A stretch of 64,000 bases of DNA from a virus. This document shows, in pieces, positions 1 to 64,000 of this stretch; within the stretch, counting starts at the first letter, position 1; every line of letters begins with the position of its first letter. The notes beneath the pieces were generated by a model. It was not told where the DNA came from and ran no database searches. It saw nothing but the letters and a program-made list of their open reading frames with translations. The translations under genes and the position numbers were made by a program. The stretch covers positions 1-64,000 of IMG/VR virus record IMGVR_UViG_3300045988_072133. The stretch is one strand, 5' to 3'.

Positions 1-1796
1 ATTTTTTTTGGCAAATCAAAGAAGATCAGAGAGGTATTTGGAGTAGTAATTATACTACTGCTAAGCAATTTGATACAGATAAAATTTTTTGTGGCTATAA
101 CAATATTCATTATGATAATCCAGTAATTAACTTTATTATTGATCATCGTGATATTGTATTGCAATTACCTTATGATCGTATATGTCGTAAGCTGTTTCAA
201 TTTAGTAACATAATCATTAATTCAGAAGAAGATCTAAGATGGAAGAAGTGGAAATACATGATGTTTTTTGAGTCAATGGACTTACTAACAATGTTATTTT
301 CAACGAAGTTACGAGTTAGCCTTAAAGCTATGCAAGTAACAATGCGCTTTCATAATGTTCAAGAATATGATGGCGATTTTAATCAATATCTACCTACTAC
401 GGAGATAGAGAAGATGATTGCTTATAATATTAATGATGTAGATTCAACTGAAGAATTGCTTAATCGTTGCAAAAAAGATATAGATTTACGGCTAGCTATT
501 GAAGATGAGTATGGAGTAAAAGTTCTGAGTAAGGATGGAGTTAACATTGGAATGAAAATTATTACTCAGAAGTATTTAGAGAAGACCAACCAGTCTTGGA
601 AACAAATCGAGAATCTTCGATCTCCATGTGACTATATTGACCTTAATCAAGCAATACTTCCCTTAATACATTTTGATACTCCTATTCTACAAGAGTTACT
701 TACCGAGCTGAAACAACAGATTGTCTCACCAGGACGTAAAGGTTATGAAAAACACTTTATACTTGATGGACTAAGATATTGTGTAGGTGTAGGAGGTATA
801 CATTCTGAGAACAAGCCTAAGATCATTATTCCAGACAGTAGTCAAATACTTAGTGATATAGATGTAGCAAGTCTGTATCCTAGTATGATTATTGAACATG
901 AGTTTTATCCACCACATCTAGGTAAGGAATTCCTTGAGGTTTATTCAAATATCAAGACTGAGCGATTAGAAGCGAAGCATAACGGCAACAAAGTTAAAGA
1001 TGCAACTCTTAAATTAGCATTGAACGGACTCTCAGGTAATCTACAAAATAAACATAACTTCTGCTATTCACCATTTACAGTAATGCAAATTAGGATGAAT
1101 GGTCAACTTATGTTATTAATGCTTGCAGAAAAGCTTATTGCAATTGGTTGTACTATAATTCAAGCAAATACTGATGGGTTATTTGTACTAAGGCCAAAGG
1201 ACAAAGAGCAAGAGTTCCAAGATGTATGTAGAGCATGGGAAACACTAACTAAGCTAGTTTTAGAGGAAGATAGATTTGAAGCAATGTATCAATATGCAAT
1301 CAATGACTATCTTGCTGTTAAAGAGGGTTATTCTGTATCTAAGGATCCTAATTTGATAAAAAAGAAGGGTCTCTTTATTGATACAGTTACTCTAGGTAAA
1401 GGTATGGATACTTTAATAATTGCAGAAGCAATAAATAAGTATTTTACTGATAACATTCCTATTGAAGAGACTATATATGGTTGTACTGATATCCACAAAT
1501 TCTTGACATATCAGAAAGTAGACAAGAAATTTCGAGTAGAATATAATGGAGAATTAATCCAACAAATCAATCGTTTTTATATGTCTACAGATGGCCACAT
1601 ACTACTAAAGTGTAAAGTAGATGATCAAGGTCGAAGGTCAGAATATGAACGTATTATTGCAGAATGTGGTGTAACAATTTACAACAATATTAAAGATCCT
1701 TCATATATCCCCGACAACATTAACTACGCATACTATTTAGGAGCTGCTAGAAAAATTATTTTAGAGCTTAAAAATAGTCAGCTAACGTTATTCTAA
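1..1796 (+). CDS. DNA polymerase family B, C-terminal ~598 aa. The 5' end is truncated by the window edge; the reading frame is open from nt 3 with no upstream stop.
   Basis: Exo II-like GYNNIHYDNPVI (nt ~93-128); motif A DIDVASLYPSMI (nt ~851-886); motif B KLALNGLSGNLQNK; motif C IQANTDGLFV (nt ~1161-1190). Confidence 0.8.
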   Translation, partial: FFWQIKEDQRGIWSSNYTTAKQFDTDKIFCGYNNIHYDNPVINFIIDHRDIVLQLPYDRICRKLFQFSNIIINSEEDLRWKKWKYMMFFESMDLLTMLFSTKLRVSLKAMQVTMRFHNVQEYDGDFNQYLPTTEIEKMIAYNINDVDSTEELLNRCKKDIDLRLAIEDEYGVKVLSKDGVNIGMKIITQKYLEKTNQSWKQIENLRSPCDYIDLNQAILPLIHFDTPILQELLTELKQQIVSPGRKGYEKHFILDGLRYCVGVGGIHSENKPKIIIPDSSQILSDIDVASLYPSMIIEHEFYPPHLGKEFLEVYSNIKTERLEAKHNGNKVKDATLKLALNGLSGNLQNKHNFCYSPFTVMQIRMNGQLMLLMLAEKLIAIGCTIIQANTDGLFVLRPKDKEQEFQDVCRAWETLTKLVLEEDRFEAMYQYAINDYLAVKEGYSVSKDPNLIKKKGLFIDTVTLGKGMDTLIIAEAINKYFTDNIPIEETIYGCTDIHKFLTYQKVDKKFRVEYNGELIQQINRFYMSTDGHILLKCKVDDQGRRSEYERIIAECGVTIYNNIKDPSYIPDNINYAYYLGAARKIILELKNSQLTLF

Positions 1797-2065
1797 TGAT
1801 TAAAGAAATTATCAAGTTTGGTGCTCCTTGGTGTCAAGGATGCGTCTCAGCAGATACAGCTCTAGAACAACTAGGAGCTATGAGGCCAGAAATTATCATT
1901 TCTAAGATTAATATCGAGGAAGATGAGACTATGGCTGAGAAGTATAAGGTTAGAGGTCTTCCGACTCTAGTCCTTATAGGATTGGATGGTAAGGAAATTG
2001 GTAGACATACTGGTAAAATTACTATTCAAGAACTAATTCAAATTGTAGATGGCAATGGATTATAA
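1796..2065 (+). CDS. thioredoxin (89 aa)
   Basis: CxxC active site GAPWCQGC (nt ~1826-1843); thioredoxin-fold length. Stop/start overlap with the polB stop (TAATG). Confidence 0.75.
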   Translation: MIKEIIKFGAPWCQGCVSADTALEQLGAMRPEIIISKINIEEDETMAEKYKVRGLPTLVLIGLDGKEIGRHTGKITIQELIQIVDGNGL

Positions 2066-2321
2066 CAGAGTACACGCGGAGATCAAGGAAACATATATCG
2101 CTAAAAACCGTGACTATGGTAACTCCTTTGAAAAGTCTCTTGATAAATTTGGACTTATTGCTGGTGTAGTTAGGATAAGTGATAAGTTCGAGAGACTTGC
2201 CAACCTATGCGATCGAGAACGATTGTCAGATGCACAAGTAAATGAGCCCCTTGCAGATACTTTGAAGGATATGGCAAACTACTGCATTATGGCTGCTGCA
2301 TGGCTCGAACGTGATAAGTAG
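2049..2321 (+). CDS. small all-alpha protein, possibly MazG-like or DUF1599-like NTP-pyrophosphatase fold (90 aa)
   Basis: KNRDYGNSF and EPLADTLKDMANYCIMAAAWLE helices resemble all-alpha NTP-PPase helices. Overlaps upstream gene by 17 nt. Weak call. Confidence 0.3.
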   Translation: MAMDYNRVHAEIKETYIAKNRDYGNSFEKSLDKFGLIAGVVRISDKFERLANLCDRERLSDAQVNEPLADTLKDMANYCIMAAAWLERDK

Positions 2322-2323
2322 TT

Positions 2324-2998
2324 ATGAAGATTTGCGCAATATCTGATTTACATGGTTATCTGCCCAAAGTTGAGGACATGCCCCTAAGTGATGTAGTTTG
2401 CATCGCTGGGGACATTAGTCCTCTTCGTATACAACGAAATAAACTTCTAAGTGCTATATGGTTTGGAAACACCTTTATTCCTTGGTGTGAATCTCTGCCG
2501 TGCGTTAAAGTTATTTTAGTTGCAGGAAATCATGATTTTTTCCTAGAAGATTATGATGAACCTGGAGGAGTAACACTTAAGTTAGGTAGGAATAATAAAC
2601 TTATCTACCTGAGAAACAGCTCTTATAAATATGGGCATAAAACCTTCTATGGCACACCTCATGTTACTGATCTTCCTAGATGGGCATTCAGTATAACAGA
2701 TGAGGAAGCTCATAAGATCTTTAGTCGCATTCCTAACTGTGACGTGCTTATTACTCACACCCCACCATTTGATGCTGCCAACACAGGCAACGTCTTTGGT
2801 TTAGATCACTATCCTGATTATGGAAGCTATGCCTTACGTGGAGAGATTATTGACAAGAATATTGATCTGATAATCTGTGGACATGTACATACGGGTAATC
2901 ATGAGCTTTCAGATTGGGGGACTCATAAAATAGTTAATGTAAGCTATTTAGATGAAGATTACAGACCTATATATTCACCAAAATTAATTACTATATGA
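2324..2998 (+). CDS. calcineurin-like metallophosphoesterase (224 aa)
   Basis: MPP motifs ISDLHG, GDISP, GNHDFF, ITHTPP, CGHVHTG all present in canonical order. Confidence 0.75.
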   Translation: MKICAISDLHGYLPKVEDMPLSDVVCIAGDISPLRIQRNKLLSAIWFGNTFIPWCESLPCVKVILVAGNHDFFLEDYDEPGGVTLKLGRNNKLIYLRNSSYKYGHKTFYGTPHVTDLPRWAFSITDEEAHKIFSRIPNCDVLITHTPPFDAANTGNVFGLDHYPDYGSYALRGEIIDKNIDLIICGHVHTGNHELSDWGTHKIVNVSYLDEDYRPIYSPKLITI

Positions 2999-4167
2999 GA
3001 ATTTGCTTCCACAAAGTAGAGTTACTCCCTGATCAGGGACTCTTGAAAAATATCGAAGTAGCTGGAAGAACTTGTTATAAGTCAGAGGAAAAAATCACGG
3101 AGACATCAGCAAAAGCATTTGTTGAAATGCTCCTGGGTAAGAAACACCTTTCAGTACTAGAACATGGAAGTATTTATCTAACAACTCCTAGTTCTTCTCC
3201 TCTTTCCTTAAAGGAATCTCCGTGGTGTCACATAGAGGACAGAAAGGATGGGAAGAGGTATTACTATACTAACTTTCGATATATCTGTGAAGCCTATCCC
3301 GAGTTAGCAATAGCAATTATGAAAGATGAGCATCTTCCAGAAGGAGTAGAATTCTTTATCCCGGAAAAGAATGATCCTTATAAAAGGTACTCTTTTAGAC
3401 TAATTACTAACTTCAAGATTTCTGAGCAGTATGTTAGGCATCGAGTATTTTCTCATTCTAAGGAAAGTACAAGATACTGTAACTATACAAAGGATCGGTT
3501 TGATCATGAAACTACTATTGTAGTTCCATTCGGACGAGAGATGTGGTTTGGAGGAGTTACAGGGAAGCTAGAGGGTATAGACGAAAAGTGGTACTTTACT
3601 CCTGATGAGGAATCACCATCCTTAGAAAACAATTGGCATAAGGATGAGAAGAACAGATACATCATTGATGCTATGAACGAAGATCCTCATCTCCATAAAG
3701 TTCTCTCTCGTTCTAAACTTGCTGAGTTAGACTACTTCGCAGCAATCCAAGAAGGTAACAGACCTGAGGTTGCAAGAGACTATCTCACTCTGTTCACTAA
3801 GACTGAGCAGGTTATGACTGGATTTGCTAAAGATTGGTCAGATCTTATTAAGAAAAGATTTGTTCCTGGAGCACAAAATGAAGCCCGCTTCCTAGCAGAT
3901 AAAATTAAGATAGCTTTAGCTTCTGAGATAAGGTCAGAAAAATCTAGTAGCAAGGATTCACCCAAGTATACATTAGAGGACCTAAGAGAAATATATCACC
4001 AAATGTGGCACCCAGAGCCAGTTGCTGCAGATGCTGCAGATGAGCCTCATGTTATAATTAATCGCGCTATGGCTGGCATAGCACAAGACTTGGGAGATCA
4101 TATTGCAGAAGCGGAAAGACCTAGAGTTGTACTCAATCGAGATATAATAAATGAAGTACTAGGATAA
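2995..4167 (+). CDS. thyX: flavin-dependent thymidylate synthase ThyX with a ~150 aa C-terminal extension (390 aa)
   Basis: ThyX signature RHRVFSHSKESTRY (RHR-x7-S; nt ~3435-3476) and LEHGSIYLT motif; 4-nt overlap with upstream gene. Confidence 0.6.
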   Translation: MRICFHKVELLPDQGLLKNIEVAGRTCYKSEEKITETSAKAFVEMLLGKKHLSVLEHGSIYLTTPSSSPLSLKESPWCHIEDRKDGKRYYYTNFRYICEAYPELAIAIMKDEHLPEGVEFFIPEKNDPYKRYSFRLITNFKISEQYVRHRVFSHSKESTRYCNYTKDRFDHETTIVVPFGREMWFGGVTGKLEGIDEKWYFTPDEESPSLENNWHKDEKNRYIIDAMNEDPHLHKVLSRSKLAELDYFAAIQEGNRPEVARDYLTLFTKTEQVMTGFAKDWSDLIKKRFVPGAQNEARFLADKIKIALASEIRSEKSSSKDSPKYTLEDLREIYHQMWHPEPVAADAADEPHVIINRAMAGIAQDLGDHIAEAERPRVVLNRDIINEVLG

Positions 4168-4168
4168 T

Positions 4169-5200
4169 ATGCTCTTTGAAACTCAGCCCCCACTATTAGG
4201 CTTACATGATGTATGCTTAATACCAGCCCCAGTTACAAGAGTTGCTAGTAGAACAGAGTGTGATCCTTACTATTCAAAAGGACGACTACCTCTTGCTGCT
4301 GCTCCTATGGATTGTGTTATAAACGAAACTAACTGGGAAACTTTTGCTAAAGCTGGAGTCTTAACAGTTATTCCACGCACAGTTCCTCTCAAGACTCGAA
4401 AGCATCTTATGACGAGTACATTTGTTGGAATGTCTCTGAATGAGTTCATGCAGATCTTCTGTACTCTAAATAAATCTAATGATATAGCAAAAGTCTTGGA
4501 AGAGAATGACCTACAAGCAAAAGTCTGTGTAGACATAGCTAATGGTCATATGCAATCTCTCATTGATCTTTGCACTATAGCAAAGGAAATATTTGGGAAT
4601 AGATTGGTTCTCATGACAGGTAATATAGCTAATCCTATGACATATATATTATATGCTAAAGCAGGAATAGACTATGTACGTGTTGGAATTGGTTCAGGAT
4701 CTCGGTGCACGACATCTGCTAATGTTGGAGTACACTTCCCTATGGCATCGTTGTTAGATAATATCCGGAAATTACAGTTAGCTACAGATTTGCCTACTTA
4801 CCCAAAGATAATCGCAGATGGGGGTTTCTCCAACTATGATGATATCATTAAAGCTATAGCTCTGGGAGCTGACTTTGTGATGTGTGGTAAATTCTTTGCT
4901 GAATGTGAAGAAGCTTGTGGCAACGTTACTGTTCTACCTGATGGAAGTCGAGAACGAGAGTATTATGGGATGTCTACGAAGGTTGCTCAGAAAAAGATGG
5001 GCAAAAGCTCTTTAAGGACATCTGAAGGTATAAGTAAGACTGTAAAGATTACTCATACCCTTAGCCAAAAGATTGAGAATTTTAAGGATTACTTGACTAC
5101 TGCAATGAGTTATTGTGATTCACTTAATCTTATAGAATTCCAATCTAAGGCTATGGTTTACAAGCTCTCTGCTGAGGCTAGGCAAGCTTATTTTAAGTAG
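4169..5200 (+). CDS. GMP reductase / IMPDH-family TIM-barrel enzyme without CBS subdomain (343 aa)
   Basis: N-terminal LGLHDVCLIPAPVT (IMPDH/GMPR start motif); catalytic Cys loop GIGSGSRCTTSANVG (nt ~4690-4718); phosphate-binding IADGGFSNYDDIIKAIALGADFVMCG; size matches GuaC rather than IMPDH. Confidence 0.7.
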   Translation: MLFETQPPLLGLHDVCLIPAPVTRVASRTECDPYYSKGRLPLAAAPMDCVINETNWETFAKAGVLTVIPRTVPLKTRKHLMTSTFVGMSLNEFMQIFCTLNKSNDIAKVLEENDLQAKVCVDIANGHMQSLIDLCTIAKEIFGNRLVLMTGNIANPMTYILYAKAGIDYVRVGIGSGSRCTTSANVGVHFPMASLLDNIRKLQLATDLPTYPKIIADGGFSNYDDIIKAIALGADFVMCGKFFAECEEACGNVTVLPDGSREREYYGMSTKVAQKKMGKSSLRTSEGISKTVKITHTLSQKIENFKDYLTTAMSYCDSLNLIEFQSKAMVYKLSAEARQAYFK

Positions 5201-5201
5201 T

Positions 5202-5510
5202 ATGAAGACAATTTCTTATGAAGAATTCGTTGAGAATTATAGACCTATAAAGAACCAGTTTAACCCAGTTGCTGAGTATGATGGTACTCTATATAATCCT
5301 ATAGAATTTTCACGAATAGCCTCTACTGCTTTACCTAACAGAATACTGTGGACATTAATGCAAGTCAGTTATTTTAACGAAGAAACTTGTGAATGTACTA
5401 CAGAGAAATATATTTACCAAGGATTACAGGAGTTTGGAGATTTCTTAGGATATTTCGTTACTGAAGAACCCTATGAATATGGTAAACCTTTCAATGTTAA
5501 GGTAGAGTAA
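5202..5510 (+). CDS. hypothetical protein (102 aa), last gene of + block
   Basis: ORF only; ATGA start/stop overlap with guaC-like gene. Confidence 0.4.
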   Translation: MKTISYEEFVENYRPIKNQFNPVAEYDGTLYNPIEFSRIASTALPNRILWTLMQVSYFNEETCECTTEKYIYQGLQEFGDFLGYFVTEEPYEYGKPFNVKVE

Positions 5511-5516
5511 TAAAAA

Positions 5517-5553
5517 TCCCCGATAGGTTATACGCCTACCGGGGAATTTTTTT
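5517..5553. terminator. bidirectional rho-independent terminator between the convergent + and - gene blocks
   Basis: Stem CCCCGATAGG / CCTACCGGGG (9 of 10 bp) with 7-nt loop, followed by T7 on + strand and an A-tract (U-tract in - sense) on the other side. Confidence 0.6.
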
Positions 5554-5568
5554 AGACTTCAGGGAAAA

Positions 5569-8500
5569 TTATCTTTGATTAAATGTAAATGTATCATAAA
5601 TATCAAAGAAATCCTGAGCGGCATTAAATCCTGGAGTTAGTCTTGATAAGTAATAGAAAGGTTGAGTTCTATCATTCTTATCTTCCTCCCACCATATTAA
5701 TCCTTTGTAATCCTTTCCCATTACCAAGTCCCTAGTTTCATCAACAGTATTCCTAAAGAATCCCATTAAATTAGTTACGTAAGACATGACTGCCATAGGA
5801 GAGGAAATAATATCTGTAGCACTACTAATATCTACAAAGAATGATGCTTCAAGATATGCTCCATAGAGAGCTCTATATAAATTCTGTGTAGCAATATTCG
5901 TAGCCCATCCTGAAAAATCATCATCAGGCTCGTCAGGTACCATAGCTTTTGCTAGCATAGCCATTAGGAATAATCCTACAATAGATTGCAGTTCATAACC
6001 TAATGCTTTTAACTTAGTTAGTCTTAATTGGCAGAAATTTTCAAATGTGAAATCTTGTTTAGATTCATTTGGATGTTGATGAAAATATTCTTCATATTGC
6101 TTTCTAGCAGCTACTTCATTCTGGCCAATATTTTCACCTGCTAAGTATCCTAAGATAGGCATAGACCTTAAGAGCATTCTACCAAATGCCTTAGATATTT
6201 CTATACCTCCTGTAGCAAACTCTCCCATCCCGACTCTAAATCTACCAACATCATATTCATCTATGATAGTATCCTTTTGGAGACCTTTAAATCTAGTTCT
6301 CAACAGTCCAGGAAGCCAGTTACGATACTGCATAATTAATGTACCTGCAATAGTAGTATTGGCAAGATACCTATCTTCAGAAGGCATAACACCCTTAACA
6401 GATGTAGCAGCACTTTGGGCAGCTGTCCTAAACTTTATAATGTCTTCATTAGAAAGTTTATCAATAGTCATCTTACCATTCTCATCTACATGTAGTAAAT
6501 CTGCAATAGGAATAGCCTTAGGACTACGGGCTAATCTAACTACTTTCTTCTTATCCTCATCATATCCCCATGCATAAAGCATAGATGTAATAACTTTACG
6601 ATCTATATTAGAGTCTGTAGCTTCTAGTAGATAGAAAGCATTTTCTACATTAAATACTCTATTAGTCTTATTTGCAGAAAGTTCAATAGCTCTTTTCTTC
6701 CAAACATCTTCATTACCTATATGAAAGAATGATATTGCTCCATAATATTTAGTAGGATCCTGTTTCTTAAGTTCATTAGACTTCCTAGTAGACTCTTTAG
6801 TATAATACTTACCTTCTATCTCAACCATTTTGAAGTTAAGCATTGTCTGAACAAAATTTCGAAATCCCAAGATAGGTTTAAATCCTAGTGTACTTAGAGA
6901 AGACCATTGAACTACCTTTTTAGCTAACTTACCCCAACTATAAGTTTTACCCATGAAGGTGAAAGGTTTACCAGTCTCTTGAATAGATTTACCATATACA
7001 TAGAGATCTATGAATTTCTCTAATACTGAGACATCATCTATGGATAAGCCTAGAGCTGTACTTACCTTGCCTACCCATTTATCCATGTTAGGAATATTAT
7101 CCTCAACAAAGACCTTAGCTTCATTGGTTTTAGCATGATAAAGTAGTAGCTGCGCATTAGCTTCAATTTCCTTCATGTGCTTATATGTATACACAGATTG
7201 GGCCATAAGGAGTAACACTCTTGAGAGATCATATGATTTATGTCTCAGACCTTTCTCCTCAGCTATCTTACGAAGTTCATTGTATCTTGCTGCTCGCCAT
7301 TCCTCAGTATCTCTAGAAAGATTAGGATTAATAGCAGCTTCTGCTCTTGCAATATCTGTAGAAGTTAAGTTATCTTTAAGAGGATCTATAAAGAATAATG
7401 GTACATGTTTAATAGGATTACCAGCATAATCTAAGCCAGATGTTTCTTCCTTACTCTTATAAACTACATCTGATTCATCTCGGGTTTCTAAAGCTCCTAG
7501 AGTTATAGACCTAAGATCTGACAAAGCTCCAATGCCATTCTTAAAGATAGAGTCCATAAGATCATTTCTTACATTAGCAATAAACTTTTGACTAATCTTA
7601 CGACCTGTGATATTCTCAAATTCCACATTAAAGTTCACATACATATTATAATAGTCTACCAGAGGTTTAATATCCTTAATCTTATTGAATTCCTCACTGT
7701 AATAATCGGGATTCTCCACTCGATATTTATCTCTGATAAACATATTATATTTATGAAAGGCTGCTTTCTTATTATAACTTAAGTCATTAGCTTTACGCCA
7801 TGCTAAGTATCTTCTTTCCTCACGTTCCTCCGCAGAGGTTCCTTTAGCATTCTCTATACGAGTTAGCCATTCAGCTTTAGCCTTATTAAAATCCTCTAAT
7901 GCTTTACCTGTATATCTATAGCCCCCTTTAGGATCACGTTCGATTTGATAGTTATTCAAAAAGAATGTTATTGAACGACTGCTATATGTACGAGCTTTCT
8001 CTAAGTCTTTATAAAACTTACTAGAATACTTATTAATAAGTTTACCTGTTGAGGTATCTACAATCATATTAAAAGCATCCTGCAGAGTTTTATTATTAGA
8101 CTTTGCCCATTCTTGAAGAGCTTCTGTGTGAACTTTAATCTTCTCATGAGCTTTCTCAAGCTGCTCATAAATATTTGCTTGTGCACTTTTCAAAAGTTTA
8201 GAGAAAGCTCTAAATATAGGATGTGCTATTTCACTTACCTTGCTAAACCATCCTGCCCACCAGCCTACATGACTGCCAGGCTGGGTAATATCTTCTCCTG
8301 TAGTAGCTAACAACATATCTATAGGTTTCTGACTAAGGAGATTTCTAATAAATAATACCTCTCTCAAGGCTTTACCTAGCTGCATTCGAACATTAAGATC
8401 ATCTTCTAAGTTAATTAGATCTACTGACCCTTGAAAGAAATCTAGATATACATCTGATCTTTGCTTAAGCTCAAGTATCTCATTAGCTGTGAGAGATCCA

Positions 8501-10716
8501 GGCTGTCCAAAGGGGATAGTTAATCTTCTTTGAAGAGATCTCGACATATCCTCAATTTCTTTAAATAGATAAGTATAATCTTGTCTAATAAGAATATTTT
8601 GGATAAGATCTTCAGTTCTATGCCATGCGTCTCTATCAAGCTGGGATTTAGTTCGTAGGTATTTGCTACGTTGAGCATTTCTAGCTTGATACAATTTCTC
8701 TAACTGTTTAGCTAATTTAGGATTTAAATCTGCTTCTTCGCTAAGAGATACTGGATTCAAAGCATGTATTTCCAAAGACCAAGGTTCAATTCTACCGAAT
8801 CCAAAGATAGATGGTTTACCTGTCTCTTCATCTTTAGCAAACTGTACATTAATAGGAAGTACTCTTGTAGCTCCAAAATGTACATTAACCCTTCTGCCCT
8901 CAGCCTCAGCTTTTTTCCTAATACCATTAGTGAAAACGTTTTTATACTGAGTAATTTGAGTATTCCAACTTTCTTTAGCTATGTCAGAAATATCACTAAT
9001 GATCTCGTCTCCTTCCATAGTAAACTCGTGAGTTTTGTAATCATAGATATCAATAACTCCATTAGAGTATATTGCTACTAAATCACAAGTTCCTGCAAGA
9101 TCTCTAGTTTCATCATATATAGTTTGCTCAGTAAAGATTTTAACACTACCTTTAGTACCGGTTTGAGTATCAATATAAGCCTGACGTGACAGTATTTCTC
9201 GATAAGAGTTACTTACAGCTTCCTTAAGATTATTGAATTGTTTATCAGAAACTCTCGCAATTTCACGAATACCATTATTGGACTTTTCTGCTAATTCAGG
9301 TAAAGCTCTTAACTTATCTACTACTTGCTGTACAATAGCCTCTTTAGTAGAATTTCTACCCTCTATACGATCTTTCATCAGGGCTTCTAAGTAAGCATGA
9401 ACAGTAGTACCTTTAACAGTACGAGTTTGTGCTTTAGGGTCTGTATCCTCATTCTCACTATCTGATGTTACCCTAAATCTTCTCTTCATACCTCTAGCTA
9501 CAATATCCGAAACTCTTCGACTAACGGGAGTACCATCTGCTTTGATATAAGCTCCTTGTCTTACATCATAATGTACTGTAAGGTTCTTAAGAAAATTCTC
9601 AGCATCTAGTTGAGTAGAGATCATCTCTTGAGTTAATTCATAGTAATAATCTCCATTCTTAATATCTGCTTCAAGGTTATCTAGTCCAACAATTTGCTTA
9701 CGTAACATCATCTGTGCTACTTCTGTAAAAGGTTGCATATCTGCATTCATTCCTTCTACAGTTATATTAGCAACTTCTGCCCTACGCTTAAAATAAGACT
9801 TTATTAAGTTAAATAGCTTCTTAATAGCAGATACTATCCCAGTAGATTCAGGAACATATTGGTTGGAATTAGCTTCATATAAACGTACAACTTCTTGAGC
9901 AATAAGTTTACCAGCAGCCTCTTCTGCCATCCTTACTTCATCACCCTGATATACTTCAGCATATTCTTGCTTAACTCTCTCATAAGTAGAACTCTCTCTG
10001 GCAACTCTTAACAATCTTTGATAAAGAGGATTATCTTTACCAAGCATCCTCACCATGATATGAGCACACTCTTCACTGAGAGTAGTAGCATCTGCCTTAT
10101 CTAAAGCGACGGTAATAATTTTCCTTACCATATCAACCTGAGCTATAGCAGATATAGGATTACCATCTTTATCAGTAATATCTCCCCAAGTCTTAACTTG
10201 GAAGCCTATTCTACCAGCCCAATCCTTTAAAAGCCCATCAAGGCCCTTTATAGGCGATTTGGTGGACTCTCTTGAAATCTGGTACATCTCCTCAGGTTTA
10301 ACATCATAAGCGCTTAAATTAGGCTTATATTGCTCAGGAAGGACATATCTCTCTACATATACCTCAGAATACTCTTTGCCCATAGGAGAGCTTGCAGATT
10401 TAACAACTTTAGCTCTATAAGCCCCATAGTTAGCATTAATTTGAGCAGCTTTATTAATTGCTGCTTCATACTGTGCTTTGCTATTAGTATATACTACAGG
10501 TCGTCCTTTACTATCTACAATACCAAGAGCCATCTTTTCTGTAGCAGAAATGGGTTCATAAGTTATACGAAGAGATTTAATAGTCTCCAAAGCTTGGCGA
10601 AGAGTAGGGATATTATCCCCACTCTTTACATACAATGCCCAAGCAATGTCTTCACCAAACCTGTTGACTAAATCCTTCCAAGCCTGAGAGCTTGTATTAG
10701 GACATACATTAGCCAT
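5569..10716 (-). CDS. giant virion/cargo-like protein (1715 aa), function unknown; possibly ejection protein or accessory vRNAP subunit
   Basis: Long ORF immediately downstream (2-nt spacer TAA-TT-ATG) of the vRNAP candidate; no motif recognised. Confidence 0.45.
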   Translation of the reverse strand: MANVCPNTSSQAWKDLVNRFGEDIAWALYVKSGDNIPTLRQALETIKSLRITYEPISATEKMALGIVDSKGRPVVYTNSKAQYEAAINKAAQINANYGAYRAKVVKSASSPMGKEYSEVYVERYVLPEQYKPNLSAYDVKPEEMYQISRESTKSPIKGLDGLLKDWAGRIGFQVKTWGDITDKDGNPISAIAQVDMVRKIITVALDKADATTLSEECAHIMVRMLGKDNPLYQRLLRVARESSTYERVKQEYAEVYQGDEVRMAEEAAGKLIAQEVVRLYEANSNQYVPESTGIVSAIKKLFNLIKSYFKRRAEVANITVEGMNADMQPFTEVAQMMLRKQIVGLDNLEADIKNGDYYYELTQEMISTQLDAENFLKNLTVHYDVRQGAYIKADGTPVSRRVSDIVARGMKRRFRVTSDSENEDTDPKAQTRTVKGTTVHAYLEALMKDRIEGRNSTKEAIVQQVVDKLRALPELAEKSNNGIREIARVSDKQFNNLKEAVSNSYREILSRQAYIDTQTGTKGSVKIFTEQTIYDETRDLAGTCDLVAIYSNGVIDIYDYKTHEFTMEGDEIISDISDIAKESWNTQITQYKNVFTNGIRKKAEAEGRRVNVHFGATRVLPINVQFAKDEETGKPSIFGFGRIEPWSLEIHALNPVSLSEEADLNPKLAKQLEKLYQARNAQRSKYLRTKSQLDRDAWHRTEDLIQNILIRQDYTYLFKEIEDMSRSLQRRLTIPFGQPGSLTANEILELKQRSDVYLDFFQGSVDLINLEDDLNVRMQLGKALREVLFIRNLLSQKPIDMLLATTGEDITQPGSHVGWWAGWFSKVSEIAHPIFRAFSKLLKSAQANIYEQLEKAHEKIKVHTEALQEWAKSNNKTLQDAFNMIVDTSTGKLINKYSSKFYKDLEKARTYSSRSITFFLNNYQIERDPKGGYRYTGKALEDFNKAKAEWLTRIENAKGTSAEEREERRYLAWRKANDLSYNKKAAFHKYNMFIRDKYRVENPDYYSEEFNKIKDIKPLVDYYNMYVNFNVEFENITGRKISQKFIANVRNDLMDSIFKNGIGALSDLRSITLGALETRDESDVVYKSKEETSGLDYAGNPIKHVPLFFIDPLKDNLTSTDIARAEAAINPNLSRDTEEWRAARYNELRKIAEEKGLRHKSYDLSRVLLLMAQSVYTYKHMKEIEANAQLLLYHAKTNEAKVFVEDNIPNMDKWVGKVSTALGLSIDDVSVLEKFIDLYVYGKSIQETGKPFTFMGKTYSWGKLAKKVVQWSSLSTLGFKPILGFRNFVQTMLNFKMVEIEGKYYTKESTRKSNELKKQDPTKYYGAISFFHIGNEDVWKKRAIELSANKTNRVFNVENAFYLLEATDSNIDRKVITSMLYAWGYDEDKKKVVRLARSPKAIPIADLLHVDENGKMTIDKLSNEDIIKFRTAAQSAATSVKGVMPSEDRYLANTTIAGTLIMQYRNWLPGLLRTRFKGLQKDTIIDEYDVGRFRVGMGEFATGGIEISKAFGRMLLRSMPILGYLAGENIGQNEVAARKQYEEYFHQHPNESKQDFTFENFCQLRLTKLKALGYELQSIVGLFLMAMLAKAMVPDEPDDDFSGWATNIATQNLYRALYGAYLEASFFVDISSATDIISSPMAVMSYVTNLMGFFRNTVDETRDLVMGKDYKGLIWWEEDKNDRTQPFYYLSRLTPGFNAAQDFFDIYDTFTFNQR

Positions 10717-10718
10717 AA

Positions 10719-13700
10719 TTATTTACACAATTTTTTACGTTCTTCTCCCGACTGAATAAATTCAGCACCTTCGTTAGTTTCAACTTTATTAGGCTCCTCT
10801 CCATAAAAATCTTCTGGAGCAGAATTAGCCATCTCTCCCTCTATCTGAGCTTCTCTCATTATCTCAGCTTCTTCCCAAGTATAAGGCTTATTAGGCTGAG
10901 ATCTCTCTATATTAGAATTATCAATATTAACCTCCCTAATCTTTCTAATCTCATTAATAAGCTTAACTAATGGGCTACCAGCTTCAAAATTATAAATCTG
11001 ACGTTGGTGATTCTTAGCTACAGATTGAGAATCTAAGGGGAAGTTAATTCTTGAACCTTCAATATCTTGCTTCTTCTCGTTGTAAAATCTTACAATAGGA
11101 TAGATCTTCTTAGTTTTATTACCATCTTCATCTGTAGCATATCTCTTTCCAAGAGGGAACTCAAGTGCCATTCTCAGATTAAATGGTAAGATACTATCAT
11201 CGTTGTAATTTGATAACTGCCAAGCATACAAGAAAGCTTCTCTCATAACACCATAACCTCTCTCTTGATAAGAATCTAGCATAGGTTTAATATAATCCCT
11301 ATACATAGAGGCAGGAATAATGTCAATATAATTGAGAGGAGACATCTGAAGTCCTGATTGTAACAAGCAGAACTTCATTAAATCCATTGCAAATTCCTTA
11401 TCTTGTAGATAAAGTTGTTCCCAAGCATAAGTTACAGCATTAGAAGCTAAAGGATCTTTATCTACGTAAGGTTTAATATTATGGATATCTTCTCTTACAG
11501 TATCTAAGATCGGTACTAATGCCTGGAACAAAGGATTATCTTTATATGCAGGCTCAGAACGAAGTCTAGCTAACTTCATAGGTACACTGTTATCACCTAC
11601 CATAAGTCTCTTTCTCTCAGAAATTAAGGTCGTACCATTAGCATCTGGAGTATTGAGAATAATAGCTGTTAAGAAATCATTCTTAAATTTATTAAGACTA
11701 CTTACAGCTTTATAATCAGGAGTAGGAGAGGCTGTGTATCTACTAATCACATCATCAAATAAACCATCTTGTCCATTAGTGAACTGTTCATCTCTAAGTA
11801 GGAGGAAGAGGGGTTTAAAGAAGTCTTTATATTCAGCAACAGCATTCTTATAACCTGCTATATAACCCTCATCGACTAGCTTCTCATAGTTAACTATCTT
11901 CTCACCTGCTGTAAGGCTTTTATGTAACTTCATGAGTAGTTCAGAGAGATTCTTACCACCATCTTTAGTATCATAGGTAGTACCTTGCATAGCATCTGCA
12001 ACATTACGTCCCCATTCAACATACCGAATGAAATCATCAAGAATCTGATTCTGATAAGTTAAATTCTGAGTAGTAATATAACTCTCAAGCTCATCAGCCG
12101 TGAAAACCTTAGCAGGAGCCGCCTCATCGATAGGAGGATATTTCATAGACAGATATGCTCGAATCTCGTTCTTATTATATCGAGCCATAGCTGTGCCAGC
12201 CTTAACCCTAGCTGACTTAGGTGATACATAATTCTCCTGAGCAATCTGAGATTCATATTGTTGCTGTAGCTTTAGGTACTCACGAATGATAGGCTGGTTC
12301 ATGAAGAGGGCTAGAGTATCAGGATGAACCCCTGCCATAGTAAGCATTGTAAGCGTTCCTAATGTTGCAGGAGTAGCCCCTAAATTCACTCCAAAGGGTG
12401 ATTTAGCAGCATCCACAGCAGCACTAATCCACTGATTTAACAGCTCGGAAATAGGAATTTTCTTAGTACCAGCAGTAAACTTTCGTCCGAGCTGAACAAC
12501 ACCATTTTCCTCATTATGCTCAAAATTAATCTGAACTTCTTCTGCAGGTATTCCTAAGTTATACATGGAAGCAAATACGTAGAATTTACCTGCATTAGCT
12601 GCAATACCTACCTCTTTCTTACCAGCCATATAATTCTCAGCAACCTGTAGAACATATGTAGGATCTAGAATACTCGGAAGAGCTGCTTTAGATTTATAAT
12701 ACTCAGCTTCCATCTCATAAGTATCTCCAAAGACAGCTTTCATAGCTCTCTTGGCAGAAGCTTCCAAGATGTTAGTCTGAATAGGCGCTATAAAGTTAGA
12801 AGCATTCTCAGCTATGTGAGCAAGTTCTTTCTGAATCTGAGTAATACGATTCTCAATAGCTTTCTTATGAAACTCTTCTTTAGATACCTTAGGAGTCTGT
12901 TCAGTATCAGCAAGCTCTTGTAATAGCTCACTATTACCAAAGAATCCACTCAGAGCTTCAAGGATACCTTCCTTCTTCTCATCCTTAAAAGAGTTAACTA
13001 GTTCCTCATATTGCTCTTCCCAATGAGAATAATCTATGTACTTAAGCTGTCCTTTAACCTTATAATAATTAGGTACATATAAGTACATTTTATCAATATC
13101 GTAGTCAGAACCTGCTTTAGCAACAATCTCTGTAGGTAAGACTATAATATCTCCTGCTGCTTCAGGGAGGAAATCTTTAACGACAATAGTTTCTATTGAG
13201 CTAAGTCCCTGTGTAGGGATACGGAATCCTATAAGCTGTAGCAATTCAGGAGGTACTTTACCTACCTTTGTAATACCCTTAAACGGTGAGGGAAGATATA
13301 CTTCCATAGATGTAATCTTAGGCTTACCATCTACATATTTTACTACGAAGTCTAAGTCTGAAGATTTATACTTACCTTCATTATATGTACGGCTTGCCTT
13401 AGTCTCCCACATGGTTGAAGGCACCTGGAATGCTGCTGTACCATGACGCTTCTGAGAAGTAGTCATACTTGCAGCTCTACTCATAAGGATGCTCTCAATC
13501 TTCTCACGTGTAGGAAGAATATCTATATTAGTAGTACCATCATCAAGATTGTCTAAGAGTTCTATAGCAGTAATGTAATTATCCGCTAATCCCCTTTCAA
13601 TAGCTTCTCGACGTAGAGAATTAACGAGACTTACAATACCCTCTTTAGAAATCTTCCATCCCTTCTTAGTTGCTACAAGACCTAACTCTTTAACAAGTTG

Positions 13701-16700
13701 ATCTCTACCTATAGCGATACGTTGATTATTCAGGCTAATATATTCCTCAGCTAAAGCTTTAACTTTAGGAGCGTTCTCTCCAAAGTGTTCGCTAATCTCT
13801 CCAGCATCAAAAAGCCCATTAAGAATCTGTACCATCATCTGAGTACCAGTAACTACATCATGGTGCTTATGTTCACCAGTATCTACTTGAATACCCCAAT
13901 ATTCCCAATAAGTATCTTGAGTAAGGAGATCTAAAGGCCCAGTATAATTACCTTCAGTATCTACTAAGAAGTTACCTTCTTTATCATAGAAGTCATTAAA
14001 AGGATGCTCTGTATTTGTAACTAATACACCTTCCTCATTAGTAACCGAATTAGTCTTAGTAGTTACACCTTTATTAGCTGAATAGTGTACGGTTACACTA
14101 ACCTGATTCTTAATCATCAGCTCGTGAAGCTTAGAGAGGTTAGTATCTCCTAAAGCCTTCAGAACAGAAGGTATTAGAGGCATCAATGAGAGCTTATAGA
14201 AAGATGGTTTAAATCCTTCAACATTAGCTAAAGGACCAAAGTGTTGGGGTTTTAAGGAATTAAATACTTGAGAACCCCAGCTGCCACGAGTTAAAGGAGA
14301 TTTATGACCATCAAAATCTACAAATACTCTCTCCTCAACAGGAACTCCTGCTCTTTCTTGTACTTCCCATTGATAAAGCTTTTCAGAATCAAGATTCCAA
14401 TCTCCTACTCTAACTTTGAATTCTCGATACGCATCTAATGAAATCATTCCGAAGCCATCACCCTCAGTCATATCTGCATAAGGAGCACTATTGAGACCCA
14501 ACTTATCGGCATTCTTAATAAGAGCTTCTGTCATCATATCCTCAAAGGACTTACTCTTATCAGAGTGTTCATAAGCCTTAAGAACATCATTGCGAAGTGC
14601 CTTATATTTATTATTCTCAGCATCTACAATCTCAGCAATCTGATATAATTGCTTAGAATAGCTAGGAACATCTGAGAATACAGCAGTTCTAAGTATAGGC
14701 TTACCACTTTCATCAGTGAGATTCTCAGCACCATCCATGCGCTTAAAGTCACGTGCTATAGTAGTATTAATACCATCAGATGTTAAGCAGGTTTTCTTAG
14801 AACCCATGGCACCATTGTGACGTTTGAATTCATCACCTAAAGATTTATAGAATATATTATCTCCATATAATATCTTACTTTGCTCAATATTACCGATAGC
14901 ATAATTTACTACTGCGTGACGTATCCAGCTTATGACGTTAGATTTAGAGTACTGATTAGTAGTAGGATTAGTACTTAGCTTTAGAGACATATTCAATACT
15001 TGATCATTAGCTAGTTCTTTAAGACCTCCTAGGTCTATTAGCTTATCATAAGCATTGCTAGTCCAAGTATTAATCATCCTCTCTATACGAGTAGATAATA
15101 CATCTCTACCTATAGTATTAAGAACTCTATCTGCAAAATCATTAGGAGATTCAGCAGTATCTACTAAGAATTCTTTAATCTCATTAGGAGTCAACAAACT
15201 TTCAATTACTGTACCCTTAGTATAGTTCTTGTTAAAGTTTGTAAATGCTCTATCCTTGATATGAGATCTAGCAATTTCATCCCATAAGTAACCTCTGAAA
15301 ATATCTATAACTTCTCCACGAGTAGTATTTACATTAATCCAAGTGTCTCCATGATCTAGGAATCGCTCTTGACCATTATCAGCAGGTCTCATAATATTAT
15401 CCCTACCTTCCATAGTCATATTAAGGACTGTAGAAAGCTTATCTATAAGCTTCATATCCTTATAATCCGTTCCTGTACCATTAGAATTCTCTCTATTACC
15501 CTCATGTATCAAGATTGATAATTTAGGAGTTCTCCGATCTACAAGAGCTCTATTAAGTAACAAAGAGTGCGTTACGTAAATATTATGAGAAGGATCTAGA
15601 TGAGGCATCTCTGAATATAGCTTCTCAGGGTTATCTATAACTCGATTAATCTTATTGATTGTCTGATTAATATAACCAGGCTTTTGAAGATCATAAATTC
15701 TTTCATCTCCAAGCGAAATGTGAGAATTTTCTAGAGTTTCTATACCAAGATTTGATTGTATATCTAAGAAAGCATCTAAGTTCTCATTCTCTCCATCACG
15801 GTTCTCATTTACAATAGGAGTCTTTAAAGATCCCTTAAGTATCTGATAGTAAACCTGTCCTATCTTATCCAAAAATCTCTTAGTATGCAAAGCTTTTTGA
15901 AGAGTCTCAGGATTGTTGATATCATAGGTTATTCCTAAGATACGTAAGAACTCTTCAGCATTATCAGCAGTAGGGATACGAGGGAAAGCTTTCTTAATAG
16001 CATCTGCATTATATTGCCAAACTTTATATTTATTACGGTTATAAAATTTGATAATATCAGGGTTACCTTCTAACAACCACTTAGATAACTGAGCTCTCCA
16101 TGCTCCTGCAATGCGAGCTCTATGACCTACAGTAGAAGCATTAAAGATAGTGTACTGTCCATTAGCTTTAGTAATACCTATAAGATAATTATTCTTGTTA
16201 TTATTAAACGCCTGCATGAACTGTACAACCTGAAGCATATCTGAAGCAGACCAGGAATCAACTTTATCTAACTTGAGCCAAGAAGGAACTACTTGAGTAA
16301 TTATCTCTCCTTCGGGAGTCCTAAGTGAAACAACCTCATCTCTAATGAGAGGATAAATAGCAGGATACTCTTCAGCAACTTGAGACAACCTCTTCTGCAA
16401 CTCTTGCATGGAAATGCTAGTAGGAAGATTAGCTAACTTATTTGCTAAGATATTAAAGACCTTACCAAAAGGTTCAACCTCAGGCATTCCTAAGCTATTC
16501 TTATAAGGTATAGCTTCCCGAGTCTTAAAATCATAATATTTCTTAGGTAAAGTACTAAGAAGTAGCTTTATGATTTTATTAGAGTTCATCTTACTACTTA
16601 CAGTAATAGATTCCGCAAATAAAGCGGCAGAGTCTCGACCTTGATTATTCTCACCACCTGAGATCTCAGAGGCAGATTCTTGATAGTCTTCAGAAGTATT

Positions 16701-19700
16701 TAACTCTAATTTATATTGTGCTAGCCGCTCTTGCTGATGTAAAGCTTTGATTCCCTTAGGATCATTCCAAGTTTCTAGAACTTTTTGTAACTTCTCAAGA
16801 TCAGAGAGATATTGCTCCATCAAATTAGGATCTGCGAAAGCTATAGAAGATAGAATTTCATTGTATCGACCTACAAACTCATTATGAGCAAACTCATAAG
16901 CCTCAGACACAATCTTAGCATTTTCTGACTGCAGTATATCAATTAGATTACCATTCTCCTTAAAGTACTGTAGGAACCAATAGTGTAAACTATTTACAGC
17001 GTCTGCTGTAGTAATAGCATCTAAACCTGGGATAACCTTATAGTGAGGAGATGTTGCTTTTAATGTAAGATAATCATTTGTAAGAAAATCTTTATTACGA
17101 ACTCTCTCTACAATAGATTGTATACTTTGAGTCCATTCCCTATTGGGTTTACCAAGATGCCGAATGCTATTATATAACCTTGTTAATTGATACTTGATAT
17201 ACTTAAAGATCTTCTTAATAAAGTTATTATCTTCATCCTCAGTTACCATAAAGTCTGCAAAAGCTTCAGCTAGAACCTCTTCAGCTAATTCTTCACTACT
17301 TAATTCAGGATATAAAGGTTTTAATGAATCAAAATTACTTTTATACTCATCATTATTGAGAGCTTCCCTTACTAGGTTAGCTTTCTCATCGGCTGTAAGT
17401 AAGCAGTCTAAAATAACGTGAAATGCCTCATGATATACAGACTCTGCGCCAGTACCTTGATATACAGTAACTACACTATCCTCAAATTTACCAACTACAT
17501 TCTTAGCAATAGCAGACTTAACAATCTTGAAGTCAATATCAGGAAACTTCTTCTTAAACCATTCTCCAGCTTTATCTAATTCCTCATTCGCGGAATTACT
17601 CATTTGTTCATATGTCCTGCGGAATTTTGTAACTGTGGAAATACGAACATTATCATTGGACTTCTGTGGTGTAGCGTTTAGATTGTTAGCCATATCTAGG
17701 GCTCTTTGAAGTTGAGCTCTAGTCTTAGGATCTGTAGTGCTTTCAAGCTGCCGCTGAAGTGCTGCTATAGCAGGATTACTTGACAGTGTAGTAGGTTCTG
17801 AAACAGGAGATTTCTTATCCTCTACAAGAGTAAGTTTAGCATTAAATTGAGTAGGATCCTTAACCCCCATTCTGTTAGCAAGGTATGCTTGAGCAGCATT
17901 CGCAACATCTGCTAAAGTAGCTCCCTCTCTGCCAGCGTATTGGTTAAGCTGATCTGCGACAACTATAGGGAAAGCATTCTCCTGATCAGAGCTAACAATA
18001 CTTCTACCATCATATTGAGCTTCAAAGTCAAACCTATTAATATTACCATTCGCAGGATTGGTAACCTCAAGTGTCATCTTTACAGGAGTGCCAGATCTAA
18101 TAGTATCAATAACACTTGCTAAAGACTTCTCCTTAGAAACCTCTTCTTTAGCTTCTGAGACTTCATCAGAAGTAACAGTTTCTACATTCAAAGGATCATA
18201 TGTCACATATCGCTCAGCATGTGCATAAGGACTATTAGGATCTACTACAAAGTCTACTAGATTTTCTCTAACAAAAGCATGGTAATTTTGGTATTTCTTA
18301 GCTCCTAATGTACCATCTTTATTAATCTTAGTAGGGAAGTAATAAGGATCTTTACTTGCAGGATTAATCTTTGAATAACGAGGGTTATAGAAAGCCTTAC
18401 TTAAGAAATTATTAACTTCTGTAAGAAACGCTTCATTAATAACATAGTTACCATTTTCATCTCTTACAGCAGCTTCAATATATCGTTTATCTCCAAACTT
18501 CTTATCCCCAATATTCCACCTTACAGTATTCTGACCATTCTCATCCTTAATATTATATAAAGTACGGGCAGGATCACCATGACTATTATACCTAAGTAAA
18601 TCTCGTAGAACTCCAAAAAAGTCGTAATGTATAAATTCTTTACCACTCCTAAAAGTATATTTACTATTACTTACAAAGGTCTTTCCTTTAATAGATTTAG
18701 CAATATAATGCCTAAATAAATCTACTAAAAACTGCCTAGTTTCTGCCTGAATAGGTACTGAGTTGGCTCTATAGAAATTATTATTCGTAGCATCATGGAT
18801 AGCCATTGTTCCTGCAGGAACAGTAAAGGTTTGGCCATTCTCTGTAATAATTCTACCAGTATTTGAAATATAAATCGTTAAAGTATTTATATCCATATTA
18901 GCAGGTAAACTCTCAGCTAAAGGCTTAAGCTGCGCAGGCTTCTTGATAACATCATCTTTATACTTATCATCAACGATACCCGCACTTGTTCCTTGAATGA
19001 CAACAGGTACACTTACACCATCTTGCAGATGTTCCCAAACATCTCTAATGTAAATAGCTCTATAGTAATCAAAGTCCTTCTGAGTACCATAGTACTTACC
19101 ATCAGCATTAGTTGTAGGATCTGCTACAGTAGTATAGATAGCTCTATTAGGATCAAACTCCTTCCCAATCGAGTTACCATCAGCATCTATATAATTTCCT
19201 TCGTGATCCGTGAGAATTAATCTCCCAGCAGTCTTACCTTCATATTTGAAAGGTACTATAATACCTCTATATTGAGAAGCATCATGTTTATCAAGGAAGT
19301 CAAACCATCGTATTTGATCCACATTGCCATTCTCACGGCTAGCTATATCAGAGCCTTTGGAACCTCGCCAGTAATTCTCTGCAGATCTCTTGGGAGGATC
19401 CCACAAAGCATCATTAGCTTCAGGAGTATCAAAGCTATCAGAACGAACAAATTCTATCTCCTGAGCATCGTTATTCTCAGGATTAGCATCCTTAATTTCT
19501 TCTCCAGATGCTTTAATAATCCTATCTTGAGCTCGATGATATAAATCATCAATTTCTTCGATAGCTTCTTCACTAAGAGCTGAGTCATTCTTATATCGCT
19601 CTCTCCAAATAGCTAGATCATCAAGACTCTTCAGTTCATCTACTTCCTTACGAAGCTCCTTACGTTCAGCAGGAGTAAAAAATTTGACTTCAGGAGTAGC

Positions 19701-22013
19701 AGGAGTAGGTTCAGCCGCTTCCGTAGTTTCAACAGGTTCAACATTTTCCTCTCTATAAGATTCTAAGTCTGCAGAATTTACAGGACGCTCAACACCATTC
19801 TCTTCTAATAAAGGCATGCTGTAAGTACCTAGCTCATCATCATAGCCCCGAAGGAAATAATTATCCCCATCCTTAACTACTTGAGCTCTATTAGTAAGTA
19901 TAGGTTGATTATTATCATCATACTGTACTAAAGGCTTATTCACCTTAGATTCAACTGCTTGCTTTTCAGCTTCAGCAGCTATTCTTTGTAGTCTCTCAAC
20001 TTCGGTCTCAAGCCACTTCTCTTGATACTCTTTCTTAGTAATCTCCTTATATTCCTTATCAACATCATCTAAAGCTTTCTTAACATCTCTATACTGTTTA
20101 ATACGGTCAGTAAGAGTTTTATAAGCTTCAGGAGCTTCAGATTGTGCTAAGGTTTTTGCATTAGCTTCGAAGTTAAGATCTTTATCTAAGCTCACATTAT
20201 AAACAGGAGATTTTGCACTTAAGGATTCATTTAAATCTGTAAGTTTATTCTGAATATCCCTGTATAAATCTTTACTCCAGGTTTGAAGAGTATTATGTCG
20301 TATACGATTGTCAAAGATCTCTTGGCTATTAGGATTATGTGAAGCTAAGATATACTCATTCTCAGATTCATTAATGTATTCTTTCAACTTCTGAGCTTGC
20401 TCTCTTTCCTCAGGAGTTCTGCTAGTATCATTAATAATATCTTCTGTAGATCTCTCTAATGCTGTAATAGTACCATTCTGAATAGATTCAGTAATGAGAT
20501 CTGCAGCCTCCTTATTCCACATAGCATCCGCTGTTACATCATCTCCCCTAGAGATAGCTTCAGCTTTTAATGCCTCGGCTTGAACAATATTATTAAGCTT
20601 ATTATTAATTCCCTTAATAAATTCTTGTTGCTTAACATATGATTGATATTCCTCATCACGACGTTTACGACCTAGAATATCTCCAGAAGCTACATTAGCA
20701 ACAACTCTAGATACAGCTCTTTGTCCAGGGCCTGTGACTGCTCCCATAAGACCTTCTACAATAGCCTGCTTTGAAGTACCAAAGGCAAGAGCTCTATCCC
20801 AGAAAGTATCCCCCAGCTTCTCATCTTCCTCAGTTAAAGTACCAGCAGCTTTACGAACCTGATATTCTCCCTCCATCTGAAGAATATTCTGTCCAATTTC
20901 TTCGGCACCTTCCTTAGCTCCCTGAATAAGTATATTATCTGCAGAAAGCTTACCTAGGTTCTTAATAGCCTTGAGTTTCTCCTTAGGATTAGTAAGAAGT
21001 GCTTGCCTAAAAGCTCCTTTACTTTTAACGAGACCATGAAGACCTATGGCATCGGTTAGCATGAATATTCTATTGTTACGGACGAATTCAGCCTGTTCTT
21101 TGCCTATTCTAGCTTGTACCTCAGTGTCATTATTAAACTCATCTTCTGCTAACTTACGAGCATTCTCAATACTTAAAGGAATAGGAGAATCTTTGAACTG
21201 CTCATAGTATTCCTGAGCTTTAGATTCTATATACTGCTGCTTAGCATTCTCTCCAAGCTCTATAGCCATCATCTGACCCTCTGCATAGTTAGTAATAGTA
21301 CCAGCGGCAACATCCTTAGCTATCTGTCCTAAAGTATTAGCTAATACCTTAGTTCCTGTTGAAGCATTCATAGCTGCTGATGCTCTACCTACTAAAGCTC
21401 CTAATCTACTGAGTTTAGCAACTGCTCCAATACCTTTTGCAACAAGACCACCAGGTATAGCGAACCCTATTGTAGAATCTATCATGCCTCTAAGGGTACT
21501 AAATTTAAAAAATTGTCCCAAAGCAGTATCACTCTCAGTTTCATATATAGGCATAGCCTCATAAAGATCTTCTTTAAAGCTACGCATAGCATTGGATAAC
21601 CAGTTATCACGATCATTATCCAACTTCTTCAAAGTATTATAATGTCCTTCAACGTCTAGTATATACCCTATATCCTCAAGAGCTGTAGCTAAGCCACTGA
21701 TGGCACCGCTAACTAATGCATTAGTAGCTTTAAGAAACGCGGATTGTTCTTTAGCTCTATGATCCTGATAGTTGAGTAGATCTTCATCTGTATGGATAGA
21801 TTCATCATACTTACTGAAATTAGGAAGCATATAACCTATTTCCTCTATAGCAGGTTTTTCAGATAACCTTTTAACATTCTCAGCCTTATACTGAGTAGGA
21901 GATGTCCCCATTAAAATGTCAGCTATAGTATTAGCCTGCTGGATAAGAGAGGGAATGCCCTTCATTCCCCCTACTCCAGTCTCTCTAGGATCCTTTACAT
22001 CATTTTCTCCCAT
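10719..22013 (-). CDS. giant virion-packaged RNA polymerase candidate (crAss-like vRNAP, 3764 aa)
   Basis: 11.3 kb ORF; aspartate triad AGSDYDIDKMY (nt 13093-13107 on - strand) matches the DxDxD catalytic motif of two-barrel RNAPs as reported for crAss-like vRNAPs; position beside the convergence point as in crAss-like genomes. Confidence 0.55.
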   Translation of the reverse strand: MGENDVKDPRETGVGGMKGIPSLIQQANTIADILMGTSPTQYKAENVKRLSEKPAIEEIGYMLPNFSKYDESIHTDEDLLNYQDHRAKEQSAFLKATNALVSGAISGLATALEDIGYILDVEGHYNTLKKLDNDRDNWLSNAMRSFKEDLYEAMPIYETESDTALGQFFKFSTLRGMIDSTIGFAIPGGLVAKGIGAVAKLSRLGALVGRASAAMNASTGTKVLANTLGQIAKDVAAGTITNYAEGQMMAIELGENAKQQYIESKAQEYYEQFKDSPIPLSIENARKLAEDEFNNDTEVQARIGKEQAEFVRNNRIFMLTDAIGLHGLVKSKGAFRQALLTNPKEKLKAIKNLGKLSADNILIQGAKEGAEEIGQNILQMEGEYQVRKAAGTLTEEDEKLGDTFWDRALAFGTSKQAIVEGLMGAVTGPGQRAVSRVVANVASGDILGRKRRDEEYQSYVKQQEFIKGINNKLNNIVQAEALKAEAISRGDDVTADAMWNKEAADLITESIQNGTITALERSTEDIINDTSRTPEEREQAQKLKEYINESENEYILASHNPNSQEIFDNRIRHNTLQTWSKDLYRDIQNKLTDLNESLSAKSPVYNVSLDKDLNFEANAKTLAQSEAPEAYKTLTDRIKQYRDVKKALDDVDKEYKEITKKEYQEKWLETEVERLQRIAAEAEKQAVESKVNKPLVQYDDNNQPILTNRAQVVKDGDNYFLRGYDDELGTYSMPLLEENGVERPVNSADLESYREENVEPVETTEAAEPTPATPEVKFFTPAERKELRKEVDELKSLDDLAIWRERYKNDSALSEEAIEEIDDLYHRAQDRIIKASGEEIKDANPENNDAQEIEFVRSDSFDTPEANDALWDPPKRSAENYWRGSKGSDIASRENGNVDQIRWFDFLDKHDASQYRGIIVPFKYEGKTAGRLILTDHEGNYIDADGNSIGKEFDPNRAIYTTVADPTTNADGKYYGTQKDFDYYRAIYIRDVWEHLQDGVSVPVVIQGTSAGIVDDKYKDDVIKKPAQLKPLAESLPANMDINTLTIYISNTGRIITENGQTFTVPAGTMAIHDATNNNFYRANSVPIQAETRQFLVDLFRHYIAKSIKGKTFVSNSKYTFRSGKEFIHYDFFGVLRDLLRYNSHGDPARTLYNIKDENGQNTVRWNIGDKKFGDKRYIEAAVRDENGNYVINEAFLTEVNNFLSKAFYNPRYSKINPASKDPYYFPTKINKDGTLGAKKYQNYHAFVRENLVDFVVDPNSPYAHAERYVTYDPLNVETVTSDEVSEAKEEVSKEKSLASVIDTIRSGTPVKMTLEVTNPANGNINRFDFEAQYDGRSIVSSDQENAFPIVVADQLNQYAGREGATLADVANAAQAYLANRMGVKDPTQFNAKLTLVEDKKSPVSEPTTLSSNPAIAALQRQLESTTDPKTRAQLQRALDMANNLNATPQKSNDNVRISTVTKFRRTYEQMSNSANEELDKAGEWFKKKFPDIDFKIVKSAIAKNVVGKFEDSVVTVYQGTGAESVYHEAFHVILDCLLTADEKANLVREALNNDEYKSNFDSLKPLYPELSSEELAEEVLAEAFADFMVTEDEDNNFIKKIFKYIKYQLTRLYNSIRHLGKPNREWTQSIQSIVERVRNKDFLTNDYLTLKATSPHYKVIPGLDAITTADAVNSLHYWFLQYFKENGNLIDILQSENAKIVSEAYEFAHNEFVGRYNEILSSIAFADPNLMEQYLSDLEKLQKVLETWNDPKGIKALHQQERLAQYKLELNTSEDYQESASEISGGENNQGRDSAALFAESITVSSKMNSNKIIKLLLSTLPKKYYDFKTREAIPYKNSLGMPEVEPFGKVFNILANKLANLPTSISMQELQKRLSQVAEEYPAIYPLIRDEVVSLRTPEGEIITQVVPSWLKLDKVDSWSASDMLQVVQFMQAFNNNKNNYLIGITKANGQYTIFNASTVGHRARIAGAWRAQLSKWLLEGNPDIIKFYNRNKYKVWQYNADAIKKAFPRIPTADNAEEFLRILGITYDINNPETLQKALHTKRFLDKIGQVYYQILKGSLKTPIVNENRDGENENLDAFLDIQSNLGIETLENSHISLGDERIYDLQKPGYINQTINKINRVIDNPEKLYSEMPHLDPSHNIYVTHSLLLNRALVDRRTPKLSILIHEGNRENSNGTGTDYKDMKLIDKLSTVLNMTMEGRDNIMRPADNGQERFLDHGDTWINVNTTRGEVIDIFRGYLWDEIARSHIKDRAFTNFNKNYTKGTVIESLLTPNEIKEFLVDTAESPNDFADRVLNTIGRDVLSTRIERMINTWTSNAYDKLIDLGGLKELANDQVLNMSLKLSTNPTTNQYSKSNVISWIRHAVVNYAIGNIEQSKILYGDNIFYKSLGDEFKRHNGAMGSKKTCLTSDGINTTIARDFKRMDGAENLTDESGKPILRTAVFSDVPSYSKQLYQIAEIVDAENNKYKALRNDVLKAYEHSDKSKSFEDMMTEALIKNADKLGLNSAPYADMTEGDGFGMISLDAYREFKVRVGDWNLDSEKLYQWEVQERAGVPVEERVFVDFDGHKSPLTRGSWGSQVFNSLKPQHFGPLANVEGFKPSFYKLSLMPLIPSVLKALGDTNLSKLHELMIKNQVSVTVHYSANKGVTTKTNSVTNEEGVLVTNTEHPFNDFYDKEGNFLVDTEGNYTGPLDLLTQDTYWEYWGIQVDTGEHKHHDVVTGTQMMVQILNGLFDAGEISEHFGENAPKVKALAEEYISLNNQRIAIGRDQLVKELGLVATKKGWKISKEGIVSLVNSLRREAIERGLADNYITAIELLDNLDDGTTNIDILPTREKIESILMSRAASMTTSQKRHGTAAFQVPSTMWETKASRTYNEGKYKSSDLDFVVKYVDGKPKITSMEVYLPSPFKGITKVGKVPPELLQLIGFRIPTQGLSSIETIVVKDFLPEAAGDIIVLPTEIVAKAGSDYDIDKMYLYVPNYYKVKGQLKYIDYSHWEEQYEELVNSFKDEKKEGILEALSGFFGNSELLQELADTEQTPKVSKEEFHKKAIENRITQIQKELAHIAENASNFIAPIQTNILEASAKRAMKAVFGDTYEMEAEYYKSKAALPSILDPTYVLQVAENYMAGKKEVGIAANAGKFYVFASMYNLGIPAEEVQINFEHNEENGVVQLGRKFTAGTKKIPISELLNQWISAAVDAAKSPFGVNLGATPATLGTLTMLTMAGVHPDTLALFMNQPIIREYLKLQQQYESQIAQENYVSPKSARVKAGTAMARYNKNEIRAYLSMKYPPIDEAAPAKVFTADELESYITTQNLTYQNQILDDFIRYVEWGRNVADAMQGTTYDTKDGGKNLSELLMKLHKSLTAGEKIVNYEKLVDEGYIAGYKNAVAEYKDFFKPLFLLLRDEQFTNGQDGLFDDVISRYTASPTPDYKAVSSLNKFKNDFLTAIILNTPDANGTTLISERKRLMVGDNSVPMKLARLRSEPAYKDNPLFQALVPILDTVREDIHNIKPYVDKDPLASNAVTYAWEQLYLQDKEFAMDLMKFCLLQSGLQMSPLNYIDIIPASMYRDYIKPMLDSYQERGYGVMREAFLYAWQLSNYNDDSILPFNLRMALEFPLGKRYATDEDGNKTKKIYPIVRFYNEKKQDIEGSRINFPLDSQSVAKNHQRQIYNFEAGSPLVKLINEIRKIREVNIDNSNIERSQPNKPYTWEEAEIMREAQIEGEMANSAPEDFYGEEPNKVETNEGAEFIQSGEERKKLCK

Positions 22014-22018
22014 AGTAA

Positions 22019-23734
22019 TTATTCATTAGCTTTAGACGATGTTTTACCTATAATCTGGTTAAGTATCGCCTGCTCATTCTTAACCGAGTTTACAAGTCCC
22101 ATAGATAATCTTCCAATAGCTTCTCCATATCCCTCAGGACGAGTTTCAAGAAGTTGATCAATCATTTCTTGAACCATGTTATACCTATCGGTAAAACTAT
22201 CACCAAGCATTTCAGGTTTAATAATAACCTTATTTTCACCGTTAGTTGCTACTATACCAAAACCTGGGGAATATTGATATCTTACATCCTTATTAAAGAA
22301 TTCCTCAGGTTTAAACTTACCATTATATCCTACAGTCCTTTCAGATCCAAATATGTTCTTATTAGGATTATATTCAGAGTCTAACAGAGGAAGCTCATCA
22401 TCAGTCTGAGTAGCAAAATAATCTTTAATAATATTAGTTAACATCTCAGAAGATGTGAGGTCAGGACTATAGAATTTGTATCTCTGAACTAAAGCATTTC
22501 TATCACTCTGTAATCCCTCTAATGCTTTATCAACATCGCTAGCTTCATACATATCTAAAGTCTCTAGCAGATCCTCATACTTTTGCATATCTCTAATAGC
22601 ATTGTTATACTTAGCAGAGTTTACAGGCTTAGAGCCTACAACGCTAGGATCTCCACTAGGAGCATAGGATTGTGCATCTCCCTTAGCTTTCTGAAGTCGC
22701 ATAATAATCTCATCACGAGATAACCCTACTCCCTCCTTCTTAAGATCATTTAAAGCCTTAATACGTTTATCAATAGCTTTACCCTCAGCAGTTTCTCCTA
22801 CCTTAGTATAGTTAAATCCTCTAATACTTGGAAGTCCTGCTTCCTCTTGACCCTTGGCAGCTAACTTAGCCCTTAATAAACTCATTTCCATTCCATATCT
22901 ATCAGACATATTTCCAAAAGATTTAGTTCCAAGAGCATGACTGAATGCACTAGCAGCATATTCATTAACTCTACGAGCTTCATTTGAATCGACTCCATAG
23001 TAATCGTATACACCTGTAGATGTAACAACGCTATCAGCAGCATCCTTAATAAGATTAGCAAGGGGACTTAATAATCTAGGATCAATATCCTTATACTGAC
23101 GACCCATTAAAGTTGCAATCTCTTCAGCAGTAGCCCCTGATTGAGCTATAGTAAAGTATTGGAAGGGAAGCCCAGTTCTAGCAAGCTGAGGAAGATTTTG
23201 AGAAATGTATTTACTAATAGGAATCATTGCTTGGCGAGTTCTCTCATAAATCTCTTGACCACTAATGGGATGAAGCTCATGAGAAGTAGGATCTGCAATC
23301 CATCTATCAAGTCCTACTTGCATAGGATCTTTTATTATGAGAGAAGGATTTCTTAGTTGTGCTTCCTTAGCAGCTTTTGCCCACTGTTCTCTATCAACAG
23401 CTGCCTTATTTAAAGGTAGAATATTATTAGTAAAGTCAGTCTTACGCTGAATTAATCTACGTCTAATACCAGGAGTTAAGCCATTCTTAGCAAGATCATT
23501 TATATCAGCTTGAACTGAGGATTGGAATTGCTGATTAGCTTGTATAGCAGCATCATCAATCCCAGGCTGGAATCTTGTAGCAGCATCAGCAGCTAAAGCC
23601 TGATTTTGAAGAAACTCCTCCTCCGCTTTATTATGCAACTGCTGCATATACATAGGAGCAACCATTAGCTCTTGCAAAGATGGTAACTTAAACTCCCCAT
23701 ATGTTATCTTATCATAAGCATTAACAGCAGCCAT
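22019..23734 (-). CDS. hypothetical virion/tail-associated protein (571 aa)
   Basis: ORF only; TAATG coupling to upstream gene. Confidence 0.4.
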   Translation of the reverse strand: MAAVNAYDKITYGEFKLPSLQELMVAPMYMQQLHNKAEEEFLQNQALAADAATRFQPGIDDAAIQANQQFQSSVQADINDLAKNGLTPGIRRRLIQRKTDFTNNILPLNKAAVDREQWAKAAKEAQLRNPSLIIKDPMQVGLDRWIADPTSHELHPISGQEIYERTRQAMIPISKYISQNLPQLARTGLPFQYFTIAQSGATAEEIATLMGRQYKDIDPRLLSPLANLIKDAADSVVTSTGVYDYYGVDSNEARRVNEYAASAFSHALGTKSFGNMSDRYGMEMSLLRAKLAAKGQEEAGLPSIRGFNYTKVGETAEGKAIDKRIKALNDLKKEGVGLSRDEIIMRLQKAKGDAQSYAPSGDPSVVGSKPVNSAKYNNAIRDMQKYEDLLETLDMYEASDVDKALEGLQSDRNALVQRYKFYSPDLTSSEMLTNIIKDYFATQTDDELPLLDSEYNPNKNIFGSERTVGYNGKFKPEEFFNKDVRYQYSPGFGIVATNGENKVIIKPEMLGDSFTDRYNMVQEMIDQLLETRPEGYGEAIGRLSMGLVNSVKNEQAILNQIIGKTSSKANE

Positions 23735-25599
23735 TACTTACCTCCTTTCTTAATACCTCGCAGGAACTCTGCTACTTCAGGATCAAATAAGAACCCTCCT
23801 GTAGCATTCTTAGAAGCATTATATTTATCTAACCATTCCCCAAATTGGTTGTAGTCAAACATGTTGTTTATTCTCCGAATATCTCCTAAGTATCTAGAAG
23901 CTTCTCCAATAGATTGACCAATTTGAGATATTCCAGATCTACGAGAATTACGAGCAGCAGCTCTATTCTGAGCATTAATTTGCTGTTCATTAATATTATT
24001 CATAATATTAAACTGCTGCTGTTGTGCTGCTAAAGCCGCTAATTGACGATCTTGCTCAGCATCAAACATAATAGACTCTTTCTTACGTTGTCTATTAATT
24101 TCATCTGACTTAATATACATGTCTCCTAATGCATTGAGAGCATTATAATTATGAGCTACTAAAGCTGCCCTAGCTGAAGCAGGATTACCTGCAGAAGTGT
24201 TAATAATATTCCTAGCTGTAGCATTAGCCTGTGCTCTATACTTATTAGCCATGTATTCTCTATCTATAGGCTCATAAGGTAAACGACGCCTAGTCATATA
24301 AGGACTCAAGTCCATCTGGCCATAAGATACTTCTTCTGGAGTACTAAAGGCATCAGATATTGCTAAACCTGTATTAGTTAATGCAGGAGCAAATAATCCT
24401 AATTGAGACCAATCTCTTTTAGGACGTTTTGCAGTAGGTCTATCATAAGATAAGGCTTCCTTACTAGCCTGAGCTAAATCAGGCATATCATTTCCTAGTG
24501 TACTAGTAAAAGGAACCTTCTGTTCAATCCAACCTCCACCATCATGCCACTTAGAAGCATTGCGAGCAAAGTTAGCTTTCTTAACCATAGCGGAAGAATA
24601 ATTGTCCTTATTAGCTAAGACTTGACGAGCAAATTCTTGAACGCCTTTACCCCGTTTCTTAGCAGCTGCAGTAAATGTACCACGCTTGGAAGGCTGAATA
24701 TGTATACTACCACCTTCGGCATAGAGAATGTCACCAAGTTCATTTAAATCAAATACTTCATTCATAGCTTCATCAGCTTTATCTATAGACTTCTGAGCTT
24801 CCTGAGCTTGCTGAAGTCTTCCTAACATAGCATCTCTACCTCTCTTACTTATAGGATCAAAAGGTCTTTCCTCACTCTCCTTAGAGAGCTTCTTAGATGC
24901 ATCAGCATAAGATTTCTTATCTACCCTTCCAAGGTCATAGGCTTTACCAAAACCTTTGGGTACTTTTAGTCTCTTAGAGAATACATAGTCATCCCACTTG
25001 GTTTCACCTTCCTCAACAAGATTAGAATTACCATTGGGATCTACTCCCTGTGGGATACCACCATTAATGTTAGATTCATGAGAGCCTCCTTCATTAAACT
25101 CACTAAACCCAGTGGGATAGTCACCACCATGAGTACCTACCCATCCTCCAAAGGCTACTATATTAGCAAGAGCATCCTGAGCCTCCTTCTGACTAAGGAG
25201 TATATTCTGAGCCATTATAGCCTGAGAAACTCTTCGATTAGCTTCCTCACGTTGCCTATTACGATCTGAAGCTCCAAAGAGTCCTCCAGCTAAACCAGCA
25301 ATACCTCCAGCTAAAGCTCCCCAAGGGCCTGCTGCTACTCCTGCAGATGCTCCTGATAGAGCTCCTGAAAATCCAGCTAAGCCCATACTTTCACTAGACT
25401 GAGGTTGCCAATCAGCAATCCAACCAGAGAGAGCACTCTTAGACATCTGAGTCTTAGTCTGATCTACTTGAGCATCAGCCTGAGCTTCAATCTCATCTCC
25501 TCCTCCAAAGTTATCTAGAAGAGAGGTGGCAGCCCCGAGAGCTCCCGAGGCTATACCAACACCCTTCTGAAATTTACTAGCTTTCTTAATTTCAGCCAT
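23734..25599 (-). CDS. glycine-rich putative membrane-interacting virion protein (621 aa)
   Basis: N-terminal Gly/Ala zipper GVGIASGALGAATS...GGIAGLAGGLFGAS; TAATG coupling both sides. Confidence 0.4.
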   Translation of the reverse strand: MAEIKKASKFQKGVGIASGALGAATSLLDNFGGGDEIEAQADAQVDQTKTQMSKSALSGWIADWQPQSSESMGLAGFSGALSGASAGVAAGPWGALAGGIAGLAGGLFGASDRNRQREEANRRVSQAIMAQNILLSQKEAQDALANIVAFGGWVGTHGGDYPTGFSEFNEGGSHESNINGGIPQGVDPNGNSNLVEEGETKWDDYVFSKRLKVPKGFGKAYDLGRVDKKSYADASKKLSKESEERPFDPISKRGRDAMLGRLQQAQEAQKSIDKADEAMNEVFDLNELGDILYAEGGSIHIQPSKRGTFTAAAKKRGKGVQEFARQVLANKDNYSSAMVKKANFARNASKWHDGGGWIEQKVPFTSTLGNDMPDLAQASKEALSYDRPTAKRPKRDWSQLGLFAPALTNTGLAISDAFSTPEEVSYGQMDLSPYMTRRRLPYEPIDREYMANKYRAQANATARNIINTSAGNPASARAALVAHNYNALNALGDMYIKSDEINRQRKKESIMFDAEQDRQLAALAAQQQQFNIMNNINEQQINAQNRAAARNSRRSGISQIGQSIGEASRYLGDIRRINNMFDYNQFGEWLDKYNASKNATGGFLFDPEVAEFLRGIKKGGK

Positions 25600-28500
25600 T
25601 ATACTGTATAGTTAACAATTAAATCATGTAGTACTAACTTGTTATCCTCTTCCTCAGTAGGAGTATAAGATAACTTCATCTTTATCCACGGATTACGAAT
25701 TCTATTAAGTTTATAATTCTCAATCTCCTTAGTATCTCTAGGGATATAAGCTCTCCATGTACGGAACTTCTTCTGAAGATTCCTATATTGTAATAAAGCT
25801 ACATCCCCAGTATCTTGGAACTCATTTCTAACATGAATATGGTCTAATGTCCTATTAGGATTATACTTGGTATAGTCATCATTATCAAGTACAAAAGCAT
25901 CTGCTCTAAACTCAATATTGTTAAATACTTTATCCCTAGACATTTCAGGATTTACTATATAATCTACATAAGAAGTAGCCTTAGGCTTTCCATAGAATTG
26001 ATTATACTTACCTGCATGTTGCTCATAGAGTTCTGTAGTATCATTCTCTGAGAATATACTTAAGAATTTCCCATCTTGCCTGAACATGAAGGAAACATTC
26101 TGATAGTCAAAGAAGCTAGTAAAGCAAGCTAAATTTTCAGAGAATGTGAGACACTCATCTTTATCATGAATATAAACATCGTTATGAATACTGTCCTTAC
26201 TTAACTTCCAGTTAGTCATACCATCGACAAGAGTTAACTCATTAGTATTATAACCTAAGTTATTTAAGGACCAAGAGGCAAACCCAGTAGCATTCGACAA
26301 ATCTTTAATACCCTCTCCTGAGATAAGATTGAAGTTCTTCTTAGCATGATCTATATAATATATACCACTACGAGTTGTAGTAATAGCCCACTTATTCTGA
26401 GCTCCAGAAGTAGTAGAAATATATCTCACACCATTAACCTTACTGCTATTAGCTAGCTCTATAGGTAATCCATCAGATACAGGAACTTGTACTCTAGTAT
26501 TATAGAGAATATTAGAAATGGCTTTATCTTGGAATGCATACAATTGATTGTTATACATAACAAGTTTAGTCAGTTTACCATACTCTCCCTCTAAATTATA
26601 AGTAGAGGCAAATGTCAAGTTAGTCCAATTATCAACAAGACTATTAGGATTCTTAGTAAGTGTCCAAGAGAATTGATTAGGAAATTTACCAGTAGATTCT
26701 AATGTCCTCTCATCATCTTTATTAAATGTGAAATAATTATCTGGCTGACTATATACCTCATTCAGTATCCCAAAGTTTTCAAAGTTCATAGCCCTAGTGT
26801 CAGTCGAATATCTATTAACATCAGATCTACCATCAGTATTAGTATAAGACTCACATATAAAGGATACAATATCATTGAATCTTTGAGCATCTTCCAAAGG
26901 AGAAGCAACTCGTAAACAATCATATCTACCTACAAAGACATCTCCCTCCGTGGCTTCTACAATACATACATCATCATCTTCAGGTTCGGGAAGAATAGCA
27001 GGCTTACCACAAGGTGTCCATACCTGTTGATAAAGGTTATTATCTGTCCAATCTGCATATATAAATGCATCAGATCTTACTAAATCTACTAGAGTAAAAT
27101 AAGGTAAGTTCCTTTGAAAGATTAGATTTTGAACAGCTACATTATCATATACAGGATCTAAGATTTCTCCTACCAGAGGATCAATCATTTCTGTAGCATA
27201 TTGACCATAACTCCCTATATAGAAAGGATCAGAAGCAATTCTTTTCTCAGCATTAATGTAAATTTTCTTGTTGACAAGAACTACTAACTGGTCTGGACTG
27301 GTAGCACACATTTTATCAGTAGACCTGATATAATTACCTCCTACCTTACTAATATTGTAGTCTAATACTTCAATAGTAGACCAGTTTCTCATAGTATACC
27401 ATGAGTTTTTAAATTTGATAATAGCACTAGAATCACCTTTCTTTAGTGTAATAGTACCAGTACCAGTCTTAGAAGTCTTCTTTGCTTTCCAGAATCCTAA
27501 TCTATACTTAAACCATACCGTAATATCAGCAGTAAGAGGCCTATTTACTTGTAAAGAAACTTTCCAAGGTTCATCCCATTCACCTCTTTTACGAGAGTCT
27601 GTAACACTATAAGCCTCATTCTTATAAATATCGGGGCGATCTGAATTCTTAGAAGGCCACCAATTAATATTTAATAAGGATAATTCTCTAGTGTAGTTAC
27701 CAATAATCTTATTGTTATTATGGAACTTTGCATAAGCACTAAACTCAGGAAGAGTGGGAAATACCCTAGTCTTAGGATCTATAACTTTAGTAGCAGCTGC
27801 TACTCCGTCAAAGCTTACAAATAACTCCTTCTTAGGAGGAAGTGAGAATGTGAGGTGAGTATTAGCACTATACTTAATAGGTATGTTAGAATTAATCTTT
27901 GATGTTTCTCCAAGTTGTAGGAGAAGTTCATCCATACCGGGATTATAAGTAATCTCTTCACCAGAATAAGCGGTCTTATATAAAGATACCGGTCTTATAG
28001 AATCTCCGTTAATAAAGAGAGATGGTTTATTTACATCATAATATAATGATGATAAATCTCTAAAGATAGTAGTATCTAAACAATACTTCTTAAAGGAAAA
28101 GATCTTATCTTTAAACAGTTTCGCAGGAGAGGAGTCAGACGTTTTAGCAGCATTTAGTGATGCCCATGAAATATTATCATTAAGGAAAGTACCAGGATCC
28201 CATACACCAGCAGTACCTATTATTAATCTATGAACTCCGGAACCAATATCTACGATTTCACTCTCATCATAGTACGCTGTATTAAGCCCTTTGTCCTTAA
28301 GAGATTTTACAGTGTGAACAGGAGAGTAGTTAGATACATCACTATATCCAATAAGACCTACAACATTACTATTATCCTTAATAATATAATTACTATTAGT
28401 AGTACTAGTTACTAAGGATAAGCCCCTAATTTGGAAGCCTTCAACAGTATTTTCGAAATAGTTCTTGTCAACTTCCTGGTATTCTATATCTGGGCTCCAA

Positions 28501-31500
28501 AAGTCTAAGATACTATCATCAAAAAGTATATTGTTGAAGTTAGCTTCTGGAATGACTCTGGGAGTATAGATCTGTACGTCAGGATAATAATTCATATCAT
28601 TATCATCGTTGGTTCCTCCATTAGATTCAGTGTCATTTAAGAAATTACCAACGCCTCCCTTATTTCCCCATTCATACCCCTTAGTATTGTAATTACTTCT
28701 AGGCTGTTCATAGATAGTACCCATAAGGTGACCATAGTTAGGTCGAATATTCCATAGAAGAAAGGCATACTCTAACCAACGATTATTATCACCATCATTT
28801 TGTAGTGTAAAATTGTGAATCATTGGGTAAAAATAGGGAGATGCTAACCAGTGTATCATAAGCCCACCAGTACTAGTCTTCTCTGCCTCAATTCCACTAC
28901 TATCTCCTATCCATCGTTTACCAGACTTCATACCCCAGTTCTTAAAGAACTTTGATTTCTCATTCCAAACTCTATAGACTTCTCTGGGTCTTGATAAGTA
29001 ATCAGTATAGGACCAACAAGAATTAGTAGCTCTTAAGTTAGGAATAAAAACGGTATTGGTTAAGATTCCTTGAGCTGGATACTTACGATTGACTTTCGTA
29101 GGCTCGACATAAAGAAGTCGTACTCTTCTATAACCCTTATTATAAAGATCTTTACATATAGTATTAGATAGCTTAACTACTAGTTTATTCAAGAATAAAT
29201 TAGTATAATTAGTCTGATACTCTTGGTCTGTTAAATCTGTGAATGTTGAGTTATCTTCTAACAATCTAAGATCTTCTGTAGGATCAAGACCTTGGGAATT
29301 TCCAAAAAATACTCCATGAGCCGAAGGCCTTCGAAGGTCAGACCTCCACATAGATTGTGTAATCTTTCCACTTATCTTATCATACTCTTTATAATAAGTA
29401 TATGATTGTGATAATCCTTGAGTGTCCTCATTATTGTATATATACTTAGATAAGTTAGGAACCTGTGTGTAAGGTTTAAAATTATTCTTATTATCCTCAG
29501 GCTTTCCTAGCAACGAAGGCATATATACAAAAGCATTCTTATTAGGACTATAATTGATATTAGAAGTACTTTTCCATTCGGAAGGATTCTCTGCAGGGAA
29601 CCGATACTTCTGAACATCAGGCTTAATAGAATTATATATAGAGTTATCCTCATTCCTTACAGGATCTAGTACAAATGATTTTGTACATACATTATCTAAC
29701 TCATAGATTAAATTATTATTCTCAGTATTTTGAAGAACTAAATAACCATCCTCTAGGTTTTTGATAACTATAGGATCACCCCAACGACCATTTTCAAGCT
29801 GACCTTGTATAGCAAATCTATAAGGCTGCCCTCGTTTAAAATGCTTACAATAAGACCCTTTGCTTAAAGTATAGGGTGTATATGTATAAGTGCTTACTTC
29901 AGAAGCTTCCTCTATTTCTACAGGGTCTCTATAATCCCAACGATAAGATCCTACAGATCCCTCAATAAGCAAAGATTCAGGAGGATCTTCATTATCTAAG
30001 TAATATGTATATTTACTGTCAGTATAATACTTTAACCCAGTGTTTTTAACTATCTCATAAGAAGTAATTATGATAGTTGAAGCAATACTATGACTATCTG
30101 ATTGTTTAGTTCCCTCAGTAATATAATAAGAATCGCTAGTACCATTACTGTAGTTAACCTTAATCGTGACAGTTGAGGCAACATAATATTGAGCTATAAA
30201 TCTACAGGCAATCTTAGAGGCACCACTACTACTTAATTCTAGAGAAATTTTATTAGTTCCTGAAAGGAATTCTTGATATAAATTAATTGAATCAAATCCG
30301 CTGCTATCTCTAGGAATAGTATATCCTCCTACAAAAAGTGCGGAGTCTTTACTAGCCATCGTAGAAATAATAGCTTCTGGATTATTCTTATATAAAAGTT
30401 CTGAAGAATCAGCATTAGTTCCTACAACTCCAGTATCTACAACATCTACATAGTATGAAGAATTCTTCCATAAATGCTCTAGTATATCTTGCAAAGTAAT
30501 AGTACCATTGCCTACAGATCTTATATTGACATTATACCAATTATCTATATTATCTGCTAGGATACTAAATGAAGGAGATAGTTTTGGATAACTATCCTCA
30601 TAGGTAGCATTAGCATATTCTGGAATAGTTCTAACCTTAGTAAGTAGATCATTCTTTAACTCTGGGTAGGGAATATAAGTTCCAGTAGTAGGAAGAATAT
30701 TATACTCACCAAGAATTTTTACAGTAGGAGTAGTATTTAAAGACGTTCTATGAATAGAATATACTCTAACATACTTATATCTTTGATCTAATCCAAAGAG
30801 CTTTATTGAGAAACTATTATAACAAGTCTCATCTTTCTTGGCTCCTCTAGTAGGATATGAGATATAATTTAAACCACTAGTATTAGCAATATTAGTTTCT
30901 ACTCCCTGCCAATCTGTAATGTATGTAAAGGCATATTGTATTACACCAGGAGAAAATTCTCCACCAGCGTCATTCTTAGATACTTCTATAAAGTTATAGG
31001 GCTCTATAGAAGGAGAAAAATCGTAGTAAGATACGTTTCCCCACTTCTTAGGCTCAGGATCTTTAATGAAATTAATAACTCTAGGCTGATTATATCCATC
31101 TGTCCAATAAACTTTTTGAGTACTTTCAGACTCATAGATAGGCATAGTATCTATTAAATGCTCAGGGCTAAAGTTAAGATTACCCTCAAACATCAACATC
31201 ACTTCACTTAAATCCTCAACTCTATAAATTCTATCTATATTCTTGGAATCGTGAGTAAATAGAATTATATATTTATTGAGAGATGCATAACCTATACATG
31301 TCCCTTTAAAGTTTCCATCGAAAGTTCCTTTAATATAAGGATGAGACTCGGAAACTGTATCATTATTAGAAGAGTTTACTGTATCCTTAAGATAGTAGAA
31401 ATACTTCTCATCACTCTTATACTGATCTCCAATACTTAGTTTAGTAATAGTAGCTCCAGGATTACCAGAAAATTCTATACCCTCATTAGTATGACCCTCT

Positions 31501-31853
31501 CCAAACCACATTCCAGTAGAAACCTCTTGCCCATCACTTCGAAGGAGTGTTACATTAATCCTAATTAATGATGCTATGGGTTTAGATGCAGATATGTGTA
31601 ACTCAGAGAAATTACTATCATTTTTAAAGTAGGATGCTGTAAGAATAACATCATCTCTTCCATCAACAGCTTTACTACTAAACTTAGTAAACTTCTTATT
31701 ACCACGCTCATTAGTTACAGATAATAATGAGCTATCCTCACGAGCAGTGATTCTAATATTACGATTCTCATAGGAGAACTCAGGGTTAAACTTCGAGATA
31801 CTAAGATCCTGTTGCATTCCTCTTACAACCAGTTGAGTTCTTTTAATCTCCAT
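25599..31853 (-). CDS. giant tail fibre / tail-spike-like protein (2084 aa)
   Basis: 6.25 kb ORF, very Asn/Tyr/Ser/Thr-rich beta-type composition typical of receptor-binding proteins. Confidence 0.45.
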   Translation of the reverse strand: MEIKRTQLVVRGMQQDLSISKFNPEFSYENRNIRITAREDSSLLSVTNERGNKKFTKFSSKAVDGRDDVILTASYFKNDSNFSELHISASKPIASLIRINVTLLRSDGQEVSTGMWFGEGHTNEGIEFSGNPGATITKLSIGDQYKSDEKYFYYLKDTVNSSNNDTVSESHPYIKGTFDGNFKGTCIGYASLNKYIILFTHDSKNIDRIYRVEDLSEVMLMFEGNLNFSPEHLIDTMPIYESESTQKVYWTDGYNQPRVINFIKDPEPKKWGNVSYYDFSPSIEPYNFIEVSKNDAGGEFSPGVIQYAFTYITDWQGVETNIANTSGLNYISYPTRGAKKDETCYNSFSIKLFGLDQRYKYVRVYSIHRTSLNTTPTVKILGEYNILPTTGTYIPYPELKNDLLTKVRTIPEYANATYEDSYPKLSPSFSILADNIDNWYNVNIRSVGNGTITLQDILEHLWKNSSYYVDVVDTGVVGTNADSSELLYKNNPEAIISTMASKDSALFVGGYTIPRDSSGFDSINLYQEFLSGTNKISLELSSSGASKIACRFIAQYYVASTVTIKVNYSNGTSDSYYITEGTKQSDSHSIASTIIITSYEIVKNTGLKYYTDSKYTYYLDNEDPPESLLIEGSVGSYRWDYRDPVEIEEASEVSTYTYTPYTLSKGSYCKHFKRGQPYRFAIQGQLENGRWGDPIVIKNLEDGYLVLQNTENNNLIYELDNVCTKSFVLDPVRNEDNSIYNSIKPDVQKYRFPAENPSEWKSTSNINYSPNKNAFVYMPSLLGKPEDNKNNFKPYTQVPNLSKYIYNNEDTQGLSQSYTYYKEYDKISGKITQSMWRSDLRRPSAHGVFFGNSQGLDPTEDLRLLEDNSTFTDLTDQEYQTNYTNLFLNKLVVKLSNTICKDLYNKGYRRVRLLYVEPTKVNRKYPAQGILTNTVFIPNLRATNSCWSYTDYLSRPREVYRVWNEKSKFFKNWGMKSGKRWIGDSSGIEAEKTSTGGLMIHWLASPYFYPMIHNFTLQNDGDNNRWLEYAFLLWNIRPNYGHLMGTIYEQPRSNYNTKGYEWGNKGGVGNFLNDTESNGGTNDDNDMNYYPDVQIYTPRVIPEANFNNILFDDSILDFWSPDIEYQEVDKNYFENTVEGFQIRGLSLVTSTTNSNYIIKDNSNVVGLIGYSDVSNYSPVHTVKSLKDKGLNTAYYDESEIVDIGSGVHRLIIGTAGVWDPGTFLNDNISWASLNAAKTSDSSPAKLFKDKIFSFKKYCLDTTIFRDLSSLYYDVNKPSLFINGDSIRPVSLYKTAYSGEEITYNPGMDELLLQLGETSKINSNIPIKYSANTHLTFSLPPKKELFVSFDGVAAATKVIDPKTRVFPTLPEFSAYAKFHNNNKIIGNYTRELSLLNINWWPSKNSDRPDIYKNEAYSVTDSRKRGEWDEPWKVSLQVNRPLTADITVWFKYRLGFWKAKKTSKTGTGTITLKKGDSSAIIKFKNSWYTMRNWSTIEVLDYNISKVGGNYIRSTDKMCATSPDQLVVLVNKKIYINAEKRIASDPFYIGSYGQYATEMIDPLVGEILDPVYDNVAVQNLIFQRNLPYFTLVDLVRSDAFIYADWTDNNLYQQVWTPCGKPAILPEPEDDDVCIVEATEGDVFVGRYDCLRVASPLEDAQRFNDIVSFICESYTNTDGRSDVNRYSTDTRAMNFENFGILNEVYSQPDNYFTFNKDDERTLESTGKFPNQFSWTLTKNPNSLVDNWTNLTFASTYNLEGEYGKLTKLVMYNNQLYAFQDKAISNILYNTRVQVPVSDGLPIELANSSKVNGVRYISTTSGAQNKWAITTTRSGIYYIDHAKKNFNLISGEGIKDLSNATGFASWSLNNLGYNTNELTLVDGMTNWKLSKDSIHNDVYIHDKDECLTFSENLACFTSFFDYQNVSFMFRQDGKFLSIFSENDTTELYEQHAGKYNQFYGKPKATSYVDYIVNPEMSRDKVFNNIEFRADAFVLDNDDYTKYNPNRTLDHIHVRNEFQDTGDVALLQYRNLQKKFRTWRAYIPRDTKEIENYKLNRIRNPWIKMKLSYTPTEEEDNKLVLHDLIVNYTV

Positions 31854-31855
31854 AA

Positions 31856-32575
31856 TTAATGACGTATTAAGCGTTCTTTAACCCCGTCGTTGCGGAATCG
31901 ATTCTTAAACTCTGTATCTCGTACGATAAGAGTTCTAAAGGAGTTAAAGAGTGCTTCAGCTTTAGATAGATTAAGCTTACGAGAATCAGTCTCCCATTGA
32001 CCAACTGCCCACCAGTAGTCTTGCTCAATCTTGCTGAATTTATTACCATCCAACTTATCATTTAAATAAAGTATTCTAGCATGCTCCTTCTCAATAAACA
32101 TACGAAGAGCTCGTTGAAATACAGGATTATCAGGAATCATTGGATACCCATCTTCATCTACAGGAATAGCCTTGTAAGACATCTCAATCTTACCCTTCTC
32201 CTTAGATAAATATATATAGCTATTATTAATAGTAAAGGTGTAATCTACAGACCTAGGTAACTTATCATTAATGCAATAATTACCTGTAGTCTTAGTATCT
32301 CTATAAAGATTATGGAATGTATCTGTAGCCCATCTAGCTACACGATTATCAATCATTAATTGATTACATTCTACATAGTCTTCAGGAAGAGGAGCTCTAT
32401 AATCTTCATACTCTATAGAGTAGTATTTGTCTATGAAATCCGCAGGAACTCCTACTATCTGTAAGAAATCTACAGTGTAATCTAAGATAGCTTCAAATGC
32501 TATCCCATTCATTAAGGGATTTCGATGTAACTGGTCTGCAACGACCTTTAGGCTAACGTATCTTTCTGCTGCCAT
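31856..32575 (-). CDS. hypothetical structural protein (about 239-252 aa; start ambiguous)
   Basis: ORF track 31856..32614 overlaps upstream gene by 62 nt; internal Met (MAAERY) at about 32575 is the likelier start. Confidence 0.35.
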   Translation of the reverse strand: MAAERYVSLKVVADQLHRNPLMNGIAFEAILDYTVDFLQIVGVPADFIDKYYSIEYEDYRAPLPEDYVECNQLMIDNRVARWATDTFHNLYRDTKTTGNYCINDKLPRSVDYTFTINNSYIYLSKEKGKIEMSYKAIPVDEDGYPMIPDNPVFQRALRMFIEKEHARILYLNDKLDGNKFSKIEQDYWWAVGQWETDSRKLNLSKAEALFNSFRTLIVRDTEFKNRFRNDGVKERLIRH

Positions 32576-33119
32576 CTTTCCAATAATTATATTCAAATGC
32601 ATCGAGCTGTCCATCCCTAGCTGCTTGATGAACTTTCATCCTTAAAGCCCTATTAGGTTGAAACATATAGTAGGACTTCTTCTTAAAGCATGCCTTGGAC
32701 TTGTTATACTCAATCTTATAATTGTCGTGCTTCTCGACCTTAATTGTAATCTTATTCCTATAAGCCTCAGGATTCTCATACCAGAATCTTAAGGTTGCTC
32801 CCCAATCTACAGGAGCTTTGTAAATGAGCTCTCCCTTCTCATTAAGATATGGTTCAATGTGGTACTTGCGAATTTCTAAAAGGCCCATACGAGCCGGAAA
32901 TTTCACTTCTTCTCCACGAACAAGGGCATCTGCCAACATATCATTTATAGTGCGTATAATCGCGTAAAACTGCCCTTCCTGAAGGACATACTTAGACTTC
33001 TTAGGTCTATGATTACGATACCACTTATAAGCACCTTTAATACTAAATGAATTGGTAATCTTAAACGTTCTTGAGCTACTTACTTTCTTAACCTGCTTTA
33101 GAAATTCACTGTACTCCAT
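32553..33119 (-). CDS. hypothetical basic protein (188 aa)
   Basis: ORF only; TAATG coupling. Confidence 0.35.
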   Translation of the reverse strand: MEYSEFLKQVKKVSSSRTFKITNSFSIKGAYKWYRNHRPKKSKYVLQEGQFYAIIRTINDMLADALVRGEEVKFPARMGLLEIRKYHIEPYLNEKGELIYKAPVDWGATLRFWYENPEAYRNKITIKVEKHDNYKIEYNKSKACFKKKSYYMFQPNRALRMKVHQAARDGQLDAFEYNYWKDGSRKIR

Positions 33120-33892
33120 TATTCATCAACAGTTGTTTTAGACCTAACCTTAGGAGGCTGATAACTACCCATAGGTATAGATAAGCCATCAGAAGAATTA
33201 TTCTCACCATCCTTAGGTAAGTATAGTACATTACCAAGTTCTTTGATAATAAGATCTATGATAGGCTGAACTAAGGCTTGCTCTACAGGGAAATACATAT
33301 CTAATTTACCATCAGTAGTATCTTGGAAGTCAGTAGGATTCTCAAAGATTCCCTGTATCCTAAAGTATTTACCATTGAGGAAATCAGCAGTAGAGCTTAT
33401 ATACAACTTATGGTCATAACCAATGGTAGCATACGGTTGGGATGTTAGCCACTTGTTATAACCAAGGTATTTGAATCTATCAGGATTTATAAAGTTAACA
33501 TCAATGTTATTCTCTACAAATGTAGATTGTGTATAAAGTTCTAGAGGGGTGCCATCAATAATACAGTGCTCTTCAAGAGGAGCCGTATGGTAAGAGACAG
33601 AAGTCTCTAATAAGACACCATGTAGATTTAAAATAGGTGGAACTGGTTTCTTAAAGCTAAATGTTCTACGAACATCAGTATTATTAGTAGGTAAATCTAG
33701 ATGACCCAGTTCCCAGATTTGGTAGTACTCAAGAGGGACATCTTTTTTAGCACCACCATAACGTTGTTTTGTTAAAATAGCACGATATTTATTAAGCAAG
33801 AATATGATGTGCTCAACTTCAATTCGAGAATCATCAGAATCTAACTTTAATTCATCAAATACTATATAAACGCATTCTCTATAGGTTTGCAT
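33119..33892 (-). CDS. hypothetical structural protein (257 aa)
   Basis: ORF only. Confidence 0.35.
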   Translation of the reverse strand: MQTYRECVYIVFDELKLDSDDSRIEVEHIIFLLNKYRAILTKQRYGGAKKDVPLEYYQIWELGHLDLPTNNTDVRRTFSFKKPVPPILNLHGVLLETSVSYHTAPLEEHCIIDGTPLELYTQSTFVENNIDVNFINPDRFKYLGYNKWLTSQPYATIGYDHKLYISSTADFLNGKYFRIQGIFENPTDFQDTTDGKLDMYFPVEQALVQPIIDLIIKELGNVLYLPKDGENNSSDGLSIPMGSYQPPKVRSKTTVDE

Positions 33893-33893
33893 A

Positions 33894-34625
33894 TTAATCT
33901 TTATAAAATATTTTACATTCTTTTACATGAGAGAGATACCCTGATAAATGTTCTGAAATACGACTAGGCCCAACTTTTAAGTATCGAGCAGCTGATGCTA
34001 TTGAAGGAAATTCTTTAGTTACTCCAGTAGGAAGAATCACTATAACCTCCTTATATCTCTTATTCTTAAAAGGCTTAATTTGATAACTTTTAACATAGGA
34101 GAATTGGTACCCCTTACAGGTACCAGATTCTCTATGATTTAGTAAGTCTCTAAGAGTAGAGTCGTGTACTCCTAGTGATCTAGCAGCCTCACAAATTGAT
34201 GAAAAGGATTGAATATATTTACCTTCTAATGAATATTGATGTACTTCTTTGCCTATAAAGGTATTACACTTTGCCACATCTTTTACAATATTATACTCAG
34301 GCAATAATAAGTTAATAAAGTCTTGTTCTTTACTTCTAATTAAATCACTAGTATAAGAAGGATCTTCAAATAGTATAATTAAATTAAAATTACTCAAACC
34401 ATATTTCTCAACTGCCTTTAATAAAATTGGGCAAGCACTTTCTTTAACATCTTTACTTGTAGTAAAAGTAAATAAGTGTTTACGAATTCTGCTCTTTAAA
34501 TTAATACTACTTCCTATGTACCTATGATTGTTGAGTTTATTTACAAACATGTAAACAGCAGGAACTTTTGGTAATGTTTTATAAGCAGATCTTAAATCTG
34601 TGAGAGCTAAATCAAATTCTCTCAT
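33894..34625 (-). CDS. GIY-YIG homing endonuclease, free-standing (243 aa)
   Basis: AVYMFVNKLNNHRYIGSSINLKSRIRKHL (GIY...YIG-SS-NL-R-H), catalytic Glu region LIILFE, then EQDFINLLLPEYN; C-terminal DNA-binding-like region. Confidence 0.8.
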   Translation of the reverse strand: MREFDLALTDLRSAYKTLPKVPAVYMFVNKLNNHRYIGSSINLKSRIRKHLFTFTTSKDVKESACPILLKAVEKYGLSNFNLIILFEDPSYTSDLIRSKEQDFINLLLPEYNIVKDVAKCNTFIGKEVHQYSLEGKYIQSFSSICEAARSLGVHDSTLRDLLNHRESGTCKGYQFSYVKSYQIKPFKNKRYKEVIVILPTGVTKEFPSIASAARYLKVGPSRISEHLSGYLSHVKECKIFYKD

Positions 34626-35554
34626 TAGTTCATATTATTATTAAGAATTACTTCCTTAACTTCAGGATCAACAGCTGAAGTTCTCATGCGAGAGGTTGCA
34701 CCACACTCACATCGGAAGACCTGATATTTATTAACCGAAGTATAGTAGAATCCTTCGGGCTTCAAATGCTTAGAACCACAGTTGGGACAAATAGGCTCAT
34801 CACACTCATAATATAGATTAAGGTTAGGATGATTCCGTACCCAAGGTCTAAGTCTGAGATAGACAGCTTCTAGGCATTCAACATCCCAATTATTATACTT
34901 AAACATATACTCTAGAGCCTCAGGCTTACCATCAACACAGTCTGACCATAATTGGAAATTAGTCTCTAACTTAGTATCAACACCAAGAATCTTAGCTAAG
35001 TAATCTAACTTATTTGATGTAAAGCCAAACTGCTTCTTAGCAACTTCTAAAGTATCAATATTCTGATAAGGTTTAACAGGAGGAAGCCGATGTATTAGCA
35101 TCCTAGCATTAATCTTTAATAAGTCAAACTTTTTACCATTGTGCGTAATGACAATATCTACCTCATTTAAAAGTTTAGCTAAGCTCATAACAATTCTACG
35201 ATCATCTTGAGCTTTCGCTTCCTCACTTGTAAGACAATCTCCTAGAACTTCTCTACCAAAGAGCCATTTAGCTGACCAACAGATAATATACCAATCTGCA
35301 AGAAGCTTGTCTAGATTTACTGAATCTTTCCATAGACTAAATACATAACCTTTCATAGGAGCAGTCTCAATGTCAAGAATAAGAATCTTAGGAGCTTTTA
35401 TAACAGACTTAGTTATTCCTGAGTTACGATAAAGTCTCTTTGCTTCAACAATATCTTCCTTAGAAGCATGAAGTCGTCTCGATAAGGATCCTTTACCCAT
35501 ACGTACTAGGTAAGGTTTAACCTTAAATACCTCTAAAATCTCATTAACGTTCAT
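34625..35554 (-). CDS. DnaQ-like DEDD 3'-5' exonuclease with C-terminal Zn-ribbon (309 aa)
   Basis: Exo I ILILDIETAP, Exo II VITHNGKKFDLLKI; C-terminal CPNCGS...CECG four-Cys cluster; TAATG coupling to HEG. Confidence 0.65.
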   Translation of the reverse strand: MNVNEILEVFKVKPYLVRMGKGSLSRRLHASKEDIVEAKRLYRNSGITKSVIKAPKILILDIETAPMKGYVFSLWKDSVNLDKLLADWYIICWSAKWLFGREVLGDCLTSEEAKAQDDRRIVMSLAKLLNEVDIVITHNGKKFDLLKINARMLIHRLPPVKPYQNIDTLEVAKKQFGFTSNKLDYLAKILGVDTKLETNFQLWSDCVDGKPEALEYMFKYNNWDVECLEAVYLRLRPWVRNHPNLNLYYECDEPICPNCGSKHLKPEGFYYTSVNKYQVFRCECGATSRMRTSAVDPEVKEVILNNNMN

Positions 35555-35599
35555 ATTAAATTAATTTAAATTATTAATTAGCTATAATAGCTTATAAAC

Positions 35600-35650
35600 T
35601 AAAAGTCCTCAAATATACGAAAAATTTTTCATATATCCAAGGACTTTTGT
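35600..35650 (-). promoter_or_regulatory. promoter-like element: TTGG-N19-TATATTTG (Bacteroidota-type -33/-7) flanked by inverted repeat AAAAGTCC/GGACTTTT, containing palindrome GAAAAATTTTTC
   Basis: Minus-sense ...caAAAGTCCttggatatatGAAAAATTTTTCgTATATTTGagGACTTTTag... within the 128-nt gap 35555-35682; also the AGCTATAATAGCT palindrome at ~35581-35593. Confidence 0.4.
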
Positions 35651-35682
35651 AAAAAAATAATAATTTCTATTATTTTTGGTAA

Positions 35683-36138
35683 TTATCTATCGGAACTAAG
35701 GTAGATATAACGATTCATAGTTTGAGCAAAATCATCTAAGATATTTACAATACCAGCATATCTGCCAGCAGTCATGCCAGACTTTAAATACTCAGCTTTT
35801 GCAGCTAGAACCTTTAAGATCTCCTTAGGATCTGTAGTGTTAGGAATATTAGGATTGATAATGCCATAACCAAAACGACTGTCATTTAGACCCATAATAT
35901 TCTCAGTAATATCATCAACATATTCTAATAGGTCATCATTAATGTCATCTATAAGTAGATGCAATGATTTGCTATAGGTATTCCAATGTATCTCCTTAAG
36001 TTTAAAGTATGAGCCATAAAGTTCATTAATGAAGGTTATAACTCTCTCGAAATCCATTTCCATACTAGATATATAATTACTCTCTGCTTTTGTCAAGCAT
36101 AACCATAAGTACTTCTTCGTCCATATCACGGGCTTCAA
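35683..36138 (-). CDS. hypothetical protein (151 aa; true start possibly internal)
   Basis: ORF only. Confidence 0.3.
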   Translation of the reverse strand: MKPVIWTKKYLWLCLTKAESNYISSMEMDFERVITFINELYGSYFKLKEIHWNTYSKSLHLLIDDINDDLLEYVDDITENIMGLNDSRFGYGIINPNIPNTTDPKEILKVLAAKAEYLKSGMTAGRYAGIVNILDDFAQTMNRYIYLSSDR

Positions 36139-36373
36139 AGTAAGCTTCGATTAGCTTAATGACATCAAGAAGTTTGCACTCTACAGTGCCATGCAGGTTC
36201 TCACGAATGAGTTCATGAAGATCTCGTGAGTTGGAATGTATAATTTCCTTATACTCTTCCTCACTCAGAAAGTGATCCTCAAGGCTTTTCTTCATAGCAC
36301 TATGAGCAGCTTCAGATATCATCTCAAGTATTGACTCTGCAGATAGATTAACGTGCAGGTGTTTCTTCATCAT
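36077..36373 (-). CDS. hypothetical protein (98 aa)
   Basis: ORF only; overlaps neighbour. Confidence 0.3.
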   Translation of the reverse strand: MMKKHLHVNLSAESILEMISEAAHSAMKKSLEDHFLSEEEYKEIIHSNSRDLHELIRENLHGTVECKLLDVIKLIEAYFEARDMDEEVLMVMLDKSRE

Positions 36374-36614
36374 AACTACGAGATTTAAGTGATTTGTGCT
36401 TATTATCTCTACCGCTATGACTTCTTTTGAGACTCAGTATACTTACCTTCACATCCTTTAAAGTTTCGATTATTTCTTTCTGAGATGAATCAATATGACC
36501 AAGATAATGTTTTACGTCATCCTGGAGAACTAGAATCTCTGCTAAAAGAGCTTTAATCTCTCTGTTAGGAGTGAAGAAATTCTTCATCTTCTGAATAAAA
36601 GTTACACTAGGCAT
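36348..36614 (-). CDS. hypothetical protein (88 aa)
   Basis: ORF only. Confidence 0.3.
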   Translation of the reverse strand: MPSVTFIQKMKNFFTPNREIKALLAEILVLQDDVKHYLGHIDSSQKEIIETLKDVKVSILSLKRSHSGRDNKHKSLKSRSYDEETPAR

Positions 36615-36924
36615 TCTTACTCTTAATATTTAAGAACTCTCTCTTAAACAAGTCAATGTCTTCTGGCCCAAAAGTAATACCCAGCAAGGTCGGCTTATTA
36701 GGCATCAATCTCATCATATCCTTCAGAGCATTAGACAATGACTCAATGTCGATGTTATCATTCCCATCCGTTAAGGCGTCTATAATAAACTTATACTTAG
36801 GCTTGCTAAGTATGTTATTAGCGCCATACATTGCTACTGGTGCCAAATAAGGCACTCCTAAGTTCATGGCAATAGTACGAATCGACGAATTTAATGCGGC
36901 TTTTAATATCTCTAAATCAGACAT
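36607..36924 (-). CDS. hypothetical protein (105 aa)
   Basis: ORF only. Confidence 0.3.
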   Translation of the reverse strand: MSDLEILKAALNSSIRTIAMNLGVPYLAPVAMYGANNILSKPKYKFIIDALTDGNDNIDIESLSNALKDMMRLMPNKPTLLGITFGPEDIDLFKREFLNIKSKNA

Positions 36925-36926
36925 GT

Positions 36927-37367
36927 TTACTTAATTTTATCTAGTAACTCAGGATGCTTGTCCAATAGATCTGCTACTTTCTGGAGCTTCTCTTGCTTAA
37001 CAGCAATCTCTTGCTGTGCCTTGGATTTAACATCTTTAATCACACTTAATAACCGTTCACCGGCTATCCTTCCTTCAGGGGTAGTAATGTATTCATTACT
37101 GAATTTATTGCCTAAAAAATTCATAAACCCTGATTCATAGATATTCTTAGCCTCAGAATATTCAGGAGATTTCTCAATTAATTTCTTCTCATCCTCTGTT
37201 AAATTAGATGAGATATTATTAATCTCCTCAAGTAGTGAATATTGAGGAGTACCACTTCCCATAGACTTAAGCGCCTCTATCTGTCCCTCTAACATTCGTA
37301 ACTGGTTCTCCTTAGTCAACGGTGATTGGAAACCTTGATAAGCAGACCCTACTGGATATCCATACAT
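36927..37367 (-). CDS. hypothetical coiled-coil protein (146 aa)
   Basis: ORF only. Confidence 0.35.
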   Translation of the reverse strand: MYGYPVGSAYQGFQSPLTKENQLRMLEGQIEALKSMGSGTPQYSLLEEINNISSNLTEDEKKLIEKSPEYSEAKNIYESGFMNFLGNKFSNEYITTPEGRIAGERLLSVIKDVKSKAQQEIAVKQEKLQKVADLLDKHPELLDKIK

Positions 37368-37388
37368 AGTTGTAAAGATTACTAATTA

Positions 37389-37850
37389 CTACGGAGTAGG
37401 AGCGGATGTCCCTTTCGTAGATACAGCATATACGAAGTAACCTCTGTTAGATGCTAACATAGCTGCAGTGGGAGTAGAGTTTATCACATTCTGAGTAACC
37501 TTGCATACACAAGGAGGAATTATCATCCCTATAATCTTCTCAGAAGTAATATCCTCAACAGTAGGAACTGTTGAACTCTGGATTACAGCAGCATTGCTAG
37601 AATGTACTGTAAAAGTTCTACTCATATTGGTTACGTCTGTATAGTTTACCTGTAAAGCTAGATCTACTTTCGTTAAATAGTAAGTAGTTGAATCCAACGT
37701 GAACTCACTAGTATAACGAATAGTAGGAATTAACGTAGACGTAGGTGCTACGTCAGTCCTAGCAGGAGTGGGTAAACATACATTAAATTCAACTACTTGA
37801 TTTAATGTAGTTCCCTCACCAAAGTTAGTTATTACTGTTCGTTCCATCAT
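37389..37850 (-). CDS. hypothetical beta-rich structural protein (153 aa)
   Basis: ORF only; Thr/Val-rich. Confidence 0.35.
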   Translation of the reverse strand: MMERTVITNFGEGTTLNQVVEFNVCLPTPARTDVAPTSTLIPTIRYTSEFTLDSTTYYLTKVDLALQVNYTDVTNMSRTFTVHSSNAAVIQSSTVPTVEDITSEKIIGMIIPPCVCKVTQNVINSTPTAAMLASNRGYFVYAVSTKGTSAPTP

Positions 37851-37872
37851 GATCCCAATTAATTAGATTCAA

Positions 37873-38406
37873 TTACTGAACTACAGTAGTAGAGGAGCCA
37901 CATCCGAAACCAAAGGGATTGTTCATAGGAACAGCTACCTGCGGATAGGGCGGATAGCAAATCTCTCTGTAGGGAAGCCGGATCTCACCGTCAACTTTAT
38001 TCCAAGTTCGGGAATCCGTGTATCTCTCAGATTTAAGAGCTGAAATCTCTGCTAACAGAGGTTGTGTGGCTTCGATAGCAGCAACCTTCTTGTCAAGGTT
38101 TATAATACCCTGAGCCAGCTGGTTGGCATACTCACCAAGTCTCTGGTCAGCTCTGTTCGACTGAGAAATAATTTCTCTGTATAATTCTATGCCAACATTG
38201 TCAGCATATTTTTCAGCTGCTAAATTAGCAGCAGCGGCTTGGTATGCAGATACCAACTCCGATTGACCGTTGCAATTACCTCCGCCAAAGAGGCCACCCA
38301 ACAGTCCATTACCGCAACCGCTACCACGAAGGAGCCATCCTGCGGTACCTATAATGCCAAGAGTTAATCCGGCATTACCAACGCCTTTAGAAGCAAATTC
38401 TGCCAT
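37873..38406 (-). CDS. Gly-rich membrane-associated/coiled-coil virion protein (177 aa), locally GC-elevated
   Basis: GIIGTAGWLL...GLLGGLFGGGNCNG glycine zipper followed by coiled coil; GC visibly higher than flanks. Confidence 0.4.
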   Translation of the reverse strand: MAEFASKGVGNAGLTLGIIGTAGWLLRGSGCGNGLLGGLFGGGNCNGQSELVSAYQAAAANLAAEKYADNVGIELYREIISQSNRADQRLGEYANQLAQGIINLDKKVAAIEATQPLLAEISALKSERYTDSRTWNKVDGEIRLPYREICYPPYPQVAVPMNNPFGFGCGSSTTVVQ

Positions 38407-38459
38407 AATTAGTGAAAGTTTTAAAAGTTAATTTGAACTAAATATAAATATATTTCGCG

Positions 38460-38503
38460 CAAAATATATATGTAATAGGACTACTGCCCGTAAGCAGTAG
38501 CCC
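38460..38503 (-). terminator. rho-independent terminator after the 354-aa virion gene
   Basis: Minus-sense GGGCUACUGC-UUACGG-GCAGUAGUCC (10-bp stem, 1 GU) followed by UAUUACAUAUAUAUUUU. Confidence 0.5.
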
Positions 38504-38576
38504 AATATTACTCTATTCAACTTTCACTAACTCTTATAAATATTACTTAATTATAGTAATTGCCCTAAACTATAAA

Positions 38577-39641
38577 TTAAGCTAAAATAGCTAAGATAAC
38601 TTCATCCAGTCCATTAGCAATAGTTCCTAAAGTCAGGGTCTCTTCCGTACCTTCCTGGGTAGTTGCACACAGAATTAGAAGCTGCTTTTCAGAAGCCTGA
38701 GGCGAAGTAGCTTCACCACGATAGAAGAACGCAAGATCTAATGAATCGTACTTATTCTCATAGTTAACCTTATATTTCGTCGTAATGTTCAACGGATAAT
38801 TGTTCATACGATAGAAATCACCAATTTCACCGTGATAGAAGTACTCAAGGTCAGCAGCAACCTTACCATTACCATCGCCAAGTGAACCACCTACAGTCTT
38901 CGTAAAGAGACCATTGTCTACATCCGAAGTATCAATCCAATCAAACGACTCAAAGTTGGTATTACCAGTAGATGAGATTGAAAGAACAGGATTAGGATAG
39001 ATATCGAAATTATAGGAACGAAGCTGTACTTTACCCATAATCCAAGGTTTCAGATTATCAGCAACTTCCTCAATAACAATCGTATCTGCAGTGCCTCCAG
39101 TTTCACCTTTAGCTGTAAGAACCGGCCAGTCAAGCTTATTGTACTTCTTGCCAGATACACCATACATCTTGTTAATCTGACTTGCAAGACCATCCGTAAG
39201 TTCTTTCGACAGAGTAGCAGCTTCAGTTGCAGAACTTGTAGTATATGATACTACTCCAACCATCTGATCTTCCTGTGAGCCAGACATAACTTCACGAATC
39301 ATAACACGGAGACTATACTCCGTATTAGGAGCAAGTTCAGCCTTATTAACCTTAATAGTTACTGTACGCGGTATGCCTACCTTAAAAGGCCTCTTAGCAT
39401 ATTGTCGAACCTTATCCTTTTCGATAATATCCGACTTCATTATGTCGGTATAAGCATTAGTGTACTGGATATAAAATTTCTCCACATCGCTAGCAAGCAC
39501 CTCACCAGCAGCAGGTTTACCTTGATCCCCAGTACCAACCTTAACAACTTTATTGCCAGTCTTTAGATCAATAACTTTGATATCGTTTGCAGAGTTTGCA
39601 ACAATGATCTGCCGAACAGCATTTTCAGTAAAATTTGCCAT
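38577..39641 (-). CDS. abundant virion structural protein candidate (354 aa)
   Basis: Elevated GC/codon bias; followed by strong terminator; no motif recognised. Confidence 0.4.
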   Translation of the reverse strand: MANFTENAVRQIIVANSANDIKVIDLKTGNKVVKVGTGDQGKPAAGEVLASDVEKFYIQYTNAYTDIMKSDIIEKDKVRQYAKRPFKVGIPRTVTIKVNKAELAPNTEYSLRVMIREVMSGSQEDQMVGVVSYTTSSATEAATLSKELTDGLASQINKMYGVSGKKYNKLDWPVLTAKGETGGTADTIVIEEVADNLKPWIMGKVQLRSYNFDIYPNPVLSISSTGNTNFESFDWIDTSDVDNGLFTKTVGGSLGDGNGKVAADLEYFYHGEIGDFYRMNNYPLNITTKYKVNYENKYDSLDLAFFYRGEATSPQASEKQLLILCATTQEGTEETLTLGTIANGLDEVILAILA

Positions 39642-39659
39642 ATTATAACATTAATTAAA

Positions 39660-40433
39660 TTATTCTACTCTGCGATTCAGAGCTATTTGTGTATTCAAAC
39701 TATTCTCTTTATAATCACGTGTAGCTAACTCTACAGCACGATTTATAATCAACTCCCAAAGGGTGGGGGAGATCTTATTATCTAAATTCCCATCAACATT
39801 TGCCTTACGTTCTCCCATGATAGAGAGGTTTCTGATACTAATCCATTCTGCTGAATCTAAGTCTACTAGTATAATAGGCTCAGGTTCTTTCATGTAAGTA
39901 TAAATGTATTGAAACTCTTTAGATACAAGATCTTCATTAGATATTAATGTGATTTGACGTACCGTTGTATCTTCATTGGTAGTCTCATCAACACGCCATA
40001 CTCTTAGATCTGAAGGTCTCCTAAAAGGATTCCTCATAAGCCTATAGGCTTCATCAATATCAATAGGTTTAACTACTATATTACGAGTCTTTAAAGTGGG
40101 GTCATTAGGACCCTTAATACGCTCGGCTAATAGCTGAAGTACGTTAGCATCTAAGTCTATAACATAGGAATTAAGCCCCTCAATCTGATTGGGAATAAGT
40201 GTTGTAATAACAGCCGTTCCTGTAAGAATATAACGTGGAAGGAGCGATTTAACAGCTTCAGTACTGTCGATGGTATCACCACCCATAGTACCGTTATAAT
40301 AGCCTGAAACAACCTCTCTATGCGCTTGAGTTAAGAATAATGATATTTCATACTCATTAAGACCTGGTGCAGCTGCACTTAAGATATTATCATAATGTAG
40401 ATTAAATTTCTGAATCAGTTCCGCTGCAGTCAT
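39660..40433 (-). CDS. hypothetical virion protein (257 aa)
   Basis: ORF only. Confidence 0.35.
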   Translation of the reverse strand: MTAAELIQKFNLHYDNILSAAAPGLNEYEISLFLTQAHREVVSGYYNGTMGGDTIDSTEAVKSLLPRYILTGTAVITTLIPNQIEGLNSYVIDLDANVLQLLAERIKGPNDPTLKTRNIVVKPIDIDEAYRLMRNPFRRPSDLRVWRVDETTNEDTTVRQITLISNEDLVSKEFQYIYTYMKEPEPIILVDLDSAEWISIRNLSIMGERKANVDGNLDNKISPTLWELIINRAVELATRDYKENSLNTQIALNRRVE

Positions 40434-40441
40434 AATGTAAA

Positions 40442-41440
40442 TTATTTCTTAGAAGCCTTGATCTTAGCCTCAAGCATTAACTTATACTCTTGATTCTTGA
40501 CAGCGTTGATATACCTAGCAGCATTTGCAATAGTAGGATCATCCATACCTTCACACAAAGGAGTATTGTCAGCTTTGTAATAAAGGTCTCCTCGCTTCTT
40601 AATAAGACCTGCATAAATTGCATCCTTAATCATTACCTTAGTTTCAAGATACGGATCCTGAAGAATCTGTATGAACAATTTAGGATTGCTCTGCATATTC
40701 TTAAATGCCTGTGCCTGGAGCCAATCAAGAGTACTAGATTCTGAAACAGGCTTACCCTCAAGAGTCTCTACTGCAAACCGCAGTACAGGTTTATTCTCTA
40801 GGAATTTGCCTAATTCAAAGGATGCTTGCATAGCTACATTCATCTCCTTATTGAGAGTCTTAACCTCTTCTCCCTCTCTGATAAGCACATACCTATAGGT
40901 TGCTTTAGGACTGGTCTTAAGAGTATCAAGACTAGGAGCAATAGTATCAGAATTAGCTAGCAGAATCTTATATTTAATATAACCATCAGGAGTGGAAAGA
41001 TCTAGAATAGTATCCATCTTACCAAGTCTAACAATAGCATTATCAGACTCCCAATAGTTATCTTCTTTTCGATAGATAGAAAGAGCATTATCCTCAAGAC
41101 CCATGGTCATTTCTAAGAATTTCTTCTCAGCTTTAGTAAGAGCATTCTTGTATGAACCCGACATCAGAAGCGGTAGCGTATAGATTTTTACTGCGGTTTC
41201 AGCCATTCCTCCATAGAGAGCGTGAGAGGGTTTGTCAATATTACCAGTAGGCTTAAGAATACACCTTACAATAACTTTCTCATTCCTGAGACAATTTACT
41301 ATCGGCTCATCCTCTACAGACGTTGTAGAACTCTTCTTATCTACTTTAGAACTTTTCGTAGGTTTAGGTACCTCAACTTTTACTTCCTCAACTGAGGTGT
41401 CAATATCAATATCACCAATATTGCTAAAATTTTTATCCAT
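40442..41440 (-). CDS. hypothetical virion protein (332 aa), SD-like GGGAG 5 nt upstream
   Basis: ORF; AAAGGGAGAAGUU-AUG. Confidence 0.35.
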   Translation of the reverse strand: MDKNFSNIGDIDIDTSVEEVKVEVPKPTKSSKVDKKSSTTSVEDEPIVNCLRNEKVIVRCILKPTGNIDKPSHALYGGMAETAVKIYTLPLLMSGSYKNALTKAEKKFLEMTMGLEDNALSIYRKEDNYWESDNAIVRLGKMDTILDLSTPDGYIKYKILLANSDTIAPSLDTLKTSPKATYRYVLIREGEEVKTLNKEMNVAMQASFELGKFLENKPVLRFAVETLEGKPVSESSTLDWLQAQAFKNMQSNPKLFIQILQDPYLETKVMIKDAIYAGLIKKRGDLYYKADNTPLCEGMDDPTIANAARYINAVKNQEYKLMLEAKIKASKK

Positions 41441-41463
41441 AACTTCTCCCTTTATTTAAATGA

Positions 41464-41493
41464 AGGTAAGTGGGATTTAACTCCCACCTACCT
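41464..41493 (-). terminator. hairpin terminator/attenuator after putative MCP gene
   Basis: Minus-sense AGGUAGGUGGGA-GUUAAA-UCCCACUUACCU, 12-bp stem (1 GU), then UCAUUUAAAUAAA. Confidence 0.45.
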
Positions 41494-41505
41494 ATAAATG
41501 AGTTA

Positions 41506-43020
41506 TTACTCAGTAAGAATATTCGGAATCATACTCATGGTACGAGTAGGATCCAGGATTAATACACCCAGAGTAGCCATCTTGTGGATCTGTGCAGAAT
41601 CCTCAGGATACGACATATACGGGTTGTTCATACCACCAGTAAAAGGATTGCGCAGGCCCCACATGTAACCACGATACTCTTCCTTACCACGAACCTTAGC
41701 TAGCTGAATATTAGGCTCCTCAGTAGTACCAATGCACATAATGTCATAACGGTACGACTCTGCAACACCGCCATTCGGGTGCATGATCTTGTTACGTACC
41801 TGATCGTCGTAGAGAGGATTAACATCAATCTTAATAGTTACACCATTAGGAGCTTTGTACTCTACGAACTGGAAACCTGCACTCAGAGCATTCTCATGAA
41901 GCTTGCTCGAAGTCTTTGAAATAATAGCAGGATTAGCTGCATTACCACCAAGATACTGGAATACAGTCCATCCAGATACTACATCAAGAACTGCCTTATG
42001 GAACTGTACAGCACCACGAGAACCAGTCTCAATAACAAAGGTACGATCCGAGTAATCAAGCTTCGACTCTGACAGCTCGAAGAGAGCATCCTCAAGAGTC
42101 TTCAGACTAAACTTAGTGTAATAACGAGTATTACCTACAGACATCTGAGCACGGATACCATCGCCCATCTTAATGACATTACCGGACTTACCAAAGTTCA
42201 GATACTCACCGTTCTTATTACGGTTCGAGCGGCCAAACATTATAATGTTCGACTTATATTCTGAGAAGGTTTCCTCCAGCTTATAGTCTACATGGTGAAT
42301 CCATGAATTTGCTACTTGCTTGTTACCAGCCTTATCTACAAAAGGTATACCAATAGCCAGCTTCTTATCAAGAATATTTCCAGGAACCTTAGTCTGGATA
42401 CGAATGTGTGACCATTCATTACGCATAGCAGTAGAGCTAGTATAACGAACATCACCTACTTCCAGCGACATCGTATCCTCAACAGGAGCATATTCCCAGC
42501 TGAACCGTTTACCAGCAACAAGCTGACTTACGGGCATGCCATCAAGAACGCCTCCCATAAGTTCTACGGTATAAACTGCATTCGAACCTTCAAGTCTCGG
42601 CTGACCCAGAATACGCAGGGGATAAACCTCATTAAGTTCACCTACGATTACCTCGCCATCAGCAAACCAGTCTTCGGGGAAAACAACCTTGAAGGGCTGT
42701 CCGTTGGCACCAGCAAAAGTCTCGGTATCCCCAGTATTCTCAAGAACTTGATCACTCATATCACGAGCCTCTACAAGGGGAATATTACGACGAGAACTGC
42801 CAATGACTTCCCAAGTGTACTCATCATCAGTTTCAAAGTACTTAACAGGGAATCTCTGGAGATAACTATCGAGGCTCTTACCACGATGCTGAGCCAGAAG
42901 CTGTACCATAATATTAGTAGCTTTCTGAGGCGCACGACCAAAAATAGCTCCGATGTGGTTATCTCGGGTTAAGCCTTTCCACGAAGTGAAGGCTTTCATT
43001 TGAAATTTACCTAGTTGCAT
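41506..43020 (-). CDS. putative major capsid protein (504 aa)
   Basis: Size matches crAss-like MCPs (~490-505 aa); elevated GC; preceded by acidic scaffold-like gene and followed by strong hairpin; no sequence motif verifiable by eye. Confidence 0.5.
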   Translation of the reverse strand: MQLGKFQMKAFTSWKGLTRDNHIGAIFGRAPQKATNIMVQLLAQHRGKSLDSYLQRFPVKYFETDDEYTWEVIGSSRRNIPLVEARDMSDQVLENTGDTETFAGANGQPFKVVFPEDWFADGEVIVGELNEVYPLRILGQPRLEGSNAVYTVELMGGVLDGMPVSQLVAGKRFSWEYAPVEDTMSLEVGDVRYTSSTAMRNEWSHIRIQTKVPGNILDKKLAIGIPFVDKAGNKQVANSWIHHVDYKLEETFSEYKSNIIMFGRSNRNKNGEYLNFGKSGNVIKMGDGIRAQMSVGNTRYYTKFSLKTLEDALFELSESKLDYSDRTFVIETGSRGAVQFHKAVLDVVSGWTVFQYLGGNAANPAIISKTSSKLHENALSAGFQFVEYKAPNGVTIKIDVNPLYDDQVRNKIMHPNGGVAESYRYDIMCIGTTEEPNIQLAKVRGKEEYRGYMWGLRNPFTGGMNNPYMSYPEDSAQIHKMATLGVLILDPTRTMSMIPNILTE

Positions 43021-43035
43021 AATTTATTAATTTAA

Positions 43036-44196
43036 TTAAACGTCAATTCTATCAATGAAGTCAAAGGATTCTTCCTCAGGCTCCATATTAAAGTTAACGC
43101 TACCATCATCCAAAGTTCTAGTATTGTTGAGTTTATGCTCTAATTCTCGTAGAGCACCTTTCTTAGCTTTAGTTAACTTCTGATTAACTAACTTATCAAT
43201 ATTCTTAAAGCCATCCGTAAGTGTATACATTAGAGAAAGGTAGTATTGAGCATCCAAAGAATTCTCTCTAATATACTTCTGAATAGGAGTCATAATATGA
43301 CCATCCTCATCTTTGTAACTAGCCTTAGTCATATTATTATAGACCTTCTCTCTAGTACCCTTATCAAGGTTAATACCATCAAAAGGTTTATCAGTATTTA
43401 GTACCTTAGCTTTAAACTCTTTAAGCTGTTTTTCCTGAGCAGCTTTTGCAGCAGCAGCAGCAGCTTTTCTTTCCTCAACAATAGAATGATACTCTTCTTT
43501 ATAGAAGTCTAAACAGCTTTCAAGAGCTGCCTTAGCATCTTCAATATCTGTACCAGCATTAATAGATCTCTCTACTTCTCGCTGAGCACGTTCTTTCTTA
43601 AATCCACGATTAATATAATCACTATATATAATCTTCTTACGAAGTGTTTCTGCATCATCAGATTCAGCTTCAAGCTCCTCTTCAGATATATCAGAGAGAT
43701 ACTGAATAGCTCCCTCATAACGCTGAATAACATCAGGTTCCACACCGGCATTAAGCATATCTCGGATACGTTTCTGCTCAGCATCTAGACCTGCATCTAT
43801 CTGCTTCTTTAAAGCTGCAGCGAAAGATTCACTATCCTTTATCTCTTTGATTTCATCTTCGCTTAAGTCCGGGAAAATACCATCTTCGTAACAAGCCAGT
43901 GCGACGGAAGCAAGTATTGGTGTATTGGGAGAAGTTTTATCGCTAGGATCCTTGTCCTTAGTGGTATCTTCCCCGCTTAAGCTAGGATAAGGATCTTCTC
44001 CTTCTCCTTCCTCAGCACCTCCGCCCTCTTGCTTACCCTTAAAAATCCCTTTAGGATCAGGGTCCGCATCTGTACTGGTATCTGTAGGAGGATCATTATC
44101 GGGAGCTCCAAACTCCAGATCTTCCTCCTCAATTTTAATATCAATAGCGTCGTCTCCGAACGCATTGAGTAAATCCATTGATAAAGTTTCTTCCAT
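43036..44196 (-). CDS. acidic coiled-coil protein, scaffold-like (386 aa)
   Basis: N-terminal D/E/P-rich region, central KAAAAAAKAAQEKQLKEFKAK coiled coil; sits immediately upstream of MCP candidate. Confidence 0.35.
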   Translation of the reverse strand: MEETLSMDLLNAFGDDAIDIKIEEEDLEFGAPDNDPPTDTSTDADPDPKGIFKGKQEGGGAEEGEGEDPYPSLSGEDTTKDKDPSDKTSPNTPILASVALACYEDGIFPDLSEDEIKEIKDSESFAAALKKQIDAGLDAEQKRIRDMLNAGVEPDVIQRYEGAIQYLSDISEEELEAESDDAETLRKKIIYSDYINRGFKKERAQREVERSINAGTDIEDAKAALESCLDFYKEEYHSIVEERKAAAAAAKAAQEKQLKEFKAKVLNTDKPFDGINLDKGTREKVYNNMTKASYKDEDGHIMTPIQKYIRENSLDAQYYLSLMYTLTDGFKNIDKLVNQKLTKAKKGALRELEHKLNNTRTLDDGSVNFNMEPEEESFDFIDRIDV

Positions 44197-44239
44197 ACTT
44201 CTCCAAAAATTTTAATCTTAATTAGTTAATCTCTTTACA

Positions 44240-44280
44240 TAGATTAATGCAAATATATGAATATTTTTTCATATATAAAA
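44240..44280 (-). promoter_or_regulatory. second copy of conserved promoter-like element ending in TATATTTG
   Basis: Minus-sense tatGAAAAAATATTCaTATATTTGcat; 21/24 identical to the element at 35610-35633. Confidence 0.4.
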
Positions 44281-44331
44281 TACTTTTAGAAATTCACTAA
44301 TAAATTACACCAATAATTACTACTTTATTTC

Positions 44332-44775
44332 CTATTTAACAGTAATCCATATCTGCTCTCCAGCAGCTACAGCTTTGTCAAATTTATCTAGTAAAGCTAA
44401 GAAAGTTACCTTGCTGTTAGATATTCTTCCACTAAAGTAATTCTTTCCAACTAAGATACAGCCTGACGAATCAGCCGCACTGTTACCCCAATGTATTAAT
44501 ATACCGGTAAATGAAGGAACATTATTTAGCAGAGGCATGTTCCTATTATTTACCTTAGGACTAAACTTGGGAGAGTTTACCAGTGTAATTCTATATCTAC
44601 CATTAGGTATAGCAGTTTCATGCATAACCTTCTTCTCATCTCCATCAAAAATACCATTAGAATTCTTATCTCTATCAGTATCTTCAACGGTATCGCACTC
44701 GTATACTCCATTTACGTAAAGTTTCCCACCTGTATACGAGCTTTGTCTATCTATACGCTGTAAGAGTAATTCCAT
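44332..44775 (-). CDS. putative peptidoglycan peptidase, YkuD/L,D-transpeptidase-like His/Cys fold (147 aa); endolysin candidate
   Basis: GKLYVNGVYECDTVED then ILIHWGNSAADSSGCILVG (His-x12-Cys) resembling the YkuD catalytic arrangement; adjacent to two membrane/coiled-coil genes. Confidence 0.35.
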   Translation of the reverse strand: MELLLQRIDRQSSYTGGKLYVNGVYECDTVEDTDRDKNSNGIFDGDEKKVMHETAIPNGRYRITLVNSPKFSPKVNNRNMPLLNNVPSFTGILIHWGNSAADSSGCILVGKNYFSGRISNSKVTFLALLDKFDKAVAAGEQIWITVK

Positions 44776-44777
44776 AA

Positions 44778-45044
44778 CTAAGGGATTTCTGGACGATTAG
44801 TAGTCTCCTCCCTAGCCTTTTTAAGCTCCTGTAACAGCTCATTTACTGTTGTATGAAGTTCCTCATTAACCTTCAGAAGACGTGCTATTTCATCTCGGTA
44901 GAACTCTCGCATTTTAACAAGAGTTTCTATCTCAACAAGAGTTGCATTAGCATCTGAAGTTCTCTTGCCACCAAGTTTCCAGGTAACAATTATTGAGAGT
45001 AAGTTAGATACTCCTAGAGCGCCCAGCAATGTAAACCAATCCAT
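44778..45044 (-). CDS. small N-terminal-TM plus coiled-coil protein (88 aa); holin or spanin-like
   Basis: WFTLLGALGVSNLLSIIVTW TM followed by coiled coil. Confidence 0.35.
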   Translation of the reverse strand: MDWFTLLGALGVSNLLSIIVTWKLGGKRTSDANATLVEIETLVKMREFYRDEIARLLKVNEELHTTVNELLQELKKAREETTNRPEIP

Positions 45045-45655
45045 TATTCGATTACTTGAATGTATCTCTCAGTCTCGGAGTAAATGTAGGGACTCTCCTC
45101 AACTACATCGACCAATAGAACCTTATGTTTACGTTGAAACCACCTACACAAGAAGAACTTCTTAGGAGGCTTAATAGTCTCCTTCTGAAGATGCCCTACA
45201 ACGGTTCGTTCACTCCTAAACTTAGGTTCTACAACTACCTTATTAGGATATTCTAATCCAAGCCTAAGGCTGTACCACTTATCCCTAATAGTAGTATCAA
45301 TCTTAACATCAGGTTGAAATATTGTATCCCGTAAAATCACAGTGTCCTTCTTAGATGCAATACTTAGTTGATATTCTAAATATCGAACATCCTTATCTCT
45401 AATCTTGAGCTTTTTTTGAACTTCTAATAACTTCCTATTAATAGAATCTTTACTAGATTTAAGCTCTTCAATCGTAAACTTAAAGGCTCTTTTCTCGTTA
45501 GTAAGAGAATCGTTCTCCGCCGCATACGCTTTTATATTAGTATATGCCGCAGAGACTTCTTCTCGTAAACTATTAATTTTATTATAAGCTCCGAAGCATA
45601 TCCCACCAAGGGCTAGTATTACTAATCCTTGAATTGCTATTATTTTCCATCTCAT
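45044..45655 (-). CDS. type-II membrane coiled-coil protein (203 aa); i-spanin-like
   Basis: N-terminal anchor IIAIQGLVILALGGICFGAY followed by long coiled coil; TAATG coupling. Confidence 0.35.
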   Translation of the reverse strand: MRWKIIAIQGLVILALGGICFGAYNKINSLREEVSAAYTNIKAYAAENDSLTNEKRAFKFTIEELKSSKDSINRKLLEVQKKLKIRDKDVRYLEYQLSIASKKDTVILRDTIFQPDVKIDTTIRDKWYSLRLGLEYPNKVVVEPKFRSERTVVGHLQKETIKPPKKFFLCRWFQRKHKVLLVDVVEESPYIYSETERYIQVIE

Positions 45656-45662
45656 AATCTCA

Positions 45663-47969
45663 TTACGAAGTAAGGGCTGTTCTTATAGCTCCTGTAGTAT
45701 TTTCATTCTGATCCGCTAGCTTAACTAGGGAAGGATATGCTACATAAAACGTACCCCAATATACTTCCTTACTGTTTACTGTTAAAGTATTTAAAGGCTT
45801 AAAATAATATTCAAAAACGGCTCCGGGAGGTATTAAAATACTTGTCAAGTTTACTGAATGATCTCCCCATGTTACTCCACATTTACACACGGAGCTACTA
45901 TGAATATTCACAGTAATAATAGCACTTCTTGATACATTCAATATAACTCCTCTATAAATAGAAGCATTATCTAATACTCCATTTGATTTGGCTATCAATA
46001 GCGTAGTTGATGCGTCTGCATCACTTGTGGTATATGCATTAAGGGAGTGAATGTTAGCATCTAATCCTGACAAGAAAATCTCTTGTAATTCTTGACGAAT
46101 ATTACCAGTAAGAGAAATATTACTAGCTACTAAATTATCCGCTGTAATATTTCCACTAGCATCAAACCTAATTTTACCAGCTGCTAAAAATCCTTCTCCA
46201 GTTTTAAAGTTAAATGCTATATTGGGAATAAATACTCCAGCAGTAGGATTAGTAGGCTCAAATGCTTCATAATTAGTAGAAATTTGACCACTAGCATCAA
46301 TACCTTGCTGGCTAAACATCCAATCTCCGGTAAATACAGCAGATCCTATAAGTCCATTAGATATAATACCAATCTTAGTAAATAATGCTTCAAATGCTTC
46401 TAATTTAATCCAACTACCACTCGTGTCAGTACTAGGAGTCTGATTATTATGTGCTGTACCAAGCCAAGTACCAACCTTATTTAGGACGTAATAATTATCA
46501 TCCCCAGAATCATATACATAAGGAGTTTTATTCGCATCACATATATATGTAACAGTTGTAGAATAAATCCCCTCAGGATATATTATTTGACCTTTAGAAC
46601 CAGGAGCACCAGGCATGCCAGGAGCTCCTTCTAAACCATTAGTACCACTTAGTTTAGCAGGGATAGACCATGCTCCATCTACAGAACCAACTCTGTCAGA
46701 ATTGTCTACATAGTTAATACGAGCCTGTATAAACCATATATAAGGATTAGCTTCAGTAACAGTAGGAACATTAGTACTCCATCCAGTCGGATTCCTATTA
46801 GATCCTAAATCTGTACTACCAGTATATGTAGATTCTGTACCAAGACAGTACTGTACTTCAATACCTACTCCAGGAATTCCTGATACACCATTTTTACCAG
46901 CAGGGCCAGGATCACCAGCTGGTCCAGTAGCTCCATCTTTCCCATCTTTTCCCGGAGGACCTTGTGGCCCTTCTGGACCGGCTTCTCCACTAATAACAGT
47001 AGGAGTAGACCAATTGGTATATAAGGTATCATTAGGATTAATAGTAGCTACAATCATCCATATAAACTCCTGGGTAGCCTTAACGGCAGGGATCATAGAC
47101 CAGCCTGTAGGAGTCCTCATAGTATTATCAAGAGCAGGAGGAGTAATATTACTGAAGTTTATTGCAAAGCGAAACTCTGTATATTTGCCATCCTGAGCAG
47201 TACCATCACGACCATTTACAGGTAATACTTCAGACCATTCAGATACTAGGCCTGTAGATCCTGTAACAGTACCTATACACTGCCACCAATTACCACTGGT
47301 AGTAGGATAGTCTTCCCATCCCTCAGGATTGGGATTTGTACTAGTAGGAGGCTCAGGTTTAGAGCTACTTAACTTATAGACATAAGTCTTGTAGTTGGGA
47401 ACACTTCCTGCAGGCCCTTTAGGACCTTCAGGCCCAGGTTCTCCTGGGTCACCCTTATCTCCTTTGGTACCAGTCATAAGAAGGGGATCACTCCACTCAC
47501 CTATTAATACTGTATCTTTAAAGGTTGCAGTAATAGACCAAATACTATCTGAAGTAGTATGAATTGGAACTACATTTCCCCAGATAGACCCTGGGTTAGG
47601 GTTGTCCTTAACAACAATAGGAGGAGTATTTGAAGTGCTAGTTTTCGAATACATTATTCTAATACTAGTACCATCAGAGCCCTTTGGTAATCCAAAACAG
47701 AATTTAAAGATATTTCCATCTAATGTTACAGAGGCGTCTGCTTGACTAGTAGATTCTACTTGATCTACAGTAGCTTCGAAATTTTCAGGAGTACTTCCAC
47801 CCTGACCTCCTACTAAAACCCACTTATCTTGAATACAATCAAAGGCTAGTAGTTCCCACAAAGGAGAACCACTAGTTGTAGGATGTAACCAAGTAAGATT
47901 AAGAGCTTCTTCAGGGGGGGGCTCAATACCTACCCAAATTTTTCCAAATCCATTTATATAATGATACAT
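45663..47969 (-). CDS. collagen-like tail fibre (about 768 aa from ATG at 47969; ORF track gives TTG start at 47978)
   Basis: Three G-X-Y runs: GDKGDPGEPGPEGPKGPAG (nt ~47401-47470), GEAGPEGPQGPPGKDGKDGATGPAGDPGPAGKNGVSGIPG (nt ~46861-46990), GLEGAPGMPGAPGSKG (nt ~46601-46650); N-terminal adapter motif shared with 51096-51971. Confidence 0.7.
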   Translation of the reverse strand: MYHYINGFGKIWVGIEPPPEEALNLTWLHPTTSGSPLWELLAFDCIQDKWVLVGGQGGSTPENFEATVDQVESTSQADASVTLDGNIFKFCFGLPKGSDGTSIRIMYSKTSTSNTPPIVVKDNPNPGSIWGNVVPIHTTSDSIWSITATFKDTVLIGEWSDPLLMTGTKGDKGDPGEPGPEGPKGPAGSVPNYKTYVYKLSSSKPEPPTSTNPNPEGWEDYPTTSGNWWQCIGTVTGSTGLVSEWSEVLPVNGRDGTAQDGKYTEFRFAINFSNITPPALDNTMRTPTGWSMIPAVKATQEFIWMIVATINPNDTLYTNWSTPTVISGEAGPEGPQGPPGKDGKDGATGPAGDPGPAGKNGVSGIPGVGIEVQYCLGTESTYTGSTDLGSNRNPTGWSTNVPTVTEANPYIWFIQARINYVDNSDRVGSVDGAWSIPAKLSGTNGLEGAPGMPGAPGSKGQIIYPEGIYSTTVTYICDANKTPYVYDSGDDNYYVLNKVGTWLGTAHNNQTPSTDTSGSWIKLEAFEALFTKIGIISNGLIGSAVFTGDWMFSQQGIDASGQISTNYEAFEPTNPTAGVFIPNIAFNFKTGEGFLAAGKIRFDASGNITADNLVASNISLTGNIRQELQEIFLSGLDANIHSLNAYTTSDADASTTLLIAKSNGVLDNASIYRGVILNVSRSAIITVNIHSSSVCKCGVTWGDHSVNLTSILIPPGAVFEYYFKPLNTLTVNSKEVYWGTFYVAYPSLVKLADQNENTTGAIRTALTS

Positions 47970-47974
47970 AATTA

Positions 47975-48802
47975 TCAAACTTTATTGTGTGCAGATTTGT
48001 ATATCCTCTTCACCGTTATTCTGCTACCGATAGGATAAGATTCACCACCACTTACTGTCATAGTTAATTTACTTTCTGTGCAACTAATAGTCATTACCCC
48101 TACATCAGATATTACCTCTGAATTAGACCCGCCAGAATTATAAAACCCACTAAATTTGATATCTGATCGGGATTCCCCTACTTTGAAATTAAAAGTACGG
48201 TTAACGTTAATGCCAGAGACAAAATATGTATTAGGATCACTTGGGTCCATTAAATCATATATTACAGTAATTAAATCTCCACTCTGTAAACTTTTAGAAA
48301 AGTCAAACATATCCGGAGCGTTGTCACCTAATTGAACGCTTCCTTCCCAAAGAGTAGTTCCAACAGGAACACCTGCCTCATCAGCAGGTAACTTTTGCCA
48401 TGAAGTATCGTAAAGACTTGTGGACTTAAATACGTACAATGTAGGGGTACCGTTAACCTTGTTATTAAGGTCCGTACCTATGTATAAAGCCATGAAAGAG
48501 CTTATCTTTATAGCGTACCCTTTTAAAGGCACATCGGGGCCGTTTGTTGCTGTCTTAGCACTTTCAAAAGTAACGAATTCTCCGACTTTTATATCGGAGC
48601 TGAATGTTATACTCTGGCCATTTAAAGTCCACGAGTTATTCCTAAAGTTAGTGACAACAACATACTTGACTCCTTCAACAGAAGCAAGATCAGCTATTTG
48701 TTGGGCAGTAATCTTCTCTGTGGCAGAGACCTGAAATTCCTCGTTACCAGTAGCAGCAGCTTTCTTGATAAACTCAGAAATATCTTTGTAAACATTTGCC
48801 AT
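47975..48802 (-). CDS. hypothetical tail/fibre-associated protein (275 aa)
   Basis: ORF only. Confidence 0.35.
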   Translation of the reverse strand: MANVYKDISEFIKKAAATGNEEFQVSATEKITAQQIADLASVEGVKYVVVTNFRNNSWTLNGQSITFSSDIKVGEFVTFESAKTATNGPDVPLKGYAIKISSFMALYIGTDLNNKVNGTPTLYVFKSTSLYDTSWQKLPADEAGVPVGTTLWEGSVQLGDNAPDMFDFSKSLQSGDLITVIYDLMDPSDPNTYFVSGINVNRTFNFKVGESRSDIKFSGFYNSGGSNSEVISDVGVMTISCTESKLTMTVSGGESYPIGSRITVKRIYKSAHNKV

Positions 48803-48820
48803 ATTTAATAATTATTTTAA

Positions 48821-49117
48821 TTAAAAACCAGCTTTATTTTTAGAGTATGCACTACATATATCTGCATAAGTGGCTATTACTAAGTTATCAGAGGTCTGAA
48901 TAACTTTAAGTGTTTTTGATGCTTGAGATCCAGAAGATCCTGTAGTTCTAAACGTAATAGTCTTCTCCCTATCTTCTCCAGTGCGGTTATAATCAGAAGT
49001 AATTCCTGTAGGGATTATAACTAAATTATCTTCAGTAATCTCACTATCATCCCACTGAAGATAAATAGAATCTGAAGCATCTATAGACCAAGGAATTGAA
49101 ATTGTCTGGATACTCAT
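48821..49117 (-). CDS. hypothetical protein (98 aa)
   Basis: ORF only. Confidence 0.3.
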   Translation of the reverse strand: MSIQTISIPWSIDASDSIYLQWDDSEITEDNLVIIPTGITSDYNRTGEDREKTITFRTTGSSGSQASKTLKVIQTSDNLVIATYADICSAYSKNKAGF

Positions 49118-49140
49118 AATACAATTTTACTAAGTTAAAA

Positions 49141-49180
49141 TAGGGAGGGGTGGCAGTTTCCCCCCCCCCCTATTAATAAT
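49141..49180 (-). terminator. G-homopolymer hairpin terminator (G11 ... CCCCUCCC) after Ig-like gene
   Basis: Minus-sense UAG...GGGGGGGGGGG-AAACUGCCA-CCCCUCCC-UAUUUUAACUU; plus strand shows C11 at 49160-49170. Confidence 0.45.
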
Positions 49181-49189
49181 CCTAATTTA

Positions 49190-49813
49190 CTAGGATACCG
49201 TAAACGTTGTGTTGGTTGTAACGTCAATGGTAACAGAACCAGTCTGCGGAACTGTAATGGTAGCGGTAGACAGGTTAAGATAAGCATCTCCAGCAGCCTG
49301 CTTAAGCTGAATAGTAGCAGTTTTGCTACCTGCAGAAGTAACTGTAATTTGCTGCGTACGTTCGCTAATAGTTGTATTAGCAGCGGCAGAAAGTGTCAGC
49401 TCAAAAGTATACTTAGCTACAGCACCAGGGTCACCAGTAATAGCAACACCATTGGTTACCTCTGTAGATGTGTTAACCTTATACTTAACCGAAGTAATAT
49501 CTGCTGTAATAACATTACCAGATCCTTTAGTAAAAGTAAGTTTATCCGAGTTGGAAGTACCTGTAATAACTACAGCTCCTCCACCCTTGACAACAGCCAT
49601 TTCAACTCCATCATCAAATGACACAAATTCAGCTGCAGCTTCAAGAGTTGCAGTGATTGTTTTATTCGGGGTAACGTCCTGAGCTGTGACTGTGAAGGTT
49701 GCATTCTTAGCAACACGATTACCTAAACTAGCGGGGTCTGCTGTAAAAGTCAGAGTAGTATTACCCGAGCCAGATGTAGGGTTAACAGAAATGTTTTGTT
49801 TAGTAACTGCCAT
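49190..49813 (-). CDS. Ig-like (BIG2-type) tandem-domain surface protein (207 aa), capsid/tail decoration candidate
   Basis: Two ~90-aa Thr/Val/Ala-rich beta-sandwich-like repeats (TFTVTAQDVTP..., VKYKVNTSTEVT...ITVTSAG); elevated GC. Confidence 0.5.
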   Translation of the reverse strand: MAVTKQNISVNPTSGSGNTTLTFTADPASLGNRVAKNATFTVTAQDVTPNKTITATLEAAAEFVSFDDGVEMAVVKGGGAVVITGTSNSDKLTFTKGSGNVITADITSVKYKVNTSTEVTNGVAITGDPGAVAKYTFELTLSAAANTTISERTQQITVTSAGSKTATIQLKQAAGDAYLNLSTATITVPQTGSVTIDVTTNTTFTVS

Positions 49814-49818
49814 AATTG

Positions 49819-50211
49819 TTAATCAATTGTAAATGTTAAATTAGTATATATTGTATTAGTATCAGTATAATTATTAAGTGCATTGAGAATAACATGTTCT
49901 TTCTCAATAGTTAAATAATCTTTTTCACCTAACCTAGTCCATAGCTCTTCACCATTATATAAAACTCTTCGTATAGTCCACGAAGGGGAATTAGCTTTTG
50001 AAGAAGACTCTTCAGCTAGATGACCTGCCTTAGTCTCGTCATAAAGACTATATACCCCATCATCATAAGTTGCAACAACTAAGTCTGATGTTACAGGTGG
50101 AGAGTAAGGCCATATTACTACTCCATTAAAGATAACTCTCTTAATAAGAGCATTATCCTTTGATGCTATTGTCTTACCATTAAAAGTAATAGTCTTTATC
50201 TTATGCCTCAT
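49819..50211 (-). CDS. hypothetical protein (130 aa)
   Basis: ORF only. Confidence 0.3.
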   Translation of the reverse strand: MRHKIKTITFNGKTIASKDNALIKRVIFNGVVIWPYSPPVTSDLVVATYDDGVYSLYDETKAGHLAEESSSKANSPSWTIRRVLYNGEELWTRLGEKDYLTIEKEHVILNALNNYTDTNTIYTNLTFTID

Positions 50212-50213
50212 AA

Positions 50214-51083
50214 CTACGTAGTTTCTTCCAACTCTATATATAGGATGTTATCTTGTTGCATGGGAGCTGTACCTTGTACTACTTCAACACCTTTGACTGT
50301 GTTAGATGCAACACTTTTAAATATGTTTATAGTTCGCCGTAATGTGAGTCCTGTGGGCAATCTATCATTATTTACGCTGATTTCATACTCCGAAAGATCC
50401 CCAGTAATACTCATTACAGAGAATATATAATCTTCTCTCCAGGCAACTATCTGGTAGACCTTATAAATAACAGGGGAGGTTTTACTGTCTGAGTATACCC
50501 AGAATACTGGGCTGCTTTTGTCAATTGTACCCATGAATCCTATAAGGTGACTCAGAAAATTATACATTGGCCCACCTTCAGACATATCATATTGCGAAAA
50601 GTCATCATCACCTTGGCCAATATACATGGGAGTTATTACATCATACAAGAAATTATAAAACTCATTGCCGCTTATAGCATCAATATTAATTCTCGCCTGC
50701 ATCTTCTGTGCCGTAGATAAGTTTTGCCGGACATATTTAATAGATTGAGCTCCCGAACCACCAAACGAAGCCCACGAGTTATCAATCCACATTAAAGCGT
50801 CATAAGCTACTGGGTCACTTCCTTCATTCTTAACAAGGTAGATTTTATTGGCCTTACCAGTCTCAGGAAGCATGGCTACAATCTCCACAGATGTAGCATT
50901 TTGAAGCGGTTCCGGAAGTAGATCAATAGGTAGCTTACCCTCCTTGTCAAGCTGGGGAGTTGCCTTATTGATGTCGGATTGAAACTTTTGTAGCTGTTCG
51001 TCGTAAATCTGACCTGTAAATGCAAGTTTACCGTCAGCAGTCTTAGCGAAAAGCAGGCCATAAATATTAATATAATCTTCCAT
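50214..51083 (-). CDS. fibre-associated protein (about 289 aa from ATG at 51083; TTG at 51092 in ORF track)
   Basis: 5' leader UUGAUUAUC-AUG nearly identical to that of the collagen fibre gene; N-terminus MEDYINIYG resembles MYHYINGFG. Confidence 0.4.
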   Translation of the reverse strand: MEDYINIYGLLFAKTADGKLAFTGQIYDEQLQKFQSDINKATPQLDKEGKLPIDLLPEPLQNATSVEIVAMLPETGKANKIYLVKNEGSDPVAYDALMWIDNSWASFGGSGAQSIKYVRQNLSTAQKMQARINIDAISGNEFYNFLYDVITPMYIGQGDDDFSQYDMSEGGPMYNFLSHLIGFMGTIDKSSPVFWVYSDSKTSPVIYKVYQIVAWREDYIFSVMSITGDLSEYEISVNNDRLPTGLTLRRTINIFKSVASNTVKGVEVVQGTAPMQQDNILYIELEETT

Positions 51084-51095
51084 GATAATCAAAAA

Positions 51096-51971
51096 TTATG
51101 CTATAACACCAACAAAAGTACCAGCTACAAACTTATTAGCACTCCTATAGCACTTATAGTTTCCCTTACCATTAACAGCAACTGTTACAGGAGCAGCCAT
51201 AGGTACATCGAAGCCTCCTGACTTCACGCTATTGATAGTCATATTCGACGGAACACACAGCCAAATATACTCATTAGCTTCAACCTCAATAGTAACATTG
51301 CCTGAAGGGGACGCTTTAATAGGCTGCTTCGTAAGAGATAGAACCTCGGACGATACTAAAGCATCCTTTATGGATGCACCAAAATACATTGGATAGTAGG
51401 CATTAACCGTAACTGAAGCGGTCTTGGTGATGCCTTTAATCATAGCCGTCATAGAATATGTTTGGGTATCCGAAATTGAATCCTTGATAGTCTTGAGCGC
51501 TTTATCAGAGGTAAGAACTTGACTACCTTTCTTTACAGAGATAGAATCAGGTTCGATTTCTTGATTATTAAACTTAGTAGACCAGTTAAGAGTTACCTGC
51601 GTTGAGACCCCTTTTTCAAATAAAGTCGGAGTACGGCTCATTGTCAAAGAGGTGTATTGAGTGAATAAAATTTGATTAATTTCATTAACATCCTCTGTAA
51701 GAGATTGTATTTGATCGTAGAGTACTACTTTTAATTCTTCTAAGGAATCTACCTTCTTCTCAAGTGAATATATAAGCTTTAATAATCCTTCTGCAGTAAG
51801 AGCTGCACTAGTAAGTACCTCCCATTCTTCTTTATAAATATTGAAAGTCCTAATCTCCCAAAGTACTCTTTTATCATCAGAAGGTTTTAGCCAAATTATA
51901 TTAGTACCATGAGAGGGTGGGAGTTTTGTTCCCACCCAAACTTGGCCTAGTCCAGTTCTATATTGATACAT
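51096..51971 (-). CDS. tail fibre paralog with shared N-terminal adapter (291 aa)
   Basis: MYQYRTGLGQVWVGTKLPPSHGTNIIWLKPSD...LWEIRTF aligns with collagen fibre N-terminus MYHYINGFGKIWVGIEPPPEEALNLTWLHPTT...LWELLAF. Confidence 0.45.
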   Translation of the reverse strand: MYQYRTGLGQVWVGTKLPPSHGTNIIWLKPSDDKRVLWEIRTFNIYKEEWEVLTSAALTAEGLLKLIYSLEKKVDSLEELKVVLYDQIQSLTEDVNEINQILFTQYTSLTMSRTPTLFEKGVSTQVTLNWSTKFNNQEIEPDSISVKKGSQVLTSDKALKTIKDSISDTQTYSMTAMIKGITKTASVTVNAYYPMYFGASIKDALVSSEVLSLTKQPIKASPSGNVTIEVEANEYIWLCVPSNMTINSVKSGGFDVPMAAPVTVAVNGKGNYKCYRSANKFVAGTFVGVIA

Positions 51972-51982
51972 ATATTATTTAA

Positions 51983-54175
51983 TTATATTGTAGGAGTATA
52001 AGCATCTATTGCCGTTGCAAGTGCTGTATTAAAAGCTGATTCAGTAGTATATTTAGTACCACCACCTAATTTATAAGCATTGAAAGCAGATTGTAAATAC
52101 ACGTCTTGACTATTTAACAAATTAGTGGTAGTATTAAATTGTACTCTGGTAGCTGTTATATTATCAGCATTTGCATTTTGTAGATTAAAGAAATAAATCG
52201 AATTAGTAGAAACAAATCCTCTAATACATACCTTATAACTATTATTAGTAGAATCTTCAATAATTAGAATATTAGCTTTACTAATACTCTCTCTAATATT
52301 TGTATCTGTTATAGTAGTATTTAACAATGAACTATCTATGACATATAAATTATTGTATAAAGTAAGGAAGCTTTTATTAAAACCAACAGTACTGTTTTTA
52401 CCTCCCTTACCTATATAATAGGTTGCCGGATCAGCATATGCAACCCTTATGTTACTACACTTTTTTACGTTTACATCAAAAATAATGCGGTTCATAGTAA
52501 TACTTCCATCTATACAGGACTCCATATTAAAGAAGTTAAGACTATTTCCTTTTAAAGCTCCCCTATTAAACACTAAAATGTTATTTTCTGTAACAACATT
52601 AGTAACAATAAGAGTAGTAGCATTTTGAACAGAAGAAGCTTCTGCATCAGTAAGAACAGTATTTAATTTAGACGAATCTATTACATAAGTATTTTCTGTA
52701 AGTTGAGCAACAAGCTCTTTATACATTGAATCTTTATTAGTTCTGGTACCACCTTTTATTCTATAATTAGTAAACATTATATCATCAAAATAAGCATTTT
52801 CAATAGACGACAATATATTAGATTCCAGTCTCAACAAAATATACTTCACTGATCCACTATTATTTATACAATTATAGTATATTATAGCAGTAGATTCATA
52901 ACCTCTTATAAAAATCTTGGTCTTACCATCACCTTCATCCAATATAAGGAAGGTAGCATTCTTAATATTCTCTAACTTATCACCACTATGTACTTTATTT
53001 AAATCAGAAGGAGTGATATAACAAGAATTCATGTTAACTAATCTTGCTACTTCTTGATTAACAGCATCAGCGTTTTTACCAGTGAAACCAAATTGAGAAT
53101 AAGCTCCATAAGGTAGAGTATAGTTCTTGGTATTTATTACCCATTTTTTAGTAGAAGTATTTACAGATAGTTCTTTATAGATTATTTTCTGGTCAGAGCC
53201 ATCTATAGCCCCAACCATAACAAACTGCAAATATGTATTTGTTTTTGATTTAACAACATAAATAAATTTACTATTAGGATAATTAGCATTGTCATTTACT
53301 AAAATTATAGATGCTTTTTTTATCTGTTCAATAGTTTCGTCATCTAAAGTTGTCCCTAAAGTACTATAATCAAGATATACAAAATCAGGAAATTCCTTAA
53401 CTTTTACAAGACTATAATTATCATCTTCTTTAAGAACTTTATAGGTTTGTAAGCACCCTTGATTATATATCCTAAAACTTCTTTCAACAGGATCTACATC
53501 AATTATAGGAGAATCATATTGAACATTATTATAAACCCAAAGTAAGTTAATCAATTGAAATTTATGTCTTTGATTAAGATAAGTATATAATACATTAGCC
53601 TTTGAAGTATTTGTAAATACAGATAAATCAAGAGGATCTGTAATAGTTCCTAAATTTACTGAAAGCGTCTTTGATTCAAGAAACGTTATTTTATCAGACC
53701 AAGTTTTATCTAAATCAACTAAAGTAGTGCCAGTCCAACGATAACTATGGTTTTGAGTAACACCCTCACCAATTTTTACGTATATCTTACCTTCTTCAGG
53801 ATTAATAATCGTCCAATCTTCTTCAGAAGTATTAGCTCCAAAGTCTACAAATTTCTTCGTATAATCAATTGTAGTCCCAAGAATAGCATGTTCAATATAC
53901 CAAATTTTATTAGTAAAACTTGGTTCATTTAATATCATTTCTACACTTGCACTTCCGGTAGTTATGGAATCAAATTCTATAACATCATCTACATAACTCG
54001 GTAATTGTTCGGCAGGAACTTTACTTCCTACAAGGTCAGCTTTAGTTCCCATAGCTTCTGTAAACTCTTCCTTAGTCACTCCATTATTCTCAATGTTCGT
54101 AAGTACTTGAGCTAGTTGAGGATTTTTAATATCATAGCCCTTTTCAAGCTGTAAAATAATTTTTTCGTTAGTCAT
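51983..54175 (-). CDS. repeat-containing fibre/appendage protein (730 aa)
   Basis: At least three ~65-aa internal tandem repeats (Y[VI][IT]xSxLNxxxTDxxxxxxxxxAxxLIxx...RGxxxxxSxxFFN) in the C-terminal half; Asn-rich. Confidence 0.45.
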   Translation of the reverse strand: MTNEKIILQLEKGYDIKNPQLAQVLTNIENNGVTKEEFTEAMGTKADLVGSKVPAEQLPSYVDDVIEFDSITTGSASVEMILNEPSFTNKIWYIEHAILGTTIDYTKKFVDFGANTSEEDWTIINPEEGKIYVKIGEGVTQNHSYRWTGTTLVDLDKTWSDKITFLESKTLSVNLGTITDPLDLSVFTNTSKANVLYTYLNQRHKFQLINLLWVYNNVQYDSPIIDVDPVERSFRIYNQGCLQTYKVLKEDDNYSLVKVKEFPDFVYLDYSTLGTTLDDETIEQIKKASIILVNDNANYPNSKFIYVVKSKTNTYLQFVMVGAIDGSDQKIIYKELSVNTSTKKWVINTKNYTLPYGAYSQFGFTGKNADAVNQEVARLVNMNSCYITPSDLNKVHSGDKLENIKNATFLILDEGDGKTKIFIRGYESTAIIYYNCINNSGSVKYILLRLESNILSSIENAYFDDIMFTNYRIKGGTRTNKDSMYKELVAQLTENTYVIDSSKLNTVLTDAEASSVQNATTLIVTNVVTENNILVFNRGALKGNSLNFFNMESCIDGSITMNRIIFDVNVKKCSNIRVAYADPATYYIGKGGKNSTVGFNKSFLTLYNNLYVIDSSLLNTTITDTNIRESISKANILIIEDSTNNSYKVCIRGFVSTNSIYFFNLQNANADNITATRVQFNTTTNLLNSQDVYLQSAFNAYKLGGGTKYTTESAFNTALATAIDAYTPTI

Positions 54176-54200
54176 AGTTAGGATTAATTATAATAATAAA

Positions 54201-54228
54201 GGGAGGAGCTATTGCCCCCCCCCTAACT
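54201..54228 (-). terminator. G-homopolymer hairpin terminator (G9 ... CUCCUCCC) after portal gene
   Basis: Minus-sense UAA-ACAGUUA-GGGGGGGGG-CAAUAG-CUCCUCCC-UUUAUUAUUAUAAUU; plus strand C9 at 54215-54223. Confidence 0.45.
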
Positions 54229-54230
54229 GT

Positions 54231-56627
54231 TTATTTACTAGTACTAGATGGTTTAGGCTTGGCTTTCTTAATAGCAAGATCTTTTTCTTTAATGTCTATC
54301 TCCTTTGATAACTTAGTCTTATCAAAAGCTAATCTTTCATTAAACTGCCTTATCTGTTCATCTAACTTCGCTCGTTCCATAGAGTTGTCTTGAACTTCTG
54401 GGACTTCATTCTCTGCATTTCCAGATTGTTTAATATGCTCAATAAGAATCTTAGTGTCATTATCGCGCTGATTAAGCATATCTTGGAAATTCATCTCAGC
54501 CTGCTTCATTTCCATCTGAGTCTGCATTTGCTGTTGTGCTATTTCTTGTTCCTGCTGAGCTTGTTCAGCTTGACGTTCTTGAATAGCTTGCTCGTCTTTC
54601 TCAATAGTCCTACGAATCTCTGACAGAGATGATGACGTATAAATCTTCATTATTGAAGAGAATGAGAGAGTTTGATTCTGCAAAGCAGCTTGTGCTAAAG
54701 CATCAAGTTTTGAAGCGAGATTCTGAGTTTCAGGAGAGGCATCTACTACAATTCCATAGTCGCTATCTGCAAAAGTGTCTCCATCAATTTCAAGAGATTT
54801 TATAGCTCCATCAGAGGTGATATACTGGAATTTCTTATTTCTACCTCTCATAGCTATTTTAGCTGTCTCTAAGAAACATTCAAGGGCTCTCCTTTTAACA
54901 TCATCGTGCATTGTAAATAACCATTCTGTAATATGAGAAGATTGTAAATTTGATCTTTCAACACCACCAACAGTTTCACGGTTACTAATCTGACCCTCTC
55001 GCTGTCGAGTAATACCAGCAACCTCTCCCATCTCATTTTTAATAAATTCTAGGAGATTAATGTGTTCCTGAATATAATTACCCTGTTCAGCATCTATAAC
55101 TCCATTAGACTGAATATTTAGAGCTCCTACAACCTTACCTTGAGCAGCTCCTCCATTTCCCTCCTTAAAGCTATCTGTAACAGCAACATGATTTACTTTT
55201 GCATAGTATAACCACTTGTCTATCTCCCAGCCTTTAGGAACCATAGCAAGATCTAGTTTTACAATTTTACCCCAGTTAGCAGCAATAGCTTTATTAAGCC
55301 TATCGTAGATAACGTCGTAAAAATAAGCAAAAGGCTTCATCATATCTACTAAAGAGAAAGGTCTAGAATCATTAAGGTTATACATAGATCCTACAATACC
55401 AAAATGACATCTAGATGGATTAGAAAGTCTATTATACTGTACTATCCTAGGTCTCATATTAACATAAATATCTGGACCTATTTTAGTACCTTCCCATGCT
55501 TCATTAATCCAAAAGATCTCTTCTTCTTCACCAGCTTCTTTATCTATAATGTAGGTTTCTGGATAAAAATCAAAGAGCTCTTCGCCAGTCTCAGGATCAT
55601 AAGATTTTACCTTCTTGATCTTTCTCTTACTCTTCCAATAAAGTCTTAATACTCTAATATTACCTTGGAGATCATAGTAGTTACTCGTTGCTGAAAATCC
55701 AGATTGTCCCATCAGTAGAAAATTCTCTATTACAGTACCTCCTGAAATATCTGTGCCATCGATCTCAGCAGTATTAATAAAGGCATTTCTTTCATCAATG
55801 TTGTACATAGAATCACTACTAAAAGTACTAGCTAGTTTATCTATACTATCAACATCTTTTTTAGATAGAACATCAAAGTAAGTATCTAAGATTCTACCTG
55901 GACTCCAAAAGTCTATAAGTATTATTAGATCTGCATCCTCAACTTTATTAGAAAAACCATTTTTGAAAATATGAACTTTTAAAGGATTAAGTCTTTCAAA
56001 AGTAGGCTCGCCCCCAACAATATCACATTGATAGATTTCCTCACCACAAATCATTGCATCCATAAACCCATCATTAAATATTCTGGGTATATTTAGCTCT
56101 TTCATGTAATGAGAAAGAACAGTACTAGCTCTCATTTCGATAATATCTTGCCATTGATAATCAAAATAGTAAGATAACTTATCTAGTTCTTTATTAAACT
56201 CCTCCTCTGACAAGTTCTCATCTTCTATCATAGCCTGAACTTGTTCTTGGAGCATTGCTAATTTACTATTCTCTATCTCTGAAATAGAATTGGGATTAGT
56301 TACAACAACTTTAAATTCAAATCTTCTCTTCGCTTCTTCTCCTTGGAGAACATGAAGCTTTGAGTTCATAATAGGGAAATGCTGAATAGATTCTGGAACA
56401 TATAGTGCATTGACATTGTCTGGATTAAGAATTAACTCTACATCTCTCATATCTAAAACACCATTTATGAGATTATAGTTAATTCTCTTCTTCAACAGAG
56501 AATTCCGCACCATATTGCCAAAATAGTAAGTTCTTTTGTCGGCCCAATCAAGATGCTGTTTTCTCCACTCCTTAGTTTTTTTACTATAAGACAACATCTG
56601 CGGGGGTAAGTTCTTTAAATCTATCAT
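54231..56627 (-). CDS. putative portal protein (798 aa)
   Basis: Immediately downstream of TerL; size typical of crAss-like portals; C-terminal Q/E-rich coiled coil; no motif verifiable by eye. Confidence 0.5.
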   Translation of the reverse strand: MIDLKNLPPQMLSYSKKTKEWRKQHLDWADKRTYYFGNMVRNSLLKKRINYNLINGVLDMRDVELILNPDNVNALYVPESIQHFPIMNSKLHVLQGEEAKRRFEFKVVVTNPNSISEIENSKLAMLQEQVQAMIEDENLSEEEFNKELDKLSYYFDYQWQDIIEMRASTVLSHYMKELNIPRIFNDGFMDAMICGEEIYQCDIVGGEPTFERLNPLKVHIFKNGFSNKVEDADLIILIDFWSPGRILDTYFDVLSKKDVDSIDKLASTFSSDSMYNIDERNAFINTAEIDGTDISGGTVIENFLLMGQSGFSATSNYYDLQGNIRVLRLYWKSKRKIKKVKSYDPETGEELFDFYPETYIIDKEAGEEEEIFWINEAWEGTKIGPDIYVNMRPRIVQYNRLSNPSRCHFGIVGSMYNLNDSRPFSLVDMMKPFAYFYDVIYDRLNKAIAANWGKIVKLDLAMVPKGWEIDKWLYYAKVNHVAVTDSFKEGNGGAAQGKVVGALNIQSNGVIDAEQGNYIQEHINLLEFIKNEMGEVAGITRQREGQISNRETVGGVERSNLQSSHITEWLFTMHDDVKRRALECFLETAKIAMRGRNKKFQYITSDGAIKSLEIDGDTFADSDYGIVVDASPETQNLASKLDALAQAALQNQTLSFSSIMKIYTSSSLSEIRRTIEKDEQAIQERQAEQAQQEQEIAQQQMQTQMEMKQAEMNFQDMLNQRDNDTKILIEHIKQSGNAENEVPEVQDNSMERAKLDEQIRQFNERLAFDKTKLSKEIDIKEKDLAIKKAKPKPSSTSK

Positions 56628-56654
56628 AGCATTAACTTAATTACATAATTTGTA

Positions 56655-56662
56655 CAAAGATA
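56655..56662 (-). promoter_or_regulatory. TAnnTTTG (-7-like) motif TATCTTTG upstream of portal gene
   Basis: Minus-sense ...aaTTTGaagataattactTATCTTTGtacaaatt...; -33 spacing not canonical. Confidence 0.25.
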
Positions 56663-56727
56663 AGTAATTATCTTCAAATTTCCAAGACGTTCAAAAGTTT
56701 ACTAATAGTTTTCATAAATATCTACTA

Positions 56728-59031
56728 CTAATTATCCTTATGTAGATATTTAGCAAACCTATAATCATAATTCCTAGTAAAGAAATCATCATTACCTAAG
56801 TAATCTGCTTGATCTACATTGATAACTTCAGAAGGAGATAAATTACCACAAAGCATGAGTTTTTGCTCTCGTAGCAACATGAGCATTAATAAGGCATCGT
56901 AACGGTCAAAGTTGCTATCGGGATTCCACATAGATAACTCTTTCATGAGAGCTCTATAATAGCACCTATTAATGTTATTTATAGTGATTTCTGCCTCTTC
57001 TTCATGTCCATCTATAGTAACCTTCGTTACAACTTTAAGAGGCTTTAAAAGCCAGTCTCTGATGCGTGTACGGCCATATGTTTGAACTGGTTGTGTAGCA
57101 TTAACTCCTTTAGCCTTATTACCAAAGAAATTTCCCTTAACAATCTCTTTATCTTTTAAAAACTCAGGAATGTCAGATAGTAAATACAAACAGTTTGTTT
57201 TAGAAAAATATGTGAATAAACCCTTCTTATTATTCTCATAGAGTAATTCAGCATTATAGAATAAACAAATACGTCTACAGGTTTCATAGTAATCCTCTGC
57301 AAACATAGGTCTACCTACATATTCACAAACTAGTTCATCAGTAAATAAATCTAGTACATAGATTGATCCAAGAGACATAGTGTCAGATACATCATCATCA
57401 TAAGGGTCAGCACCTGCTATATAACGTCCCCAAGGTACTTTGCCATCAGGACCTTTAATGGGCATCTTATTAATATGTACAGCTCCTTCAAGCTTGTTAT
57501 CTTTATGAGGATAATCTAAAATAGGCTTTACATCCGCATCTGGAGTAAATTCAACTTTCCCTTCTTTAGTCTGAACAAGTCTTCCAACCCACATATCGTC
57601 TAAACTCTTAGGATTCTGATCTAATTCTAGAATACGATCATTTAATTTATCAGAAGGAAAAATATTACTATCCCTACGCATAATAGCATCTGTGATAGTA
57701 AATGCATACTCAGCTTTACGACGTGTGAGCTGAATAGGATCAGATGAGTTATACTTTAGGATTACACGATGTTTAATCTCTTCTAAAATAGCTCCTACAA
57801 CATCAGATACACCATCTTCATTGTAAAAACCTTTAGAATTAAGGTAACTAGGGAAGAAGAATATTGTTCGCCTAGCTCCTACAGCTCCTTTATCGAAAAC
57901 ATTTGGGAGAGAGTATACTGAATAACCATCCGGATAATTAATCATCTCAAGAGCTCCCATAAAATCTGAACCCTCAGAACCTCCTGTACCAAAGGCTATT
58001 GCTTGTCCAAAAGCCGCAGCTGCATTCTCCTGAACATTAGGTAAAGCTGTCTGCCATACATCTAGAAATTTCGGGAAAGTACCAAACTCTTCATAAAGCA
58101 TTCTATTCGAACGTTTACCACGAATCTTGTCAGGATCATCTTTAACAGCTACCCCTAATACTTCATTTTGAGAACCCCTAGGAATCATTGAATCCTTATC
58201 GATATACCCCGAAATCCACTGCATCTCTGAAAGAGAGTTCTTAAGTCTAGCACGAGGAAATTGAGTGTTTTTAGCACAGAAATCTATACCATCAATAAAT
58301 TTGTTAAGAGTACCGTCCTTAATAAGATACTCCTTCTGATATGCCGTTACAAGACATTTAACCTTATCATAAGAAATAGAATTCTCTCCTAAGAGGAAGA
58401 ATTTACATAGAATGGCAGCTGCATAATATGACTTCGATTTACCACGAGAAGCAATCTCAACAGAATGCTTTCCTCCTACAAAATCATCATATAAACCACC
58501 ATTACGGGCTTGATATTGATAGTGAGCCCTAAGATAAACACCTTCCCAGCATTCAGGAAAGTCTACAACACGATCACCTATGCGAGTACCTTTACGTATC
58601 TTAGTCTGAATAATAGGTAAATAATTTAAGTAGAAATAAAAATCTCCAGGAATCCATTCCCCATCTTCAGGTCTAACCATACCATCTAAGCACCTACGAA
58701 CTTCTCGTGTTAACCACATACCAAACTCTGATTTAGGATTTGCATCAGGACGAAGCTTAGTATAGCAACCATATTTTTGATAGTGTATAGCAGCTGGCCT
58801 AAAGTAGTCCATATTCTCTAATATATGTGGCTTACAAATATCTACGATAATCCTGCCAAAAGAGTCACGAGGTCTATCTTTAGCTCGTTGACGATCTGGT
58901 GAGATAAGATTCTTAATAAATTCTACATTAGTGATAATTTCTAAGAAATCATTCCATACTTCTGTAGATAAAGAATCTCTAAGTTCTTCTGTAATAGGTG
59001 TCTGATATTTATTAGTATCTATAAGTACCAT
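56728..59031 (-). CDS. terminase large subunit TerL (767 aa)
   Basis: Walker A-like EIASRGKSKS; Walker B-like RMLYEEFG; C-terminal RNaseH-like nuclease IAGADPYDDDVSDTMSLGSIYVLD; strong SD AGGAGGAGGUGA 5-7 nt upstream. Confidence 0.7.
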   Translation of the reverse strand: MVLIDTNKYQTPITEELRDSLSTEVWNDFLEIITNVEFIKNLISPDRQRAKDRPRDSFGRIIVDICKPHILENMDYFRPAAIHYQKYGCYTKLRPDANPKSEFGMWLTREVRRCLDGMVRPEDGEWIPGDFYFYLNYLPIIQTKIRKGTRIGDRVVDFPECWEGVYLRAHYQYQARNGGLYDDFVGGKHSVEIASRGKSKSYYAAAILCKFFLLGENSISYDKVKCLVTAYQKEYLIKDGTLNKFIDGIDFCAKNTQFPRARLKNSLSEMQWISGYIDKDSMIPRGSQNEVLGVAVKDDPDKIRGKRSNRMLYEEFGTFPKFLDVWQTALPNVQENAAAAFGQAIAFGTGGSEGSDFMGALEMINYPDGYSVYSLPNVFDKGAVGARRTIFFFPSYLNSKGFYNEDGVSDVVGAILEEIKHRVILKYNSSDPIQLTRRKAEYAFTITDAIMRRDSNIFPSDKLNDRILELDQNPKSLDDMWVGRLVQTKEGKVEFTPDADVKPILDYPHKDNKLEGAVHINKMPIKGPDGKVPWGRYIAGADPYDDDVSDTMSLGSIYVLDLFTDELVCEYVGRPMFAEDYYETCRRICLFYNAELLYENNKKGLFTYFSKTNCLYLLSDIPEFLKDKEIVKGNFFGNKAKGVNATQPVQTYGRTRIRDWLLKPLKVVTKVTIDGHEEEAEITINNINRCYYRALMKELSMWNPDSNFDRYDALLMLMLLREQKLMLCGNLSPSEVINVDQADYLGNDDFFTRNYDYRFAKYLHKDN

Positions 59032-59603
59032 TAATCACCTCCTCCTAAGAATGACTTCATCCCATCTTCAAGGATCGCCTTTTGCTTCATACCTCTCATA
59101 GTACCCATATCTTCAATTTCTTTAGATACAGCTTTTTCAGCATCCGCAAGCTCCTTAACAAGACTAGGGACTTGTTTTACTGCGGTCATAACTTGACCTA
59201 TATTAAACACTAGTTTACCATTAGCGTCTTTCTCTGTTAAATCTATAGATCTAAAAGTATTACGAATATTATCAATAATAACTCTTGTATCTTGTAATAG
59301 TAAAGAAGAAGATGTTGTAGTTAGGTATTTATAAAGTTCTATAGCTTCTAAAACCTGCTTATCTGGTTTCCAATCAGCTTCTAATCCTATACTATCTTTA
59401 ACACGTAAATCTCTGTCTGCCTCTATAATTTCGAAGGAAAAATCTGACCTTGGATCATACATAAAGTATAAGTAAGCTAACTCTTTCATAGCCCTTGTTT
59501 TATCCTTAGTCCTGTCCCTATCTACAAGTTTCTTAAATGGTCTTAGAGCATAAGCCTCTTCAGAAATCTTTAAATTATAGTCCTTATATGTAAATAGCTT
59601 CAT
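59031..59603 (-). CDS. hypothetical protein (190 aa); small terminase candidate by position
   Basis: TAATG-coupled immediately upstream of TerL; no motif. Confidence 0.3.
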   Translation of the reverse strand: MKLFTYKDYNLKISEEAYALRPFKKLVDRDRTKDKTRAMKELAYLYFMYDPRSDFSFEIIEADRDLRVKDSIGLEADWKPDKQVLEAIELYKYLTTTSSSLLLQDTRVIIDNIRNTFRSIDLTEKDANGKLVFNIGQVMTAVKQVPSLVKELADAEKAVSKEIEDMGTMRGMKQKAILEDGMKSFLGGGD

Positions 59604-59605
59604 AT

Positions 59606-59635
59606 CAAAAAAGCTCCCTACTTGTGATAGGGAGC
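59606..59635 (-). terminator. rho-independent terminator between GroES-like gene and packaging genes
   Basis: Minus-sense GCUCCCUA-UCACAAG-UAGGGAGC followed by UUUUUUG. Confidence 0.55.
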
Positions 59636-59641
59636 GTTAAA

Positions 59642-60121
59642 TTAACATACTAGTTTCTTAGCCTTCGGAGGAGTAACTTCTGTTACTTCCCAATCAAAGT
59701 CATCCACTTTAAAGAAGATATTGGCACTGTCAATAAGTAGTGCAATCTTACCATCTATCTCAAACATGGGGATCTCAAAATCTAGAGTTTCATTATAAAA
59801 CTCATCCGGCATGTCTGCTTTGGTCTCATCTTTAGTGAAACGCTTCCGAGCGTACTTTGAGAAGTCAATCTGTACCAGATCCCCAGGTTTATATTCTCGT
59901 ACTCCAGGTCCTACAGCAATAACTTCCTGTACTTCTTTAAGCATACCTACAGAGTCTTTTTCAATAAGACCTGCTTCACTTACACACTCTTCCTCAGTGT
60001 AAGTATTAGATGTCACTATCATCTTCGTGAATGGAGGTGTCACCTTCTTTATCTTGAACTGCTTTCTTTGCATATTCTTTAAATCGCTTATTAAGGAATT
60101 GAGCTCGGGAATATGTTGCAT
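59642..60121 (-). CDS. GroES/Cpn10-like co-chaperonin candidate (159 aa; probably from internal Met, ~126 aa)
   Basis: KMIVTSNTYTEEECVSEAGLIEKD...QEVIAVGPGVREYKPGDLVQIDFSKY...GKIALLIDSANIFFKV parallels GroES RVIVKR...ETKSAGGIVL...GEVLAVGNG...VKVGDIVIF...EVLIMSESDILAIV. Confidence 0.45.
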   Translation of the reverse strand: MQHIPELNSLISDLKNMQRKQFKIKKVTPPFTKMIVTSNTYTEEECVSEAGLIEKDSVGMLKEVQEVIAVGPGVREYKPGDLVQIDFSKYARKRFTKDETKADMPDEFYNETLDFEIPMFEIDGKIALLIDSANIFFKVDDFDWEVTEVTPPKAKKLVC

Positions 60122-60329
60122 AAAACTTGCCTAAGCTAGGAACATTAATGCTAGTCTGCATCTTTGTAAACTCTTCTTCTGTCATTTCCTCATTTACAGG
60201 AACATTTTCCAATGTATTCTTAACCCAATTCCAATATTCTCTATAAGCTATTTCTACTACGTCATCTGGCATATCTAATTTCTTAGCAGCAGCCAAAATT
60301 ATATCTTGGAGAGTCTTATTATTTATCAT
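60006..60329 (-). CDS. hypothetical acidic protein (107 aa)
   Basis: ORF only; overlaps neighbour. Confidence 0.3.
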   Translation of the reverse strand: MINNKTLQDIILAAAKKLDMPDDVVEIAYREYWNWVKNTLENVPVNEEMTEEEFTKMQTSINVPSLGKFYATYSRAQFLNKRFKEYAKKAVQDKEGDTSIHEDDSDI

Positions 60330-60732
60330 AACTAATCCTAAAATTTAGTAATAGCCTATAAGAGTCCTCTTCATATTCTAAAGAGGGAATGTATCTTTTA
60401 CTAATTGTATTATTAGTAATAACTCCTGCTTTTCGTAGATTTGTTAATACTGACTGAAAGTTTCCCGGAGATATGCCTAAGCTTCCTACAATACCTTTTT
60501 TAATCTCATCAGTGAACAAAACTTTGTCCAGTATATCATCATCTGTAATTGTTCTAGATAATTCAAATCTACGTTGTAATAGTGCTGCTAACACTGCGAC
60601 TTCCCTACCAGGTAATCTATGTAAAGGCTTAAGAAACTCTAGCCAGAGCTTAAAAAAGTTGAGACTAGAGGTCTTTAAATTGGTAGAGATAGACACAATG
60701 TCAGTATTCTTAGTCATATCCCGCTTACTCAT
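60319..60732 (-). CDS. HTH DNA-binding protein (137 aa); regulator or TerS-like
   Basis: Helix-turn-helix-like GISPGNFQSVLTNLRKAGVI. Confidence 0.35.
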   Translation of the reverse strand: MSKRDMTKNTDIVSISTNLKTSSLNFFKLWLEFLKPLHRLPGREVAVLAALLQRRFELSRTITDDDILDKVLFTDEIKKGIVGSLGISPGNFQSVLTNLRKAGVITNNTISKRYIPSLEYEEDSYRLLLNFRISYDK

Positions 60733-61040
60733 TATTCTACATCTTTATCTGCTTCACAAGTTTCACATGAATCCGGTTCAGGAATTGTGAGCATATTCTC
60801 AATATTAATAACCGCTTTACTTACAAAATCTTCACTAAAGAGATCCTTATACTTAAGGACGTTGAATAAACTATCAAGGCGTTTACCCATAACAACTTCC
60901 ATAGCTCGATTGTACTCTACTAATAGCTGCTGATACTCTTTATGCTTATTCTGTAGCTGTACCTGTAGGTTATTAGCGATATCCTTAAGTTGCTCATAGT
61001 TTAACTTCTCCGGCTGTTTTGCTTCCATAGCTTTAGTCAT
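60732..61040 (-). CDS. hypothetical coiled-coil protein (102 aa)
   Basis: ORF only; C-terminal CETCE. Confidence 0.3.
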   Translation of the reverse strand: MTKAMEAKQPEKLNYEQLKDIANNLQVQLQNKHKEYQQLLVEYNRAMEVVMGKRLDSLFNVLKYKDLFSEDFVSKAVINIENMLTIPEPDSCETCEADKDVE

Positions 61041-61042
61041 AA

Positions 61043-61300
61043 TTAAAATTCTTTACCATATTTAGCTCTGTAGAGAGCATTCCATTCATTAATAGACGTT
61101 GTAGATATATCTGTACTACCACAATCATTACAATATTCAGAGATGCCTGATTCATTATAGGCCATAATTGCTAAACTAAGGCACTTTTTACAGTAGAATA
61201 CAGGCTCTCTATTATAGTCCTCTTTACTCCACTTAACCTTCTCAAAATCGGAAGGAGACTCTAAAGGAGGACACTTAGGCTTAATTAATTCTCCTTCCAT
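61043..61300 (-). CDS. zinc-ribbon protein (85 aa)
   Basis: CPP...CKKC...CNDCGS cysteine pairs. Confidence 0.4.
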   Translation of the reverse strand: MEGELIKPKCPPLESPSDFEKVKWSKEDYNREPVFYCKKCLSLAIMAYNESGISEYCNDCGSTDISTTSINEWNALYRAKYGKEF

Positions 61301-61569
61301 TGTTTAAGATATTGATTAAAATCTATTTTTCTAAAAGCGTCAATAATTCTTAATTCAGTAGAACTAATATTTTTCTCTGTCATATCCTCAGATTCATCAC
61401 TTACTATAAAAAGTGTCTGAAATCCTTTATCATATAAGAGCTGAAGTTCTAGACCAATAGATACTTTATTATTTTCAGCTGAGAATGGACCCCATAATAT
61501 TAACTTATAGGGAGGAGTATAAGCTTCATTAAACGCCTCAATATAAGCTGTTAGATGCTTCATTCTCAT
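61285..61569 (-). CDS. hypothetical protein (94 aa)
   Basis: ORF only. Confidence 0.3.
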   Translation of the reverse strand: MRMKHLTAYIEAFNEAYTPPYKLILWGPFSAENNKVSIGLELQLLYDKGFQTLFIVSDESEDMTEKNISSTELRIIDAFRKIDFNQYLKQWKEN

Positions 61570-63052
61570 TAATTATTACACATTTAGTAGATAAGAACAT
61601 ATATGCTACAGAAAGCGCATTCTCTATAGAGACTCTTGTTACTTTAGCAGGGTCTAAAATATTAGACTCTAAAGCATCTTCATAATAGATAGGCATAGTG
61701 TCAAGAATAAGCTTTCTACATGCCATGAGAGCTTTAGCTAAAATATAATATCCTTTCTTCTCTAAAGTCTTAGAGATGTCTTCCTGTATAATGCCTGCTC
61801 CTACAACTACTCCTTCTTCAATAGCAGCTCTAGTAGCACATACTGCATCCTCAATCCTATCTTTCTTCTCAGACATTTCAATTTCTGTAGGTGCTCCTAC
61901 ATAAATAACAGCTACTCCACCAGATAATTTAGCAATTCGAGATTTAATATCATCTATAAGATATTTAGGATAATCGTTTTTTAATGACTCCTTAAGCATC
62001 TCTACTCTTGCTTTAATTGATTCATTAGCTTCAGTTGAACCAATAATAGTAGTATTGTCTGAAGTCACTACGACTCTTTTAACTGTACCTAACTTAATAT
62101 CATCTGTTGATGATGGATATCCCTTTAAAGGTATAATAGGTAGTTTATCATATACTGGAGATCCTGTAATTATTGAAATATCTTCTAAAAGATCTTTCTT
62201 ATATTCACCTACACCAGGCGCTCGAATTGCTGCTATTTTAAGCAATCCTCTTTGGACATTCCTAACTATAGCATTAATTACTTCAGGTGAGTAGTCATTA
62301 GCTATAAGTAGGATTTCTTCATTGTCTTGTACTATATATTCAAGGATTGAGAATAGCTCCTTAATATTATTTAGGATACCATTGTAAATTAGTACTCTAG
62401 GATTATTTAATACTACTGCTCTATTAGCAGGGTCATTAATAAAATAAGGAGAGATATATCCCTTATTAATTTGCATCCCTTCTACGGTTTCGGCATATGT
62501 ATCAAAGCCATTAGACTCTTCTAGAGTAATAACACCATCATATCCTATCTTTGATATAACATCTGCAATTAGCGTACCTATAAATTCATCCCCATTAGCA
62601 GAAATAGTAGCTATATGCTTGATGCTATCCGGAGTATCACCAACTTTGGTGGCTAGGGATTTAATAACCTCCCTAGCGACCTCGTTGGATTTCTCTAACT
62701 CTGCTCTTATAGCTTTAGGATCTGCACCTGCAACAAGTTGCTGATAGATGAGATTGATTAAAGCTTGAGCGATGATAGTTGATGTTGTAGTCCCATCTCC
62801 TGCCATATCTGCTGTCTTAGCAGCAGCTTCTTTGACAAGCTGTACACCTACATCATATAGTGGCTCTGAAGAATTTATAGCTCTGGCTACAGTAACACCG
62901 TCCTTCGTAACCTTCGGATAGTTATCCTCATATATAACTACTGTATTACCTTTAGGTCCGAAGGTAACCTTTACAGCATCTGCTAAAAGGTCAACTCCTT
63001 TCTTAACCTCAGAAAGAGCATCTAAACCAAATACTATATCCTTACTCTTCAT
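61538..63052 (-). CDS. GroEL/Cpn60-like chaperonin (504 aa), lacking the C-terminal GGM tail
   Basis: N-terminus KDIVFGLDALSEVKKGVDLLADAVKVTFGPKGNTVV...VTKDGVTVARAI...AGDGTTTSTIIAQAL matches GroEL KDVKFG...LADAVKVTLGPKGRNVV...ITKDGVSVAREI...AGDGTTTATVLAQAI; AIEEGVVVGAGI near C-terminus. Confidence 0.85.
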   Translation of the reverse strand: MKSKDIVFGLDALSEVKKGVDLLADAVKVTFGPKGNTVVIYEDNYPKVTKDGVTVARAINSSEPLYDVGVQLVKEAAAKTADMAGDGTTTSTIIAQALINLIYQQLVAGADPKAIRAELEKSNEVAREVIKSLATKVGDTPDSIKHIATISANGDEFIGTLIADVISKIGYDGVITLEESNGFDTYAETVEGMQINKGYISPYFINDPANRAVVLNNPRVLIYNGILNNIKELFSILEYIVQDNEEILLIANDYSPEVINAIVRNVQRGLLKIAAIRAPGVGEYKKDLLEDISIITGSPVYDKLPIIPLKGYPSSTDDIKLGTVKRVVVTSDNTTIIGSTEANESIKARVEMLKESLKNDYPKYLIDDIKSRIAKLSGGVAVIYVGAPTEIEMSEKKDRIEDAVCATRAAIEEGVVVGAGIIQEDISKTLEKKGYYILAKALMACRKLILDTMPIYYEDALESNILDPAKVTRVSIENALSVAYMFLSTKCVIINENEASNSLY

Positions 63053-63053
63053 A

Positions 63054-63446
63054 TTAAAGAAGTTTACTAATAAGTTTATTCATTTCAGTAATAGCGTCTG
63101 CCAGTTCCTTAACTAAGGCTTTTGAATCAGCAGGACTAAATTCATCTTCTGTTAAATCTTCAGGAACTTTCTCATCCTTTCCCTCATTAATACATTCTCT
63201 ATGAAGAATAAACCAAGACATACTGTGAATATCCTCTTGTGAGGGAACATATTCTACTGCTCCAATGGGAGTCACCAACATTAGCAAAGGTTTCTTAGGA
63301 TACCCATAATCTACATGAGGTAGGACTTCCATAATTACACTGCCATTTGAGGCATATTTGGATTTTGTCATGACTAGATTATCAGGATCCTCCATAATTT
63401 TACTTAAGGCTTCACCAAAGGTGTAATACTTTCTTCTTGCTTCCAT
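63054..63446 (-). CDS. hypothetical protein (130 aa)
   Basis: ORF only; TAA-T-ATG spacing to groEL-like gene. Confidence 0.3.
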   Translation of the reverse strand: MEARRKYYTFGEALSKIMEDPDNLVMTKSKYASNGSVIMEVLPHVDYGYPKKPLLMLVTPIGAVEYVPSQEDIHSMSWFILHRECINEGKDEKVPEDLTEDEFSPADSKALVKELADAITEMNKLISKLL

Positions 63447-63459
63447 AATTAATTATTGA

Positions 63460-63642
63460 TTATTTCTCCTTATTTACTACTTCCTTGCCAAACTTATCAA
63501 TAGCCCAGTAGGAAGCGATACCTGCAGCATAACTGCACAGACTCAACAATGTCCCATAAAAAGGGACAATTTTAATCATTGCGACAATAGCTAAAACAAC
63601 AGCTGTGCCAATCCCAATTTTAATCCAAGTTTTCTTGCTCAT
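63460..63642 (-). CDS. small two-TM membrane protein (60 aa)
   Basis: IKIGIGTAVVLAIVAMIKIV and LLSLCSYAAGIASYWAI hydrophobic segments. Confidence 0.35.
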   Translation of the reverse strand: MSKKTWIKIGIGTAVVLAIVAMIKIVPFYGTLLSLCSYAAGIASYWAIDKFGKEVVNKEK

Positions 63643-63661
63643 AAAAGTTAAATTTAATTAG

Positions 63662-63734
63662 CTGGGAGAACAGGGTTCGAACCTGCGTTACCTTGATTAA
63701 CAGTCAAGTGCCTAAACCATTCAGCCATCTCCCA
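63662..63734 (-). tRNA. tRNA-Asn (anticodon GUU), CCA not encoded
   Basis: Manual fold of reverse complement: acceptor TGGGAGA/TCTCCCA 7 bp; D-arm GCTG..AGGC; anticodon stem CTTGA/TCAAG with loop CTGTTAA (U33, GUU, A37); 5-nt variable loop; T-arm GCAGG-TTCGAAC-CCTGT; discriminator G. Confidence 0.75.
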
Positions 63735-63798
63735 AAGAAAGGGTTTTATGGACTTTGTAAAGAACTTTACATTACCAAGGGTACACCCTTACCCGTGC

Positions 63799-63815
63799 CA
63801 GCAGAGAACCTGCTG
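63799..63815. promoter_or_regulatory. perfect hairpin CAGCAG-AGAAC-CTGCTG in right-end noncoding region
   Basis: 6-bp perfect inverted repeat; neighbouring GGGTA-caccct-TACCC and ACCCT-tgt-AGGGT hairpins; repeated ACCCTT. Confidence 0.3.
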
Positions 63816-64000
63816 CATTTGACATGAATAATAGTATTTATTGACAACTACCCTTGTAGGGTTACACAAGCTAAAATAATACCTATAAATACAAACTATA
63901 GCTTAGTAAACTATTAAAGGCTAGGAATTTAATTAGAAACCCAATACTACCTCCTAGTACTGTTAATATCCAATCAATCCAATCCCATTTACCTCCATGC

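Follow-up and report, generated by a model that had tools for sequence, protein, structure and literature searches.

In Rho-independent terminators, a G/C-rich stem-loop located just past the stop codon of a co-oriented gene is followed directly by a U-rich tract, with which an A-rich stretch upstream of the stem can pair. Phage T7 possesses with T-phi an internal partial terminator of its late operon; this hairpin follows the major capsid gene, essential structural genes lie downstream of it and require read-through, and its presumed role is the setting of expression ratios. Long G/C homopolymers are known from a different context, as hypermutable poly-G/poly-C tracts are found in phase-variable genes of Campylobacter, Neisseria and Haemophilus and in the receptor-binding genes of Campylobacter phages. 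These contingency tracts sit in coding regions or promoter spacers, where the change of a single base acts as an on/off switch.

The element described here, a run of 11 G in the late region of a phage genome, can be compared with each of these systems. It possesses the stem-loop, the adjacent U-rich tract, the co-oriented position just past a stop codon and the upstream pairing of a Rho-independent terminator, but its 5' arm consists purely of G and is longer than its partner, its 3' arm is pyrimidine-only and engages in G·U pairing, and its U tract is short and interrupted; furthermore, it is an intra-operon element, so termination would probably be partial. As in the case of T-phi, the hairpin follows a putative structural gene and essential structural genes are located downstream, which would make read-through necessary and the setting of expression ratios the presumed role; T-phi acts on the single-subunit T7 polymerase, whereas the host multisubunit polymerase is expected to transcribe the G11 element. 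Like contingency tracts, it is a G/C homopolymer (8-11 nt) within an AT-rich genome and is polymorphic in length between near-identical genomes, but it is placed in what appears to be a buffered terminator arm. We consider it likely that G11 is the 5' arm of a Rho-independent, probably partial, terminator hairpin formed by coding-sense RNA from the late structural operon, and that its poly-G character is wobble-derived. The element would then be an ordinary-looking terminator hairpin with a slightly unusual arm.

The G11 tract and its genomic setting

The window, i.e., the entire stretch of 64,000 nucleotides analyzed here, has a GC content of 36%, and nearly all of its genes are on the minus strand. 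Its open reading frames include giants of 3764, 2084 and 1715 amino acids, a terminase-sized ORF and a major-capsid-sized ORF. The portal ORF (54231-56627, minus strand) matches PHROG portal families, and its product is 94.8% identical to the portal of the uncultured phage cr108_1 (Crassvirales, Steigviridae, Pipoluvirus), a relationship that identifies the source as a crAss-like gut phage and places the tract within its late structural module. The portal-to-tail-fibre stretch has the appearance of a mosaic tail/receptor module. A megablast search with window positions 48000-50500 against GenBank phages gave no match, and the relatives considered below came from protein-level searches.

The tract lies within the 72-nt gap that separates a 207-aa gene from a 98-aa gene (Table 1). 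The first-pass annotation had called the upstream gene Ig-like; it bears only a weak likeness to BACON and calycin domains, with matches below the Pfam cut-offs, and its homologues are annotated as lipocalin-like/BACON proteins (e.g., "lipocalin-like, BACON" in cr111_1). The designation of the downstream genes as fibre genes is correct for the 768-aa collagen-repeat protein.

The C11 run on the plus strand is real and far above chance expectation. C runs in the window reach a maximum of 5 (six cases) and then only 9 and 11, and G runs reach a maximum of 5 before a single run of 8. The only three G/C runs of at least 6 are hence C11 and C9 (54215-54223), both intergenic, and G8 (47914-47921), which is found inside the tail-fibre gene; a run of at least 9 G occurred in none of 100 dinucleotide-preserving shuffles. 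The initial statement that this homopolymer is improbable by chance therefore stands, as does its exact position. The plus strand reads ...ATAGGGAGGGGTGGCAGTTT-CCCCCCCCCCC-TATTAATAA..., and the minus strand reads TAG TAA ATTAGGATTATTAATA G11 AAACTGCCA CCCCTCCC TATTTTAACTTAGTAAAATTGTATT ATG, precisely the layout of G11, arm and tail directly 3' of the stop codon that had been claimed. The G tract begins 19 nt past the TAG of the 207-aa ORF, and the 3' arm of the hairpin ends 25 nt ahead of the ATG of the 98-aa ORF.

Table 1. Location of the features discussed in the text and stem families found in relatives.
Feature	Position	Strand	Remarks
G11 tract, 5' arm of the hairpin (C11 on the plus strand)	49160-49170	-	From sequence, run census and fold
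Loop AAACUGCCA	49151-49159	-	Its CC (49152-49153) takes up two surplus G in the MFE structure
Pyrimidine-only 3' arm CCCCUCCC	49143-49150	-	C/U variants in relatives: CUCCUCCC, CUUCCCCC, CCUUCCCC
U-rich tail UAUUUUAACUU	49132-49142	-	Abuts the stem
Outer helix, upstream A/U-rich half (AUUAGG.UUA..AAUA)	49171-49186	-	Pairs with 49129-49142
Upstream gene, 207 aa	49190-49813	-	Ends TAG then TAA; weakly BACON/calycin-like
Downstream gene, 98 aa	48821-49117	-	Opens the block 98 aa / 275 aa / 768-aa collagen-repeat tail fibre
Sibling hairpin after the portal gene	54189-54224	-	A-G9 (54215-54223), CAAUAG, CUCCUCCC (54201-54208), then UUUAUUAUUAUA
Promoter-like motif (..TTGGAAATTTGAA..TATCTTTG)	56628-56727	-	Upstream of the portal gene; likely start of the unit with both poly-G hairpins
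Promoter-like motif (TATATTTG)	44197-44331	-	Putative start of the following unit (386-aa gene and major capsid protein)
Promoter-like motif, third copy	35555-35682	-	Same ~60-nt motif
Stem family	Gap after the 207-aa homologue in relatives		G8-11 with C/U arm (G tract/CCUCCC)
Stem family	Gap after the 207-aa homologue in relatives		G6-11+CAGAGGC..GCCUCUCCUCCC
Stem family	Gap after the 207-aa homologue in relatives		GGGGGGAGGGGC..GCCUCUCUCCCC
Stem family	Gap after the 207-aa homologue in relatives		CCAUACGGGG..CCCCGUAUGG
Stem family	Gap after the 207-aa homologue in relatives		UCCCGGAGG..CCUCCGGGA
Stem family	Gap after the 207-aa homologue in relatives		ACGAAGGCUGU..ACAGCCUUCGU

A 50-aa ORF on the minus strand (49135-49287) runs through the tract; it was rejected as coding because the tract alleles differ by non-multiples of three, and the tract is also preceded by two stop codons. 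As to gene content, the portal-to-fibre genes of the window (48821-54175) and of cr108_1 (positions 14452-22077 of locus L045) are wholly different in number and size, and cr108_1 is without a homologue of the 207-aa gene. A tRNA-Asn (GTT) is present at window positions 63661-63734 on the minus strand; in cr108_1, too, there is a tRNA-Asn, situated some 7 kb upstream of the portal gene.

Predicted structure, strand specificity and conservation

On the minus-strand RNA, G11-AAACUGCCA-CCCCUCCC is followed by UAUUUUAACUU, and a 63-nt segment has a folding energy of -28.6 kcal/mol (z = -3.7), which was matched by 1 of 200 shuffles. The local G11 hairpin alone has a predicted energy of -24.5 kcal/mol, and the outer helix brings it to the value just given. 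In the MFE structure, 10 of the 11 G are paired, eight with CCCCUCCC (including one G·U) and two with the CC of the loop, and the stem is extended by four A-U pairs (AAUA/UAUU) plus a further A/U-rich outer helix that can form only in read-through RNA. The tail has U in five of its first six nucleotides and in 7 of 11 overall; it is interrupted by A and weaker than a canonical U tract. That the G tract pairs with a pyrimidine arm (one G·U) and that a U-rich tail follows in coding orientation, just past a gene, had been proposed in the first-pass annotation, and the fold bears it out. The element thus combines a stable sense-strand stem-loop and an immediately 3' U-rich tract with an intergenic, co-oriented position after a stop codon and a structure that is kept despite sequence change. 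A simple terminator scan flagged the G9 sibling and passed over the G11 hairpin because its loop exceeds 8 nt or a bulge is present. An Rfam search with the element returned no credible family, only chance matches far below threshold (e.g., STnc400 with 23.9 bits against a gathering score of 80 bits).

The sibling hairpin is located directly after the portal gene and has the same build, G9-CAAUAG-CUCCUCCC-UUUAUUAUU, with the tail UUUAUUAUU likewise interrupted by A; its z-score is -3.6 in the sense and -1.1 in the antisense orientation. The existence of this second copy strengthens the reading of the G11 element as a terminator-type hairpin, and relatives keep a strong hairpin at both the post-207-aa and the post-portal position. 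Further terminator-like hairpins of the window include a conventional one at 59604-59641 (GCUCCCUA..UAGGGAGC, then U6), one at a convergent gene junction (5511-5568), and one after the major-capsid-sized gene (41441-41505) that is conserved in cr108_1. Another terminator-like hairpin, GGGCUACUGC..GCAGUAGUCC, is present within 38407-38576.

The plus-strand fold of the G11 element reaches only -19.9 kcal/mol (z = -1.8, against -3.7 for the sense strand), and the hairpin is therefore stable mainly in the coding-sense RNA, in support of its initial interpretation. Of 20 hairpins taken from the two sites, 19 fold better in the coding sense than in antisense, by 3-12 kcal/mol and because of the G·U pairs, which argues that the element works as sense RNA and not as a DNA cruciform. 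Asymmetry of this kind offers a cheap general test that might be used to tell an RNA-level hairpin from a DNA-level repeat and that also indicates the direction of transcription.

Comparison with relatives was based on 44 viral-contig loci retrieved with the 207-aa protein. A strong hairpin is present at every one of these loci that has a gap after the 207-aa homologue (about 20 distinct sequences, z-scores from -1.7 to -6.8); one distant clade has neither a gap nor a hairpin there. At least six unrelated stem families occupy this orthologous position (Table 1). We regard such sequence turnover with retained structure at one junction as the strongest evidence for a function that is probably structure-based, and the conservation of position despite unrelated stems adds to the terminator-type reading. 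Among ten close alleles, 200 of 200 stem cells are paired, compared with 38-69% in slid-register controls, and all cells of the outer helix (49171-49186 / 49129-49142) are paired as well. All seven variable stem positions in these alleles retain pairing (G-C to G-U, A-U to G-U, or U-G to U-A). A pairing-count shuffle control is uninformative for the G11 element because a G arm pairs with any pyrimidine; likewise, two-sided compensatory change was not seen within the close group, and none is possible with a homopolymer arm.

Several related clades carry a hairpin at this position that is followed by AACAAUUAAAC or AUCAAUAAUG, hardly a U tract, and in these clades the hairpin may have been conserved for RNA stability or processing and not for termination in the classical sense. 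One might extend this notion to the G11 element itself, with the hairpin blocking 3'-5' exonucleases or marking an RNase site so that different half-lives would arise along one late transcript. The retention of the hairpin even where a U tract is missing, as in UCCCGGAGG..CCUCCGGGA-ACAAUUAAAC, speaks for such a role, and so does the outer helix, which could form only in read-through RNA and yet is fully paired in the ten alleles. In the poly-G clades, however, the U-rich tail is always immediate (UAUUUU, AUUUUU or UUUAUUAUU), and the same architecture occurs elsewhere with long terminator-type T runs. We therefore regard a stability or processing element as a rather unlikely primary explanation, with the proviso that the stability and terminator roles are compatible with each other. 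Comparative structure lends good support to the terminator reading; that transcripts actually end here, and that they do so with partial efficiency, is what we infer from it.

Origin and length variation of the poly-G arms

The post-portal hairpin suggests how a poly-G arm may arise. In cr108_1 and five contigs, its 5' arm is GGGGAGGAG, which forms a perfect Watson-Crick stem (GGGGAGGAG-GCAAAUR-CUCCUCCC), and in the window and seven others the 5' arm is G8-G9 against the very same CUCCUCCC. A second lineage has GGGGAGAGA in two loci (L096 and L097) where a third (L086) has G9, and the 3' arms (CCCCUCCC, CUCCUCCC, CUUCCCCC, CCUUCCCC and CCUCCUUCCUC) differ only by C/U. The best explanation for the poly-G arm is descent from a purine-rich arm through changes that wobble pairing tolerates, and we infer the following route: since G can pair with C as well as with U, the 5' arm would tolerate A-to-G changes and the 3' arm exchanges between C and U, G-to-A changes opposite C would not be tolerated, and arms facing pyrimidines would therefore drift towards poly-G. 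The neutral changes would eventually create a homopolymer, and the homopolymer would begin to slip in length, with surplus G buffered since the 3' arm sets the stem. This wobble argument could account for long G runs in AT-rich phage genomes without any special function, and, as purine arms may drift to poly-G and slip harmlessly, caution seems advisable when such tracts are read as switches.

Poly-G arms also appear to be commonplace in terminator-like hairpins of unrelated viral contigs, many of which resemble textbook terminators, so that the rarity of the tract in the window loses its value as a mark of something special. A pattern scan of viral contigs (G8+..CCTCCC..TTT) gave at least 119 loci from many environments with GC contents of 0.29-0.62; the raw match count is not evidence by itself because chance matches are expected in so large a collection, and only the quality of fold and T run was used. 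Among the matches listed, 69 of 91 unique sequences fold at -12 kcal/mol or better, and 54 of the 91 have a T run of at least 5, though the pattern demanded only TTT; an example is GGGGGGGGGCUUCGGCCUCCCCUUUUUUUUU. These hairpins share with the G11 element a tract of G8-12, a short loop, a ..CCUCCC.. arm and a T run, but they come from many environments, and most of their T runs are longer and uninterrupted. A literature search on terminators or homopolymers in crAss-like phages found nothing relevant. Coding poly-G is also present among the relatives, as G10 in the upstream gene of one locus (L009, 1779-1788; a GGSGGGD stretch) and as G8 in the 98-aa homologue of another (L043, 3675-3682).

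Exact-flank scans yielded 14 alleles of the window-type hairpin, some of which may be the same assembly in two collections. G8, G9, G10 and G11 all occur on the CUCCUCCC background with 400-nt flanks that are 99.5-100% identical, and the tract is therefore apparently more mutable than its surroundings. Its length thus varies across isolates instead of being invariant, in agreement with the original description of a slippage-prone homopolymer. The window (G11-AAA) and its nearest relative (G10-AAAA) differ by a single G/A change, cr111_1 from GenBank has G10, and a sister group has G6, G9, G10 or G11, with a range of G6-G11 in the wider group. Some of the differences in tract length may be homopolymer miscalls in low-coverage assemblies. 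Contig IMGVR_UViG_3300045988_054273 (L005/L052) has the shortest allele at both tracts (G8 and G8), and its near-identical relatives have G11 and G9; this may reflect either real co-variation or a systematic homopolymer under-call in the assembly.

The first-pass annotation went further and proposed that length variation could tune read-through. In such a mutation-tunable attenuator, slippage of the G tract would alter hairpin strength and thereby, at the level of the population, read-through into the tail-fibre genes. The length range on near-identical flanks, the contrast between G6 and G10-G11 within the group of loci L007, L010, L008 and L025, the variable nature of the tail-fibre module downstream, and a slight change in predicted energy on the same arm (-19.5 kcal/mol for G8 versus -22.9 kcal/mol for G11) are all in keeping with this idea. 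However, the 3' arm of 6-8 pyrimidines fixes the stem, and an in silico length series falls steeply from G3 (-8.2 kcal/mol) to G8 (-20.2 kcal/mol) and is flatter thereafter (G9, -21.5; G11, -24.5; G12, -25.0 kcal/mol), with the flattening setting in from G8-G10. According to this modelling, surplus G would shift the register or lengthen the loop, the 8-nt pyrimidine arm setting the stem. All natural alleles keep the hairpin (-18.5 to -31.3 kcal/mol), none is shorter than its own 3' arm, and no off state was seen among them; even the G6 alleles retain -22.8 and -27.4 kcal/mol via an inner stem. The possible miscalls, and the contig that is shortest at both tracts, also count against the idea. 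A tunable attenuator is consequently conceivable but unsupported, given a stem fixed by the 3' arm and a strong hairpin in all alleles, and we hold it to be improbable. Length differs between related phages, though probably to little effect; a graded influence is conceivable, and nothing indicates a switch. If termination efficiency were to track tract length after all, a gut phage would here offer a rare example of homopolymer-tuned attenuation; the data give no sign of this. Measured against contingency homopolymers, the tract has the length (G11, where about 7 or more are needed to slip) and the polymorphism among near-identical genomes, but instead of occupying a reading frame or promoter spacer it forms the 5' arm of a hairpin located past two stops.

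A broader version of the contingency idea would make both poly-G arms hypermutable rheostats. Their slippage, with occasional rare contractions below the length of the pyrimidine arm, would give rise to phage subpopulations that differ in read-through into the tail-fibre block, and together with a C8/C9 tract in the fibre gene the arms would form a bet-hedging contingency system for host range; we regard this scenario as quite doubtful. The fibre tract itself is the G8 of the plus strand (C8 on the minus strand) at 47914-47921, which corresponds to codons 17-19 (E-PPP-E) of the collagen-repeat tail-fibre gene (45663-47969, minus strand). Relatives of this gene, including that of cr108_1, keep CCC CCC CCC (C9) even though the genome is AT-rich. 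Phase-variable receptor-binding genes classically have this layout; out-of-frame C8/C9 alleles were absent from the window and nine relative loci, not all of which are independent assemblies.

Much the same tract might be viewed as a DNA-level or G-rich structure, be it a G-quadruplex, an i-motif, a signal for replication or packaging, or a hotspot of recombination where two modules meet. The hairpins do lie within the putative mosaic tail module, and G11 alone could make a two-tetrad fold (GG-G-GG-G-GG-G-GG), but four runs of at least 3 G are absent from either strand (one G run on the minus strand; G3, G4 and G2 on the plus strand), and the G8-G10 alleles are unable to form even the two-tetrad fold, yet keep the hairpin. 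Moreover, the G·U pairs make the structure strand-specific, unlike a DNA cruciform, and the genes flanking the G11 site are homologous across relatives, so the site is not a module junction. The G-rich structural element named as an option in the first-pass annotation is thus disfavoured and very improbable. A sequencing or assembly artefact, such as poly-G from two-colour chemistry, is hardly credible: although errors are frequent in homopolymers and both tracts are shorter in one contig, the G11 tract is internal and matched by a complementary arm, is found in at least 14 assemblies including GenBank cr111_1, and recurs at an orthologous second site.

Promoter-like motifs and the presumed transcription unit

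Three copies of a ~60-nt motif (TTAGTRAAYTT..TTGGAWATWTGAA..TAYMTTTG) that ends in TAnnTTTG, a box resembling the -7 element of Bacteroidetes, are present at 56.7, 44.3 and 35.6 kb of the window, and cr108_1 has conserved those preceding the portal gene and the 386-aa gene. The three copies are probably late or middle promoters of the host polymerase, an assignment made purely by motif similarity (the -7-like box and the aligned 60-nt motif). The full Bacteroides pattern TTTG-N15-23-TAnnTTTG is not enriched in the window (2 found versus 2.5 expected), and no promoter-like motif follows either of the poly-G hairpins. Middle and late transcription of phi14:2, a crAss-like phage, is severely inhibited by rifampicin, which points to the host polymerase, and the authors of that study suppose the same of other crAss-like phages (10.1101/2020.03.07.982082). 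By analogy, the host multisubunit polymerase is expected to transcribe the late operon of the phage studied here.

The simplest model for the terminator reading is a single unit that extends from the portal gene to about 44.3 kb and contains two internal hairpins. Host RNA polymerase would start at the promoter-like element upstream of the portal gene, would meet the G9 hairpin after this gene and then the G11 hairpin after the 207-aa gene, and would encounter in each case a 3' arm made up of pyrimidines only and, behind it, a U tract interrupted by A. The hairpins would stop only part of the transcripts, or would also protect the 3' ends of the stopped ones, and the expression of the distal genes would be lowered. 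Partial termination seems most likely because no promoter-like motif is present after the hairpins and essential tail-fibre genes are located downstream; with tail-fibre and lysis-related genes beyond them, the hairpins would have to be leaky. The main use of these results is in annotation, as the three promoter-like elements and the two hairpins, likely internal terminators or attenuators, sketch the transcription units of an uncultured member of the Steigviridae.

The third promoter-like copy overlaps with a structure of its own, a 24-bp A/U-rich hairpin with several G·U pairs at 35590-35655 on the minus strand, which folds at -24.8 kcal/mol (z = -7.6) in the sense and at -15.4 kcal/mol in the antisense orientation. 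Its 3' arm holds the promoter-like box TATATTTG, and a role as terminator, operator or 5'-UTR structure is conceivable.

What the first reader, a model, noticed from the sequence alone, without database searches (positions are those of the whole stretch)
59642..63052. Phage appears to encode both a GroEL-like and a GroES-like protein
ORF 61538-63052 is an unmistakable GroEL homolog (AGDGTTT loop, N-terminal equatorial motifs) but short (504 aa) and lacking the GGM tail. Five genes downstream in the same operon, ORF 59642-60121 shows GroES-like blocks: mobile-loop-like EECVSEAGLIEKD, then QEVIAVGPG, YKPGDLVQIDF and a C-terminal beta-strand region. A few large phages carry GroEL homologs. T4-like phages have only a GroES analog that uses host GroEL. 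A phage with its own complete two-component chaperonin, sitting at the head of the morphogenesis operon just upstream of TerL, portal and a 504-aa capsid gene, would be unusual. I do not recall it being described for crAss-like phages. The GroES-like call rests on short motif blocks and is the weaker half.
Basis: partly seen in the sequence, partly recalled or inferred. Interest (0 to 1): 0.75.

Follow-up and report, generated by a model that had tools for sequence, protein, structure and literature searches.

The report
crAss-like phage GroEL plus gp31-like co-chaperonin
This gut crAss-like phage carries a trimmed but apparently active GroEL chaperonin and, five genes on, a divergent GroES/T4-gp31-like lid protein; each gene is already annotated in relatives and phage GroEL+GroES pairs are known, so it is a modest addition, notable mainly because this GroEL has lost the segments that normally join two rings.

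Summary
Both ORFs are real, on the minus strand of a Steigviridae crAss-like phage about 83% identical to cr108_1. ORF 61538-63052 is a GroEL: all ATPase residues are intact, the apical groove is largely conserved, and it is under purifying selection. Two clade-wide equatorial deletions remove the inter-ring contacts E434/D435 and E461/S463/V464, and there is no GGM tail.

The 159-aa ORF probably starts at Met17 (143 aa). It belongs to a family of about 2,800 crAss clusters already annotated 'putative 10kDa chaperonin' (crAss001 gp15). Profiles link it to GroES (hhalign 95%, clean controls) and to T4 gp31 (PHROG 931). The roof hairpin is absent and there is a 22-aa insertion. Pfam Cpn10 is below threshold, and fold searches on the AF2 model were not significant.

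The pair is syntenic in 15 of 15 related IMG/VR contigs and in cultured Cellulophaga phage phi14:2. A conserved terminator follows the co-chaperonin gene.

Phages encoding both GroEL and GroES are already documented (Marine 2017), so 'unusual' is overstated. The crAss literature I could search does not discuss the pair.

Best reading: a dedicated, possibly single-ring, chaperonin with a gp31-like lid for late structural proteins. Physical partnership and ring number are inferred. Novelty: new member of a known kind. Interest about 0.4.

The parts
61538..63052 (-). GroEL-like chaperonin, 504 aa. ATPase core intact, apical helix H/I groove largely conserved, two equatorial deletions, no GGM tail.
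   Evidence: Pfam PF00118 2.6e-48; PHROG 5725 1.4e-126; PDB GroEL up to 1e-116. Residue mapping. AF2 pLDDT 81 with canonical domains. dN/dS 0.07-0.17.
61700..61781 (-). Region of the GroEL gene spanning the two deletion junctions (about residues 424-451). Relative to E. coli it lacks ~427-439 (including E434 and D435) and ~457-482 (helix Q with E461, S463, V464, and the following hairpin).
   Evidence: MAFFT alignments. The HMMER alignment to PDB breaks at the same place. The AF2 secondary structure shows only helices 421-432 and 437-449 and a short connector before the last helix. The deletions are shared by all 16 IMG/VR relatives and by P0244/P0245, and are absent from Bacteroidota GroELs and other phage GroELs.
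59642..60073 (-). GroES/gp31-like co-chaperonin candidate, 143 aa from Met17 (the maximal ORF runs to 60121, 159 aa). Ortholog of crAss001 gp15 'putative 10kDa chaperonin'.
   Evidence: PHROG 931 (gp31 family) 1.3e-4 and PHROG 3188 (GroES) 1.5e-3. hhalign vs GroES 95%, E 3.9e-8, with controls. hhalign vs gp31 69%. Profile vs PDB: top hit GroES 0.017, gp31 0.09-0.12. Start codon from homolog N-termini. dN/dS 0.08-0.15.
59930..60010 (-). Predicted mobile loop of the co-chaperonin candidate (NTYTEEECVSEAGLIEKDSVGMLKEV), with the family-invariant Gly followed by L-I-E.
   Evidence: Aligns to the GroES mobile loop (ETKSAGGIVLTGSAAAK) and to the gp31 loop (EEVTESGLIIGKRVQGEV). The Gly is invariant across 69 family members. 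Lineage-specific loop differences.
59607..59635 (-). Intrinsic-terminator-like hairpin (GCTCCCTATCACAAGTAGGGAGC) plus T6, 7 nt after the co-chaperonin stop codon.
   Evidence: Scan. A hairpin plus T-run is present at the same position in L005-L019, cr108_1, crAss001, cr85_1 and cr116_1, with unrelated stem sequences.
60006..61569 (-). Five intervening small genes: 94-aa ORF (61285-61569), Zn-finger protein (61043-61300), 102-aa ORF (60732-61040), VpsT-like regulator (60319-60732), HU-like protein (60006-60329).
   Evidence: Synteny with annotated cr108_1 and crAss001 gp11-gp14. Same order in 15 of 15 IMG/VR relatives. None resembles GroES.
63054..63446 (-). Conserved 130-aa ORF immediately upstream of GroEL, in the position groES occupies in bacteria. 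It is not GroES-like.
   Evidence: No Pfam or PHROG hit. hhalign vs GroES 0.1%. Present upstream of GroEL in all relatives.
54231..59603 (-). Downstream unit: gp16-like 190-aa ORF (59031-59603), large terminase (56728-59031), portal (54231-56627), followed by a strong terminator at 54199-54224.
   Evidence: PHROG 6681 TerL 7e-89. PHROG 6547 portal 1e-140. Terminator scan.
41506..43020 (-). Major capsid protein, 504 aa; the most plausible client of the chaperonin, by analogy only.
   Evidence: PHROG 11589 'major head protein' 2.1e-108.

Best explanation
The phage encodes its own group I chaperonin system.

Shown: the 504-aa protein is a GroEL derived from Bacteroidota-type GroEL. It keeps the complete ATP-hydrolysis machinery and most of the hydrophobic apical groove that binds substrate and the GroES mobile loop. 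It has lost about 39 residues of the equatorial domain and the C-terminal GGM tail.

Shown: the 143-aa protein is a divergent homolog of GroES/T4 gp31. It has the N-terminal strand, a long mobile loop with an invariant Gly followed by hydrophobic residues, no roof hairpin (as in gp31), a 22-aa insertion, and the two C-terminal strands.

Inferred: the co-chaperonin gene is ancestral in this crAss subfamily. In the many GroEL-less relatives it presumably caps the host GroEL, as gp31 does in T4. In the Pipoluvirus-like clade, and in phi14:2, a phage GroEL is also present. There the lid caps the phage GroEL to form an enlarged folding cage for late structural proteins, most plausibly the 504-aa major capsid protein.

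Inferred: because the deleted segments contain the residues whose mutation creates single-ring SR1, the phage GroEL probably works as a single heptameric ring. Such a ring needs a lid that can release without a signal from a second ring. The two genes sit at or near the two ends of a tightly packed same-strand block that ends in a conserved terminator just before the TerL-portal unit.
For: GroEL identity and competence. T30, K34, K51, D52, D87, T89-91, I150, S151, D398 and D495 are conserved in the window and in orthologs down to 64% identity. dN/dS is 0.07-0.17. The AF2 model has canonical domains, pLDDT 81.

Apical groove: Y199, S201, Y203, F204, L237 and V263 are kept; L234F and L259I are conservative changes.

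Loss of ring contacts: E434/D435 and E461/S463/V464 are deleted throughout the clade. SR1 is R452E/E461A/S463A/V464A (PMC12696368).

Origin: the nearest non-phage relatives are full-length Bacteroidota GroELs at 42-45% identity, and the best PDB hit is the reconstructed FCB-group ancestor.

Co-chaperonin homology: PHROG 931 (gp31 family) and PHROG 3188 (GroES). hhalign 95% over GroES residues 2-95. Thirty column shuffles reach at most 2.1%. Seven neighbouring ORF families reach at most 0.3%. The top-ranked PDB and BFVD structural hits are co-chaperonins, though weak.

Linkage: the same gene order is found in 15 of 15 relatives with enough flank, down to 64% (GroEL) and 52% (cpn10) identity, and in phi14:2.

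The mobile loop of the GroEL-carrying clade differs systematically from that of GroEL-less relatives. Marine 2017 noted a similar loop change for viral GroES genes paired with viral GroEL.

Late expression with assembly genes is reported for the crAss001 'chaperone' (PMC8375218). The conserved terminator is shown.
Against: There is no direct evidence that the two proteins interact.

The co-chaperonin family exists in about 2,800 clusters, nearly all in phages without a GroEL. It clearly does not need a phage GroEL, and its presence beside GroEL could be incidental.

The two genes are separated by five regulatory or DNA-binding genes. They are not adjacent as in the viral GroEL/GroES operons of Marine 2017.

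The three biochemically studied phage GroELs (EL, OBP, AR9) work without any co-chaperonin.

V264, a GroES-contact residue, is Arg in the clade.

The second deletion abuts GroEL 479-481, which lines the adenine pocket, so nucleotide binding may be altered.

Single-ring status is inferred from sequence alone. Phage EL lacks helix Q yet still forms double rings in the apo state.
Confidence: 0.55

Rival explanations
1. The two chaperonin genes act independently. The gp31-like protein caps the host Bacteroidales GroEL, as it must in GroEL-less relatives. The phage GroEL works as an open, lid-less holdase/foldase like phage EL gp146, OBP gp246 or AR9 gp228, or it uses host GroES.
For: The co-chaperonin family is present in about 2,800 clusters and 52 deposited genomes. 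At least 30 of those genomes, and the syntenic regions of crAss001 and cr85_1, lack a GroEL. All characterised phage GroELs are co-chaperonin-independent, and two are single rings. The genes are not adjacent. V264 is Arg.
Against: Unlike EL, whose H/I groove is narrowed and which binds no GroES, this GroEL keeps Y199, Y203, F204, L237 and V263. The co-chaperonin loop has diverged specifically in the GroEL-carrying clade. The pair is retained in every relative examined and in phi14:2.
Confidence: 0.3
2. The 159-aa ORF is not a co-chaperonin. It is a small beta-rich protein that shares only a GroES-like half-domain, as the ADH N-terminal domains do, and has another role such as a scaffold, assembly factor or regulator.
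Against: The hhalign alignment covers the whole GroES domain including both C-terminal strands, not just the ADH-like half. The loop region matches the gp31 and GroES mobile loops, with an invariant Gly. AF2 strands fall at the aligned GroES strand positions. Both co-chaperonin PHROGs are hit by most family members.
Confidence: 0.1
3. The GroEL-like ORF is a decaying, non-catalytic remnant of a captured host gene.
For: It is truncated (504 vs ~545 aa), lacks the GGM tail and has two internal deletions.
Against: All catalytic residues are invariant across orthologs down to 64% identity, and in P0244/P0245 at 47%. dN/dS is 0.07-0.17. The AF2 model is confident and canonical. The deletions are precise and conserved rather than random.
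Confidence: 0.03

Closest known systems
Viral GroEL + GroES gene pairs in marine phages (Marine et al. 2017, PMC5649160), including Cellulophaga phage phi38:1
   Same: The phage encodes both a group I chaperonin and a co-chaperonin. Some of those viral co-chaperonins lack the roof hairpin, and some have altered mobile-loop glycines, which the authors proposed tune them to the viral GroEL.
   Different: There the genes are adjacent or separated by one short ORF, and the GroES is recognisable by a cpn10 domain search. Here five genes intervene, the co-chaperonin is below the Pfam threshold, and the GroEL carries large equatorial deletions.
T4 gp31 / RB49 CocO (PHROG 931)
   Same: A phage lid protein with a GroES-like core, a longer mobile loop and no roof hairpin. 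The loop sequence is similar (gp31 EEVTESGLIIGK vs EECVSEAGLIEKD). The gene lies beside head-morphogenesis genes. The capsid protein is large (504 aa here).
   Different: gp31 works with host GroEL, and T4 has no GroEL of its own. The crAss protein has an extra 22-aa insertion and a C-terminal extension. Homology is at profile level only (69% hhalign; PHROG E 1e-4 to 1e-6).
Co-chaperonin-independent phage chaperonins: EL gp146, OBP gp246, AR9 gp228
   Same: Phage-encoded GroEL homologs without the GGM tail. OBP and AR9 are single rings. In EL, helix Q is replaced by a loop and the rings separate in ATP.
   Different: Those proteins are very distant from GroEL, have a remodelled H/I groove, do not bind GroES, and no co-chaperonin partner has been reported for them. 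This GroEL is 40-45% identical to bacterial GroEL, keeps the groove residues, and is accompanied by a co-chaperonin-like gene.
Engineered single-ring GroEL SR1 and mitochondrial Hsp60/Hsp10
   Same: The SR1 positions E461, S463 and V464 are absent here, together with E434/D435. Single rings can fold proteins productively when the lid's affinity is moderate (established knowledge; references listed in PMC9598537 and PMC5934643).
   Different: SR1 carries point mutations in an otherwise full-length protein. Here whole secondary-structure elements are deleted, and the oligomeric state is untested.
Same-lineage genes already in GenBank: cr108_1 QOR58950 'chaperonin GroEL' + QOR58956 'hypothetical'; phi14:2 g105 'chaperonin groEL' + g096 'hypothetical'; crAss001 gp15 'putative 10kDa chaperonin'
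   Same: Orthologs or syntenic homologs of both window genes: 84% identity to cr108_1 for both; phi14:2 GroEL 37%, and g096 matches the family HMM at 4e-9.
   Different: No record annotates both members of the pair. The cr108_1 co-chaperonin gene call is N-terminally truncated. crAss001 and most relatives have only the co-chaperonin.

Membership tests
Group I chaperonin Cpn60/GroEL | Matches the Cpn60_TCP1 profile above the curated threshold | tested here: met
   PF00118 165.4 bits vs cutoff 34.3; PHROG 5725 1.4e-126; PDB GroELs up to 1e-116.
Group I chaperonin Cpn60/GroEL | ATP/Mg binding and hydrolysis residues (T30, K34, K51, D52, D87-T91, I150, S151, D398, D495) | tested here: met
   All identical in the window and across the clade, except K34R in one ortholog. 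Caveat: positions 479-481 of the adenine pocket abut the second deletion.
Group I chaperonin Cpn60/GroEL | Equatorial-intermediate-apical three-domain fold | tested here: met
   AF2 mean pLDDT 81, pTM 0.68; secondary-structure order as in GroEL apart from the deleted elements.
Group I chaperonin Cpn60/GroEL | Hydrophobic helix H/I groove that binds substrate and the GroES mobile loop (Y199, Y203, F204, L234, L237, L259, V263, V264) | tested here: met
   Six of eight are identical or conservative; V264 is Arg in the whole clade.
Group I chaperonin Cpn60/GroEL | Back-to-back double ring held by E434/D435-K105/A109 and R452-E461/S463/V464 contacts | tested here: not met
   E434, D435, E461, S463 and V464 are deleted; K105 is Gln; R452 aligns to Lys. 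The actual oligomeric state was not testable.
Group I chaperonin Cpn60/GroEL | C-terminal Gly-Gly-Met repeat tail | tested here: not met
   The protein ends ...VIINENEASNSLY.
Cpn10/GroES co-chaperonin | Matches the Pfam Cpn10 (PF00166) profile above the curated threshold | tested here: not met
   No hit for the window protein at E<=1. Four of 14 family members hit, the best at E=0.0019, below threshold.
Cpn10/GroES co-chaperonin | Homology over the whole ~95-residue domain by profile-profile comparison | tested here: met
   hhalign 95% probability, E 3.9e-8, 85 columns, GroES residues 2-95. Shuffles reach at most 2.1% and the reversed alignment 0.2%. Neighbouring ORFs reach at most 0.3%.
Cpn10/GroES co-chaperonin | Mobile loop with a conserved Gly followed by three small hydrophobic residues | tested here: inconclusive
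   The Gly is invariant and followed by L-I-E (L-I-D in GroEL-less relatives). The third position is acidic, as in 23% of the viral co-chaperonins in Marine 2017.
Cpn10/GroES co-chaperonin | Roof beta-hairpin closing the dome | tested here: not met
   A 9-column gap at GroES residues 45-57 in the hhalign alignment, as in gp31.
Cpn10/GroES co-chaperonin | GroES beta-barrel fold | tested here: inconclusive
Cpn10/GroES co-chaperonin | Heptameric lid that binds GroEL in a nucleotide-dependent way | not testable with these tools
   Only single-chain prediction was available; no complex modelling or biochemistry.
T4 gp31-type phage co-chaperonin (PHROG 931) | Profile match to the gp31 family | tested here: met
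   Window protein 1.3e-4; 13 of 14 family members, best 1.2e-6. gp31 itself hits PHROG 931 at 3.7e-50. hhalign vs gp31 69%, 4.5e-5.
T4 gp31-type phage co-chaperonin (PHROG 931) | Lengthened mobile loop and absent roof hairpin, giving a larger cage | tested here: met
   By sequence only: about 26 residues between the strand-2 and strand-3 equivalents, against about 22 in GroES. Roof gap.
T4 gp31-type phage co-chaperonin (PHROG 931) | Required with GroEL for folding the major capsid protein | not testable with these tools
   Analogy only. The MCP is 504 aa, and the crAss001 'chaperone' is expressed late.
Lid-less phage chaperonins (EL/OBP/AR9 type) | No co-chaperonin partner, and a remodelled H/I groove that does not bind GroES | tested here: not met
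   The groove residues are conserved, and a co-chaperonin-like gene lies 1.4 kb downstream. Compare the EL description.

The most novel reading that the evidence does not exclude
A naturally minimised, obligate single-ring GroEL (helix Q, the inter-ring contacts and the GGM tail all deleted) that cycles with a roofless, insertion-bearing gp31-like lid. The system would have arisen in Steigviridae crAss-like phages when a captured Bacteroidota GroEL was matched to a co-chaperonin that previously served only to hijack the host GroEL. It would be a natural counterpart of SR1 plus a tuned lid, dedicated to folding the 504-aa crAss capsid protein. A possible lineage-specific contact is the loop Glu with GroEL Arg264.
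Probability: 0.3. Interest if true: 0.6.

Novelty: new member of a known kind. Interest (0 to 1): 0.4.

Why it matters
Crassvirales are the most abundant phages of the human gut, yet the Crassvirales review and genomic survey I checked do not mention chaperonins.

If the model is right, the subfamily shows both strategies side by side. Most members carry only a gp31-like lid that presumably hijacks host GroEL. One clade, and the cultured marine phage phi14:2, also carry their own trimmed GroEL. That gives a natural system for asking why a phage replaces the host chaperonin, how lid and ring co-adapt, and whether a single ring with large equatorial deletions can still fold proteins. phi14:2 and crAss001 are both culturable, so the question can be tested directly.

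Two practical points. First, the cr108_1 and phi14:2 co-chaperonin genes are unannotated, and the cr108_1 gene start is probably mis-called. Second, gut virome studies use cpn60 as a marker of bacterial contamination (PMC5892011). A crAss-encoded cpn60 would probably escape nucleotide read mapping at about 45% amino-acid identity, but it could mislead protein- or HMM-based contamination checks.

Tried and rejected
1. Single-sequence searches of the 159-aa ORF gave nothing useful: Pfam and PDB phmmer. Family profiles were needed.

3. I tested whether the ORF directly upstream of GroEL (63054-63446, the bacterial groES position), or any of the other six small ORFs tested in the block, is the real co-chaperonin. 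All scored at most 0.3% against GroES, so this was rejected.

4. P0140, a 545-aa GroEL on a 97-kb contig, looked like a possible crAss-like phage with a full-length GroEL. It is a bacterial groES-groEL operon.

5. I tried to get genomic context for the more distant deletion-bearing GroELs P0244 and P0245.

6. I tried to get the temporal class of phi14:2 g105 and g096 from the RNA-seq supplement. The file is not held.

7. Whether the phi14:2 and gut-clade GroELs descend from one acquisition is unresolved. They are 36-37% identical to each other and 42-45% identical to Bacteroidota GroEL, the shared first deletion also occurs in unrelated viral GroELs, and no tree-building software was available.

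8. dN/dS values for several other genes (for example the L017 portal, HU and gp16-like) came out absurd because the tblastn coordinates were partial or out of frame. I ignored them.

9. The sigma-70 promoter scan was at background level (37 found vs 38 expected) and was not used.

Full report
**What the window is.** All genes from about 6 kb to the end of the window lie on the minus strand. The 59-63.5 kb region is 82.7% identical in DNA to uncultured phage cr108_1 (Crassvirales; Steigviridae; Asinivirinae; Pipoluvirus rarus). Gene order, read 5'->3' on the minus strand, is:
- 130-aa ORF (63054-63446)
- GroEL (61538-63052)
- 94-aa ORF
- Zn-finger protein
- 102-aa ORF
- VpsT-like regulator
- HU-like protein
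- the 159-aa ORF (59642-60121)
- 190-aa ORF
- large terminase (56728-59031; PHROG 6681, 7e-89)
- portal (54231-56627; PHROG 6547, 1e-140)
- further on, the 504-aa major head protein (41506-43020; PHROG 11589, 2e-108)

From the Zn-finger gene onward the order is collinear with crAss001 gp11-gp20, where gp15 is annotated 'putative 10kDa chaperonin'. crAss001 and cr85_1 have no GroEL at the corresponding position.

**The GroEL half.**
- Profile and database matches: Pfam Cpn60_TCP1 2.6e-48, PHROG 'chaperonin groEL' 1.4e-126, PDB GroELs 1e-105 to 1e-116. The best PDB match is the resurrected Fibrobacteres-Chlorobi-Bacteroidetes ancestral GroEL.
- I aligned it to E. coli GroEL. Identity is 41%.
- Every residue of the ATP/Mg site that I checked is kept: T30, K34, K51, D52, D87, G88-T91, I150, S151, D398, D495.
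- The apical helix H/I groove is largely kept: Y199, S201, Y203, F204, L237 and V263 are identical; L234F and L259I are conservative; V264 is Arg.
- The same pattern holds in orthologs down to 64% identity.
- dN/dS against four orthologs is 0.07-0.17 (dS is saturated, so the values are rough).

This is a functional gene, not a remnant.

**What is unusual about this GroEL.**
- The HMMER alignment to PDB breaks after residue 431. Multiple alignments show two deletions in the C-terminal part of the equatorial domain, about 39 alignment columns in all. They correspond to E. coli ~427-439 (including E434 and D435) and ~457-482 (helix Q, residues 462-471, with E461, S463 and V464, and the following hairpin). 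The GGM tail is also absent.
- An AF2 model built from 42 sequences (pLDDT 81, pTM 0.68) keeps the canonical three-domain layout. After helix M it shows only helices 421-432 and 437-449 and a short connector before the terminal helix and strand.
- The deletions are present in all 16 IMG/VR relatives and in two more distant metagenomic proteins, P0244 and P0245, at 47% identity. They are absent from the nearest cellular relatives, which are full-length 540-549-aa Bacteroidota GroELs at 42-45% identity, and from other phage GroELs (L021, L022).
- E461, S463 and V464 are three of the four positions mutated in the engineered single-ring GroEL SR1 (R452E/E461A/S463A/V464A; PMC12696368).
- From this I infer, but have not shown, that the protein forms single heptameric rings. 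Caveats: phage EL also lacks helix Q yet forms double rings in the apo state through different contacts (PMC7185714). The second deletion lies next to GroEL 479-481 in the adenine pocket.

**The GroES-like half.**
- Alone, the 159-aa ORF gets no Pfam hit and no PDB sequence hit. It does hit two PHROGs: 931 'head morphogenesis' (1.3e-4) and 3188 'co-chaperonin GroES' (1.5e-3). Scanning T4 gp31 and E. coli GroES shows that PHROG 931 is the gp31 family (3.7e-50) and PHROG 3188 is GroES (4e-31).
- tblastn finds homologs in about 50 deposited crAss-like genomes, most of them already annotated 'putative 10kDa chaperonin'. A profile search finds 2,845 protein clusters, typically 140-141 aa, many of them on 90-105 kb contigs.
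- Of 14 family members, 13 hit PHROG 931 (best 1.2e-6), 10 hit PHROG 3188 (best 1.6e-5), and 4 hit Pfam Cpn10 (best 0.0019, below threshold).
- A family profile searched against PDB sequences puts GroES first (0.017) and T4 gp31 close behind (0.09-0.12). The loops align well: gp31 EEVTESGLIIGK against eevvseGGLiekd.
The aligned elements are the N-terminal strand (VTPPFTKMIV ~ IRPLHDRVIV), the mobile loop, QEVIAVGPG ~ GEVLAVGNG, a 9-column gap where GroES has its roof hairpin, KPGDLV ~ KVGDIV, a 22-residue insertion, and IDGKIALLIDSANIFFKV ~ IDNEEVLIMSESDILAIV.
- Controls: thirty column-shuffled versions of the GroES alignment reach at most 2.1% probability (score 18.3 against 49.1), and the reversed alignment 0.2%. 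Of eight small-ORF families in the block, only this one matches GroES; the others reach at most 0.3%, including the 130-aa ORF that occupies the bacterial groES position.
- Against gp31 alone, hhalign gives 69% (4.5e-5) over the loop and core.
- dN/dS is 0.08-0.15.

**Gene model.** Homolog N-termini (MQRKNFKILKI..., MLKVKKIKPMFT...) align to Met17 of the ORF. The likely gene is therefore 59642-60073 (143 aa), overlapping the HU-like gene by 68 nt. The cr108_1 annotation starts at the equivalent of Met34 and would remove the conserved first strand.

**Is the pair linked?**
- An IMG/VR scan with the GroEL returned 16 loci at 64-99% identity on 14.6-109 kb contigs, most of them 69-109 kb. In all 15 with enough flank, the order 130-aa ORF, GroEL, 94-aa ORF, Zn-finger, 102-aa ORF, VpsT, HU, cpn10-like, 190-aa ORF, TerL, portal is kept. 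This holds even where GroEL has fallen to 64% and the cpn10-like protein to 52% identity.
- The BFVD hit led me to Cellulophaga phage phi14:2, a cultured marine member of the same subfamily (Akihdevirus balticus). It has an annotated 490-aa 'chaperonin groEL' (g105). Eight annotated small genes downstream lies g096 (129 aa, 'hypothetical'), which matches the family HMM at 4e-9. g095, TerL, portal and the MCP follow.
- The phi14:2 GroEL also lacks the first segment, part of the second, and the whole tail. It is only 37% identical to the window protein, so I cannot tell whether there was one acquisition or two.
- In the deposited-phage collection, GroEL hits include none of the 30 Bacteroides crAss-like isolates that carry the cpn10-like gene.
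- The simplest history is that the lid gene is ancestral and widespread in this subfamily, and the GroEL is present in only a few lineages.

**Loop differences.** GroEL-less relatives have ...KY-E.D..T.GGL[IL]D.TKQQG.LKEYQTV. The GroEL-carrying clade has ...TYTEEEC[IV]S[ED].G[LM][ILV]E-KD.VG.LKE[IV]QEV. The first Gly of the GG pair is replaced, there is one extra residue, and a Cys is conserved. Marine et al. saw a comparable loop change in viral GroES genes linked to viral GroEL and suggested it adapts the lid to the viral ring. This is consistent with retuning but does not prove it.

**Transcription context.**
- A 9-bp GC-rich hairpin plus T6 lies 7 nt after the cpn10-like stop codon (59635-59613, minus strand). 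Another lies just after the portal gene.
- A hairpin plus T-run occupies the same spot in every gut relative examined, including GroEL-less crAss001, cr85_1 and cr116_1. The stem sequences are unrelated, which argues for a real terminator.
- The cpn10-like gene therefore closes a transcription unit, and in this phage GroEL lies near the other end of the same tightly packed block.
- In crAss001 the left-hand late genes are said to include 'terminase, chaperone' (PMC8375218). In phi14:2, host-RNAP middle promoters were mapped upstream of g108 and g110, just upstream of GroEL g105 (bioRxiv 10.1101/2020.03.07.982082).

**Comparison with what is known.**
- Phage genomes with both GroEL and GroES are well documented. 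Marine et al. 2017 found co-chaperonin genes on 133 of 337 GroEL-bearing contigs from one site, in both orders, some lacking the roof hairpin, and noted Cellulophaga phage phi38:1.
- T4 gp31 and RB49 CocO are the classic lid-only case.
- EL gp146, OBP gp246 and AR9 gp228 are GroEL-only, lid-independent chaperonins; two are single rings.
- The present system fits none of these exactly. It has a bacterial-type GroEL with a conserved GroES-binding groove but deleted ring contacts, together with a gp31-like lid encoded five genes away.
- Both genes are individually annotated in relatives, so the bare observation is not new to the databases. I found no paper that discusses chaperonins in Crassvirales beyond the single word 'chaperone'.

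**Verdict.** The GroEL is real and very likely active. The 143-aa protein is very likely a GroES/gp31 homolog. That the two work together (about 0.5) and that the ring is single (about 0.4-0.45) are inferences. Novelty: a new member of a known kind, with a variant GroEL architecture worth an experiment. Interest about 0.4.

Noticed in passing
window 59607-59635 (-); also L002 (crAss001) after gp15, L003 (cr85_1), L004 (cr116_1), L005-L019: A hairpin plus T-run directly after the cpn10-like gene is conserved in position across the subfamily, with unrelated stem sequences. It is probably a genuine intrinsic terminator separating this unit from the TerL-portal unit. It is not present in phi14:2, where g096 and g095 abut.
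   Followed up: partly
window 54199-54224 (-): A strong terminator-like hairpin immediately after the portal stop codon, containing a G9 run (AGGGGGGGGGCAATAGCTCCTCCCTT + T-rich tail). Homopolymer runs like this can be sequencing- or phase-variable.
   Followed up: no
L005, L008, L010-L012, L016-L018 (TerL region) vs window 56728-59031: In many relatives the TerL tblastn match begins about 1.6-1.9 kb downstream of the 190-aa ORF or is split. This suggests intron or homing-endonuclease insertions in TerL (crAss001 has an endonuclease gp18 just upstream of TerL, and cr85_1 has one between TerL and portal). The window's TerL is uninterrupted.
   Followed up: no
window 59642-60121 (-) and cr108_1 QOR58956 (L001 6100-6480): The GenBank gene call for the cr108_1 ortholog starts at the equivalent of Met34 (126 aa). 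That removes the family-conserved N-terminal strand; Met17 is the start supported by homologs. The gene then overlaps the HU-like gene by 68 nt.
   Followed up: yes
window 51983-54175 (-): A 730-aa ORF just downstream of portal with no PHROG hit, in the lowest-GC stretch of the window (GC 0.286 for 52-54 kb against about 0.36 elsewhere). It contains several internally similar segments (repeated '...YVIDSS.LNT..TD...' motifs). It may be a variable or recently exchanged structural or receptor-binding protein.
   Followed up: no
window 1-6000 vs 6001-64000: GC skew and AT skew flip sign at about 6 kb (positive before, negative after). This fits a switch in gene orientation between genome modules.
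   Followed up: no
window 62100-62140 (-), GroEL residues ~305-318: The window GroEL and its closest relatives (504 aa) carry a roughly 9-10-residue insertion in an apical-domain loop (LPIIPLKGYPSSTDDIK) that cr108_1 (494 aa) lacks. AF2 gives this loop pLDDT below 50. It is a length-variable surface loop within the clade.
   Followed up: partly
P0242 (1078 aa), P0247 (1081 aa), P0380 (946 aa): Several metagenomic GroEL homologs about twice the normal length match the query in four stretches. They may be tandem-duplicated or fused chaperonins, or gene-call fusions.
   Followed up: no
Bacteroides phages DAC16/19/20/22/23 and SJC03 (MT074137 etc.), ~165-179 kb: These non-crAss Bacteroides phages encode a full-length GroEL (about 41% identical to the window protein) that is annotated only as 'hypothetical protein'.
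   Followed up: no
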